DNA of 64,000 bases. Origin: Adineta vaga (lineage: Eukaryota; Animalia; Rotifera). The stretch covers positions 3,782,001 through 3,846,000 of the forward strand of contig CP075496.1 in assembly GCA_021613535.1 (NCBI GenBank), in the 5' to 3' direction. Numbering within the stretch: position 1 is the first letter of the stretch; each line of letters opens with the position of its first letter. The translations under genes and the position numbers were made by a program. The notes below the pieces were generated by a model, which had not been told where the DNA came from, made no database searches, and was given only the letters and a program-made list of their open reading frames with translations. Below, in pieces: positions 1 to 64,000 of the stretch.

Positions 1-1
1 A

Positions 2-115
2 CGAATTGTTGCTGATGGAAAAACTCGTTTTATTACAAGTTCAAATATTCCTGTATTAACAAAAGGTTATGGTGATATGGTTGATATTCGAGTAGAAAAA
101 ATCGATTTAATGTGA
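2..115 (+). CDS. 3' end of a YbaY/YscW-like lipoprotein-family protein (partial, runs off the window start)
   Basis: Frame 2 reads RIVADGKTRFITSSNIPVLTKGYGDMVDIRVEKIDLM*, resembling the C-terminus of bacterial YbaY proteins (RIxVDGKLxFITDxxxPVLTxG). Only 37 aa visible. Confidence 0.55.
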   Translation, partial: RIVADGKTRFITSSNIPVLTKGYGDMVDIRVEKIDLM

Positions 116-1754
116 TAAACGTCCTCACCCCAAACAAAAAACAAACCTATGACGAACGAACAAATTGTTCTTTCTCAGAAATGTTAAAGTTTTCTTTTCT
201 GTGTGCTTGTATTGTGTAAAATAAAACATGAAAACAAAATTCGAACAACCTCTGTATAATCATGCAACAATAAACAATTGAAATCTTCTTTTGTATAAGA
301 GATTTTTTCGAGTTGATCATTGTAGTTGACATATACTTTCAAAGAAAATTGTTTATGTGCTCATTTATGCACGAGATTTGATCAAATAATTCATTATTAG
401 CAAGAAGGTCATGAGATAGTAATCAAATATCATGAAAACTAAATGAATAATCAAATTGAAAGGAAAGTTTTTTTTCCCCGTTATTCATAGGAATATAAAC
501 ATAGTTAGATTTTGACAGATTCTTTTTATTGCTATATTAATATTCTCATTAAGAAAAAGAAAAGAGAAATCTGTTGTTTTTGATAAGTTGATTAAGTTCA
601 TTTGCTATGAAGTGTGTTGCATATTTTCTTTGTTATTCAAGTACTTATTGATGTTATAGGAGAGAGAAAGAAACAGACAAAAGTCGATGATGTATTCTAT
701 TTGGATTTGATCTTTTTTTCCTACGAACTATTCAATGACATTTCTTAACAATAAAAAAGACATAAACACTATGAACGATTCCTTGATATCTACAAATTGA
801 AGTATCAGATCTGATATGACTAAAAAGAGAATCGTGTTATGTGCTCGAGGGAAATTCAGGTTAACTATCACGATGTTTACTTTACTGTTGAAATTGTTAT
901 TGTTCTTCTGATAAAATAGTCTGTAAATCAATAAAATGCAAAAATTAACCGAAGAAAAGAGAGTTTTGAATTATTAATTCGTTATATTTATCTTTACTGG
1001 ATTTTTTCTTAGAACAAATAATGTGAAGGTACAGTTATACTCTTTTTATCTAATTATTAAATCAATGATCTATATAATAATAATAAATTTTATTAGACAA
1101 GACGAATATATTTAGTAAAGATATATATATATTTATGTCTTTCCATTGTCATTGATTTTTGTACTAGAATAAACTTTAAAAACATTTTTCAAGCTCATTA
1201 ATTTATTCTACTTGAAGAAAGAAATAATCTGATTAAACTATTCAACTTTTCCTACAGTTTTCATTACTTTAATTTCTCTTCGTAGAAAATTATCAATTTA
1301 AATGAGTTTATATACGAGTAGCATGTCAATTAATTCTAGATGTTCTTCGATAATAATAAATATCGAGAGAGATTTTTCTAAAGCTCACAAATATTTTAAT
1401 AGTACATCATGAGGTATATCCAGTTGATTTGAAACGAAAAGAAATAATAATTATTGTAGAATATAACGATGAAAAAAATTTCAATTGAATCACTCTAGTC
1501 ATGCGTTCCATTTATAAATGATGAAATAGAATGAAACAGTTTTTGACTTATGTCAACAAGATCGTTTTATTTATTGTTTTTTTTTATCAGAATTCAACAA
1601 AATTCATATACACATATCACATAAATAACAATGCAGACGTCAATAAAATTAAGAGTATAACAGAATAAGACGCAAAGCAAAAAATTGAAAGTTATTAGGA
1701 AAGAAAAGAAAAGAAAAGAAAGAAAGAAAGAATACTTTTTAAAAAATCTCTTGT

Positions 1755-3147
1755 TCAACTTTTCACACTTAAATCACGTATTAACGGTTCTTTGTCACTA
1801 GTAAATCCGTATCTTTTCTGTAGTGAAAGTGGTGGCTGTGGCGGTGGTGGTCGTGGTAATGCTAAAACGACTTTGACAGTATCATAAATAAACCATTGCA
1901 AAGCTGTTAACGTTCCAATCATGAAAATTCGTGGACCAAGACCTTTCCATAAACCTAGCGAACAAATAAAAAGAAACATTTTCTATGTGCTTTCACAATC
2001 ATTCAATTTACCAGCAAAGCCAACACGTCGAACAGCATCAAATAAGCTAAGGCCTTTTTCATTATTTAATTTTGATACAATTGTGTCAGCTGGATGACTG
2101 ATAATAGCACAAAATATTCCAGCAATATATCCCGCTATAAATGTGACACCTAATTGTTCAGTTTTTGTACATTGTTCTCGTGGCTTAGGAACAACATATT
2201 TATATAGAGCTTCGACTGTACGTTCGAAACATGCAAATTTCATCATCGTGTAGGGTATTTGACGTAGCCATAATGGAACAATACCTTTATAGAACCTACA
2301 TATAAATATAGAAAGCTCGACTTCTATTTAAAAAAAACAGATATTTCATTCTTCTCTTACCCATAAAATCCTTCTTCCGCTAGAAAGAAAAAGAGAAAAG
2401 TTATGATAAAACAAAATATTTTGAAAAGAAAATCTTCATACCATAAAGTTTTGGTAAACCTTGCCTGAGTGTCGATGCCCAATTATCTTGTGTTTGTATT
2501 CGTACTTTAGTTGCTTCCCATGGAGCGAGAGCGACATCAGCAAAAAATTCTGCTGATGCACTTGATAATAAATAAAGTAATGTTCGATAAAGATAAGCAT
2601 TTTCTTCACCAAGAATACCACTATAGAATACTTTAAAAAGTTCATAAAATCCAAATTTTGCAAGACCTTGTAGAGAATAACCAATCATAGTTGGTGCCCA
2701 ACCTTTAGTTAAACCCATGAGACCTTCTTCTCTAAATTAATTGATTTTATTTATTCAAATAAACATCATAGTTTGTAAACATACGCTATAGTGACTTTGA
2801 AACCATTGATGAGATTCACATATTTTTGAGGTTTGACTTGTAAACGACATTTAATAAGATCCTACGATAATCAAAGACATCAAACACAAATTCTAGATAT
2901 TCTTTCGATCTATGTTAGTAAATAACATACTAGTGGAACAACGGCTGTATGTGTAACACCACAACTTATCATTCCACCAAGTCCACAGTAACTATAATAT
3001 TTAACTGAACCATATTCACAACTGTAATGTTCTAAAAATAAAGAAAAGTGACTTAAAAAACAACTCATGTCGTTCCATACCTTTTCCATTTGGATGATTC
3101 AAAGAAGACAAATTAAACAGATCACCAATCGATCGTAGAATTCCCAT
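1755..3147 (-). CDS. SLC25A3: Mitochondrial phosphate carrier (SLC25A3/PiC), multi-exon
   Basis: Exons encode [84 protein letters not shown] and [20 protein letters not shown] at 3147 is directly preceded by AG; 19-nt microexon at 2361-2379. Confidence 0.95.
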
Positions 3148-4996
3148 CTATCAACATACATAGAGCAAAAGTTTACTTCAAATAGTTTCTTTCACAATAC
3201 ATACAACACATTTGAAAGGAAGAATAGCCACCAATCGAATTAGTGTGATAATATAACTAATCAATCGATTTTCGAAAATTTCTTGCGTTTTCATGGTAAA
3301 CCAACGAGTTTTAGGAAGATGATGTGTTCTGTAAATAGAATAAATTTGATATTGCAGATATGTTCTATAAAAAATAAAATCATTCAATTTCCTGTCTAAT
3401 GGATCATCATCTAGTTGATATAGAACGTTGAGCATACGTCAAATAAGTATTAATTTAGTGAATGTTACTTTTTTTCTGTTTTTTTTTATATCGAAAAACG
3501 AGATATAATATCCCCTTGGTCTTTTTCTTCTTTCTTTTCATACATATTTGAGACCAAATAAGATATTTCCTTCACTGCATTTAATACCTCTGTCATGTCA
3601 TGGACATGGTCTATTTATCGAACAGACGAAGAAAAAACGTATATTCAAGGAATTTCACCCTGAAAATAGTTATTTATTTACTTGTTTTTTTTCATTTAGA
3701 ACATATTTCAATATAACACATGACGACACGTTTAACAGACAGTAGCAGAACAGATGAAAAGTTCGAGACGTTGATCTAGAAAAAGAAAATGAAATAAATA
3801 GATTAAATGTATTTGTTAAGTAGATGAAGAAAGAAAGACCAAGATTAAGATTTGTCAAAAAAATTCCAACGTTATAATCTCATAATGATATGATTTTATC
3901 AACATTGAATACGTAATTGACATATAATTATTTAAAATATGTCTATAATACGAAAATCTCTTTTCGAACAAGCAAATTTGTCGAATATTTAGATTTTAAC
4001 AATTACAGAGAAAATAAAAACTTTCCTCTCGATCGTTTTCAAAGATTCGATTAGAGAACAGTATTTGATATCGTCACAGTATGTGTTAACATTTACTTAT
4101 GTATAATATATATTTGTAACAAGAAAGAAAGAAATAAGTTTCCTGTATCACCAAGTTTTCATTGGTTTGTAATAGCCATCATGATGTACCCAATACTACT
4201 CGACAACTCATCGATGATCGAAAAAATTTCAGTTGATTATATATCCATACAAATTTACTAAGTTTCTGATTACTTCTTTGAACTTCCAACCATAGATCTA
4301 CGAACATTTTCTACAACAAACTTACAATATGTGGCTCCATCTAGCAAATATATCTACAGTAAATGCTATAATCGAATCCATAATTAAAGTGAATTTTAAT
4401 AAAAGAACTGTCATTGCTTGAAAACTATGAGTCGGTATTTAAGAATAATGCTTGTTTATATCAATAAACTTTGATGTATATCGACAGTATTCTATCTGTA
4501 ATTGATTCAGTTTGTAAACTCTTAGCATATTTTTATATAAAATTCGTTACAGAGAAGAAGAAGAACGAATGATTGAAGCTTAGGTTTTTTGTTTTTGTTA
4601 TTTCTCAAGTAAATATATAAGTTTTTCAATCCATACATATCAAGTACTCTTAAAGTGTCATTGAAATATCTAAATAAATAGAAAAAAGCTTTTTCGTTTA
4701 TCTCCAACGTAGTTTGATGATACATAGAAAATAGTAACAGCTATTGTATATAATATATAGTATTTAAGAAAGAAAATCAAGAACAAGTTAAGTTTCAAGA
4801 TTATTTGCTATATAAAATCTCTTCATCAAATACTTCACGTGACTATTTTGTGAATATTGATGAAAATAACAGATATCTCTCCTTGACAACCTGTTGTTTT
4901 TTCGTTATCGATTCTTTTATATCTAAATAGATCTCTTCATTGACTTTGTTTATATAGTAATATTGACAAGTGCTTTATCTTGATGATCTTATCAGA

Positions 4997-5773
4997 ATGC
5001 GTTCATCAACTGCACCAATTCTTTTCTGGGGTTACTGGGCTAATTTAGTTTATATTATTGGTATGATAGGATATTTAACAATCGATACAATTAGTTATAA
5101 TTATACATCATTGAATAATACATTTTCATTTATTATTTATCTTTCTCTTGCAATTCTATTTGTGATTGATGCACTATTATATACTATTGATTGGTATATC
5201 TATGCAGTAAAATTGAGAAAATCAACAAATGAATCGATTCAATATCGTTCAGAATTTTTTGCATGTATTTTTCAAAATCTTGGTAGTTATTTTTATCTCA
5301 TTGGTGCTATTTTATCTTTTGATAAACTTCGATGGATTAATAAGATTCTATTGTTCAATCTCATCGGTATTTTCTCATTTCTAATTGAATCTATTTTTAC
5401 TTTACTTGGTTGGTTGATTATTTTTCGACGAAACTCTCAAAGTCATCCGAAAAAAAGTTGTACTATTCAAGTAATACATTAAAACTTTTAATTTTTGTTA
5501 GGCTACTTTTCTATATAGAACGTATATATATGGGCACATACATTTAATATTATTGGGAATTTCGTTTATCTATGTGCAATTATATTAGCTTATGATTGTT
5601 ATAAAAATCATAAGATTATTAGTTCTAATACTGTACTTTTAATACAAATCTTTGGTGATTTAGTGTATTTATTTGATGCTTATCTTTATCATGAATGTTG
5701 GCAACGTGACGCTGACAAATTGATTACTTATACTGAACAAGAGTCTGATAAAAATCATGAAAATAATAAATGA
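4997..5773 (+). CDS. Uncharacterised polytopic membrane protein (two exons, intron 5471-5518)
   Basis: Several hydrophobic helices with a repeated pattern (WANLVYIIG / FQNLGSYFYLIG / FNIIGNFVYL / FGDLVYLFDAYLY). A GT-AG intron joins the exons in frame to TGA at 5771-5773. Confidence 0.7.
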
Positions 5774-7121
5774 AAATTTCTAACCAATAGAAGTTCATCT
5801 CTCTTCTACATAGGAAAATAACTGCTAACAGTTGATTGGGAAGCAAAACACACATGAAGTTAATTTTTACATGTATGAAAACACCAATTAATTCGATCAG
5901 ATAAAATCTGTTTACCATGAGTATTGTACGATATTTCGAATCTGCCTATTATTTGAAATAGTTCTAAATAAATACATCGAACAGATGAAAGTTTTTCTCT
6001 TTGTCATTATTCATGTCAACTACGACGAAGGAATCTTTCCCATATAACTTGAATATATGGTGGGATGAGAAAGAAAACTATATTACAAGTAATTGTTCTT
6101 TCCATTTTCTCTTTGCTTCTATTTTCTTATGTTATTAATTCCGGAACACATCTATCACATACGTTAATCTTCAGTCGTGTATTCAGTTGATTGATAGTAT
6201 GTTGATCAATTGATATTTATTGATAGAAGCATTTTTTTATTAACAAAACATTTTTCTATTCTTCCTGTCGTTCGTGTTAAAACGACAATCGAACAGATTA
6301 AGTCGCTTGCAAATGTTTATTAGAAATCAAATATGTCTCATGATGTCTGATGTCACACATCTAACATCTCTTTATGATTAAATCGATGGAATCGTAGTGT
6401 GAAACTAATGCGATTAGATCATCATCATCATTATTATTATCAACAATATCATGTTGTTCGATAGAGAAGTAGAAGAAAAAGAGAGAGAGAGAACAAAATC
6501 GTCAAGAAGATTGCTGTCAACTAATTTTGACTAAAAGGCTAAATATCGATAATTGAGATGCGTCTGTTTTTCTCATTGAATAAATAAACTAACGACAACG
6601 AATTTTAACAGTTTGTACAAGCATACAGACAATCAATAGACTAATGAATGAACATCACTGCTAGGCTATAATATATCAGAGCAAGAAGCTTTATGCATCA
6701 AAAGAAAAGTAGCCGCCATACGATCTAAGGAGAAAGTGAGACGTTAATTCATCGAAGAAGAAAACATTGTTTTATATATCAACTAAACGATTCGAGTAAA
6801 CATCCGGATCTAGTGACACCGTCAGTCTTATTATTATTATCTTACAGACGATCAATCAATCGATTATATTTAGCAGTGTAAAAAGAGAAATTAGCATAGT
6901 TGAGAAAAAAAACAAAGCGGCAAATAATCTTGGAATATTCATGTTGGTTAAGATCTAGATTATTTTCTTTCTTTTATAAAAGTGAATATGAGTATACGTA
7001 TACAAAGAGAAAGAAAAAAAGAAACGAGACATTAAAACAAAACAAAAAACAACAAGAAAATACGACGAACAAAGTGTATGTATATTTTGTATATATATGT
7101 CAATAAGATAAAATGTTCAAT

Positions 7122-8594
7122 TTAACGATCTCCTGTTTTATTGGCTGCTGCTACTGCTGCAGCTGCTTCTTGTTGATGACGTTTAAGAAGTTTTTCATAG
7201 GCTGTTGCTAATGCTGCTGGATGTGTCTGAGCAAAATGATGAAGGAAATTAGCAGATAATGGCGGTGGTGGATAGAGACCGGCAAATTGATGTGTAGGAT
7301 GCAATGGTGGTGGTAATAATGATAAATGATTTTCACGTTGATTTGAACTATTTGATTGAGGATGAAGGAGTGGAGGTGGAAAAAACATGGATGGACGAAA
7401 ATCAAATGATGGTCCGTTTTGATGTGGTGTTGCTAATGTTGGTATAGGTGTAAACGCTGATTTTGTTGTTGGTCCTGCTGCTGTAACTGATGTTGGAACA
7501 TCACTTTGTAATTGATTTTGAATTGATATAATATTATCACCTAATGTTATAAAATGATCAATAGTTTTAGCTAAATCTCCTTGACATGACGATAGAGCAG
7601 TCATTAATACTGAACGTTTTTGCATAGGAAAAACACGTTCAAGTATATCAACATGAGACATATTATGTCGACGAATTTTTGTACGTGGTGATATGGTATT
7701 GGTTTGTTGTTCATCAGTAATCGAACCCGATGAATCTTCATTTGAATGTACACCTGATGTATTTGATGTTGTAGTTGTTCCTTCATCAGCACTTCGTTTT
7801 GTTGAACTTGTTGGACTACTACCTGTTTTAGGTGAAGATCCTGATACAACTGATTCATGATCATTTCGTGGAGAATTCGATGAAGAAGCATGGTCACCTG
7901 AATAAATAAATCATTTTTAGAAAAAAAGTCTTTTCTTCTTTTTCTAATTTCATATAAATATATACTATAACAAATTTTCAGTCTTTCAAACACGTACATT
8001 TTCTCTGTCTTCATCTTATTGACATATTCTCATATAAGAAAATGCATGTACGCATACACAGATACACAAAGAATGTCGGCATTTAGTTTATTAGTTATGA
8101 ATGAAAATTCTACAAACTATCAAATTTACCTTCATCATCATCGTCATCTTCATGACTACCATTTGATGATGTCACTGCACCCCAAACAGGTCCAGGCTAT
8201 AAAAATTTAAAGAAAAAAAATATAAGTTTAGTTGTTTTTTTCTTTTTCTATTAAAATATTAAATCTGGCTTTTTTCACTTACTGGTAATTGATTAAAAGG
8301 TGAAAGACAACGAACACGTAAAGCAATTGCATCTTCACTTGCTTGTTGTCGTTTTAAAGCAACTTGTGCTGCCATAACACGTTGTCGTTCAGCAATTAAA
8401 ATACATTTAGCACAAGCACAATCACGAAATTTACAATGACGTTTATGTCCTTTCAACCAGGAGATCATTCCATGATTTCGGCAACGTGCACATTTTGGAC
8501 GTCGTACACCACGTTGTTCACCTAATTGATAAGTAACTGATGGTACAGCGTTCGAAGCAGACGATGATGTTGACATCAAACCAACGATATTCAT
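7122..8594 (-). CDS. dmrt93B: Doublesex/Mab-3-related transcription factor, Dmrt93B type (DM + DMA domains); exons 8594-8283, 8196-8130, 7897-7122
   Basis: DM domain [62 protein letters not shown], the spliced LPPGPVWG motif typical of 93B, and DMA domain [31 protein letters not shown]. The start Met is uncertain. Confidence 0.88.
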
Positions 8595-10903
8595 AAGTGC
8601 ATTCGACACAAGGTTAGATACAGCAAAAAAAAGAAGAAAAAAATCAAAAGAAAAAGAATATATGATTAGTTCGTCAGTTGCCCTTTTCTCCAACGGGAAG
8701 CCGGTCCGATATGATGGTATCGTTTTAGCTTGTTGTGTTCTTTTTTTTCTCTTTTCGTCGTATTACTTTTCTCGATACTCTTTCTTTTCTTATTGGCTCC
8801 TGTTTGCTATTGGTTCTCATCGATGGCTACAGCCAATTGTATAAGCGAAAGAATATATCTCACTCGATTAGTATCGCTCTCTTTCGATTCTTTTCTTTTT
8901 CTCTTCTCTTTCTCACTCTTGCATTTGACTTGTCTACAATCGTAGGACAACAGAGAAAAAGAAGAAGAAGAAGGGAAAAAAGCAGATACGTGCCATTTAA
9001 TATATTGAGATGGATTGCAATTTTCTATGTTCTCTTCCCTTTCGGGTGTGGATATTAATATTGATGTATGTGTAGGCTGCAGGAGGCCGTATTGAAACAA
9101 AGAAATAAACGAGCAAAAAGCAAAAAGGCGACAAAGATAATGTTACGAAAAGCGCCTGCTCACGTTCTCATAAAACAAAGAAGAAGAAGAAGAAGGAGAA
9201 AAAAGATTATAATTTTCATAAAATGGATGTTCATGATGGTAGATATGCCAATCATTGAATGTTTATTGATTTAATTTTCTCATTAGACCGTTTAAAAAAG
9301 ATTTCTTCTGTCATGTGTTCATCGTTTTCAATAAAATCTGGGACAGATGTGTGTGTCGAATTAAACGCTTTGTAAACAAATAGATGTACAAATACATATA
9401 TATATATATATATTTATGAAATCTAAACTCTGTTTAATAACAAATGAAAAGGAAAATCTAGTTCATGCTTTCACATATGCATAGTCATGATCAATTAGAC
9501 TGATTTGCTGTCTTTACCTCCTAGTTTTCTTTCTAATCGCACAACTGATCTTCTGAACAGGGAGCGGCACGGCAGGGAAACATGTTGTGTTTGCCGGTTA
9601 GTAAGTAAATATCGCACATATACATCTAATGATTAGGTCAAACTGAACATGAGCGTCTTGTTTTTTTTGAGCACTACTCGATATTATTAATGTTTATTCA
9701 AACATTGTACGAAAATCAATATAGAAAAAAAAAGAAAAGATAAGAATTGGTGATGTTGATGTGTTTTATAACAAAATAATAGTACGTTCTATTGATAAGT
9801 GACGAGTCACTCGACGACAACAGTGATGGTGCTTGCATTGTATTCCCATACACTTATACTATCAGTCAATTTGTTCTATTCAAAGATTAGAATAGAGACA
9901 GACAATGTATTGCTTCGATTTTCAAATCGATGAGTATCAAGCTAAGATAACTAATGTTAAAGAATGAAATTCGCTTAAATTGTGTATTTTTTCTTCACCA
10001 AAATATTTAATCAATGAAACAAATCTTCGTATAGCTGACGTCATCATTCGATGACTTATCAGAAGCTTTTAATCAATACATTTATGGAATATTTATATTG
10101 ACATCAGATTAACATTAATAGACATTCAGTTTCTCTTTCAAAGTAATTGTTAATGAAGAAACTTCTCTAAGAAAAAGAAAATTTGAATTAGGTAAATATT
10201 GACTTGATTTCATGCAATCAATCTTCTAGTTGATATATCCACGATTTCCGACACGAAGAAAAATATTGAAGATCCTAGCCAATGAAATGAGTACAAAAGA
10301 AGATTTGATTATCTTTATTGGTTATTGATTGAATCGAAGAGAAAGAGAAGAAAGTAAATACGAAATTCTCTTGTTTTTATGTAATATATTTTACATGCTG
10401 AATATTTTCACGTACGGATCAGTTGCAGGTCATGTTTGAAATCGACTCTTTCTGTCTTCCTGTCATCCGCTTTTACGAAAATAAGCTAAACATTATATGC
10501 TTACCTAACTTTTGATTGTCAATTTCAAATACATATGTCATATCACCGCCGCCGCCGCTATTCATCCAAATCGTCAGAGATGACATGTACATACAATAGG
10601 AAAAGAATTGTCTTTGAAATACGATAGGATATGTCTCAGACTCTTTAATAAAGCTTGTCGAAGGAATAAATATGTATAGTTTAAACTGTTTATGTCGATG
10701 ATTCGGATCAACGTCGATTTATAAGGAATAGAACAAAGCTCAGTTGAAACTGATTTTCGAAAAGATGAAAGAATGAAAGTAATCTCTCCTATTTTGATAG
10801 AATGAATATTAATTATGATAAATGATACGCATTCATGAAGAAACAAATCAATTTAATATAAATATAAATTGAGTGAAAAATAGAACATATATATTTATTC
10901 AAT

Positions 10904-13900
10904 TTAACTTCGAACTGAAATATTGTCATCCATATCTCCATGTAAATCATGTGAAAGATTTTGATCAAGTAATAATAAATCATCTTGATCAATATCATTA
11001 CCAAGACTTGAATCAGGTGTTTGACTCAATGGATCATTTTGAAGATCATTCGATGGTGCAGATTTTGTATCACGGTGATCACTTGATCGACTATTTGATA
11101 CATTAGCACTATCCGTACGAAGAGAAAGTGGAATTGTTTTCGAGATTTCTCGTCGAAGTTGACTTTGTATATTCGTAGTTTTAGCATCGAATAGTTCTTT
11201 AATACGTAATTTTGCTGATGCACGAAGTGCAAATTCTGATGACATCATCGCTGGTGGAGCTGATCCACCATATCTTAATCGAAGATTTGGATTTATTCCT
11301 TGTTGAATTGGCGAGTCAACAGATGGATGAGACGAATTACGACAGCCTGTTGCATTTGTCGATGGCAAAAACGAATCTATGAAAGAAGAAAACACAAATA
11401 TTAATATCATAAAAGCTGTGCAATTCAGCGATATGTGAAACCTGATCGTTGAATATCGAAATCATCAAAGCGTTTGATTTCATCAGATGTATTTGGTCGA
11501 GGAGCATCAAATCGATCATCTTCCAAACCTAAATAGCTTATTACAAGATCACGTAACTGATCATAACCATCATCAAGACTATCTAAATTCATATGGATAT
11601 TTAGAAAAGGAAGAGTTAAAACTAGATTTCATACTTGTTAAAATGAATGCATCAAAAAAACCTGGATGTGTTCGATTATATTCTGCATAAAGTTCAACTC
11701 GATTTAATGCCATTTTAATTTCACCATCATCAAAACCTTGTAATTGTAAACGACGTTCATGAATTTGACGATCCATTGGTAAGAGAAGAACACATCGAGG
11801 TTCAAAATGAGATTGTTTTATTGATAAAAGTCCCTAGTTAAATAAATATTCAAGAAAATAAGAAAAGCATTTGATCAATTCAATTTGAAATACTTCAAGT
11901 TCAATTTGTACAACACAAGCTAAACCTTCACGAGCGACATTTTCAATTGATGAACGTTGAAGTCCATTCCAATCACCATAATATTCATAACAACATAGGA
12001 ATTCGCCCTAAGAATCCAATCAGAGGAAAATGTATTTTGTTTTTTACAAAGATTTTCTTTACAAACTTTAGTCACATCTTCTTCGTATTGTTCATGTTTG
12101 ATAAATATATGATCAACACCATCTTTTTCATTATTACGTTTTTCACGTGCTGTATGTAAAGGCCTAAAAAGAATTAAAATTTCTCTTCTATCAATCTAAT
12201 TGTTTGTAGATAACGTGAAGAGCTCTGTCTATTGTAACTGTCGATACGAAATTAGAATTGCTTGAATGACAGTGAAATCATATTCCTAAAAACAAGTTCT
12301 GTCCAATCAATTCGTTATTTACCCATAACCAAAAAATTCACCAAATTCTTCGACCAATCGATGAGCTAATTCAATTCTTCCACAACCTTCTGGCCCTGAT
12401 AAAATTAACATTGGATAGGGTGTCTCAATATTTGGTAAAGTACTAAATATCAAAAGAAATTGTCTTCAATTCATGAATATCAATTCTTTACCTTTCTTGC
12501 ACTCGATGATCTTGTAAAAAGGCAAAGACAACATTTGTCATATGATCTCTTGATGCGAAATATTCTGATGATGGATTAAACATCTGTTTTGACTCGACCT
12601 TATTTATAAAAAATAGATTTTCATCTGATTCCAAGTCTTCTTAGCATACTTTTTCAGTAACATCAATTTTTCGTCGATCAAGAATTGTTAAATGTTGTAA
12701 TTTAAAAATAACTGAAAGTCGATATTCATCAATTTCAGTTATTTTATTTCCACGTAAATTTAAATCTCGTAATAGACGATATTCACTAAGACGATCAATA
12801 TCAGCTAGATTATGAATCTAAATGAAAATGATCATAGAAGTGATTATTACATATCAAATTTGTCCTTTTTTACTTGATTATCAGCAAGATCGAGTACTTC
12901 AAGAAAACCTAATCGTTCTGGTATACTTTCTAATGAATTCAATTTATTACATGATAAATTTAATTGTTGTAAATATTGAAGCGTATCAAGATGTTCAATT
13001 TTATGAATTTGATTCGATCTCTAAATCATAAGAAACAAATCTTCTTTCTTTTGAAAAATATAATATAAATTGTTCAACATACTAAATTTAAATATTTAAG
13101 TGGTAAACCATCTAATTCTTCGATTCGATCAATACGATTATGTGCTAAACTTAAATGTTGTAATCGATAGCAGTTTTTTAAACCTTCTATTTTTGATATT
13201 TGATTATCTAGAAGTCAAATGATGTTTCTTTTGAGTATGTGAGGCGAAAATAATGAATTTACTATCAAGAACAAGTTTTTGTAGATAATGGAAATTTTCC
13301 AAATTTTCAATTTTTTCAATAAGATTGAAAGAAAAATCAGCTTCTTTTAAATTTCGTGGTGGCCAAAAATCAAATAATTTACGAATTTTATTATTTGATA
13401 CATCCAATTCAAGTAAATAACTTAAATTATTTAATGGTGACAAATCTGTAATAAGATCATTAAATAAAAACAGCAAATATTAGATGTATTCCTACCAGAT
13501 ATATTATTGTATGGTAATTCAATTCTTTGTAGATGAGTATAATTACTCAATATTGATATATCACGTAAACCATAGCCCTAACAAGAAAAAAGAAGTTCGT
13601 AGAGGAAATATATTCGATTGATCAATTACAGGTAATGTTAATGTTAAACATGCTACACTGGATCCAACGGCTGTTTTACCAATTTTTGAAACATGTTTAG
13701 CAACTGTTTCAGCATCAAGCATTCCAACAGCGAAATTATTTCCCACAGAGGAATTATCATGATATGATTCATCTCCGCGAGCAGTTGATGATAAATCAGT
13801 AGCTCTTCTATCATCTTGAGATACATCATGTTTAGAAAATTGTTGCGGCCGATTTAATGATGATATTGGAATACTGTCAGTTGTTCGTCGACTAAGATTA

Positions 13901-14007
13901 CCTTCTTCATCGAGTACAAGAATATTAGTATCATCAGGTAATAAACGATTTGGATCATATGGAAGTTGTTTGTTGTTATTATTATTAGTAGAACGTATAT
14001 TACTCAT
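10904..14007 (-). CDS. LRGUK: Leucine-rich repeat and guanylate kinase domain-containing protein, multi-exon
   Basis: SDS22-like LRRs (DLSPLNNLSYLLELDVSNNKI, LKEADFSFNLIEKIENLE) followed by a GK-like P-loop region YPMLILSGPEGCGRIELAHRL, and REGLACVVQIELE / HPGFFDAFI. Confidence 0.88.
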
Positions 14008-14430
14008 TAGTTCGAATTTATCAGATGATCTACTGGTAAAACAGAAGACAAACAAATTTATTGTACAGTCATTTCAACGGTTTGTTCACTAGTGAAGACC
14101 TCTAGATTATTTTATTTTTTATATGAGTGCCTGATGCGATAGATGTCTATAGTTTTTGTGTATGAAAAACAGTTGTTTTATATACAAATAGAAATAAATT
14201 TATTACCTTCATCTATATTTCTGAGATGTTTCATAACAGAGCAACGTGCTCGAAAAGTAATAAGCTTTTGTTTAATTATACTATCTTCAATAGTATTAGC
14301 AAACGGATATACCAAGACGAAATTAGTTTCAACAAAACAACTTACTACATTAGTAGTTTAATAGCAAAAAGTGAGAACAAAGAAAGTAAATTGAAACCGA
14401 TAATATGGAGCAAATAAAAAAGGGTCAAAA

Positions 14431-14549
14431 AGCTTACGACACTCGGTATTCCCAGGCGGTCACCCATCCAAGTACTAACCGAGCCCGACGTTGCTTAACT
14501 TCAGTGATCGGACGAGAACTGGTGTATTCAACGTGGTATGGCCGTAAGC
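14431..14549 (-). rRNA. 5S rRNA copy 1
   Basis: Reverse complement GCTTACGGCCATACCACGTTGAATACACC...GTACTTGGATGGGTGACCGCCTGGGAATACCGAGTGTCGTAAGCT, 119 nt, followed by an oligo-T Pol III terminator. Confidence 0.97.
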
Positions 14550-14858
14550 GTAGAACTAACTCTTGTCCATCACTTTTCACGCTATCACAGTTGCACAGCA
14601 GTTCCCACCATTGTTGGTTTTAAAATGAAACCTGTAGAGAAGTGTACGTGATTGAAGTATATAAAAAGAAAATGTTTGTCATATTCCACCAGTTATTTGT
14701 ATCCGTAGTAATAGCACATGTTTTGCATGAAATTCAGATATTTTTTGTTAAAAAAGTTTGAATCGTGATAAAAGAAATAATGCTGGTAGAGTAGTCTAAG
14801 GGAAAAGCATTCGACAGTAAAATAGATTTAAAACGTGAGGAAAAAAGAAAGATCAAAA

Positions 14859-14977
14859 AGCTTACGACACTCGGTATTCCCAGGCGGTCACCCATCCAAG
14901 TACTAACCGAGCCCGACGTTGCTTAACTTCAGTGATCGGACGAGAACTGGTGTATTCAACGTGGTATGGCCGTAAGC
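14859..14977 (-). rRNA. 5S rRNA copy 2
   Basis: Same sequence as copy 1 by eye. Confidence 0.96.
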
Positions 14978-15287
14978 GTAGAACTAACTCTTGTCCATCA
15001 CTTTTCACGCTATCACAGTTGCACAGCAGTTCCCACCATTGTTGGTTTTAAAATGAAACCTGTAGAGAAGTGTACGTGATTGAAGTATATAAAAAGAAAA
15101 TGTTTGTCATATTCCACCAGTTATTTGTATCCGTAGTAATAGCACATGTTTTGCATGAAATTCAGATATTTTTTGTTAAAAAAGTTTGAATCGTGATAAA
15201 AGAAATAATGCTGGTAGAGTAGTCTAAGGGAAAAGCATTCGACAGTAAAATAGATTTAAAAAGTGATGAAAAAAGAAAGATCAAAAA

Positions 15288-15406
15288 AGCTTACGACACT
15301 CGGTATTCCCAGGCGGTCACCCATCCAAGTACTAACCGAGCCCGACGTTGCTTAACTTCAGTGATCGGACGAGAACTGGTGTATTCAACGTGGTATGGCC
15401 GTAAGC
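15288..15406 (-). rRNA. 5S rRNA copy 3
   Basis: Same sequence as copy 1 by eye. Confidence 0.96.
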
Positions 15407-15715
15407 GTACAACTACCTCTTGTCCATCACTTTTCACGCTATCACAGTTGCACAGCAGTTCCCACCATTGTTGGTTTTAAAATGAAACCCACCGAAACGT
15501 GAACATCGTTGAAATATATAAAAAGAAAATGTTTGTCAGATTCCACCAGTTATTTGTATCCGTAGTAATAGCACATGTTTTGCATGAAATTCAGATATTT
15601 TTTGTTAAAAAAGTTTGAATCGTGATAAAAGAAATAATGCTGGTAGAGTAGTCTAAGGGAAAAGCATTCGACAGTAAAATAGATTTAAAAAGTGATGAAA
15701 AAAGAAAGATCAAAA

Positions 15716-15834
15716 AGCTTACGACACTCGGTATTCCCAGGCGGTCACCCATCCAAGTACTAACCGAGCCCGACGTTGCTTAACTTCAGTGATCGGACGA
15801 GAACTGGTGTATTCAACGTGGTATGGCCGTAAGC
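15716..15834 (-). rRNA. 5S rRNA copy 4
   Basis: Same sequence as copy 1 by eye. Confidence 0.96.
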
Positions 15835-16144
15835 GTAGAACTAACTCTTGTCCATCACTTTTCACGCTATCACAGTTGCACAGCAGTTCCCACCATTGTT
15901 GGTTTTAAAATGAAACCCACCGAAACGTGAACATCGTTGAAATATATAAAAAGAAAATGTTTGTCATATTCCACCAGTTATTTGTATCCGTAGTAATAGC
16001 ACATGTTTTGCATGAAATTCAGATATTTTTTGTTAAAAAAGTTTGAATCGTGATAAAAGAAATAATGCTGGTAGAGTAGTCTAAGGGAAAAGCATTCGAC
16101 AGTAAAATAGATTTAAAAAGTGATGAAAAAAGAAAGATCAAAAA

Positions 16145-16263
16145 AGCTTACGACACTCGGTATTCCCAGGCGGTCACCCATCCAAGTACTAACCGAGCCC
16201 GACGTTGCTTAACTTCAGTGATCGGACGAGAACTGGTGTATTCAACGTGGTATGGCCGTAAGC
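16145..16263 (-). rRNA. 5S rRNA copy 5
   Basis: Same sequence as copy 1 by eye. Confidence 0.96.
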
Positions 16264-16572
16264 GTACAACTACCTCTTGTCCATCACTTTTCACGCTATC
16301 ACAGTTGCACAGCAGTTCCCACCATTGTTGGTTTTAAAATGAAACCCACCGAAACGTGAACATCGTTGAAATATATAAAAAGAAAATGTTTGTCAGATTC
16401 CACCAGTTATTTGTATCCGTAGTAATAGCACATGTTTTGCATGAAATTCAGATATTTTTTGTTAAAAAAGTTTGAATCGTGATAAAAGAAATAATGCTGG
16501 TAGAGTAGTCTAAGGGAAAAGCATTCGACAGTAAAATAGATTTAAAAAGTGATGAAAAAAGAAAGATCAAAA

Positions 16573-16691
16573 AGCTTACGACACTCGGTATTCCCAGGCG
16601 GTCACCCATCCAAGTACTAACCGAGCCCGACGTTGCTTAACTTCAGTGATCGGACGAGAACTGGTGTATTCAACGTGGTATGGCCGTAAGC
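16573..16691 (-). rRNA. 5S rRNA copy 6
   Basis: Same sequence as copy 1 by eye. Confidence 0.96.
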
Positions 16692-17002
16692 GTAGAACTA
16701 ACTCTTGTCCATCACTTTTCACGCTATCACAGTTGCACAGCGGTTCCCACCATTGTTGGTTTTAAAGTGAAACCTGTAGAGAAGTGTACGTGATTGAAGT
16801 ATATAAAAAGAAAATGTTTGTCATATTCCACCAGTTATTTGTATCCGTAGTAATAGCACATGTTTTGCATGAAAGTCAGATATTTTTTGTTAAAAAAGTT
16901 TGAATCGTGATAAAAATATATAATGCTGGTAGAGTAGTCTAAGGGAAAAGCATTCGACAGTAAACTAGATTTAAAAAGTGATGAAAAAAGAAAGATCAAA
17001 AA

Positions 17003-17121
17003 AGCTTACGACACTCGGTATTCCCAGGCGGTCACCCATCCAAGTACTAACCGAGCCCGACGTTGCTTAACTTCAGTGATCGGACGAGAACTGGTGTATT
17101 CAACGTGGTATGGCCGTAAGC
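17003..17121 (-). rRNA. 5S rRNA copy 7
   Basis: Same sequence as copy 1 by eye. Confidence 0.96.
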
Positions 17122-17433
17122 GTACAACTACCTCTTGTCCATCACTTTTCACGCTATCACAGTTGCACAGCAGTTCCCACCATTGTTGGTTTTAAAATGA
17201 AACCTGTAGAGAAGTGTACGTGATTGAAGTATATAAAAAGAAAATGTTTGTCATATTCCACCAGTTATTTGTATCCGTAGTAATAGCACATGTTTTGCAT
17301 GAAAGTCAGATATTTTTTGTTAAAAAAGTTTGAATCGTGATAAAAATATATAAATGCTGGTAGAGTAGTCTAAGGGAAAAGCATTCGACAGTAAAATAGA
17401 TTTAAAAAGTGATGAAAAAAGAAAGATCAAAAA

Positions 17434-17552
17434 AGCTTACGACACTCGGTATTCCCAGGCGGTCACCCATCCAAGTACTAACCGAGCCCGACGTTGCTTA
17501 ACTTCAGTGATCGGACGAGAACTGGTGTATTCAACGTGGTATGGCCGTAAGC
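17434..17552 (-). rRNA. 5S rRNA copy 8
   Basis: Same sequence as copy 1 by eye. Confidence 0.96.
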
Positions 17553-17863
17553 GTACAACTACCTCTTGTCCATCACTTTTCACGCTATCACAGTTGCACA
17601 GCAGTTCCCACCATTGTTGGTTTTAAAATGAAACCTGTAGAGAAGTGTACGTGATTGAAGTATATAAAAAGAAAATGTTTGTCATATTCCACCAGTTATT
17701 TGTATCCGTAGTAATAGCACATGTTTTGCATGAAAGTCAGATATTTTTTGTTAAAAAAGTTTGAATCGTGATAAAAATATATAATGCTGGTAGAGTAGTC
17801 TAAGGGAAAAGCATTCGACAGTAAAATAGATTTAAAAAGTGATGAAAAAAGAAAGATCAAAAA

Positions 17864-17982
17864 AGCTTACGACACTCGGTATTCCCAGGCGGTCACCCAT
17901 CCAAGTACTAACCGAGCCCGACGTTGCTTAACTTCAGTGATCGGACGAGAACTGGTGTATTCAACGTGGTATGGCCGTAAGC
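17864..17982 (-). rRNA. 5S rRNA copy 9
   Basis: Same sequence as copy 1 by eye. Confidence 0.96.
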
Positions 17983-18291
17983 GTACAACTACCTCTTGTC
18001 CATCACTTTTCACGCTATCACAGTTGCACAGCAGTTCCCACCATTGTTGGTTTTAAAATGAAACCCACCGAAACGTGAACATCGTTGAAATATATAAAAA
18101 GAAAATGTTTGTCAGATTCCACCAGTTATTTGTATCCGTAGTAATAGCACATGTTTTGCATGAAATTCAGATATTTTTTGTTAAAAAAGTTTGAATCGTG
18201 ATAAAAGAAATAATGCTGGTAGAGTAGTCTAAGGGAAAAGCATTCGACAGTAAAATAGATTTAAAAAGTGATGAAAAAAGAAAGATCAAAA

Positions 18292-18410
18292 AGCTTACGA
18301 CACTCGGTATTCCCAGGCGGTCACCCATCCAAGTACTAACCGAGCCCGACGTTGCTTAACTTCAGTGATCGGACGAGAACTGGTGTATTCAACGTGGTAT
18401 GGCCGTAAGC
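18292..18410 (-). rRNA. 5S rRNA copy 10
   Basis: Same sequence as copy 1 by eye. Confidence 0.96.
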
Positions 18411-18719
18411 GTAGAACTAACTCTTGTCCATCACTTTTCACGCTATCACAGTTGCACAGCGGTTCCCACCATTGTTGGTTTTAAAGTGAAACCTGTAGAG
18501 AAGTGTACGTGATTGAAGTATATAAAAAGAAAATGTTTGTCAGATTCCACCATTTATTTGTATCCGTAGTAATAGCACATGTTTTGCATGAAATTCAGGT
18601 TTTTTTCTCGAAAAAGTTTGAATCGTGATAAAGATAAATAATGCTAGTAGAATAGTCTAAGGGAAAAGCATTCGACAGTAAAATAGATTTAAAACGTGAG
18701 GAAAAAAGAAAGATCAAAA

Positions 18720-18838
18720 AGCTTACGACACTCGGTATTCCCAGGCGGTCACCCATCCAAGTACTAACCGAGCCCGACGTTGCTTAACTTCAGTGATCGG
18801 ACGAGAACTGGTGTATTCAACGTGGTATGGCCGTAAGC
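18720..18838 (-). rRNA. 5S rRNA copy 11 (unique upstream flank)
   Basis: Same sequence as copy 1 by eye; spacer homology stops at its 5' end. Confidence 0.95.
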
Positions 18839-19360
18839 ATTTGTCTTACTTTTTTCTACATTCTTATTTCAAATAATATCGTTACTCAATTTATTAATTT
18901 AACAAAGATCAACAGAAGTACTACCAAAATCATTTCTCATTAGGCAAAACGCTCGATGAATCCTACTGTATAGAATGATAGCAAATGATTAAATTTTTGC
19001 ATAAAATTTTATGGTTGTTTAAAGTCTCTTCCGCATTTGATTCTGAACAAATGCAACACGACATAAATATTCTTTGAAGATTTTATTGTTTATGACAAGA
19101 TTAGATTCTCATCCCTAAAAATAATACTCTATAACTGATTATTTCCGAGTATATTCTATTTTCTTTCGCTTTTATCGTTCATATATGTTCATACAATTGG
19201 CAAAAATTATTGTAAACATCCGAGTCTTAGAAGAGAAATCTAATCATTCGGGCGGAAGAAAGCAAAAAAAGAGGATGAAACTAGATTAGAGAACACAGCA
19301 TCGTGAAGAAACTAACTAAACAATGATGTTAGTTCAGTCATCGGAGAAACGAAAAGAACA

Positions 19361-21200
19361 ATGCTTGAGACGATATGTCTAAGTTTTGTAAGAATAATAA
19401 TCGTATTTCAATTGAATCGGATATCTTGTATAGATTCATCATCAGATTTAAAAAATGTTTCAATGGTTCTAAATCATCTTTTGAAATCTTATGATCGTTA
19501 TCATCGGCCTACCTATGGAGGTATGTAATTAGCATTATTCTGTCTTTGTATCTTTCTATTCTATCAATTACTTAAGGTGAACCAGATAAAGTCATCGTCG
19601 ATATCTATGTTCGTAGTATGGGTGGCATTAGTGAACTCGATATGGAATATTCTTTCGATTGTTTTTTTCGACAACGCTGGACTGATAAACGTTTAATATA
19701 TAATCAAACATCCGTTATGAATTATACATCATTACCGGTTAGTTTTCAAATGTTTTCAAAAATTTGGAAACCTGATACATATTTTTACAATGGTCGACGT
19801 TCATACATTCATTCAGTACCTCATGTTAATCGTTTTTTTCGTATTGCTAATGATGGTACTATTCTCTATTCTCAACGGTGAGTTAACCATTCATTTGAAA
19901 TACGTCGCAGTTAATGTACTTCATTTTCAGTCTAACTATTCGAGCTACTTGTGTAATGAATCTACGAAATTTACCACTCGACACTCAACGTTGTACATTA
20001 TTAATTGGAAGCTTTGCTTATGATAGTGAAGAAACAGTATACGAATGGAATAATAATAGTGCTGTTGATGTCCAAAGCAATTTAATTATGAATCAATTTT
20101 CTTTATTTGATGCGAGTGTTGGCAAACGATTTCTTGATAGCGATAATCGTAAGTAAACAGGATTTTACATTCTTAGTTTATATGTTAGAAAGAGAATAAC
20201 TTTCGATCGTTGAAGTTCAACTAGTATTCGATTATGATAAAATTACATTCGAGAACGTGCGCTGACAGAGAAGGAACAATAAATCTCCTTAGTTTTTGGA
20301 TTATCCGATAGTCTTTTTAATTTCTTAAGTGTACTCTCAACTGAGATGAATATAAATGTCTGTCTATTAATTCTATATAGTTAAAATTATTGATCTATAA
20401 AATCATGTCAAATTTCATCTTTCCCTTTTTTTTCCATAGGAACTCGATCGATAATCTACGTTGTATTTGCATTTCGTCGTCATGTCGGTTATTTTCTACT
20501 ACAACTATATATTCCATGCATACTTATTGTCTTTTTATCATGGGTTGGCTTATGGTTAAATCGTGAAGCAACAAATGATCGTATTAATTTAGGCGTAACA
20601 ACTGTGTTAACACTTATATTTGTAATCATTGAAGGGAAGAAAGATTTACCGAAAGTTTCATATATAACTGCACTCGATTTATTCTTAGCTGTCTGTTTCA
20701 TATTTGTCTTTTCTACACTCTTCGAATTTGCACTTGTTCATTATTATACTAAGGCACGAACTGGCGATTTGAATGAAAACATGCGTGATTTAGAAGATTA
20801 TGTTATTCGAGTAATGAATTTTTCTTTTTAAAGATATTTTGATTTTATCCATTTGTTTTTTCTTTTCTACTAGACTGATAATACGGATTCAAATAATCAT
20901 GATATTATTTCCAGTGATGTTCATTTAGTTTATAGACCATCAGTTGCCGCTACACCATCACTGAAGAGTGAAACATCGAACAACGTTGCATATAAATGTT
21001 GGCGAAATTTTCATTGTAAACCAGCTTATTCAGCATTTCAAGGACGAGCTTTGAAGAATATTTTCTATGCAAATAGTGAAAGTAAAATTGATATTATTGC
21101 ACGTACCCTTTATCCATTAGCTTTTTTCATATTTAATTTCATTTACTGGACCTATTATTTATATGCAAGTCGACAACAGTCAAAAGGTGAACAAACTTAA
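19361..21200 (+). CDS. Cys-loop ligand-gated ion channel, GABA-receptor alpha/GRD-like subunit, multi-exon
   Basis: Signal peptide, DCFFRQRWTDKRL, IWKPDTYFYN, Cys loop CVMNLRNLPLDTQRC, M1-M2 YIPCILIVFLSWVGLWLNREATNDRINLGVTTVLT, LPKVSYITALD and M4 SKIDIIARTLYPLAFFIFNFIYW. Confidence 0.92.
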
Positions 21201-22140
21201 ACTAATACCACTGTTTTGAATTAGTCAATGTTGTTTATATATATATCACAGCTGTTTGTTTAAAATAAAAAAAAGTAAAGAACATATAAAAGGCATAATG
21301 AGTTTTGTTTTGAATGGAAATGAATATGACATTATGGAACATTCACAGATGAAAAGAATGTAATCATATTTGATAATTATCTTTTATTGTTACTTAAGGG
21401 AAACACGAACAAGAAAAGAGATTTATTCATAGTAATTAATTTTGTGAATGATTTATATAAATATAGGTAATTCACTGTGAATATCAACATGAAACATGTA
21501 GTTTCATATAATATTTCAATTTCTAGAGAAATTTTGCCCTTAAGTTAAGAAGATTACTACATAGCTTCTTAACTCTTAGCTGAAGTTTAAAAATAAAACA
21601 TTCAGCGCCTTGTATAATGAAACAGTAGTGGCGAAATACCTCGACTTATACTGTTTATTCTTAGTAGTTATAATATATTTACGCAATTAAGAACAGGACT
21701 CTTTGTTCGACATAATATCGAAGTTTATACATAGAAATTGAATCCTATCAAAATAGTTAATCATAATCTCAATCATTTCTTTGGTGTTCATCTTTTTTTA
21801 ATAGTAATCATGGTTTTTGTGACAACATATCATATTATAGTAATATTCAAAAATATTCATTTGCACCGAGACAGGATATACATGACATATCAATAACTAC
21901 GTTATACGATACAGATCTCATATGCCTCATAAATCCTAATCGGAAATTGAGTCGTTTCTATTAATATAAATTAAGTTCGTTTGTTTCACCTAAAGTAAGT
22001 ATTCTTCCAGTTAGAAAAAAAATCTTTTTTCTTCTTCGTCTTTATTGAAATTTGTTAATAACAACAATATTCAAGCAGATGTTTATTACTGACGTTTCAG
22101 AATCTAGAATATATCTTTCCGAGAATATTCTTTTGTTTTA

Positions 22141-23267
22141 ATGGCGTATGATCAGAACGACTTGATGTCATCAACAAATCACCGTTTTTTTGAAATAAAT
22201 AATTTAAATTATTTCAATAAAACGAATAGTTCTACCAATCCAACTGAAGCAGTAATTATTGCATTTCATATTGGACAGATCATATCGTTTCTTTGCATTA
22301 TCTTTGGTATCCTCGGAAATCTTTCTTTGATATTAGTCATTTATCGTTCGACGTTTCTTAATGTCCCATATGGTCTACTTCTCTTATTTATTTCCACATT
22401 CGATATCATACGCCTAATATCTGCAATAGTTTACTATTTAATACAAGCTTTTCTTATTCCATTAACATTATCTACAGTAACAATCTATGTAACATTATAT
22501 CGTTATCCAAAAATAGTGACTAATTGGTTAAAAGTATTTCTAGCAATTGAAAGATTTCTTGCTGTAAAATATTGGATTCGAAATCGATACAATATCAATT
22601 CAACTCACTCAAAACAAATCAATCGTTCACGACAAAGAAAACTTTTGCTTCTCATCCTTATCTTATTACTTTGCAGTATCATCAGTCAACATCCAAATAC
22701 ATTTCCCAATCGATTTGTATCTACACATATTGATCCTGCTCGTTTACTAATTGTTAGTAAACCTAATCGGCATTTTTATTATGGAAATTCTGTTTTCAAT
22801 GGTATTCTCTTTACTATCATTAGTTATATAATTCTCGATGATTTTTTACCAATTCTGTTATTATTTGTATGCAATACATTTCTTCTCTATCAAATAAGAC
22901 ATCTACCAACAGTTACAAGTAGAAAATTAACTGATTCAATATTGATTCTATTCTTTCTCACAATATTTTCAATATTTGTCGTGCCAAGATCATTTATGGT
23001 TGTATTCAATCTATATGGTAATCAAGATCATATCGATAATACAATTATTTCTGTCGTATTTCATACGTGTCAAGGTATGAAGATCTATATAGTACATTTC
23101 ATAATTTCTTTTTCTTTTATCTAGGTCTTGAAATGATTAATCATGCAATAACTGGTTATGCATCATTTCTAAGCTGCCGATCTTTACGAAAAGAATTAAT
23201 TAAAACTTTTCGAATAATATACGAAAAATTGAAACTAAAAAAGACAATGTCAGAATTGTCCACATGA
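22141..23267 (+). CDS. Class A (rhodopsin-like) orphan GPCR, intron 23075-23124
   Basis: GILGN in TM1, FLAIERFLAV (DRY-like) motif and seven hydrophobic segments; the splice restores the frame to TGA at 23265-23267. Confidence 0.8.
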
Positions 23268-23768
23268 TTTAATCATCAATTATTGAATATTGTAACATTT
23301 CCTCTTTAACTTAGTTTCAATATTTTCAGACTGATTTTCTCTTCTATTCATAGTTGATCATATCTGATTACAGTCGTAAAAGGTTAGAGATATCTATTTT
23401 TATCTATACAATTATCAGACATGTTGCTCTTTCGACAAAAAAAAGAATGAGTAGAAAAGGAGAAAATTGGAAGTGTTTTTCATATTCGAATAAATGATGA
23501 ATCGAAACAGATTCGTATATATTGGTTCAGGAATTGCTATTGCAATTGTTTTATTCGTTGCTGGAATTCTTATCGGTCGTTTTGCTATACCAAGATCAAC
23601 TGATAATGTTCATACAGACAATAACTATTCTGAAGAAGAACAGAATGTGGTACGGAATGATTTGAAAGAAAAGTTTTTGGAGTTGATTAGTGCACAAGAA
23701 ATAGAAGCAAGTCTTCGGTAAGAGAAAACATCTGTGATGCTTGAAAGATTGAATAGCGGATTTTATTA
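22530..23768 (+). repeat. Direct segmental duplication, copy 1 (GPCR 3' half + intergenic + peptidase exon 1)
   Basis: Aligns with 29069-30248 at high identity. Confidence 0.95.
23494..23717 (+). pseudogene. Orphan duplicate of the GCPII/NAALADase first exon
   Basis: Near-identical to 29974-30197 with an intact GT donor; homology ends just before the intron acceptor AG. Confidence 0.8.
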
Positions 23769-25728
23769 CTTTCGTATCCAAATTCTGTTCGACCATATTG
23801 CGAAAAGTAGCTGCTTGACATTGAGTTTCGGTTAAACATTTTATTTGTCAATCACGAATATTTAGTGCAATAAGAGTAATAAATAGTAAACAAGTTCATT
23901 TGAACATGGAAATTGCTGATCATTTGTTACTGACATCGCAAATGATCTGATATTTTGTGCATTTGATTGCATAATAAAAATAAATATATATATATAATTA
24001 ATAAAGATGTCTCCCAATGTTTTAAACTCAGAATGAAATGCAACACATCGAAAGGATAGAGAGCAATCTTTTTCTCTTTTTCTCCTACTAAGTTATGAGC
24101 ATGTTCATGACTTTCTTATTGCTGATATGTTTAATGAACTTCTCTTTGAAAATCAAGCCATAACGTTTTCCTACGCAAAAAGAATAATATTTTTTTATAA
24201 AAATTTATTAGATAACACTTTCAACTCAAGAGACGTATATATACATTATGCAACTTGTACATCAGTACCTTGTCTTTCAATATTTAAACCAATTTGGTTA
24301 GATTCTTCTATACAACCTCCAAAGTTTTTATCATGCATTGATGAGAGGAATCTTGGTAATGCGCCCACTACGTTTTCATTGAAAAATATTTGATGGAAAT
24401 CAGAAATTGTAACAAGAAATTTAATGCAAAATTATCGAACATTGATTAAACAAATTGAAATGGAAAGAAATGAATTAGTTTTGAAATCAAAAGAACTTTC
24501 ATTGAGAAATATTTCACAAGAAAAAAGAAATCAATTGATAATCTTTGCATTTGGTAAAGTAATTTGCATGGAGAGAGAGAAAGAAAGATTTGATTTTAAA
24601 TCGAATATTTATTTTATTTTAGGTTGATGAATTATTAAATGAATGGTTTTTTGAGAATATTATTTGATATAAAAAGTGAACTTTCATTTTGGGAAGAATT
24701 AACATAGGACAAATGAAGAAGATCAGCTAAAATTCCATCAAATTACTTAACTTATTCAAAAGTTGAATATGGAAAAAATCTTCTGTTATCATTTGGTTTA
24801 TTGATTCTATTAATTCTGTTTTGGAAAGTTTTTATGAACAATTCTAGTGAACAATATTTGATTCTTTTCTCATTGTCATTTAATTTATTTTTATATATCA
24901 AACATGAAATATTTATAGAGAAAATAAAAAAAACAATCACACGAAATTAAGATTTGTTTTTTTACATTTTTTTCAAAACTTTGTATAAACTTTTTGTTTG
25001 TTTAGCATATTGTTTAATTGAAGTTTATAATGAGTGAACCTGTCGAAGATTCCTTTTGGATTTATTGCTTGAAGAAGTTGCATAATTGATTCAATGAATA
25101 AAATATTCGCTAAAATTACAAGATACATGTTTTCCTTATGGAAGAGCAAAATATGTCTCACTACTGAATAAATTATTCTATCAGAAATATTTGACTGACT
25201 ACTGCGAAACAAGCACGAGATAACTATACAAAGAAAGTTTAAAGTCAACTTACATTCACATTTTGCTTCTTCTAAATGTTTTACCACTTGATCGATTACC
25301 ACATTCATGATAGCTTCTCTAAATACTCGTTATTATATATAGAGATAAAAAGGCAAATTAAACTACATACTGCTCCATGGAAAACATTTCATCATCCCAA
25401 CTAATCGCTGATCCCATTTCACGAAGTTTAACAGCATCTTGAATCACCACTAAAACAAATATCAGATTTACTTTATGCATCGCATGATATATTTTTTTAC
25501 AATCAAAATTTTGTAATTTATAATTTACTATTACACGTTTGCGTAAAACAGAACTTTGTATTTAGCTAGCTCCGGAGGCAAATCTGATTCAATCAGTTCA
25601 GATAAAATCTAACAAAGAAAAAATAAAAATACAAAGAATTTTTTTATTAAGTTGCTCACTATTTTTTACATTCACTGAAATGTTTTTCATTCAATAACAT
25701 TTCTACCCTTCCAAGTTTTGCGTCCATT

Positions 25729-25914
25729 CCCAGGTCGAAGAATCCGAGCCGGGACTCGCCGGAACCAGTATTCCGAACCAGATATTTTCGGATTTTTTCG
25801 CTCGCTTCTGACTAAGTTCCAGTCGTTTTCCGACAATTCCGACTGGAATTCCTCGGAAAGGCGTGATTTCCGGCAGGTTCCGTGCGGATCCGTAGCCGGG
25901 AAACATCGTCCGGG
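25729..25914. mobile_element. GC-rich MITE-like element with degenerate CCCAGGTCGA terminal inverted repeats
   Basis: Begins CCCAGGTCGAA and ends ATCGTCCGGG; strongly GC-rich against the background, with many CCGGA/TCCGA motifs. Confidence 0.6.
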
Positions 25915-26091
25915 GTTGTGGTTTCATCCATGTTTCAATATAAATGATCGATCAACAAGGTAGCAAGCGAAGCGTAAGTAAAATAATTTTTTTTCCTCTC
26001 TTGTTTTATTTATTTTCATCCATGACAAAAGACAAGTATGTTAGTGTAATGACTGGACTAACCAACATCAAAAGGTAACCGTTTGATGGTT

Positions 26092-26384
26092 CTCAGGTCG
26101 AACTCACCCTGTCGGATCCGATGGGAATTCGCCGGAATCCTGACAACAGGATTCCGATATGCGGTTCCGGATGTCGGAAAGTGTCAGATTCTCAGAGGTT
26201 TCGACAGGATCCTAGTTATTCCGACATCCGATGCCATTTTTGTCGGAATCCTGTTGCCAAGATTCCGGTAACTTCCGACAACTTCTGGCGAATTCCCCAT
26301 CGGATTCGATAAGATCCGATAGTTTTTTCGCCGGAATCCGCCTGTCGGATCGAATCACCTGGGCATTGGATTGGTTGACCTGGG
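26092..26384. mobile_element. GC-rich palindromic MITE-like element
   Basis: Begins CTCAGGTCGAA and ends TCACCTGGG (26363) or TTGACCTGGG (26384). Internal arms TCGGATCCGATGGGAATTCGCCGGAATCCTGACAACAGGATTCCGA and TCGGAATCCTGTTGCCAAGATTCCGG...TCTGGCGAATTCCCCATCGGATTCGA are reverse complements. Confidence 0.7.
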
Positions 26385-29068
26385 GATCAATGAACTGATA
26401 GATTCGCCCCTGGACATCTTTTGTCTTTATCAATAGCATTCGAAAATTATTTGTGTAATGCCAAGACTGAGAAGCAGATTTCAGCATCTGATCTTACTGT
26501 AATGACTTTTCCTCGTTCGTAGAGACTCATATGTCAAATCACTGTTTGCTTGACTCGAAAAATGTTCTAATGATGTGTGACTTAACTTTCCTAAAATCTT
26601 CCAAATTCCAGATTTGTCTTTCGTTAAACGGTTATAATATTTTAACATCTCTTTCTCTTCTTTTCATTGTAAAATCCAATAACACATATACATCGATCGA
26701 TAGGTCATTCAATCATGACTGGCATTTTTATTTTCGTCGTGTTAATTTATATCATCGTCGTCCGTCTATGAATGTTATCGTTTTCTCACTATATAAACAG
26801 TAGAAATGTGCATATTCGGATGTAAACATTTCTTATTTGATTCTTAATTTTTGTTCGAATGAAATGTTATCGTCCAACGAATCACAACTTAAAATTATTC
26901 TTGGAGATACTAAAGAAGAAAAAATACAAGTGAATTTTATTCTTCATTGTGTGATCGAAAACAACTTTTTTTTTAGTTTTTAACAAACATCATCAATAAT
27001 CAGGCCGCAAATCAAGATAAAAAAAATAAGTCGCTTCAACTACGTGTAGGAATCAATTATGAACTTAAACGATGGCAAGGTAGATCAAAGCCTAATGTTT
27101 TCTACTGAATTATTCTTTTTCTTAAAGACGTAATCAATGATATCAATACACTTCAACAAACGATCAATACTGCTGAACTTCAAGTTATGAAAAGGTAGAC
27201 ATTTTTCAACACTCAGAATAATAATATACTTTTTCTTCAGTAAAGCAACTATACAGGAATGTTGCCGCAAAGAACGTATCTCAATAATGGATATGGTTCA
27301 CAATGGAGGTAAGTGTAGAAGTTTTATCCTACGTCTTCATTACAGTATTCTATTCTCATTTAGAGCATACCGATGAAATCGAACTGCATTTTTTTAATAT
27401 TAGTCAAAGATCCGTCGATGATTTTATTGAAGGTACATTCTTCTTGACATAAATTATTTACATATATTGTTTTGCGTTTTAGGTCAATCTGTAACAAAAG
27501 GTCGTGGTTCAACTGCTACAACAAACAAAAGACAAAAAAAATTTACTTAAATCCACTTATTCAAGAAAGAAGTTTATATGGGCTGATGTTTTTGATAGGA
27601 ATTTGATATTCTTGTATAATTAATGATTCATTTAATTTGTTTTCTAATTGTATGTTCATATCCAGATACATGTTTCTGTGATTATGATTGTTGTGTAAAA
27701 TTTGATTCTTGTAGTTTTCTTTTTCTTATGTTTGACAATGACTTTATTCATCAGAATAGAGATAAGAAAGAAAAGGCTATTTTTATTCAAATATTTGGAA
27801 TTAGGATATAAAAGTTTCTATATGATTGAAGCTAAGACTATCATCAAGGGATTTCGATAGAATTGGAACTAAGAACCTAAACAATTCTATTTTGCTCTTC
27901 CCATCTCTGTAGGAAAGCGCGTTAATTTATATTACCAATACAGAAAAACAAAATACTAAGTTTTGCTGGAAAAAACTATGTTCATTACTTCGTCAACTAT
28001 GATATGATTTTTTAACAGTTAACAGCGGCTTTCAGAGTTATGAAAACTAGTGATGAATTGACCGTATTTTTCTCAATGAGCAGAAGAGAATTGTATATTT
28101 TGTTTTGATTTCCTCCATTCACAATGATTGATAAATGTGTAGAAAAATAGTGTGTTTGATAATAAGTTTTGAGAGAACCAACACGAATACAAAAATGAGT
28201 TTCATTAAGAAAGAAAAACAATTTTATTAAACACGCTCATAATTCATTGGATTGCAAATTATTATTTGAATCTAAATAGTAAGAAGCAGTACTATAAATA
28301 CATGATGCATACTCAAATGAAAAAGCAAAAGATTGCTTGTAATAGGTAGTTCGTCCAAAGGAATATTTTTTAAACAGTTCTTCAGTTTCAGTTGTGTATA
28401 ATTCACGTAGACCAAAGATGACAGATTGAAGATGAGATACATTTACGATTGTCAATAAAATATGTGTAGAGATGATTGTTTGTTAGATCTATCGAAGGAG
28501 AGAACAAAGAATAATCATCGAGTTTTCGAGTTAAACCAGAATGGGTGTGGGTGAGATTGATGTGTAAATATGCTGCCTTCACCCACACCCTTAAGATCCA
28601 GTATCATAACGGTAAATACCTATACAAATAGAGAAAAATTCAGGTTCAAGAAGCAAACATAGGATACTAGCAACCTTATTCGTTTTTAGTTCATTAGCAA
28701 GGATAATAGATCCGCGAGGTCCGATATTGTTTTCATTAAGCGCAAGCTCTACGAGTGTCTTTGTAAAAAAATCAAAAATATTTTATGTTTGGTTAGGCGA
28801 AGTCAAGAAAAGTTACTGTATTATTTCTCAAGTTTTCAACGAGAAATCCGACTCCATGTTCTCCAGTGTCGTTGCTATGAAGAATAAGTGTTCGCAGTGA
28901 CTAAATAGAGACACACTAGAAATGGAAGATAATGATAATGGAGAATAAGAATTACTGTATTTTTTTAATCTACGAGTTATATCTAAGCACGAGTTTGGTT
29001 TGTGTCTGAGGGTATGCGCGCGATGGCGAGGATGAGAGAAAAGAATAACAACACCCAACTCCTCAACC

Positions 29069-29743
29069 AAAAGTATTTCTAACAATTGAAAGATTTCTTG
29101 CTGTAAAATATTGGATTCGAAATCGATACAATATCAATTCAACTCACTCAAAACAAATCAATCGTTCACGACAAACAAAACTTTTGCTTTTCATTCTTAT
29201 CTTATTACTTTCCAGTATCATCAGTCAACATCCAAATACATTTCCAAATCGATTTGTATCTACACATATTGATCCTGCTCGTTTACTAATTGATAGTAAA
29301 CCTGATCGATATTTTTATTATGGAAATTCTGTTTTCAATGGTATTCTCTTTACTATAATTAGTTATATAACTCTCGATGATCTTTTACCAATTCTATTAC
29401 TATTTCTATGTAATACATCTCTTTCCTATCAAATAACGATATTTTCAATATTTGTCGTGCCAAGATCGTTTATGGTTGTATTTAATCTATATGGTAATCA
29501 AGACCATATCGATGATACAATTATTTCTGTCGTATTTCATACGTGTCAAGGTATGAAGATCTATATAGTACATTTCATAATTTATCTTTCTTCTATCTAG
29601 GTCTTGAAATGATTAATCATGCAATAACTGGTTATGCATCATTTCTAAGCTGTCGAGCTTTACGAAAAGAATTAATTAAAACTCTTCGAATAATATACGA
29701 AAAATTGAAACTAAAAAAGACAATGTCAGAATTGTCCACATGA
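29069..29743 (+). pseudogene. 5'-truncated duplicate of the class A GPCR
   Basis: Starts within TM3, lacks TM1-2, has lost RHLPTVTSRKLTDSILILFFL in frame and carries several amino-acid substitutions. Confidence 0.85.
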
Positions 29744-30248
29744 TTTAATCATCAATTAATAAATAAATATTGTAACATTTCCTCTTTAACATAGTTTCAA
29801 TATTTTCAGACTGACTTTCTTTTCTATTCATAGTTGATCATATCTGATTACAGTCGTAAAAGGTTAGAGATATCTATTTTTATCTATATAATTATCAGAC
29901 ATGTTGCTCTTTCGACAAAAAAAAAGAATGAGTAGAAAAGGAGAAAATTGGAAGTGTTTTCATATTCGAATAAATGATGAATCGAAACAGATTCGTATAT
30001 ATTGGTTCAGGAATTGCTATTACAATTGTTTTATTCGTTGCTGGAATTCTTATCGGTCGTTTTGCTATACCAAGATCAACTGATAATGTTCATATAGACA
30101 ATAACTATTTTGAAGAAGAACAGAATGTGGTACGGAATGATTTGAAAGAAAAGTTTTTGGAGTTGATTAGTGCACAAGAAATAGAAGCAAGTCTTCGGTA
30201 AGAGAAAACGTCTGTGATGCTTAAAAGATTGAATAGTGGATTTTATTA
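29069..30248 (+). repeat. Direct segmental duplication, copy 2
   Basis: Aligns with 22530-23768, with a 63-bp deletion near 29436. Confidence 0.95.
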
Positions 30249-33209
30249 TAGAACTTCTGCTCGAGAAACTCATTTAGCTGGAACGGAGGATGATCGAAAT
30301 GAAGCAGAATCCATAGCGAATAGGTGGCGAAAACATGGTTTAGATGTAACTATTCATCCATACGATGTTTTACTTTCATATCCTGATGCTGTTCAACCAA
30401 ATTTGTATATACTCCTCATAAATGTTTTTGATAATAGTTGCAATATTTTTTTCTTAGTGTATCAATTATGGATTCAAATAATGATATAATCTTTCAATCT
30501 AATGGAAGTGAACCTGTATATGATGAGGATGATAAATCTTTACCATTTCATAATATTGTTCGGCCATTTCTTGCTTATACACCGAATGGAACTGTGAAAA
30601 GTCCAAGATTATACTATATAAATTATTGTACATTGGACGATTTTAAATTCATAGAGACCGTAATTAATAAAAATGATTTAGATGGAAGTATTGTGATCTG
30701 TCGATATGGAAAGATTTTTCGTGGCAATAAAGTACTTTTGAATAATCGTAGAATTATTCTTTAAAAATCTTTTTTTTCTTTTCATTTAGATTGGTATTGC
30801 CGAAAGATATGGTATTATTGGAGTGATTTTGTATAGTGATCCAATCGATGTTGGAAAGAATCTAACATATCCTAATTCAATTTACTTGCCAGAAATGGGC
30901 CAACAACGTGGTTCAGTATTACTTTTATCTGGAGATCCATTGACAATGCATTATCCTGCGAAAGGTATTTAACTGCAATCGGTTTCTGTTTACGACTATG
31001 ATTCACTAGTCATTTATTTTTAGATTATACATACAGAGCATCGATGGATGGTAATCGATGGTTACCAAAGATTGTTGCTCAACAGATCGGTTATCGAGAA
31101 GCACGAGAAATACTCAGGCAAGTCTATAGTCAGATTTCAAATCTATCCCATTGCTCCTCTTTTTCATTTCTAAGTTAAAATAGTAATCATCATCGACGAG
31201 AATCTTTCTTATTTTAGTCAAATGACAGGTACACCTGTTATCTCAAATTGGACTGGTGCTCTCGATCAAATAACATATGTTTACGGTGGTTTATTATCAA
31301 ATGAACGGTAAACAGATTTGATTAATTCTTTTATGATTACCTGATTTTGAATGGAGATTTTTAGAATAATACAAATATCATCATATAATAGTTTACAAAT
31401 TCGACGAATACATAACGTCATTGGGATAATTCCTGGCCATATCGAACCAGGTATGAATGAATTTTAAAGTCGATTCTATTTCATGATTCATATTTCTGTT
31501 AGATCGCTATGTACTTATTGGATCACATTTTGATGCTTGGAATTTTGGTGCACTTGATGATGGATCTGGTATTGCTGTTACTCATGAATTAGTACGTGTA
31601 TTTGCATCATTGATGAGACCAAGTAAAGTATTTTATATATGAAAGAAAAATATTGATCGATTCTTTGTTTTTAGATTGGAAACCAAGACGAAGTTTAATG
31701 TTTTGTGCATGGGCAGCTGAAGTAAACGATTTCAAGTAATTTTCACTGGAGATCATCTTTCTATCTTAGGAATATGGAATTATCGGATCAATCGAATTTG
31801 TTGAAGTAAAATCGTTTATACACTTGAAATGTTAATGATATTATATTTCTCTTTTGAAAAGGAATTTGCTAAAATATTAGGTACACGAGTTGTTTCTTAT
31901 CTTAATATGGATGTTCCTGTCACTGGTTAGATCTATTTTCTCTATTTTCATACACTTCTCTTGACTTTTAGGTAGTGAACTGATGTTATTGGGAATGTCT
32001 CCATTACTTTATGATTTTGCTATTGATATATCGAAACAGGTATAGATCGTTTTTTTACATTCTAATGCTAAAATTCAGTGTTTTTCTAAAGGTAAAAGCA
32101 CCGTATGTGCATGAAACAATCTATAAACAATGGATACGTATAAATAATGGCAGTGAAGATGTTGGCAAACAATTTTTGTAAGTTATTTTTGACACGATGA
32201 AAATTTCGGAGAATTTTATATACTTTGTCAGCACGATGGGACTTAGTGCAAATTCGGATTATACTGGTTTCAATCAAATTGCGGCAAGTTCAAATATTGG
32301 TATGGCGTATGTAGACAAAGTTAGTTTAATTGAAAAAGTCTTTTACGATCTCATAGTTCCATATAATGTTTTATTTAGTCTGGCCGAACAAGTGGTGGTA
32401 GTTATCCGTTATATCATACTCAATATGAAACTTTTCGATTAATGAAAACTTTTGTTGATCCTGATTTTCAAGTATGTTAAGATTTATTCGTGATTCAAAC
32501 ATACTCTTGATTTGTTAGGCTCATCAAGCAGTTGCACGTTTTATTGGTTTAGTAGCATTGACATTGACTGATATCGATTTACTTCCATTCAATCCTGTAC
32601 GATACCATCAAGCATTGATCAATTTACTTGAGTTAACAAAATCGGCTGCACCTGTATCAATCAATTTCAGTAATTTAATCGAGTTGTAATTTCACATAGA
32701 TGCTCTTTTATAAAAATCTTTTAGCATCATTACAAAATGCTATCGATCAATTTAAAATTGTTGCTGATCAATTCAATCATCGAGTTCAAACCACATTAGA
32801 TAAATCAAAGTACGTTGATTTTTGTATAATGATGATTTGCAGAATATGTTTATATATAAATCACTGTTCTAGACCTATACAACTTCGAATAATCAATGAT
32901 CAACTAATGCAACTTGAACGAGCATTTCAAAATCCATTAGGTAACAATATCGATCAATCCGATCTCAAGTAAGTAATTATAGAACATTCGTCAAAATCTT
33001 ATATTTGATAATATTTCATGTATGTATATAGACATGTAGTCTATGCACCCAGTCGAACAAATCGATATAATGCTCGTGGTTTTCCAAGTATAACCGATGC
33101 TATTGAAGATCGCAATACAACTCTTATTCAACAACAAATTTCAATCGTCACATACTTTATTCGATCAGCAATCAGTGTTTTACAAACACCTCACGTCATT
33201 CAAATATGA
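29974..33209 (+). CDS. Glutamate carboxypeptidase II / NAALADase-like M28B peptidase (type II membrane, many short introns)
   Basis: N-terminal TM, HLAGT, PA domain ([27 protein letters not shown]), zinc/catalytic motifs [25 protein letters not shown] and YPLYHT, and the C-terminal [11 protein letters not shown] / RHVVYAPS. Confidence 0.92.
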
Positions 33210-33378
33210 CAATATTAAAGATAGAAATAGAGTGAATATTTTCTTCTCTTCTTTCGGTTGACTAGTTTTGAAACTGGTTTCCTAGAATAAAATCTATTTA
33301 AACATTCACCATCTGTTTCTTTATACAAGGAGAAATTCAGTTACAGAAATGTAAATATATATATATGACATAAAAAGT

Positions 33379-36113
33379 TTAAATTCGTTGTTTTTCTGGT
33401 AATGACTGTGTTGTAGTTACGTTCATTGATATATTTTGTTGTTCTGATTTATAAAAGAGTCTACTGAATTGATATTTTGCTTGATTAAAATACAATTGAC
33501 AATGATTTAAAATCCATTCTTTGCTTGTTTGATAATTTAAGTGAATAAATTCGTAGAATCCAACAAATAAATTACGATATAATGCAACAACACGACGGTT
33601 ACAGACATAAACAACGAAAATAAATAGACCGGGTGTTGCATTAAGAAGAATAAATAAGTATTTAAATATCATTACAAGATAATGTTGAAAACCTTTGGGA
33701 CTATCGGGTAAAGCAAATAAAATAAATCCAATTGTCCAACCAAAACCAGCTAGAACAGCCATACGCATATAGATTTTAACATCATATTCACCGGGTACAA
33801 CTTGTTTTTTTCGTTGAAATTTACGTTCAACTTGTACTCGAACTGAAGAAAATGGAAACGTCATTAAACGATGATCGAAGAAATTATGAAAATGATTTTA
33901 TTCTTACCAGATTTTAAACCTCGCCGAATACTTCGAACTGTTAGTGCATAAAATATAAAATTGACGATGAGAATTATGGCAACAGGTACACCAAATAATA
34001 AGAATCGCATTAATGCTGATTCAATCCAACAACCTAAATAATTAATAGAATGTATACGATTCTTAGCTTATCTAATACAAGTCTTTAATGATTAATCACC
34101 TATTCATAAAATAACTTACCTTGTAGTGGTGCATCATTTTTCGTATGAAAACAAACATCATAACATCCACGAAAGTATCGTCCATAACATGGTTTCAATG
34201 ATGCATTTTTTGCATCTAGGATAATTCCAATGAGAACAATAAGAACTGGCATACCCCATGCATATAATGAATAATATGGTAAACGTTCACGAATTTCACA
34301 AACATAAAGTGAAAAACCTTTATGAAATGTTTTCCAAAGATCAAAAGCCATAACATTCATCCAGAAGAAACTTGCCAAAAAGAAAAAATGAATTCCTAAT
34401 GCAAATAATAAACATACACTTGGTCTTGTCATTATCAATAGACTTTGTAATAAAAATAAGATTTCTGCTAACATCAAAGCAATAATCAGATTGATTGTAT
34501 TACATCCAGGTAGATTACGTAATGACGAAAATGCTAGAAATGTGATCAACGTAATAGCTAAAGCAAATATGGATAGAATAATTGCAATTGTTGATAGAAA
34601 TCCTGGTGCTTTTTCAAAGAAACTTGGTTTACTTCCATCTGTTGTACCATTATGCGTATTATGTTTACATACAACAACATATAAATCTGATCGAAAATCA
34701 TCATAACGATATTCACGATTCGTATATAATCGGCCAGTGCGTTTGATACGAATCGAATGATTTTTATATTGAGTTACTTCACAAAGAGCTACACGCATTA
34801 CGAGACTATCTGGACAACGTTCAACAATTCGAGGTTGCCGAATGCATACGGAAACTAATTTACTTGATGTAGAATTTGTTGCTGGAGTTTTCGATGACAC
34901 ATCAGACTATACAAAGACACGAAAAGGAAATATTGAAAAATTCGAACTTGAAATGTTGAATATTACCGTTTGTTGTGTTACTGTTGAAACCATATATAGA
35001 TAAGTAAAGTCTCCACCTTCATATGTTGTTTCAAGTTCAGGTACATCAACGACATAATCAATTTCTCCCGACGGTTTTATTCGTCGACGTATTTCACCAT
35101 TTTTTGCCAGAAACATTACATCTGGATCATCGCAGAATTCTTGTCGAGTTTTATTTCTATCCGATACGATTGATAGTGTTTGAACAACGAATGAATAATT
35201 TTGACATAGATGAATCGAAGCATGACGTTCTGATGCAAGTAGAAGCAACGTAACGACATGTAAACCTGTCAATGTATCTTTTGATACATCATTTCGATCG
35301 GCAATAGAAAAATGAAAATTTAAAGTTACGGAATTGTTCTTATTCAATTGCTCAGTAATATATTCATTAGCGGATGAATTCAAAGGAATCATAGATGTAT
35401 TGTTATCTTTCTTTGGAGTTTTTCCTATAATTAAGTTTGATGGTTTATCATCTTGGATACTAAATCGAATTTTAATAATACGTTCATAATCGATTCCAAG
35501 ATAACCTAAATAATATCAAAAGTACATATTGAATTTGTTAACAAATCTTCATCGAAATATAAACTTACTCTTTAATGTTTCATGAAACATTTTTGCCCAA
35601 TCATTTGAACAAGATTCATTCATTCGACTATTGAGATGAACTGAAAAATTCGCACCTATATTTTCATCACGATTAGTTTGAGAAATAACAATAATTGTTG
35701 ATAAATCAATATCACTCATACGCTTATATGCATTCGTTGTATTTTTACTTTCATCCGGTATACATGTTGTTCCATTAAATTTATGATTTAATTCTTGACA
35801 ATAAATATCACGACATCTTCCCGTTGCTGGATCAAATAATTGCCCATATTTACAAAGTCCACCATCCACATAAACAACTTGTGATCCTGTGATGAAGAAA
35901 ACGTCAATATTGACATTATTATTGAATCATTCTTTCCGTGTCATTATCATATTCATGCTTACCTTGCATAATTTGAAATGATGTTGTTCCATCATTTTTA
36001 AAATTCATCAATAATGTTAATGATTGAGGAACACTAGCACGATTTCGACTTTGTCGTAATTTCGATTCAATCAATGTACTTTCAGATTTGATGAAGTTAT
36101 TTGGTATTGGATC
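33379..36113 (-). CDS. Adhesion/Methuselah-like family B GPCR, multi-exon; 5' end unresolved
   Basis: 7TM motifs LRNLPGCNTINL, HFFFLASFFWMNVMAFDLWKTF, YSLYAWGMP, GCWIE and GLFIFVVYVCNRRV; extracellular PQSLTLLMNF...CKYGQLFDPATGRCR. The most upstream exon found begins at an acceptor, not an ATG. Confidence 0.82.
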
Positions 36114-39100
36114 CTACGTAAGAAAACAAATCAATATTTTGACAAACATGACGTATAGATGTAGAAATCTTGCCTCAATTAATTCATTTGCACAAATAGA
36201 GACAATTTGAAATAGAAGTAAATAAATTATTGTAGTCATCATAATGATAGCGAATCAAATGATTAGAAAATATTCTCGGATTCTCTAAAAGACGGGTTTC
36301 TTTTACATTCGATTTTTCATTTTTATCATTCACTTTTGACTCGGCTATTATCAGTATCAAGTATAATAAAAATATCACCGCGCAGGCGCGAGAATCTAAA
36401 CAGATGTTTCATTCGTTTGTGCAGTCCAAGAGTTGATGTTCTTATCTTCCAAAATCATGCATTTTGAGTATTTTTACAATAAATGCTAAGTTACAGAAAT
36501 CAATAATTAATTTTTGTATCCAGGACCAAACGAAAAAAAAACTCGCTTTATTATTCATCAATAAAACTAAACGAATCCAATTAAATGACGTTTTAGCATT
36601 AATTTTGTTTTTCAAGGGTTTAGAAATAAAATAAATACTACGCATTTTATTTTCCTTTCCTGAACGACATCAAAACAATATTGATTGATAAAGAATCTAA
36701 ACCTTCATAATCCTTTTGTATGCAAAATGAATCTGATTACAATCAAATTCAATGAAGGAATAAATGATTGTAATCTTGAACGATAGATGAATTCTATAAG
36801 AATTGTTCATTTTTTTTCATGACATAAGTAATCTTCTATCTTTTCATATGCTTCATTTCTTGTCCGTTGTCATATAATAAGTCGCCGAAACAATTTTTCT
36901 GTCGTTATGAAGAAGAGAAAAAAAATGAAGTATGTATTACACAACTGACATGTCAGTAGTGAAGAAGTAGATTTCAATTAATTATTTATTTTAACAAAGA
37001 AATGGACACTCTTCAACTGAGATTATTTACTTTTACTTGAAAAAAAAAAGGTTTTTTTTCTTCTATAAGAATAATATTCTTCTTTTTGAACACAAAAACG
37101 ATGTGTTCAAAAAAAACTTGCTCCACTTGAATCAAATAATTTTAATAGATCTTTTTTTCTTTATTTCACGAAAGATTTACTCAAATAGTAGAGATTACAG
37201 TTCATTCAAATCAATTTGTACAATGACTACAGCTATTGAAGTGATAAATTACCCTCATAAAAACACAATTGATAGTCGTAGATGTCATTTTAATCAGCTA
37301 ACAGAAATAAAAAAAACGAGCAATCCAGGTAGAAATTGAACTCAAACAATGATTACTTTTCAACAATGAAAATGAAAAGTATTTGTGTATCTATTGTTAG
37401 TGATCAAGTTGTTGCAAACTAGCACATTCATCTAATTGAAATATTCATCAACGTTTGAGGACATCAAGTACGTCTGTTGCCCTATATATGGCAATTATTA
37501 GCAATGATTCGAGCGTCTTTTATTGACTTTATGCACCAGATTTTGATTGTTGAAGAATAGAAGAAAGAAAACTCTTGCTCTCTTTCTCTCTTTTGATTAT
37601 CATGTAGTGCATAATTATCGACTTTCAATTGTGTGAATATGTGTCGACATTATGTTCAGCACCGATAAGATGAAGAGAAAATGAGTTAGAAACACTTTCT
37701 TGTTGTTTCTCTCAAGAATGTAATCCTAATGAATGTGTCAAGTGTCTAGTAACAACGAGCTAATTGAATGTCGAGTATATCGCTCTACTCATAGTGTGGC
37801 TGTCAAAATAACATTGCAGTTCGATTTTCATGCTGAGATCAAAGAGATAAATATGCACATTGCATAAACCAATGCTGATATCCACTGTCGTTATTATCTT
37901 CGCTTGGATTGTATGTGTTTGTATGCAAGCTGGTAGTTGCACTTTTCTTCTTCGTTTCTTTTTTTTATTTGTTATATACATGCACCCATTCTTATTCACT
38001 TGATCCTGTGAATGAGCACGAGTGTGCCTTTGTACGATACTTTATCTTAACTTTTACGAGTCACACATGCACATGCACGCACCATCCATGGCCAATGCCA
38101 AACAATCATTCGTTTGTTCGTTTTTTTTATTCGCTACGTAAAGTCAAGGCTTTCTTCAGATTGAAAATTTCTATCCTATATATCCAGTTTGTTCAATTAT
38201 CAACTAAGTATAAGTCTTATATACACATACAAATATAGAGATTGATCTGTCTAAAGCTTCAAAGAAGAAAATTGAAAAATTGTAATTACACCATTTGTAC
38301 TTTAAATTTCTCTATTTCTTTTTCTTCTGACTCACATCTAGTCATCATGATAGCCCAAGTGGAAGAGTGAGTGAGAGAGAGAGCAAGAGTACGAGAAAGG
38401 AAAAAAAAGTCGGAAAGAGGTGAACTTTGTCTGCAAAAGAAAAAAAAGAAAAAGAAAAAGAAGAAGAAGAAAAAAACCGCCGACCTTCTCTTTGACTGTC
38501 ATGTGAACGCGTGCAATACTCTTTTGTACATGAGAACTGAAACAAAGAAAGAAGACAGACGGAAAGAAAGGTACTACGCTATATATACACACACATATAT
38601 ATATATATATACAATCAACGTCATGGCATCGCATGCCTCTCTTCCGGTCATAAGTATGTTGAATCTAGAAAAAAAAACGAGAGAATGCGAAGGAGAAAGA
38701 GAGAACAGAAGAAAAAAAGACTATTGACCAGTACCTGTAAGTAACAAAAAAGGCCTAGAAGAGAAAAGAATGAATGACAGGAAGGAAAGAAAGAATGAGT
38801 TTTACATATACCTCGTACTATTACAAATGGATACTATAAGTTTGCATCTCATCTTCATTTACTCTCGATTCGTCGTTTTTTTATTCTGTAAAAAAACCGA
38901 CGTAAAAGAAAGAGAAAGTGCCCATTCATTCATTCAACATAGAGTTTCGCTGATGCATACTACGACGATTACTACAACTACTACGACTTTTTGCTCTTGT
39001 TTCTTCAATACTGTCTTCGTCATAACGTTTACTCTGTCTGTTCTGTTCTTTCCTTCTCTTTCTCTGGTATTCTCCACTCTTAACTAATACTAGACGCTAT

Positions 39101-39315
39101 GCACGCATAATAATATCTACATCCTACATAGATAGATAGATATTATATACATACATACATACACACGTTTTTCATCTTCTCATCTGACAACACGCTTGGT
39201 TGTGCATTCGTTGTTGATGTTTTTTCTTCTCTCTCTCTTCTTTCTTTTTTATGTTATAAAACAACGATAAAAAAAGTAGGTATTAACCTTCATTTTTTCA
39301 AGATAAATATAAATT

Positions 39316-40150
39316 ATGCCAAGTGTTGATTCAAATTCATCTTATTCATCATCCGATTCATCTTTATCATCTCCGCGCGCACTTCTAACGGATATTCAAC
39401 ATTCACAAGCAATTCATCAACAAGAGAATTCAATGAGATCATCAACTAATAATACTTCACATGTATGTGTTACACGTTATAAAACAGAATTATGTCGACC
39501 ATTTACTGAAACTGGAAAATGTAAATATGGAGATAAATGTCAATTTTCACATGGAATGAAAGAATTAAGAATTTTAATGCGCCATCCAAAATATAAAACA
39601 GAATATTGTCGAACATTTCATACAAGTAAGAAATTATCATTTCATATCTTAAATTAATATTGTGTCAAATGAATTATTTAGCTGGCTATTGTCCATATGG
39701 TCCTCGATGTCATTTTATTCATGATGTTCATGAAGCACGACCAACTAGCAATGCAAATGAAACAACAACTCGACGACATTCCGATATACGAACGAATCAT
39801 TTGATACAAAAATCAACAGCAAGGTAAAGACAAAAATTTCAAATCAATTGAATTAAAAAATTTCATTTCATTTTAGAAATCGTCTTAACAGTGATCATGT
39901 AACATTGTCTTCTTCATCTCATCTAGTTAATAATTCTACTTCATCGAAACTTCCTTTTACCTTTGAAGAACTTAATCAAGCTTTACTCTCGTACGATATT
40001 GATGAGATATTTCATCAACAACAACAGCAAACACAACAACATCAAGATTTTTATCCGTCAATATTATCTACAATGACAAACTCATTAACACATCGTACGT
40101 TTTCATCATCATCATCATCGAACAGCAGTTTAGCTCCACAGTATATTTAA
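39316..40150 (+). CDS. ZFP36L: TIS11/ZFP36-family tandem CCCH zinc-finger ARE-binding protein (3 exons)
   Basis: [27 protein letters not shown] and, after splicing, [26 protein letters not shown]. Confidence 0.9.
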
Positions 40151-42808
40151 GCTCGTTTTTTACGAATTTCTTCTCTCTGTTTTCATTTACCGTCCGTTCG
40201 TTTGCTCTCGTGCTCTATTATACATAAATTATATATATACATGTTTCTTTTTGTTTCTGTCTTTTCCTTTTTTTTCTCCTCTCTTTCTTTTTTTTCTACT
40301 ATTTCATTCATACAATATTATATACGGTGCTCGTTTACTACCATTGTCCAGCAGATGCGTGCCTTATCATCACGAACGTATCATGGTTCATCAAATCGTT
40401 TTTGTTGTTGTCGTTGTTTTTCTTTTTTTCAACTTTATATTAATGCGAGAAAAGAAACCTACGAAATTCGTACGTGTGAATATGCGAAAAATGAATATAC
40501 TATTCGTTTATGACAATGACAGTGACTAATGTGCGAGGGTAATGATAATAAAAGAAAATATCTAACAAACATTTGTTTGAAAGTCAATGATAGTATATAT
40601 TTATATATGTATTCAATTAAAGAGATTTATTTATGATAATAATTTTACCCAATAGCAATTGATAATTTCGAAAGAAAAGAAAAAACACTTGAAAATATGC
40701 TCGAAGAAAACTATTCGTTCTTTTGTTTCATCTGTTTTTTAGCTTACAGACAGTTTTTATTGACACTTTTTTTGCTAACATTATAGTGATAGAGTACACA
40801 TACACATACACATCTACTATTATTTTCTTTTCTTCTTCTTCTTCTTTTTTTCGCTCTTTCTCATCTGCTCTTTTCTTGAATACGACATACTTATTCATCA
40901 CAAGAATCGATGATCGATAGAGTAATGTTTTTATTAAAGTGTACACGTAAATATTCGATCGAAACATGTCATCCCTATTGGGATCTATATAGGGGAAAGG
41001 TGATGGAAGACAAACAATACCAACTATGCAAGCCATATACACACACATATATGTACATATACTGTGCAGTTGTATTCTCTCATACTTCATATTTTAGAGG
41101 GTTTCTTTTCTTTTTTTTCCTCCTTTCTTGTAACGTTATTAGTTGTGTTCAAAATTCGTAGCAATAGAAGATTTCAAGATGGCATTTCTTTTCTCATCGA
41201 TGTTTATCTTATAAATGGATGTCATATAATGTAAACAATCATGACGTGTATGTCATTGACGTTTTACATACATCGTCAATACGATGAAAACTATCTGATA
41301 ACAAAACGATAGATCGAATTGTTCATTAATCTGTAACGGATTTATCCTATGTTGATAATCATTATGACGATGATGATGACGAAGACCTTCAAATTATCCC
41401 TGAGAAAACATATTAGTTCATTTGATTCATCAATTAATGCATACTAATCAGACTTGTATTGGTATGGAGAAGAAGAAGAAAAATAAAAGAACGTGACATG
41501 GATATCAAATTCTTTTTTGTACTAGAAAAGATAAACTTATCAGGAATCAATCGAAGCCTAGACAGACAAATATTCGATGTAGAGATCATAAACTTTGTAT
41601 CTCTCTCTCTCTCTCTCTATACTTGTTAATAACAAATGATTGTAAACTTTTACAACAGAATTTTTCTCAATGATAATGATGTGATGAAGTGTATATATAT
41701 GCAAAAGTATCCTATACATGATTCTAATGTATAATGAAGGTAATTATACAATAAGTCGTAGAAGATAAAAATGAATCTTCATGATAATTTCGCAGATGTG
41801 TGCAAAATATGAAACTACGAATTAAGATTATATCATCAAAAAAGCACGTGCTGTGAACGTTGAATGAATATGTTAGAGACTTGATGTCATTAGGTGAATG
41901 TTTGATTCGAAAAACGTGATGATACCAGAAAAAGATTGTCGACAAAGATAATCTGATTATCAAGTTATTCATTCGTTCTATGGAAATGAGTCAAGTCAAA
42001 TGAATGAAAAACTTTTTCTCGTCTTTCATGAATGTCAATGAAAGAATGCATTAAATCTAACAGAAAGAAAAATTAATATTACTTAAATGCATTCCATCGT
42101 CTATAGAAAGAAATAGGAAGAAAAAGGACATTTTTGGCTGTAAAAGGTCGACTAGGAATTAGATTACAGAGATATGCAGGAAGGAAGAGTTTTTCAATAA
42201 TAGATATAATGATTTATGGATAAACATCAATTTGATTTACTTATAAACTAATAATTTAATTATTGATCGAATCAAGATGAGTCTGTTCATCATTACATAG
42301 CCAACTAAATATGCAGCTTCTACACGTTTAATCTTGTCCTTGACTAATCGATGATTATGTGGAACTACGTACTAATTTCTAGAAATGTTATTTGAAGATT
42401 ATATGTATCAATTCATAGTAGAAAGTAGTTTATGGAAGGAAGACGATTATGATTAGAATGATGGTGATCATTTTGTTCCTTTGTACGGAATCAAGAACAA
42501 CATATGTATCTGATAGACAATCAAGGCAATCATGATGATAGACATCGAAACATCTTTATCAGAAAAGAGTATTTCTACGGCGAGATCATTGATCGATCGA
42601 TCATAAAATTATGATTGTTATTGTTTTTCTTTTCTCATCATTGATAACTATCTTCCAATAGATGTCAGACATAGAAGAGTTACTTTCTCTTTATTTTATT
42701 GATTGCTCAGTAAATCAACCAATAATGCTTTGAAGAAAATCGTTTGCTGCAAATATATTTACGTACGTCTTGTTTTCGATCTATCATCTGTTTCTTCATC
42801 AGTCAATT

Positions 42809-43471
42809 ATGTCAGATATTTTATTATTTCGTTCGAAAAATCTAAATATACAATCCAAATTTATCAGTCAATTAGAACATGAATTTGCAACTCTTACTCA
42901 ATTTTTATATACAACTGATGTATCGAGTGCCGTGCTTGAGCGTGAAGTATTACCTTACATTGCCAAAAATATTTTTTTCAAAGATCCTTGCCAAGAAATA
43001 AACGGCAAAGAATTATATGCTTTCAGTATTAAAGGCTTTCATCATATGTTTCATTTGACTTTTGATAAATTTCAATTGAATATTAAACTCAACGATGATG
43101 GCAAAACAGGCCGATGTATTATCGATGGTATTGCGAATTTCAAACAATTTTCATGGATTTATACATATCCATTACGTTTAATTGTTGTTTTTGAATTTCG
43201 TTTATTGAATAATCAAAGTATCAATGAACCACAATTTGAAATCTATCGACATGAAGAAATGTGGTTCGTACATTTCTTTTGCATATTGATCATTTGCTTT
43301 TAAAAATAAATTTTTAGGTCACTTGCTGATTTGATCGATGCGATACCTGGAATTGGATGGTTTTATAAAAATATCTTCCGACGAGGTGGTCGTTATTTGT
43401 CCGTAGGAGTTTATGCTTTGAGTTGTTTCATTCATAATAGTTTTGTACAATCGATGAAGAAAAAAGAGTAA
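42809..43471 (+). CDS. SnoaL/NTF2-like (DUF2358-like) protein, intron 43264-43317; HGT candidate
   Basis: IFFKDPCQEINGKELY and, after splicing, IYRHEEMWSLADLIDAIPGIGWFY; ORF intact to TAA at 43469-43471. Confidence 0.7.
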
Positions 43472-43575
43472 TTTTTTATATGCAAAAATACAAACGTTTC
43501 TTTTTTTTATATTTTGAAAATTGAAGATAACATTTTTGGATTTTTATTTTAGATGATCCTAATTTTTAGACAATT

Positions 43576-45163
43576 ATGAATAATGTAGACGAGGTTTGTT
43601 TATTAGCATATATTCGAATTAAAATATTTATTGAATATTTATATTTTTCTAGTTGTTAGCGTGTTTTTATTGTGAAGGATATTATACTCGATGTTTTGGT
43701 GATCCAATATGTCGAATATGTCATGCATTTATCTATCCATATGAAATTGATCAACAGCAAGAACCAAACGTTTGCGAAGATGTAAGTTTATCAACGAATT
43801 TTGATAGAAAACAATTATATAGATTCATTTATAGAAAGGTGAAGCAGATGATTCTGGAAATGAAGATACTGATGATGGATATCCTTGTCCATTGGGTTCA
43901 AGTAGACCTCCGAAAAAGTCTCTACTAAATACAAACATGGATTCTTCTGTATCAGCAACAACGACAACAGCGGGAAATAATTCTGTTGTATCGTCTGTAT
44001 CTAATAATAGACGAAATGATTTATTGAATGAGTTGTTACTTGAATTAACAGCAGCAAATGTGATATGGAATGATCATACGTCTTATTTAAGTGAATTACC
44101 ACCAGAAGTGATGTTGACAATTATGAAATGTATGGATGATTTGAGTATTTATGCGTTAGCAAAAGCTTCGAATCGTTGGAAACAATTGATTGATTCTACA
44201 GTTGATTGGAAACAATTTATTCGAACACGTTGGCCACTTTTCCCATTATCTGATGATGATCAGACAACAAATCTTAGCCGAATCTATGATCAATTGTAAA
44301 TAAGAAGTTTTTTTTTGATTTCTAAATCGAATTAGTGAAATTTCTCTTTCAGAATTCGAAGTTCGAGTTGTTTTATATGTCTAAGTGATACTGGAATTCG
44401 AGTAAATATAAAATGAAATCAATGAATATGATCTTATTTATATTGAAATTTGATTGTTTTTAGTTTGAAAATAATGGTCAAATGCAACCAACATTATGGA
44501 GACATCGACGGTTACAAAGTGAAATTCGTGCTCTTAGAGTAGGTTGTTTAATTTTGTTTTTCTTTTCAACGATAATAGTTTTAATCAGTATTGGAATCGT
44601 TATTCTATTTAGGACGATCCACCTGATGGAATTCGTGCTGAACCATTAGATTCATCATGTTGTCATTGGCATGCTTCTATTTGGGGTCCTAGTTCATCAC
44701 CTTATGAAGGTTGTTATTTTCTTTTAAGGATTCTTCTAAATCTAAATTTGCATTTCTTGCTTAGGTGGTGTTTTTTATTTGTATTTACATATTCCACAAT
44801 CGTAAGTCTTTGTAATTTATTTTGAAATTCAAAGCTAGAAAGATCGTTATTGTCTATTTTAGCTATCCAATGATTCCTCCAGTCGTACGATTTATTACCA
44901 AAATTTTTCATCCGAATATAAATATTCATGGTGATATTGGTTTGGATTCATTTGGTTCTAATTGGAGTTTAGCATTAACAATATCCAAAGTGTTGATATC
45001 AGTTCAATCATTGTTAAGTGATCCTTATTCACATATCTGTATGAATCGTCAAGCAGCTGATTTATATACAAATGATCGTGAACAATATGAACAAAAAGCA
45101 CGGCGATGGACATGGGCATATGCTATGCATGACTATATCAATGGAGATGAAATTGAAATTTAA
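43576..45163 (+). CDS. morgue: Morgue-like protein: zinc finger + F-box + UBC-variant domain
   Basis: CFYCEGYY...CRICH zinc finger, F-box LSELPPEVMLTIMKCMD, and UBC fold GPSSSPYEGGVF...FHPNINIHGDIGLD with Gly at the catalytic Cys position, as in Drosophila Morgue. Confidence 0.88.
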
Positions 45164-45271
45164 AAAAAAAAGAGAGAATTCTTTTTTTTTCTTTGTTATT
45201 TATTCTTATTCTTTTTTGCTGTTACTATTATTATTATTATTATTATGAATAATGTTTTTTTTTCGTTTTAG

Positions 45272-47530
45272 ATGTCTCATAATTTGTCAGATGCTGGTCG
45301 TTTCCTACGTGGATTGACTCAAGTTAGTCGACAAATTGTCAATCAAACAACTCGATCAAGTGATCCTCGTCGACGTCCATCTGCTGTACTAGAACCATTC
45401 GTTGGACTAATATCTACTGGTATAACACGTTTGGGTACCGTGAGTATCACCAATGTTATATCTAAAACAGTATGGAAATCAAGTGTACTTGTTCGACAAA
45501 CTGGTATTGCTGCAACGAATGCTCTTCGATCGACACCAATTACTTCATCCTCAATGCCACCGGTAACAACTATAACTCGACCATCTGAAGATACTATTTC
45601 GATTCCATCTCATGCTAAAATCGAACCTACGACAGTTACAACAACAATAACTTTATCGAAAGATAAACTTTCACCTACAACTTCTTCTGAAATAAATGTA
45701 TTATCAACTAATCATTTGGTTTCAAATAAAGTTCCAATTCCTACATATCCAGAAAGAGAGACATCAATAGTGAAACCATCAACTACTCTCGCAGACGATA
45801 AAATTCCAATTCCATCTCAACCTAAACTTGATTTTCCTATTGAAACAAAACTACCTATTATTGAACCATCCATATCAACGAAAACACCAGATTCTATTTC
45901 ATATCCTTCCATTGATAGGACAACTGAACCAATAAGATCAAAATTTGAAACTTTAAAAGTCGAACCAACTTTTTTCACATCTTCTACCGTAGATGAATCA
46001 CGTGCACCATTAACAATAGAAGAAAATCAACCTTTGATTTCTGCTCCACCATCACAAAATACCGAAGCTCAAGCACGTGCTGTACCAACATCACGAATTG
46101 GTCGATTAGCAAGTTTTGGTTCGTTAGCTGCCGGTCTCGGTGTTGGTGCTCTAGGTTCTATGGTTCGACGTTCAGTTGGACTTGAACAAACATCGTCTTC
46201 GCAAGGATCTCTTTCACCATATTTATCAAAAGCAAATGCTGAACGTATCGTCGATACATTATGTAAAGTACGTGGTGCTGCACTTAAATTAGGTCAAATG
46301 ATCAGTATTCAAGGTAGAGATGGAAAAATTCATTTCTTCATTCAATGTATCAATCATATTTTCGTTTTACTGTAGATAATTTTCTTGTTCAAGATGATAT
46401 TCAAAAGATATTCGAGCGTGTTCGACAAAAAGCCGATTTTATGCCTGAATGGCAAATGAATGAAGTAATGACGAATGATTTTGGTTCCAATTGGCGTGAT
46501 AATTTTGAAGAATTTCAAAATCGTCCTTTCGCAGCAGCTAGGTTCGATACATTCATATCTTTCTCTTCAAAAAAAAGAAAAGAAATTCTCACCAGCATTT
46601 TTTTTATCTTTTAGTATTGGTCAAGTTCATTATGGTGTTTTAAAGAATAGTAAACAAAGTGTTGCTATTAAAATTCAATATCCCGGTGTTGGAAAATCAA
46701 TTGAAAGTGATATTAATAATTTAATCACATTACTCAATTTTTGGAATATTCTACCACGTGGTTTATATATCGAAAGTGTCATCAAAGTTGCTAAACGTGA
46801 ATTAAATTGGGAAGTTGATTATATTCGTGAAGCTGAATGGGGACGTCGCTTTAAAAATTGGCTTATCAATCGTCCGACATTTCATATTCCAGACATCATC
46901 GATAGTTTATCATCGAAAAATGTTCTTACAACTACATTTTTTGATGGAATTACTCTAGATAATGCTGTAAATGAAAATCAAGCTATTCGTGATCGTATTG
47001 GCACAGCGATATTAGAATTATGTTTATTAGAATTATTTAAATTCAAAGCCATGCAAACAGATCCAAATTGGTCTAATTTTCTTTTCAATTCTACAACGAA
47101 AACAATTGGTCTCATCGATTTCGGTGCATCACGCGATTTCGATCCGAAATTTATCGATAATTATATCAAAATTATTCGTGCTGCTGCTGATAACGATCGT
47201 GAACGGATTAAAGAACTATCGATTCAAGGTGGTTTTCTTACTGGATATGAAACACGTGAAATGATCCAAGCACATGTTGATGCTGTGATGATTTTAGGTG
47301 AAGGGTTTCGTCGAGATGATGTATTCGATTTTGGTTCACAAAATACAACGCATAGTATTCATAAATTAATTCCAACAATGCTTAAACATCGTTTAACACC
47401 ACCACCAGAAGATTCTTATTCATTACATAGAAAGATGTCCGGTGCATTTCTACTCTGTTCAAAGTTACGCTCTCGAGTTTATTGTAAACCACTTTTCGAA
47501 CGTATATGGAAAGAGTATAATGCATCATAA
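45272..47530 (+). CDS. COQ8: Atypical kinase COQ8 (ADCK3/4), ubiquinone biosynthesis
   Basis: [18 protein letters not shown] (KxGQ motif), [38 protein letters not shown] and SLHRKMSG. Confidence 0.95.
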
Positions 47531-47660
47531 ATTGTTATTGTCATCATGTTTTTTTACACAAGCTTTCAGTATGTCTGTTTTTTTTGTAATCTAGGAAATA
47601 AATCTAGCTGATATTTGATTGTTATTGCTTATTTATTGAATATTATTTTAGATTATTTCA

Positions 47661-48721
47661 ATGATCTACTTATTACGCCAAACATGTCCACTGATATTAC
47701 GTTCGTCAATTATTCGTATTACAACAACATCTATATCTAATCAATATCAACATAGAAAAACTATCTCATCTTTTCCACAATCGAAAGATATTTTTCATAT
47801 TGTACCTAAACCGATCCAGCCTTACCTTCGTTTAAGTCGCATCGATAAACCAGTTGGATCATGGTTATTATATCTACCTGGTGCATGGAGTATTGCATTT
47901 GCTGGTTCAACATTAAATAACTTTGCATTAATGGGTTTATTTGGTCTTGGTACTATTTTGATGAGAGGTGCTGGATGTACAATCAATGATCTTTGGGATA
48001 GAAATTTTGATCGACAAGTCGAACGAACAAAATCACGACCTATTGCAAGTGGTGAAATCACTAGTCGACAAGCATTGATATGGGCAGGTGTACAATTATC
48101 TTTAAGTTTTTTAATATTAATTCAATTGAATATTCCTTCAATTGTTCTTGGAATAATCTCATTAGTTCCTGTAGTGATCTATCCTTTGATGAAACGATTT
48201 ACTTATTGGCCACAATTATTTCTTGGAATAACATTTAATTGGTAGCAACATTATATTATATTTTATTTAGAATTATAACATAAATTCTTTCTTTACTAAG
48301 GGGTGCATTGATGGGGTTTACAGCGGCTACAGGTCTTGTTTTTCCATCAGTGATCCTTCCATTATACTTTGCCGGTATTGCTTGGACACTTCATTACGAT
48401 ACAATTTATGCGCATCAAGATAAAACAGATGATTTACTTGTTGGAATTAAATCGACAGCATTACGTCTTGGAAAAGAAACCAAATTATGGTTACGTGCTT
48501 TTTCTATTGGCATGATGTCGCATTTAATTACTGTTGGTTTAAGTGTTGATCAAACATGGCCATATTATTTAGGTTTAATCGGAGCTAGTTATCATCTTCA
48601 TAAACAAATTGAAACAGTCAGTTTAAATAAAACAGATTCATGTTGGAAGGCATTTGCAGCCAATCGTACTACTGGTTTGATAATTCTTGCTAGTATTTTA
48701 GTTGGAAATTGTTTAAAATAG
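47661..48721 (+). CDS. COQ2: 4-hydroxybenzoate polyprenyltransferase (intron ~48242-48300)
   Basis: RIDKPVGSWLL, MRGAGCTINDLWDRNFDRQVERTKSRPIASG, YPLMKRFTYWPQ and YDTIYAHQDKTDD. Confidence 0.95.
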
Positions 48722-48764
48722 CTGTGATAAATAATCTCGTTCGCTTAGTTTTGTTTATTTCTAG

Positions 48765-49533
48765 ATGAATTTATTAAGATCAATTGTTCAACCATCGCGA
48801 GTTAATTTATTCGCAATTCCTCAACGGTAATTATAAATAATCCTTTTTTTCCAATTTAGTTGCTAGAGTAATCAGTAATAATGTTTTGATTTATTCTTTT
48901 AGAACGTTATTCGATGTTCAAAATATTTGGGGTCGCACGACTGTCGATACACAAAAACCACTTGATTCAGCTCCAATAAGTGAAATGCCACGACAAGATG
49001 TAAATCAATTTATTTCATATCTATTTTCACAACCGTTGATCGAAATTTATATATATATATATATAGGAATCAATTGGTCCTTTGTCAGGTGTTCCTCAAA
49101 ATATTTTTAAAGAACGTCGTTGTCGTATATTTGTACCCGCACGTGCTGCAACTCAATCAGGTACAAATAATACCAAGAAATGGAAAATTGAATGGGATAC
49201 AAAGGAACGTTGGGAAAATCCATTAATGGGTTGGGCATCATCGTAAGAATTAGTTTTGCAAACCTTTTTATCAACTATTATTTTCTCTATGAATAGTGCT
49301 GATCCACATTCATCATTAATGGTCGATTTTGCTAGTAAAGAAGATGCGATGATTTATTGTGAGCGTATGGGTACGTAGTTCTATTTATTATTCATGACCA
49401 TATGCCTGATTGTATTCATTTCACTCTAGGTTATAAATATGAAATAGTTGAACCACCTTCACATCCTCGTTTCCGAAAGACTTATGGCGCAAACTTTTCA
49501 TGGAACAAGAAAACACGTGTATCAACAAAATAA
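48765..49533 (+). CDS. NDUFS4: NADH dehydrogenase (ubiquinone) Fe-S protein 4, multi-exon
   Basis: Spliced exons give SGVP...[40 protein letters not shown] and [16 protein letters not shown]. Confidence 0.93.
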
Positions 49534-49784
49534 AATTAGACATGAAGATTTCGTTTTTTCATCCTCCTTTTACTTTACTGTAAAAAATAAATTAGTTATC
49601 AAACTGTCCCATTATTGATCGAATAGTTCATGCGAATTCTATCAGCTGGTGATTTCTTTTGAAAAGATTCTTGATTTGACAGAAAGTAGATTGTTATCGA
49701 CATGACAAAACATTTTCTCTTATCTCACGTTTGGTAATGATAACAACAAAAACAAATTTTTCTTTATTTCTAGATTTTGTCCTT

Positions 49785-51371
49785 ATGAAGAATAGTTTAT
49801 TATTTCGAACGGCTCTTGCCGTTTGTTTTTTTGTTTCAATTTTTGCCACTTTAACTAAAAAGTAAGATTTTAATCATAATCATGTTTTCTTTTGACAAAT
49901 TTTCATAATTTAGTTATGAGATTTCGGATGGAAAATTGGAAAGTCTTTTCAAGTAAGTTTTCATACTAATATTGATGTCATTGATTACAAGCATTGCTAT
50001 TTTCAAGGAATTGGCTGGATAAAAGTGGACGAGAATATAAATCATTTTCCGAATATCAACAACGAATGAGTATTTTCAAACAAAATTATATTCTTATTCA
50101 AAAGATGAATGAAGTTTACGGGTAAAACAATTGCAATGTATATGTAAATACATATTCTCAGTAATTTCGTGTATGTTAATAGACATGACATGACATTTGA
50201 ATTGAACAAATTTGCTGATTTAACTGAAGATGAATTTCGCAATACAATCTTAATGCGTCCTCAAGCACCACCTATACACTCACATAAAAAGTTATATATT
50301 GTTCATCTGATGCGATAAATATTCATTCGATTGTTTTCTATCGTAGATTTATGAAAGTTTCAAATATTGGAGATTTACCTGATTCGTTCGATTGGCGTGA
50401 TCATAATGCAGTTACTGCAGTAAAAGATCAAGGTATGATTGGAAAAAAATTGAAAGAACGATTTACTCAGTATAGATGTGAATTTACAGGATCGGTTGGT
50501 ACATGTTGGGCATTTTCAACTGTTCAAAATGTCGAAGGTCAATGGTCTTTAAAAAGTAAAACATTAACAAATTTATCTGTTGAACAAATTGTCGATTGTG
50601 ATGGCATGCAAAAAATCGATTCGTTCGTATATTGAACATTAATAAATGACAATACTATTCGAATTCTTTCTATTTAGAGCACAAGCAGATTGCGGAGTTT
50701 ATGGCGGTTGGCCATTTCTTAGTTTTCAATATTTAATTCAACAGGTAAATGTTAATTTTTCTTAGAAATCTTTTATAGAAAAAAAAATAAACCAAACATA
50801 TTTATTAGGGTGGTATTGCATCAGAAGCATCCTATCCTTATTGTGCCGGATTGAAAACTCCATGTGAACCATGTAATGCTCCAGGATATAATAAAACTTT
50901 ATGCGGTCCTCCAATTCCATTTTGTTATATAAAAGATAGTTGTGAAAGTAAATTAAATCCATCAGAATTTGTACCTGATCTTAAAATAGTCGATTGGAAA
51001 GCAATTAATGAAGTAAAATAGATCATTCAACTCTACAAATTGATAAGATGAATGTCGTTTTTTTCTCTTCTCTAAAGGATGAAACAGCAATTGCAACAGC
51101 TTTAATGACAACTGGCCCATTATCAGTTGCTCTCAATGCTGAATTATTACAATTCTATCATAAAGGAATATTTAATCCAATCTTCTGTAATCCTAAAAAT
51201 CTTGATCATGCTGTACTTCTTGTTGGTTGGGGAACTGAAGGATCGAAAGCTTATTGGATTGTTAAAAATAGTTGGGGCGTTAATTGGGGTGAACATGGCT
51301 ATTTTCGTATTTTACGTGGTAAAGGTGTATGTGGAATCAATACTCAAGTTACCACTGCTGTTCTTGGTTAA
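49785..51371 (+). CDS. Papain-family (C1A) cathepsin L-like cysteine protease, multi-exon
   Basis: Signal peptide, ERFNIN-like I29 propeptide, NKFADLT, LPDSFDWR, QGSVGTCWAFS, LDHAVLLVG and YWIVKNSWG. Confidence 0.92.
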
Positions 51372-51558
51372 ACTTTAAAGAAAAAAACATTCATGTCTTT
51401 GTCTTTCATTTGTATAAATCAACTTCATTATATTGGTAATTCAAGCAAAAAAATTGTATTGAAATGTATTTTGATAATTATTAAATAAAAAAAAACACCA
51501 TATATAAATATATATATATATATAGATTTCATTTTGTCTATTATTAAATATTTTTTTG

Positions 51559-52629
51559 CTATGAACAGAGTAGACGAATACTATCATTTGGTGTAAAGAA
51601 TGCTACAACGACTCTCCATGGTAACGAACATACTCGAAGATCAATTGGACATCGATCGATTGTATTGGTACGATAGTGTTCTAATGCAAGTTGATGATGA
51701 TCACAATTTAATATTAAAGAAAGTTCATCACCTTCACAAAAGAGTTCCTTAATTTTACCAGATCCGCCGACTTTTCGACTTTTGACAACACGTATATCCG
51801 GTGTTAACCAACCGTACAAAGATGGCGATTTAAAAGCAGAACGATTCATGTGTTCGAAAGAATCAATAATTCCAAGGAAAAGAAGTTTATTTGTTTTTTG
51901 TTCAATTCGAAATCGAATTTCTGATCTTCCAGAAAGATATGATTTTGTTAAATAAACCATTGTACTACGACGACAATCACCGGAATGTTTTGCAACAAGA
52001 TGATTTTCTACAAATGTTGCATAGCCAATAAAATTCTCGAAATTTTGAGAAACGGGTACAATCGATGATTGACATGTTAAAAAACATTGATCGGATGTGT
52101 GAAGAAAATTATTTTTATCTCTAACTTTAATCATTCGAATTGATGTTGAAAGATTTTCATCTTCTGAAATTTCAATAATTGGCGGATTTTCTAACATTTT
52201 ACGAAGTTCACGTAATCGTTCAATCCAAAGATGAAAATCAATTTCCGTATAATCACCTGATTCTCGACTTGAATGTAATTCTTCAGTTAATTTATTACAA
52301 ATACTCGATATTTGACTTTTATTTTTATCTAAATGTTGTCGAAGATCAAATCGAGCTTGTTGAGCAATTTGTTGAATTCGTAACATCGACTCTTGTTCCC
52401 AGACATGAATACGATTGAAAAGAAGATGATGATGATCATTATCTTCACGAAGTAAATCTCGTCGAAGAAGATCATACTCTTGACCAATGTTATCCATCTC
52501 AACTGAAAGATCCTGTCGATGATCATTGATATGTTTCGCACAAAATGATTGCTGACATCCATCACATGTAAGAATACTAATATTTTTATTACATTTAGCA
52601 CATGGTTTTTTCAAATTACTTGATGCCAT
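51559..52629 (-). CDS. Intronless B-box-like zinc finger + coiled-coil + SPRY/NHR-like protein (lineage-expanded type)
   Basis: CAKC...CDGCQQSFCAKHINDHR, a coiled coil, and a beta-rich C-terminus (IRFRIEQ...LFLGII...YGW...GDELSLILNC). Confidence 0.75.
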   Translation of the reverse strand: MASSNLKKPCAKCNKNISILTCDGCQQSFCAKHINDHRQDLSVEMDNIGQEYDLLRRDLLREDNDHHHLLFNRIHVWEQESMLRIQQIAQQARFDLRQHLDKNKSQISSICNKLTEELHSSRESGDYTEIDFHLWIERLRELRKMLENPPIIEISEDENLSTSIRMIKVRDKNNFLHTSDQCFLTCQSSIVPVSQNFENFIGYATFVENHLVAKHSGDCRRSTMVYLTKSYLSGRSEIRFRIEQKTNKLLFLGIIDSFEHMNRSAFKSPSLYGWLTPDIRVVKSRKVGGSGKIKELFCEGDELSLILNCDHHQLALEHYRTNTIDRCPIDLRVCSLPWRVVVAFFTPNDSIRLLCS

Positions 52630-54410
52630 ATTGAAATTCGTCGTTGAAAATGACAAAATCAGTATTTGTTGAACATTGAAAAAGAAAAAAGCTAAATGTC
52701 GAAGGACGAAAGAAAACCTTACTTTTTTTTCTTTTTAGACGACATACATTTTAATCGTACAATTGTCGTTACGCTTGGGAGAAGTCATCTAGTGGCTTAA
52801 TGTTTCTTAGAAAAAGAACCTACAAGGTGAACGTGAAATGAAATGTAATTGAATAAATAACTTCAGGAGAAAAGACTCGGTCGCATTCGATATAGCTATA
52901 TATAACATAAGACTAAAAAATCGTAAAAATGATGAAATCTTTAGTGTTCGACTTTTCGAAAGATATAGCCGAATGATTTAGAACTCTACAGATGCAGTAT
53001 TACTGATAATTCAATGTCGAACTGCAAATGTATGTCTAATACAATGCAAAATCAGTGATCGATCGATCGAAGTTAATCCTTATTCAAATGCAAGGATAAA
53101 CGGAAGTATAAATACAATATTAAACGTGAAATAAATATTCTCTTTTTTTTAATCTGAATTGAAACTTGTAGTAACAAAATATGAAGTAATATGTTGACGT
53201 AAATGTGCAAATAAATTCGGTATGTTGTAGGTATACCATTGTAGATAGATGTCCTTATCGTCTAGATATTTATTATGAATCTATATTGAGGTTTCGAACA
53301 TTGCATGAATGAAAAGAGTACTTGATGATGAAAGACATGAATCCAATCGCTAAATATTACTGATAAAAAGTAAAAAAAATGATCTATTGGAAATCTTAAT
53401 CGATTTATTTTACTCTTTTAATACTTTCGTATTTTTTCAATGTGATATTATTATGATCATTTCATTTTTTAGATTTTATTCGATCTAATTATTCTGTATA
53501 GAGATTCATTGAGCAATCTGAATGAAATTACGTCTATTTACAGCCGATTTATTGTTACATATTAGTAAATCAGGTTCGGTAATATCAAAATTTAGTCGTA
53601 GAAACTATATTTTAATTTAATTTTTTCGACAATAGATTAGAACGAATTATGGTATCAATGATATCGTATTTTTTTTGTTAGATAAGATTTGTATTACTCT
53701 TTCGAAATACATTCGAAGCAATAAGATTCAGATTGAAACAAATAAAACATGTTCGCCATAACCAATCCGATATAAGTCTATCAAGAGTTTCCCTATTATA
53801 TTTAAATCAATCTATAGAAATAGTGAATTGTCAGTTTTAATATATAAAATCATTTTTGACGAGTATATCACTAGATCTACTTAATTTCAATCTTTAGTGA
53901 ACTTCCGGAAGCTTTCTTATCATGACATGAGTTTCCTGAACGACTTGTTTACCATGTGTTATAGTTTGTCAGACATAAATTGAAATCTGAATTAACTATA
54001 CTTGAAAACGAAACAATAACCACAATACTGGCATTCTTATAAATCAATGATTTGATGTAAAGAAATCGGATTTCCCAGGAGAGATTATTGTATAAACTGA
54101 CAGCATATAATTTGTTTGTAATTTTCTTTCAAGTATTTTGTCTTATTCGATCAATAATTAGCTTTTCTTTCAGGTAAAATAGTTATACTACGATATTAAC
54201 TGTCCAATACAATATTTTGATTGATCTCAAAAGAATCCTCTTTCATGAATATGAAAATTATGTCCCATAATCTTTAGTAATAGCATACCGCTGTGCATTT
54301 ACAATCACTTCCCCCCCCCCTCGATTATTGACACTAGATTGGGTGAAATGATTAAATAAAAATACATTATGTACGTAGTTCATTTTTCAGATTATTATAG
54401 AAGAACAACG

Positions 54411-55466
54411 ATGGTACTACGTGTTCTCGAGTTATTTAGTGGTATGGGTGGAATGCATTCTGCTCTTGATTTAATTGAAATTGAATATGAAATCATCGCT
54501 GCTATTGATATAAATCCTACAGCAAATCTTATGTATTCATCAAATTTTCCTCAAGTTCCAATTATAAATCGTTCTATTGAAACAATATCGATAAAACAAT
54601 GGGAAAAATGGCATGCTGATCTCTGGACAATGTCTCCACCTTGTCAACCATTTACTCGTCAGGGTAAACAAGAAGATTTAAATGATCGTCGTACAGATGG
54701 ATTTGTTTATTTAATGAAAAATATTCTTTCAAAATTAGAATCAAAACCGAAATATATTCTACTTGAAAATGTTTTCGGTTTTCAAGATTCTGACGCTCAT
54801 CGATTATTATTAGAAACATTACAACTAAATAACTATTCTTATGAACAATATCTTCTTTCTCCAATTCAATTTGGTATACCTAATTCGCGTCTTCGCTATT
54901 ATCTTATTGCTAAACAACAAGAAAATCCTATTGACACACATTCATCGATCATTCATACACAAATATCGAATTTTGAAAGATTATTAACAAAATTACATGA
55001 ACAATTTCCTTCGAAAGATATTTCATCTCATGATGAAACGTCTCGTCATCGTAATGATCAAATAACCGATCAATGTAGTCATTCATCAGAAATACTTATA
55101 GATCCAAATCAATCGATGATAATTAATGATTTTATTCTTTCGGATGAAAATGCTGAATTTGAGTTAGATGATAAACAATTAAAACGAGGTTTAAATGTTT
55201 GTGATATAATCACTTGTTATGCGAAACGTTCATTTTGTTTTACGAAATCTTATGGAAAATATTTCGAAGGTACTGGTTCATTATTTCGCACACAAAACGA
55301 TCATATTCGATATTTTACCCCGAAAGAAATAGCGAATCTACATTGTTTTCCTTCGACATATAATTTTCCTGAATCCATTACTACTCGTCAGGCATATTCG
55401 TTACTTGGTAACAGTTTAAATGTTTTTGTTATTGGAGTTTTATTTGAAAATCTTTTTGAGCGCTGA
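54411..55466 (+). CDS. TRDMT1: tRNA (cytosine-38-C5) methyltransferase DNMT2, intronless
   Basis: LELFSGMGG, MSPPCQPF, ENV, PNSRLRYY, DNMT2-specific CFTKSYG, RYFTPKEIANL and LLGNSLNV. Confidence 0.95.
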   Translation: MVLRVLELFSGMGGMHSALDLIEIEYEIIAAIDINPTANLMYSSNFPQVPIINRSIETISIKQWEKWHADLWTMSPPCQPFTRQGKQEDLNDRRTDGFVYLMKNILSKLESKPKYILLENVFGFQDSDAHRLLLETLQLNNYSYEQYLLSPIQFGIPNSRLRYYLIAKQQENPIDTHSSIIHTQISNFERLLTKLHEQFPSKDISSHDETSRHRNDQITDQCSHSSEILIDPNQSMIINDFILSDENAEFELDDKQLKRGLNVCDIITCYAKRSFCFTKSYGKYFEGTGSLFRTQNDHIRYFTPKEIANLHCFPSTYNFPESITTRQAYSLLGNSLNVFVIGVLFENLFER

Positions 55467-55510
55467 TAAACAATTCGTTTATATTTTTGGCTTCATTTTT
55501 TCAGATCAAT

Positions 55511-57519
55511 ATGAATTCTCGAACATTAAAACGTATTTCTAGTGTTCGTTTAAAAGCCCGTAGTGAATTAAAGCCTGAAGAATGGCAACAACATAATTAT
55601 TATTATGATCGACATGTAATTTCTTGTTCAAAAGATCAACTCGAACGAATCGATGCACGAAACATGACACGAGAAGAATTTATTGAAAAATATGAACGTC
55701 CTGGTAAACCAGTGATAATTCAACATTTAATTGATGATTGGCCAGCCTGTGAAAAATGGACAATAGAAAAATTAGGACGTAAATATCGAAATCAACGTTT
55801 TAAAGTTGGTGAAGATGATGATGGAAAATCTGTGAAAATGAAAATGAAATATTTTCTTGATTATGCATTGAATAATCATGATGATTCACCATTGTATCTA
55901 TTTGAATCAAGTTTTGGTGAACATCCAAAAAAGAAACGTCTTATCGATGATTATGATGTTCCAGATTATTTCGCTGAAGATTTATTTCATCTTGTCGGTG
56001 AACATCGACGACCACCCTATCGTTGGTGGTGTATCGGACCTCAACGTTCTGGTACTGGTATACATGTAAGTTTTATAATGATTTCCAAATCTCTCTGTTC
56101 AAAAAAAAAATAAACAACTTCTCAAACAAATGATTTTATCTATAAATATTCCAGATTGATCCATTGGGTACGAGTGCATGGAATGCATTGATTTCCGGAC
56201 ATAAACGTTGGTGTATATTTCCTCCATCAACACCACGTGAATTACTTAAACCAACATCAAGTGATTCACCGAAAAATAAAGATGAAGGCATTACATGGTT
56301 TAAAGCTATCTATCCAAGAACACAACTTAGTTCATGGCCAAAAGAATATGCTTGCATCGAAGCTGTTCAACATCCTGGAGAAGTCATTTTTGTACCTGGT
56401 AAATTAGAAACAAACTCAATTGAGATGAAGAAAAGCTCTTCTTATTCAATAGAAGTTTATTACTACGATTGAATAGAATGTTCGACATATTCAATCATTG
56501 TTTGACATGTTGAAATTGTAGATATGATCGATGAACAATAGAGATGATTGCTCATTGAGATAGAGAACGACTAAAGAAGAGAAAAAAAAGCATTCGACGA
56601 AGATTATGATATAGACAGAAAATTTTTTGAGGAATTTTCACACATCTTATCTTGTCTTTAGTTGACAGATAGATACCGTTAATTAAAAAAAATACATCTC
56701 ACGTGTTTTGCGTTAATCTTATCTTCAAAGAATAATATGTTAAAAATACATCTCATCATCGTGATAAAGGTAGAAAATAAAATATGTAGTAGCATAAGAA
56801 TGAATGATTGACCTTTGAGAAGAATGTTTTTTTTAGTAGGAAAAAAAATCGATGCGAAACAACAGAACAGTAGTAGTTATACGTCTTAAATGTATTGTTT
56901 AGGTACATGCGCCTATGCATGTATGGGAAATTCTAGTGAAGTAATCGATCGCCTCCAGCTATAACAACGTTCTCGTCACTCTATTTCTTTTTCTTTCATC
57001 ATAAAATTAAAAAACAAAGTAGCTTTCTATTCCTGTGCGTGACATTCTTTCTAAAGGGAACACGTTTTATAAAAGAATCAGTAGATGTTCGTTCCTTTCA
57101 CATATTGAAAATCGATGTTTACTTTTTTTTTTATCATTCTAGGTGGTTACTGGCACGTTGTACTCAATATGGATCTAACTGTTGCTGTGACACAGAATTT
57201 CTGTTCATCAGTCAATTTTCCTATAGTCTGGACACGAGTTGTTCGTAGTCGTCCGAAAATGTCAAAGAAATTCATAGAACGTCTCAAACGTCGTCGACCA
57301 GATTTAGCACGATTAACTGAAAAAATTGATATTAATGCGAATACCGGTCCACGATCAGATACATCTTCGTCGAGTAGTTCATCATCATCTGCTGATTCAT
57401 CACCCGATTCAGCAGATGATAGTGATACTGAATTGAAACCAACAGCATGTCATCAACGTTCCTTTGAACAAGGTGATGAATCAGTAGTGAAAAAACTACG
57501 TGTTTCTGAACAGCAATAG
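55511..57519 (+). CDS. JMJD6: JmjC hydroxylase JMJD6/PSR (3 exons; 744-nt second intron)
   Basis: [70 protein letters not shown] and a poly-Ser tail. Confidence 0.95.
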
Positions 57520-57691
57520 AACTGTTGTTGTTATTTGTTATTCTTATAAAATTATATATTTTTTTCTTTTTGTATTAAATGAAAACAAGAAAACTGTGCT
57601 AACAAGCGTCTGTGAACAAATTCTGTTTTTTCTCTCATATTATATCGGTTAATTTCTGTTTCTAGATCATTTTTTTTCTTGATCATTCATC

Positions 57692-59322
57692 ATGTCAGAA
57701 CTCGTCAAAGATGCGAATATTAAAATTGATGATCCACGTTATGATCAAGAAACGTATTCAGGTCGAGGTTAGCTATTCTCTTCGATTTCGTTCATGTTTT
57801 TTCAAGTGAATATTTTAGCCAAACATTTCTTTCTGACGACAAATCCATTAAATCTTTTGGCTAGCAATCAACAATTAGATGAAGGTACATGATGCTTAAC
57901 GTTGAGCATCTTCAATTTCATAATTTGATATTTTAGCTAAAAGAATTGTCGAAGAATATCGTCGTGGTGTCATTGGACAAACTGGCATGACGGTAGATGA
58001 TTTATGGAGTGCAAAATATTTGTACGATAGTGCATTTCATCCGGACACAAAAGAAAAAATGTTTATTCTTGGTCGAATGTCTGCACAAGGTTTGAATTGA
58101 AAATAATGTTCTTATTTTTTGTTCTATATTGCTTCTGCTTCTTCTTAGTTCCATGTAACATGTTAATTACTGGTTTCATGCTGACAGTAATGATAGAATT
58201 TTCATGGATTCTAAAGATTAAAATCTATGTATTTTTTTTCTCGTTGATAGTTTTATAAAACGGTACCTGCAATTGTCCTTTGGCAATTTGTCAATCAATC
58301 GTTTAACAGTATTGTTAATTATACAAATCGAAGTGGTGATAAACCAATAACAAATACTGATTTAATGAAAAGTTATGCTGTAGCAACATCGGTAAGTTTT
58401 GTTTGCTGTATTCGATCAATATCGATCAAATCTACGCGAAATTGACAATACGAACTTATGAATCATGTTTGTATTAGGTTAGATCGTAAAATGCATTCTT
58501 TGATTGTTCTAACTAAGTATGAATAACAGATGCTCATAGCAAACTAATAATAACTTCTTTTTCGCATTTCAATTGGCAAAGTTCTAGTTGCTGAGGGTTT
58601 TCTCCTATCTGATGCTTTAGTAACCTATACAATTATACTTTTATGCTTTTTAGGCTGCAACTGCCACTGCACTTGGTCTTAAAGGTAAAATAGAATATTT
58701 CGTGAGTAAACGCTTTTGTTTCTATCAATTATTATTGTCATGGTAGCTGTTGTATCGAAATTACCACCCATCATGGCACGATTCGTACCATTTGCTGCTG
58801 TAGCCGGTGCTAACTGTGTCAACTTACCGTTTATGCGATGGAATGAAATTCGAGATGGTATTGCTGTGTTCGATAAAGATGGCAAACGTGTTGGAGGTAA
58901 ACGATACAGAGTAGAAAAATATAAAAACTTACTTTTTTCATGTACAATTTAGAATCATCAGCGGCAGCAAAGAACGCTATTACGCAAGTTGTTCTTTCAC
59001 GTATTGGCATGGCTGTACCTGGTAGGAATTGAATTGAATTGATAATCATTTTGATATTTTCTTTTTTAGGTATGATTATCCCACCCATCATCATGAATTC
59101 ATTGGAACAAAAACCATTCATGCGTCGTCGTCCATGGTTAAATAGTCCTATACAAATTGCTTTATGTGGTGTCTTTTTAACATTTACAACGCCAATGTGT
59201 TGTGCTTTATTTCCTCAAAAAAGTTCATTACCAGTGACAAAATTAGTGAGAAACTCCGAGAAAAATTATTACGTGATGGAATGAAAGAAACTGATCGAGT
59301 TTATTTTAACAAAGGTCTTTAA
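57692..59322 (+). CDS. SFXN: Sideroflexin (SFXN1/3-like), multi-exon; apparent 1-nt frameshift at ~59246
   Basis: [67 protein letters not shown] and CALFPQ; the conserved VYFNKGL* end lies in another frame. Confidence 0.9.
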
Positions 59323-59600
59323 ATTCAATCAAACTGTTTATCAAAAGAATCCAAAAAAAAGAAGATATGCAATCTCCTCCGTTTGTTGTTCGTTCTTTTT
59401 TGTCATAGTATTTATTTCATCAGTATAGTGTAACCGCAGTAATATGAACATCACCCCTATCTGATGGATCAATCCATTTCATACTATGTCTTCTTTTTCC
59501 TCCTTGCTCCCGGTTCTATTCCTTTGATTGATCTATGATTATAAATTAGAAAATAGTTGATGTCTATCTAAACAATTCATATTAGCATTCATATTTTTAG

Positions 59601-61643
59601 ATGGAAATATATCAATTTGTTGTTATCGGTGGTGGTATAGCTGGTGTTACTTGTGTTGAAAGTGTAAATTGACTTAAGAAAAATCTATTATTTTATCTTC
59701 TTTTTTTCCCTATATAAATTAGATTGCAACATTTGATCCCGAAGCTCAAATTTTACTACTGACTGGTACACCATTAATTAAAGCAATCACTAATTATGTG
59801 AAAGTATATATAGAAAGAATTGTATTTATATTCATTGGAGTATTACATACGTATATTTTTCTTTTAGGTAAGCAAATTTCTTGAAGAATTTGATATTGAA
59901 GAAAAACCATTCAGTTATTTGGCAGAACAATACTCTAAATTGACTGTAAAAAATAAAGTAGTCGAACGTTTAGATACTGATAAACAAGTATAACAACGAT
60001 TCTTTCAAAAGTTTCTTTTGATAATTTTATTCGTCTGTTAAGATCATTTTTTGTTCGGATAATACACAAATTCAATATGATAAATTATGTATATGTACTG
60101 GTGCACGTCCAAAAGTAAACTAAGGGTGAAAAACCTTATTTCATTCATAAAAATTGATCATACCCGTCGTTCTTTCTATTAAATTTTAGTTACTTTCACA
60201 AACAAATCCATATGTTCTTGGTATTCGTGATACAGAAACAGTTGAATCTTTTCAAAAGAAACTATCGTCAGCAAAACAAATTATGATTGTTGGTAATGGT
60301 GGTATTGCTACTGAACTTGTGTAAGTAATTTTCAGAATATTTCCGTTTTTCTTTTCTATTGAAATGATTTGCTTTATATTTCTTAGATATGAAGTTGAAC
60401 ATTGTTCTGTTGTATGGGCAGTGAAAGATGAACATATTTCTACAACATTCTTTGACGAAGCTGCAGCCCGATTTTTCTTAGAACGAATTCAACTTGTTAA
60501 AGAACAACAGAAACTAAATGAAAAAAGACAAAAATATGAAGTTATGAATACGCAAAATTCAACATCAAGTTTATGTGGTGGTGCATTAGGGCCTGATTGG
60601 GCAGCTAATCGAACAATGAAAGGTGTATTACCAGTACGTGTGATCATTTGATGTACAGATTATTTTCTTCATCGCCTAATTTTTATAGCAACCTCGACAA
60701 GTTCATATTGAATATCAAGTTGAAGTAAGAACTATTCTTACACCTGAAGAGTATCAACAACGAAAATTAACCGGTGAAACTATGCAATTATCCAATGGTT
60801 ATTGAATATCTTTTTGTTTGGTTTCATCGTTTTGTTTTTCGTTCGTATTTAGAAGAAATACAATGGCCAGTCTATGTCGAATTAACAAATGATAAAATAT
60901 TTGGTTGTGATTTGGTTGTCAGTGCTATTGGTGTTACACCGAACGTTGAACTTTTTCTCAAATCTACAAATGTAAAGAAAGATATATTTCTTTTCATAAT
61001 TTTTCTATTTTTCTATTCGATTTAGTTTACATTGGGTTCTGATGGTGGTTTATTAGTTGATGAGACAATGCGAACTTCGATTAAGAATATCTTTGCTTGT
61101 GGTGATGTATGTAGTGCTGGTTGGACATTAGCTGAACATTGGTTTCAAGTATATATATTTTCAGTTTCTTTTTAACATGCCAGATATCGATTTTTGTATT
61201 TAGATGCGTCTCTGGTCTCAAGCTCGTCAAATGGGACATTATGCTGGTAAATGCATGTTAGCATATGCACATAATGAACAAGATTCCTTGACGATGGATT
61301 TTTGTTTTGAATTATTTGCTCATACGACAAAATTTTTCAATATGAAAGTTGTTCTACTCGGTAAATATCATGAAAATGATATGAAAAAATATGAAAATCT
61401 CATTCGAATGACACCAGGTAAATCAATTCTATGAACAAAGATTTAATACATTTCTAGAATCTTTCAGGAGAAGAATATATTCGTATAACATTAAAAGATG
61501 GTCGAGTACATGGTTGTGTGTTTATTGGTGATACTGAACTTGAAGAAACATTTGAAAATTTGATTTTGAATCAAATTGACGTGAGTGCATTTGGTGAAAC
61601 TCTACTCGAACCAAATATTGATATAGCAGATTATTTTGATTGA
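59601..61643 (+). CDS. PYROXD1: Pyridine nucleotide-disulfide oxidoreductase domain 1, multi-exon
   Basis: [70 protein letters not shown] and [17 protein letters not shown]...DYFD*. Confidence 0.95.
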
Positions 61644-61888
61644 TCATGCAGTTTTATTTTTTTGCAATAAAAAAGATCTCTCATTATATTTTCTATTCTT
61701 TACGATATGAAAAACAATAATAAAACTTCCGAATTGTATTTCCTACTTTTTCCATAGTGAATATGATAGTGACAATTTAAGAGGTCACAAATGTTTCTAA
61801 TAGCCTTTAATGATTGTCGACACATATCGAGAGAACCAGACAAACGTTTCATTTCGCTTACGGAAGAATTATACTATGTAACAATATT

Positions 61889-62689
61889 ATGATGCAAGTT
61901 GTACTGACAATTTTATTAGTTTTTTTGATCATCAAGTTTCTAACTAATAATAATTCGAATATTAATTTCAATTCTTTAACTATCATTGGGAATAAAAATA
62001 TCACACGTCGTAGTCATATCACCCGTCGATTATTCTCCAAATTCGTTGTCAATGGTCCATTTTACTGCTATGTTACTTGGACAAATCATACACAAGCATT
62101 TGACATCTATACAGATGATAACATTCATCCGTATATAATTGTAAATATTAATGGAGATACATTAACGATCATGATTCAATCGGATGGTAATTTTAAATTT
62201 ACAAGAATGGATATTCATCTGAATTTAAATCCAACAATCAAGAATATACGATTGGCTGGAATAAGTACTTTACATAGTGCAAATGTTTTAAGCATGAATG
62301 TTCCATTCAGATTACAGACAGAAGGTATGAACATAAATAAAAAAGCGTGATGCTTGAAAGTTTTGAGTATCATTCTAGACACAAGTAATGTTATTCTTCA
62401 ATTAAATGTTCCACATTTCGATGCTTTATTTTTATCAGCTGGAGTGACTGAATTGATAGGTCTTGTACAAGATACAGCAAATATTCGATACTATGGTATT
62501 GGTGATGTAGATATTTCACAATTATTTTGTAAATCTATCAATATCACTGCAAATGGTCTTGGCACTATATGGATGACGGGTATAGATGAATGTGTGATCA
62601 AAGCTGAAGGAATCAACATTGTACGATACAATTGTTCGAATAGAAATTCGATTCAGGCAATGGATTTAGCAAAAGTTATTCCTATTTAA
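61889..62689 (+). CDS. GIN-domain (DUF2807, autotransporter adhesin head-like) protein, intron 62325-62378; HGT candidate
   Basis: N-terminal hydrophobic segment, FSKFVVNGPF...TDDNIHPYI...GDTLTI, then beta-helix repeats (IRLAGISTL, YYGIGDVD, ANGLGTI). Confidence 0.72.
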
Positions 62690-62939
62690 TTGCTTTTCAT
62701 CTATCTCGTCGTTTTTTATCAGTTTGGCATAGATAGTTCGCAGTATGAATAATTTGTCAATTGCTAAAACTATAAGTTTATTGATAATACATTTTCGATA
62801 CGACAGCAACAGCAATGACATTTCGTATTTTTATCATAAAATAAATACTTCACTGCTCTTTATCTGCAAGATTTATATACTTAAAACTCATTTATTTTGT
62901 CCAAATTCTTCTTATCATTCAAAATTCGAACGAATCAGC

Positions 62940-63899
62940 ATGAACAATACAACGGCATTAGCTGATAGTACACTAGAATTCATTCGTATTTATATTATTT
63001 CTCGTTATTTTTATATAATTGTTTTTATTATTGGTATTATTGGTAATTTCTTTAATTTAGTTGTTTTCTTTCGAAAAAAACTTCGTAGTAATTCATGTTC
63101 TATATATTTCATTGCTTATTCAATTAATAATTTCATGAATTTGACTATGGGTTTATTTCTTTGGTCGTTAACTCTTGGTTTTCAATTTGATTTTGAATGT
63201 AAAATCTTGAGTTATTGTAAAATTCGTCGATATTTTACACATGTGAATTTTCTTCTCTCACTATGTTTATTGACCATGGCATCGGTCAATCGTTATGCAC
63301 GTGTTCAACAAGCGCAAATGACAAAACATCGTCAATACTATATCTCATTTTGTAAACATCGAACGACATATATTGTAGTAATTATAACCATTCTCTTTTG
63401 TCTTATTGCTAATCTACATATTCCAATATATTTTGAAATTAATCAAGAAGAATGTTATGCTCGTCCAGGTCTTTATCGACTTTTATTTGATATTTTCTTT
63501 CTTATTTTCTATGCTATTCTTCCACCAATGTCAATGATTGCAATTAATATTGCAACTGTCATACAAATTCGAAAGATCAAAAAATTAGTTCATCCAACCG
63601 TCTCTCGTAGTGAATATCATCTGATTATTCTTGTAATTACACAAAGTATTTCAAATGCTATTTTCACATTACCATTTACAATTCATAAATTTGTTTACTA
63701 TGTATTTACAAATTCAAATAATTCTGAAAACAATAAATTTGCTTTTGCAACTACACTTTTAATTGCATTTATGAATCCTGGATTCTCATTTTTTTTATAT
63801 ACATTAACAACACAATCGTTTCGACAGGAATTTATTCGAGCTTGTAAAGATTTCTTACTAAAAATCAAAATGTATGCAGAACAATTCAAAACAAACTAA
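62940..63899 (+). CDS. Class A orphan GPCR, intronless
   Basis: GIIGN, NSCSIYF, ASVNRY (DRY-like), NLHIP, ILPP and NPGFSFFLYTL...FRQEF. Confidence 0.85.
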   Translation: MNNTTALADSTLEFIRIYIISRYFYIIVFIIGIIGNFFNLVVFFRKKLRSNSCSIYFIAYSINNFMNLTMGLFLWSLTLGFQFDFECKILSYCKIRRYFTHVNFLLSLCLLTMASVNRYARVQQAQMTKHRQYYISFCKHRTTYIVVIITILFCLIANLHIPIYFEINQEECYARPGLYRLLFDIFFLIFYAILPPMSMIAINIATVIQIRKIKKLVHPTVSRSEYHLIILVITQSISNAIFTLPFTIHKFVYYVFTNSNNSENNKFAFATTLLIAFMNPGFSFFLYTLTTQSFRQEFIRACKDFLLKIKMYAEQFKTN

Positions 63900-64000
63900 A
63901 TAAACCTATAGCTGATTTATCAATAGTTTTCTCAAAGCAAATATCCAAATATAGACTCATCGTTTTGCTTATATTTATTAAGTTAGATACTGTTATGTTT

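What the first reader, a model, noticed from the sequence alone, without database searches (positions are those of the whole stretch)
42809..51371. Candidate trans-spliced operon 1: SnoaL - morgue - COQ8 - COQ2 - NDUFS4 - cathepsin
Seen: six same-strand genes with stop-to-ATG gaps of 104, 108, 130, 43 and 251 nt. The downstream genes each have a T-rich tract plus YAG acceptor at or just before the ATG, and I saw no obvious upstream donor (ttttag|ATG 45271, ttttag|ATT 47651, ttctag|ATG 48764, ttctag|ATT 49773, tttttag 43552/43569). Known: spliced-leader trans-splicing exists in bdelloid rotifers and resolves polycistronic operons in nematodes and tunicates. Inference: one polycistronic unit resolved by SL trans-splicing, an organisation I believe is poorly characterised in rotifers.
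Basis: partly seen in the sequence, partly recalled or inferred. Interest (0 to 1): 0.85.

Follow-up and report, generated by a model that had tools for sequence, protein, structure and literature searches.

The report
Likely trans-spliced operon in bdelloid rotifer
Six tightly packed same-strand genes of the rotifer Adineta vaga look, at least in their COQ8-COQ2-NDUFS4 core, like one transcription unit cut into separate mRNAs by spliced-leader trans-splicing, an arrangement I found no published report of in rotifers.

Summary
The six genes, their strand and the stop-to-ATG gaps (104, 108, 130, 43, 251 nt) are exact, and each start has a pyrimidine tract plus AG 0-23 nt upstream.

RNA contigs from four studies support the interpretation in part:
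- At AG 47650-51 one contig joins the last 11 nt of the rotifer spliced leader to COQ2.
- Another contig shows the COQ8 mRNA ending in poly(A) at the same AG, so there is no intercistronic DNA, as in Ciona operons.
- Contigs run unbroken from COQ2 through the 43-nt spacer into NDUFS4, and 44 nt across the COQ8/COQ2 boundary.
- NDUFS4 transcripts fill the 251-nt gap up to the cathepsin acceptor.
- No cis-spliced 5' exon enters any of the four acceptors inside the laid stretch.

Gene order and acceptor positions are kept in Adineta steineri, Rotaria sordida, Didymodactylos carnosus and a further bdelloid contig, and partly in the genome's own duplicate. Flanks differ outside the genus.

Not shown: the leader on the other four genes, a single promoter, or a full-length precursor. 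The cathepsin may have its own promoter. Other first-stage notes propose operons elsewhere in this genome, all unchecked.

The parts
40151..42802 (+). About 2.6 kb without a convincing reading frame, between the upstream zf-CCCH gene (39316-40150) and the first gene. This is the candidate promoter and outron region of the unit. It ends in a pyrimidine tract + CAG (42800-02), 6 nt before the ATG.
   Evidence: ORF list; acceptor scan. A. steineri has the same layout, with a 2466-nt gap before the first gene against 48-292 nt inside the cluster.
42809..43471 (+). Gene 1, a small NTF2/SnoaL-like protein. Exons 42809-43260 and 43318-43471, from my reading of the frame. Not covered by reads.
   Evidence: No Pfam hit; SnoaL-like clusters at 0.91 in the Atlas; orthologues at the same position in A. 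steineri, R. sordida and D. carnosus, and in the genome's own duplicate.
43472..43575 (+). Junction 1 (104 nt) with two acceptor-like AGs (43551-52, 43568-69). The first is followed by a short upstream ORF. No RNA evidence.
   Evidence: Sequence. The first acceptor, YAG followed by ATGAT, is conserved in A. steineri and R. sordida.
43576..45163 (+). Gene 2, morgue-like: F-box plus an E2 variant domain with Gly in place of the catalytic Cys (HPN...GDIGLD).
   Evidence: Pfam F-box 3e-8 and UQ_con 3e-25; five introns confirmed by RNA contigs.
45164..45271 (+). Junction 2 (108 nt). The acceptor AG 45270-71 abuts the COQ8 ATG. The morgue 3'UTR reaches at least about 45214.
   Evidence: One contig (X5) starts exactly at 45271. 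45139-45263 was skipped as repeat by the read tool, so bridging could not be read. The tract ending in cgttttag before the ATG is conserved in A. steineri and R. sordida.
45272..47651 (+). Gene 3, COQ8 (ABC1 atypical kinase). CDS to 47530, 3'UTR 47531-47651, poly(A) added at 47651/47652. The only AATAAA (47597-602) lies 49 nt before the site.
   Evidence: Pfam ABC1 5e-53; X6 contig 46856-47652 followed by ten non-genomic A.
47650..47651 (+). Shared AG. It is the end of the COQ8 mRNA and the spliced-leader acceptor of COQ2, so the intercistronic distance is zero.
   Evidence: X14 contig: loose CTTACCAAG, then the genomic AG, then 47652 onward. That gives the last 11 nt of the leader. No such 11-mer (up to 1 mismatch) exists in the window. 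X1 contig runs 47608 to 48240 across it.
47661..48721 (+). Gene 4, COQ2 (UbiA prenyltransferase), 2 exons.
   Evidence: Pfam UbiA 6e-39 and 9e-18; intron 48241-48299 confirmed.
48722..48764 (+). Junction 4, a 43-nt spacer ending in ttctag directly before the NDUFS4 ATG. It is retained in spliced RNA contigs that carry both genes.
   Evidence: X1 record 3 and X6 record 17. The gap is 34-49 nt with the AG abutting the ATG in A. steineri, R. sordida and L018, and 219 nt in D. carnosus.
48765..49773 (+). Gene 5, NDUFS4 (complex I subunit). CDS to 49533. Transcripts run on through the whole 251-nt gap to 49742-49774.
   Evidence: Pfam NDUS4 7e-16; four introns and the contig ends.
49694..49744 (+). 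Block conserved between Adineta and Rotaria inside junction 5: TTATCGACATGACA, TTATCT, TAATGATAAC. These are GATA-like motifs. It could be a cathepsin promoter element or a 3'UTR element.
   Evidence: Alignment A1.
49772..49773 (+). Acceptor-like AG 11 nt before the cathepsin ATG. The X14 NDUFS4 contig ends here (49774, plus 6 letters that were not shown).
   Evidence: conserved position in A. steineri and R. sordida.
49785..51371 (+). Gene 6, cathepsin L-like protease with a signal peptide. Membership of the unit is uncertain.
   Evidence: Pfam Peptidase_C1 4e-33. By depth arithmetic only one of four runs shows an exon-1 contig. The next gene is convergent, on the minus strand (51559-52656).

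Best explanation
The genome is Adineta vaga. The ohnologue's 18,146,847-bp contig has the same length as the contig that carries the NCBI A. vaga protein.

The genes from SnoaL-like/morgue through COQ8, COQ2 and NDUFS4 form a polycistronic unit of the type that lacks intercistronic DNA, transcribed from the 2.6-kb region upstream of 42809. At each boundary one AG serves two purposes. Either the transcript is cleaved and polyadenylated there, giving the upstream mRNA, or the 23-nt spliced leader is trans-spliced onto the next base, giving the downstream mRNA with a 5'UTR of leader plus 0-11 nt.

Shown:
- Leader on COQ2 and the COQ8 poly(A) tail at the same AG.
- Transcripts that cross the COQ8/COQ2 and COQ2/NDUFS4 boundaries.
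- An NDUFS4 3'UTR that fills the last gap.
- Conservation of order and acceptors across Bdelloidea.

Inferred:
- One promoter for the unit.
- Leader on the other genes.
- The same junction design at boundaries 1, 2 and 4.

The cathepsin is either the last cistron or, about as likely, a neighbour (or 'hybrid operon' member) with its own GATA/TATA-type promoter inside the NDUFS4 3'UTR.
For: Leader and its source:
- The leader sequence comes from PMC3795323 Table 1.
- About 59 copies lie in this genome; the copies examined at four loci each have a GTAAAT donor after them. None lies in the window.

Read laying (four studies, all contigs spliced):
- X14 has leader 3' end + 47652 onward.
- X6 has COQ8 followed by a 10-nt A tail at 47652. 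The genome there reads ttatttc, so this is not internal priming.
- X1 has one contig from 47608 to 49761, and X6 one from 47844 to 49761. Both carry COQ2 and NDUFS4 with all introns removed and the 43-nt spacer kept.
- NDUFS4 contigs end at 49742-49774.
- X5's COQ8 contig starts at 45271.
- No joint enters any acceptor AG in the laid stretch.
Mature mRNAs that end and begin at the same AG share no 31-mer. Bridging contigs therefore need molecules that cross the boundary.

Synteny:
- All six genes, in the same order and strand, occur in A. steineri (gaps 92, 94, 138, 48, 292).
- In R. sordida the gaps are 110, 123, 34 and about 504.
- D. carnosus and metagenome contig L018 keep the order too.
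- Flanks are not conserved in Rotaria or Didymodactylos.
- Both post-duplication copies keep order and orientation: SnoaL>COQ2 on C1, and SnoaL>COQ2>NDUFS4 in L019.

Other points:
- Cluster-internal gaps are 43-251 nt, against 2.6 kb upstream.
- Public annotations fuse NDUFS4 and cathepsin into one model in two species.
- The same junction design is described for Ciona (PMC1488885).
Against: - The leader was seen at one acceptor only, in one contig of one run, and only its last 11 nt.
- Contigs cannot show transcript starts, strand or abundance.
- A bridging contig is also produced by a promoter lying inside the upstream gene or by read-through.
- No contig spans more than two genes plus 44 nt.
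- In X14 NDUFS4 (about 153x) and COQ2 (about 26x) differ six-fold, and their contigs are separate.
- More than half of bdelloid mRNAs carry the leader anyway (PMC1925144), so acceptors alone do not indicate an operon.
- Junction 5 has conserved promoter-like motifs, and three of four runs show no cathepsin exon-1 contig next to abundant NDUFS4.
- D. carnosus has much larger gaps (451, 219 and about 610 nt), which could hold promoters.
- Junction 1 and the first gene have no RNA evidence here.
Confidence: 0.6

Rival explanations
1. These are separate transcription units in a very compact genome. Each gene has its own promoter embedded in the coding region or 3'UTR of the gene before it. The short outron is removed by routine spliced-leader trans-splicing. 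Bridging contigs are outrons or read-through.
For: More than 50% of bdelloid mRNAs are trans-spliced regardless of context. Depths differ between neighbours in X14. D. carnosus has gaps of 219-610 nt that could hold promoters. There are conserved non-coding blocks in junctions 2 and 5. Contigs cannot show starts.
Against: The COQ8 poly(A) site and the COQ2 acceptor are the same AG. The COQ2 branch point and pyrimidine tract therefore lie inside the COQ8 3'UTR, and any COQ2 precursor must start within COQ8. The 34-49-nt COQ2-NDUFS4 spacer is kept in four bdelloids. The six-gene order has survived since before the bdelloid genome duplication while the flanks changed. Two runs give fully spliced two-gene contigs.
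Confidence: 0.25
2. The operon is shorter than proposed. Only COQ8-COQ2-NDUFS4, with or without the two genes before them, are co-transcribed. The cathepsin is an independent, probably gut-type gene whose promoter lies within the NDUFS4 3'UTR. (This overlaps with the best explanation and is scored as the chance that the cathepsin is outside the unit.)
For: The NDUFS4-cathepsin gap is the longest in all species (251, 292, about 210, about 504, about 610 nt). TTATCG.. and TAATGATAAC motifs are conserved between Adineta and Rotaria 30-80 nt before the acceptor. TATATAA lies about 40 nt before the ATG in R. sordida. In D. carnosus TATATAAG lies about 50 nt before the ATG with no good acceptor after it. 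Bin depths in X5, X6 and X14 are fully explained by the NDUFS4 contig alone.
Against: A strong pyrimidine tract + AG is conserved 11 nt before the ATG in A. vaga, A. steineri and R. sordida. NDUFS4 transcripts stop at that AG (X14), as at the COQ8/COQ2 boundary. Adjacency and orientation are kept in all five bdelloid lineages examined.
Confidence: 0.45
3. The tight spacing and the AGs are chance features with no trans-splicing at most of these genes.
For: The leader was seen directly at only one junction. Two metagenome scans for leader + NDUFS4 or leader + cathepsin starts found nothing.
Against: 5 of 6 starts carry a strict acceptor against a 1.3-2.5% background. Acceptor positions are conserved across genera. 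Leader and poly(A) are seen at the predicted AG. The metagenome scans had no positive control and say nothing.
Confidence: 0.05

Closest known systems
Ciona intestinalis operons without intercistronic DNA (Satou et al. 2006, PMC1488885)
   Same: The upstream mRNA's poly(A) tail follows the very AG that serves as the spliced-leader acceptor of the downstream gene (...AG + A tail). No AATAAA lies within 40 nt of that site at the COQ8/COQ2 boundary. Unresolved two-gene transcripts are detectable. As far as seen, one leader type serves the boundary.
   Different: A different phylum and an unrelated 23-nt leader. Only one boundary is documented here at base resolution. Stop-to-ATG gaps (43-251 nt) are made of 3'UTR. 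The cluster has five or six genes and is conserved across a whole class, including both copies left by a genome duplication.
Caenorhabditis elegans SL1-type operons (minor class; Williams, Xu & Blumenthal 1999, cited through PMC1488885 and from my own knowledge)
   Same: The poly(A) site of the upstream gene lies directly next to the trans-splice site of the downstream gene. This implies that one precursor yields either the upstream or the downstream mRNA.
   Different: The three characterised C. elegans cases have a canonical AATAAA. Here the nearest one lies 49 nt away. Nematodes also have a separate SL2 class, for which there is no evidence here.
Standard C. elegans SL2-type operons
   Same: Same-strand clusters with one upstream promoter region, downstream genes trans-spliced, and enrichment for mitochondrial and housekeeping genes (the last point from my own knowledge).
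   Different: Those have about 100 nt of intercistronic sequence between the poly(A) site and the acceptor, and a dedicated leader. At 47651 the distance is zero. A dedicated leader was not testable here.
Chaetognath operons (Paraspadella gotoi, PMC12460157)
   Same: A gnathiferan relative. Operons there were defined as same-strand genes less than 250 bp apart with leader evidence, and there is no operon-specific leader.
   Different: They were demonstrated genome-wide with Iso-Seq and RNA-seq. For rotifers no such analysis is in the literature I could search.

Membership tests
Spliced-leader-resolved eukaryotic operon (general) | Two or more same-strand genes with very short intergenic distance | tested here: met
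   Gaps are 104, 108, 130, 43 and 251 nt, against 2.6 kb upstream and a convergent gene downstream.
Spliced-leader-resolved eukaryotic operon (general) | Downstream cistrons carry the spliced leader at an acceptor at the boundary | tested here: inconclusive
   Met for COQ2 (leader 3' end at 47651|47652). For COQ8 there is only a contig start at the acceptor. NDUFS4 and cathepsin were not seen, and contigs drop short leader tips wherever an upstream path exists. morgue was not covered.
Spliced-leader-resolved eukaryotic operon (general) | Polycistronic precursor RNA exists | tested here: inconclusive
   Spliced contigs carry COQ2 + spacer + NDUFS4 in two studies, and one contig crosses the COQ8/COQ2 AG by 44 nt. 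An assembly contig does not prove a single molecule, and an internal promoter would give the same picture.
Spliced-leader-resolved eukaryotic operon (general) | Single promoter upstream of the first gene and none in between | not testable with these tools
   This needs TSS, cap or chromatin data. Sequence suggests a possible internal promoter before the cathepsin.
Spliced-leader-resolved eukaryotic operon (general) | The organism has spliced-leader RNA genes | tested here: met
   About 59 leader copies lie in G000; the ten copies examined are each followed by a GTAAAT donor and a conserved roughly 80-nt intron part.
Operon lacking intercistronic DNA (Ciona type / C. elegans SL1 type) | Poly(A) addition site of the upstream mRNA directly adjoins the acceptor AG of the downstream gene | tested here: met
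   Met at COQ8/COQ2, where the A tail follows 47651/52 and the leader joins 47652. At NDUFS4/cathepsin a contig ends at the AG but no tail was seen. The other boundaries are unread.
Operon lacking intercistronic DNA (Ciona type / C. elegans SL1 type) | Same leader as used for monocistronic genes (no dedicated SL2) | tested here: inconclusive
   Only the last 11 nt of the leader are in the contig. The genomic leader variants differ further 5'.
C. elegans SL2-type operon | About 100-nt intercistronic region between poly(A) site and acceptor, with a dedicated leader | tested here: not met
   The distance is zero at 47651. A dedicated leader was not examined.

The most novel reading that the evidence does not exclude
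Bdelloid rotifers have true operons of the intercistron-less kind. These are ancient: they predate the bdelloid genome duplication and the split from Didymodactylos. They are probably widespread, since other same-strand clusters with 60-170-nt gaps lie next door. In them one AG is both the poly(A) site and the trans-splice site. This would be the first operon architecture documented for phylum Rotifera and a third independent lineage, after tunicates and a minor nematode class, with this junction design. A bolder sub-reading is that the upstream 3' end is made by the trans-splicing reaction itself rather than by cleavage at a poly(A) signal.
Probability: 0.5. Interest if true: 0.75.

Novelty: new member of a known kind. 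Interest (0 to 1): 0.62.

Why it matters
[quoted passage not shown] My library searches found no later report.

If the reading is right:
- A documented rotifer operon would add a lineage to the debate on how often operons follow the gain of trans-splicing.
- A zero-length intercistronic junction would add a second well-separated animal group to Ciona. That bears on the open question of whether upstream 3'-end formation and downstream trans-splicing compete or are coupled.
- It warns annotators. Public gene models in two Rotaria and Didymodactylos assemblies fuse NDUFS4 with the cathepsin.
- Grouping two ubiquinone-synthesis genes with a subunit of the ubiquinone-reducing complex I is a rare hint of functional grouping in an animal operon.

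Tried and rejected
- Read laying was limited to one call of 6,000 bases. I chose 43900-49899, so the SnoaL/morgue junction, the first gene's 5' end and most of the cathepsin are unread. 45139-45263 was skipped by the tool as repeat, so the morgue/COQ8 boundary could not be bridged.
- Two scans of metagenome contigs, for leader + NDUFS4 start and leader + cathepsin start, gave 0 hits. There was no positive control, so these are uninformative.
- I tried to look up A. vaga RNA contigs by exact protein. Records of this genome are withheld. The window's own COQ2 is absent from the protein search (best hit 82%).
- Spliced proteins were searched exon by exon, by reference only.
- Cis-splicing as the source of the loose CTTACCAAG is rejected. 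No such 11-mer (up to 1 mismatch) is in the 64-kb window, and no joint enters the AG.
- Internal priming as the source of the A tail is rejected, because the genome is not A-rich after 47652.
- The depth peak at 44890-44923 with loose ends in all runs is cross-mapping of a canonical E2 paralogue, not a feature of this locus.
- The original 2005 rotifer leader paper is not held. Its content is cited only through PMC3795323 and PMC1925144.
- Monogonont, seisonid and acanthocephalan synteny could not be reached with these tools.

Full report
**What the DNA is.** The window is AT-rich (about 31% G+C) with 55-76-nt GT..AG introns. Its genome has 100.8 Mb in 6 contigs. A second COQ2 copy lies on an 18,146,847-bp contig. 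That is the same length as the contig carrying the NCBI protein 'I4U23_002748 [Adineta vaga]', which matches that copy. So this is Adineta vaga, a bdelloid rotifer.

The 23-nt rotifer spliced leader (PMC3795323 Table 1) occurs about 59 times in the genome with 1-2 mismatches. The mismatch is the first base, which may not be templated. At the four loci I read (ten copies), the leader is followed by a GTAAAT donor and a conserved roughly 80-nt tail, so these are real leader RNA genes. None lies in the window.

**The observation.** All six genes are real and on the + strand:
- an NTF2/SnoaL-like protein (label weak: no Pfam hit, Atlas look-alike 0.91);
- a morgue-like F-box/E2-variant protein;
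- COQ8 (ABC1);
- COQ2 (UbiA);
- NDUFS4;
- a cathepsin L.

The stop-to-ATG gaps are exactly 104, 108, 130, 43 and 251 nt. Each start has a pyrimidine tract + AG 0-23 nt upstream. With a strict rule this holds for 5 of 6 starts, against 1.3-2.5% of all ATGs in the window. The first gene has such a site too (CAG 42800-02). Upstream of the cluster lie 2.6 kb without a convincing frame. Downstream, the next gene is convergent.

**RNA evidence.** One call was allowed, on 43900-49899, with runs of four different studies. All contigs are spliced. The 12 introns appear as GT..AG joints in up to four runs each, and no joint ends at any of the four candidate trans-splice AGs inside that stretch. That removes the cis-spliced 5'UTR explanation for those four; the morgue acceptors lie outside the stretch.

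- **COQ8/COQ2 boundary.** This is the key result, at AG 47650-51.
  - A contig of run X14 begins with CTTACCAAG, then the AG, then 47652 onward. Together that is the last 11 nt of the leader.
  - A contig of run X6 covers COQ8 from 46856 to 47652 and then carries ten A's that the genome does not encode.
  - So the COQ8 mRNA is polyadenylated at the very AG onto whose next base the leader is spliced for COQ2. The 130-nt 'gap' is the COQ8 3'UTR plus a 9-nt COQ2 leader remnant, and there is no intercistronic DNA.
- **Bridging contigs.**
  - Run X1 has one contig from 47608 through COQ2, the retained 43-nt spacer and NDUFS4 to 49761.
  - Run X6 has one from 47844 to 49761.
  - Mature mRNAs that end and start at one AG share no 31-mer, so these bridges need molecules crossing the boundary.
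  - The X1 COQ8 contig stops at 47572, next to a G/A difference at 47573 seen in X6. The break before 47608 looks like an allelic bubble rather than a transcript end. This last point is inference.
- **NDUFS4 3' end.** NDUFS4 contigs extend through the whole 251-nt gap to 49742-49774. The X14 contig stops at the cathepsin acceptor.
- **COQ8 5' end.** The X5 COQ8 contig starts exactly at 45271, the G of its acceptor.

**Limits of this evidence.**
- Contigs show presence only.
- A short leader tip is clipped by assemblers wherever a longer upstream path exists. Absence of the leader at NDUFS4 in bridging contigs therefore says nothing.
- Depth is one figure per contig.
- 45139-45263 was masked.

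**Comparative evidence.** Spliced proteins were searched exon by exon, by reference. COQ2 exon 1 found bdelloid orthologues, and their contigs show the same six genes in the same order and strand in:
- Adineta steineri, with gaps 92, 94, 138, 48 and 292;
- Rotaria sordida, with gaps 110, 123, 34 and about 504;
- Didymodactylos carnosus, with gaps 451, 219 and about 610, and with SnoaL-like and morgue matches upstream;
- a 1.56-Mb metagenome contig, L018.

Acceptor positions are conserved:
- The AG abuts the ATG of COQ8 in the four lineages where that junction was read (A. vaga, A. steineri, R. sordida, L018); it was not examined in D. carnosus.
- The AG abuts the ATG of NDUFS4 in all five lineages.
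- It lies 9-11 nt before the COQ2 ATG in all five.
- It lies 11 nt before the cathepsin ATG in Adineta and Rotaria.

The flanks of the cluster have no detectable similarity in Rotaria or Didymodactylos.

The genome's own duplicate region on contig 1 keeps zf-CCCH, SnoaL-like and COQ2 in the same order, with a 364-nt gap and the COQ2 acceptor in place. A related metagenome contig (L019) keeps SnoaL-like > COQ2 > NDUFS4. The cluster therefore predates the bdelloid genome duplication, and its survivors stayed adjacent and co-oriented. Public annotations fuse NDUFS4 and cathepsin in two species. That fits transcripts running up to the cathepsin acceptor.

**Interpretation.** The junction at 47651 is the design described for Ciona: '...AG' followed by the upstream gene's poly(A) tail, no intercistronic DNA, usually no AATAAA within 40 nt, and unresolved dicistronic transcripts (PMC1488885). 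Here the only AATAAA is 49 nt upstream. The same design is known from the minor SL1-type operons of C. elegans.

Because the COQ2 branch point and pyrimidine tract lie inside the COQ8 3'UTR, every COQ2 precursor must begin within or before COQ8. Co-transcription is the simplest reading. I put 0.6 on an operon comprising at least COQ8-COQ2-NDUFS4, probably starting at the SnoaL-like gene.

The main rival is promoters embedded in the upstream genes plus routine trans-splicing. More than 50% of bdelloid mRNAs carry the leader (PMC1925144). This rival cannot be excluded without start-site or long-read data (0.25).

**The cathepsin.** Its membership is doubtful, for four reasons:
- Its gap is the longest everywhere.
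- It contains TTATCG..ATGACA, TTATCT and TAATGATAAC motifs (GATA-like) conserved between Adineta and Rotaria.
- Rotaria and Didymodactylos have TATA-like motifs about 40-55 nt before the ATG, and Didymodactylos lacks a good acceptor.
- Three of four runs show no cathepsin exon-1 contig beside abundant NDUFS4 (arithmetic on table 2).

**Novelty.** SL-resolved operons are well known in nematodes, tunicates, flatworms and chaetognaths. [quoted passage not shown] Six library searches found nothing later. One 2025 paper lists rotifers loosely among lineages with 'trans-splicing and operonic transcription' but presents no data. I therefore file this as a new member of a known kind.

Other first-stage notes of this scan propose operons elsewhere in the same genome and next door at 54411-61643. 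None of them has been checked.

Noticed in passing
G000 contigs C1, C2, C4, C5, C6 (e.g. L001, L003, L005, L006): Many of the leader RNA genes sit in divergent pairs whose leader starts are 154-155 bp apart. They cluster on C5 at 9.88-9.93 Mb and 10.91-10.93 Mb. Several pairs combine the standard leader with a variant carrying A instead of C at leader position 10. Other variants have A at position 13 or changes near the 3' end. Whether the variants are used, or used differently, is unknown.
   Followed up: partly
window 43553-43579: If morgue is trans-spliced at its first acceptor (AG 43551-52), its leader holds an 8-codon upstream ORF starting right after the AG. That ORF's stop overlaps the main ATG. 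A. steineri has the same design (7 codons, TGA overlapping the ATG) and R. sordida a 6-codon one. The second acceptor (43568-69, A. vaga only) would skip it.
   Followed up: partly
window 49694-49744; L012 about 12040-12090; L007 about 10700-10750: A non-coding block with GATA-like motifs (TTATCG..ATGACA, TTATCT, TAATGATAAC) is conserved between Adineta and Rotaria just upstream of the cathepsin acceptor. It could be a gut-type promoter element or an NDUFS4 3'UTR element.
   Followed up: partly
window 44890-44923: In all four runs, contigs of another, canonical E2 ubiquitin-conjugating gene (with NGAICLDIL-type sequence in the loose ends) align to this 34-nt stretch of the morgue E2-variant exon. 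This inflates local depth.
   Followed up: no
L007-L009 9125-12390; L010 9895-12986: Public gene models of Rotaria sordida and Didymodactylos carnosus fuse NDUFS4 and the cathepsin into one 556-aa or 458-aa protein. This is almost certainly an annotation artefact of transcripts that run across the gap.
   Followed up: partly
window 54411-61643; L012 17019-21060; L018 14137 onward: The neighbouring DNMT2 - JMJD6 - sideroflexin cluster is kept in A. steineri with gaps of 62 and 169 nt. A DNA-methylase gene follows the cathepsin in L018 as well.
   Followed up: no
G000:C1:8606373-8608501 (L016/L017); L019 6038-8790: The duplicate region lost morgue, COQ8, NDUFS4 and cathepsin in A. vaga but kept SnoaL-like > COQ2. 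A remnant of the morgue acceptor region (ttgtag followed by ATGATTTTT) lies in the 364-nt gap. In L019 the NDUFS4 copy is still present, but I could not find its ATG.
   Followed up: partly
window 41902-42116 (minus frames) vs L007 78-289: This is the only flank similarity between A. vaga and R. sordida, about 700-900 bp upstream of the first gene in both. It may be a small minus-strand gene (ORF 41724-41972) or a conserved element of a shared, possibly bidirectional, promoter region.
   Followed up: no
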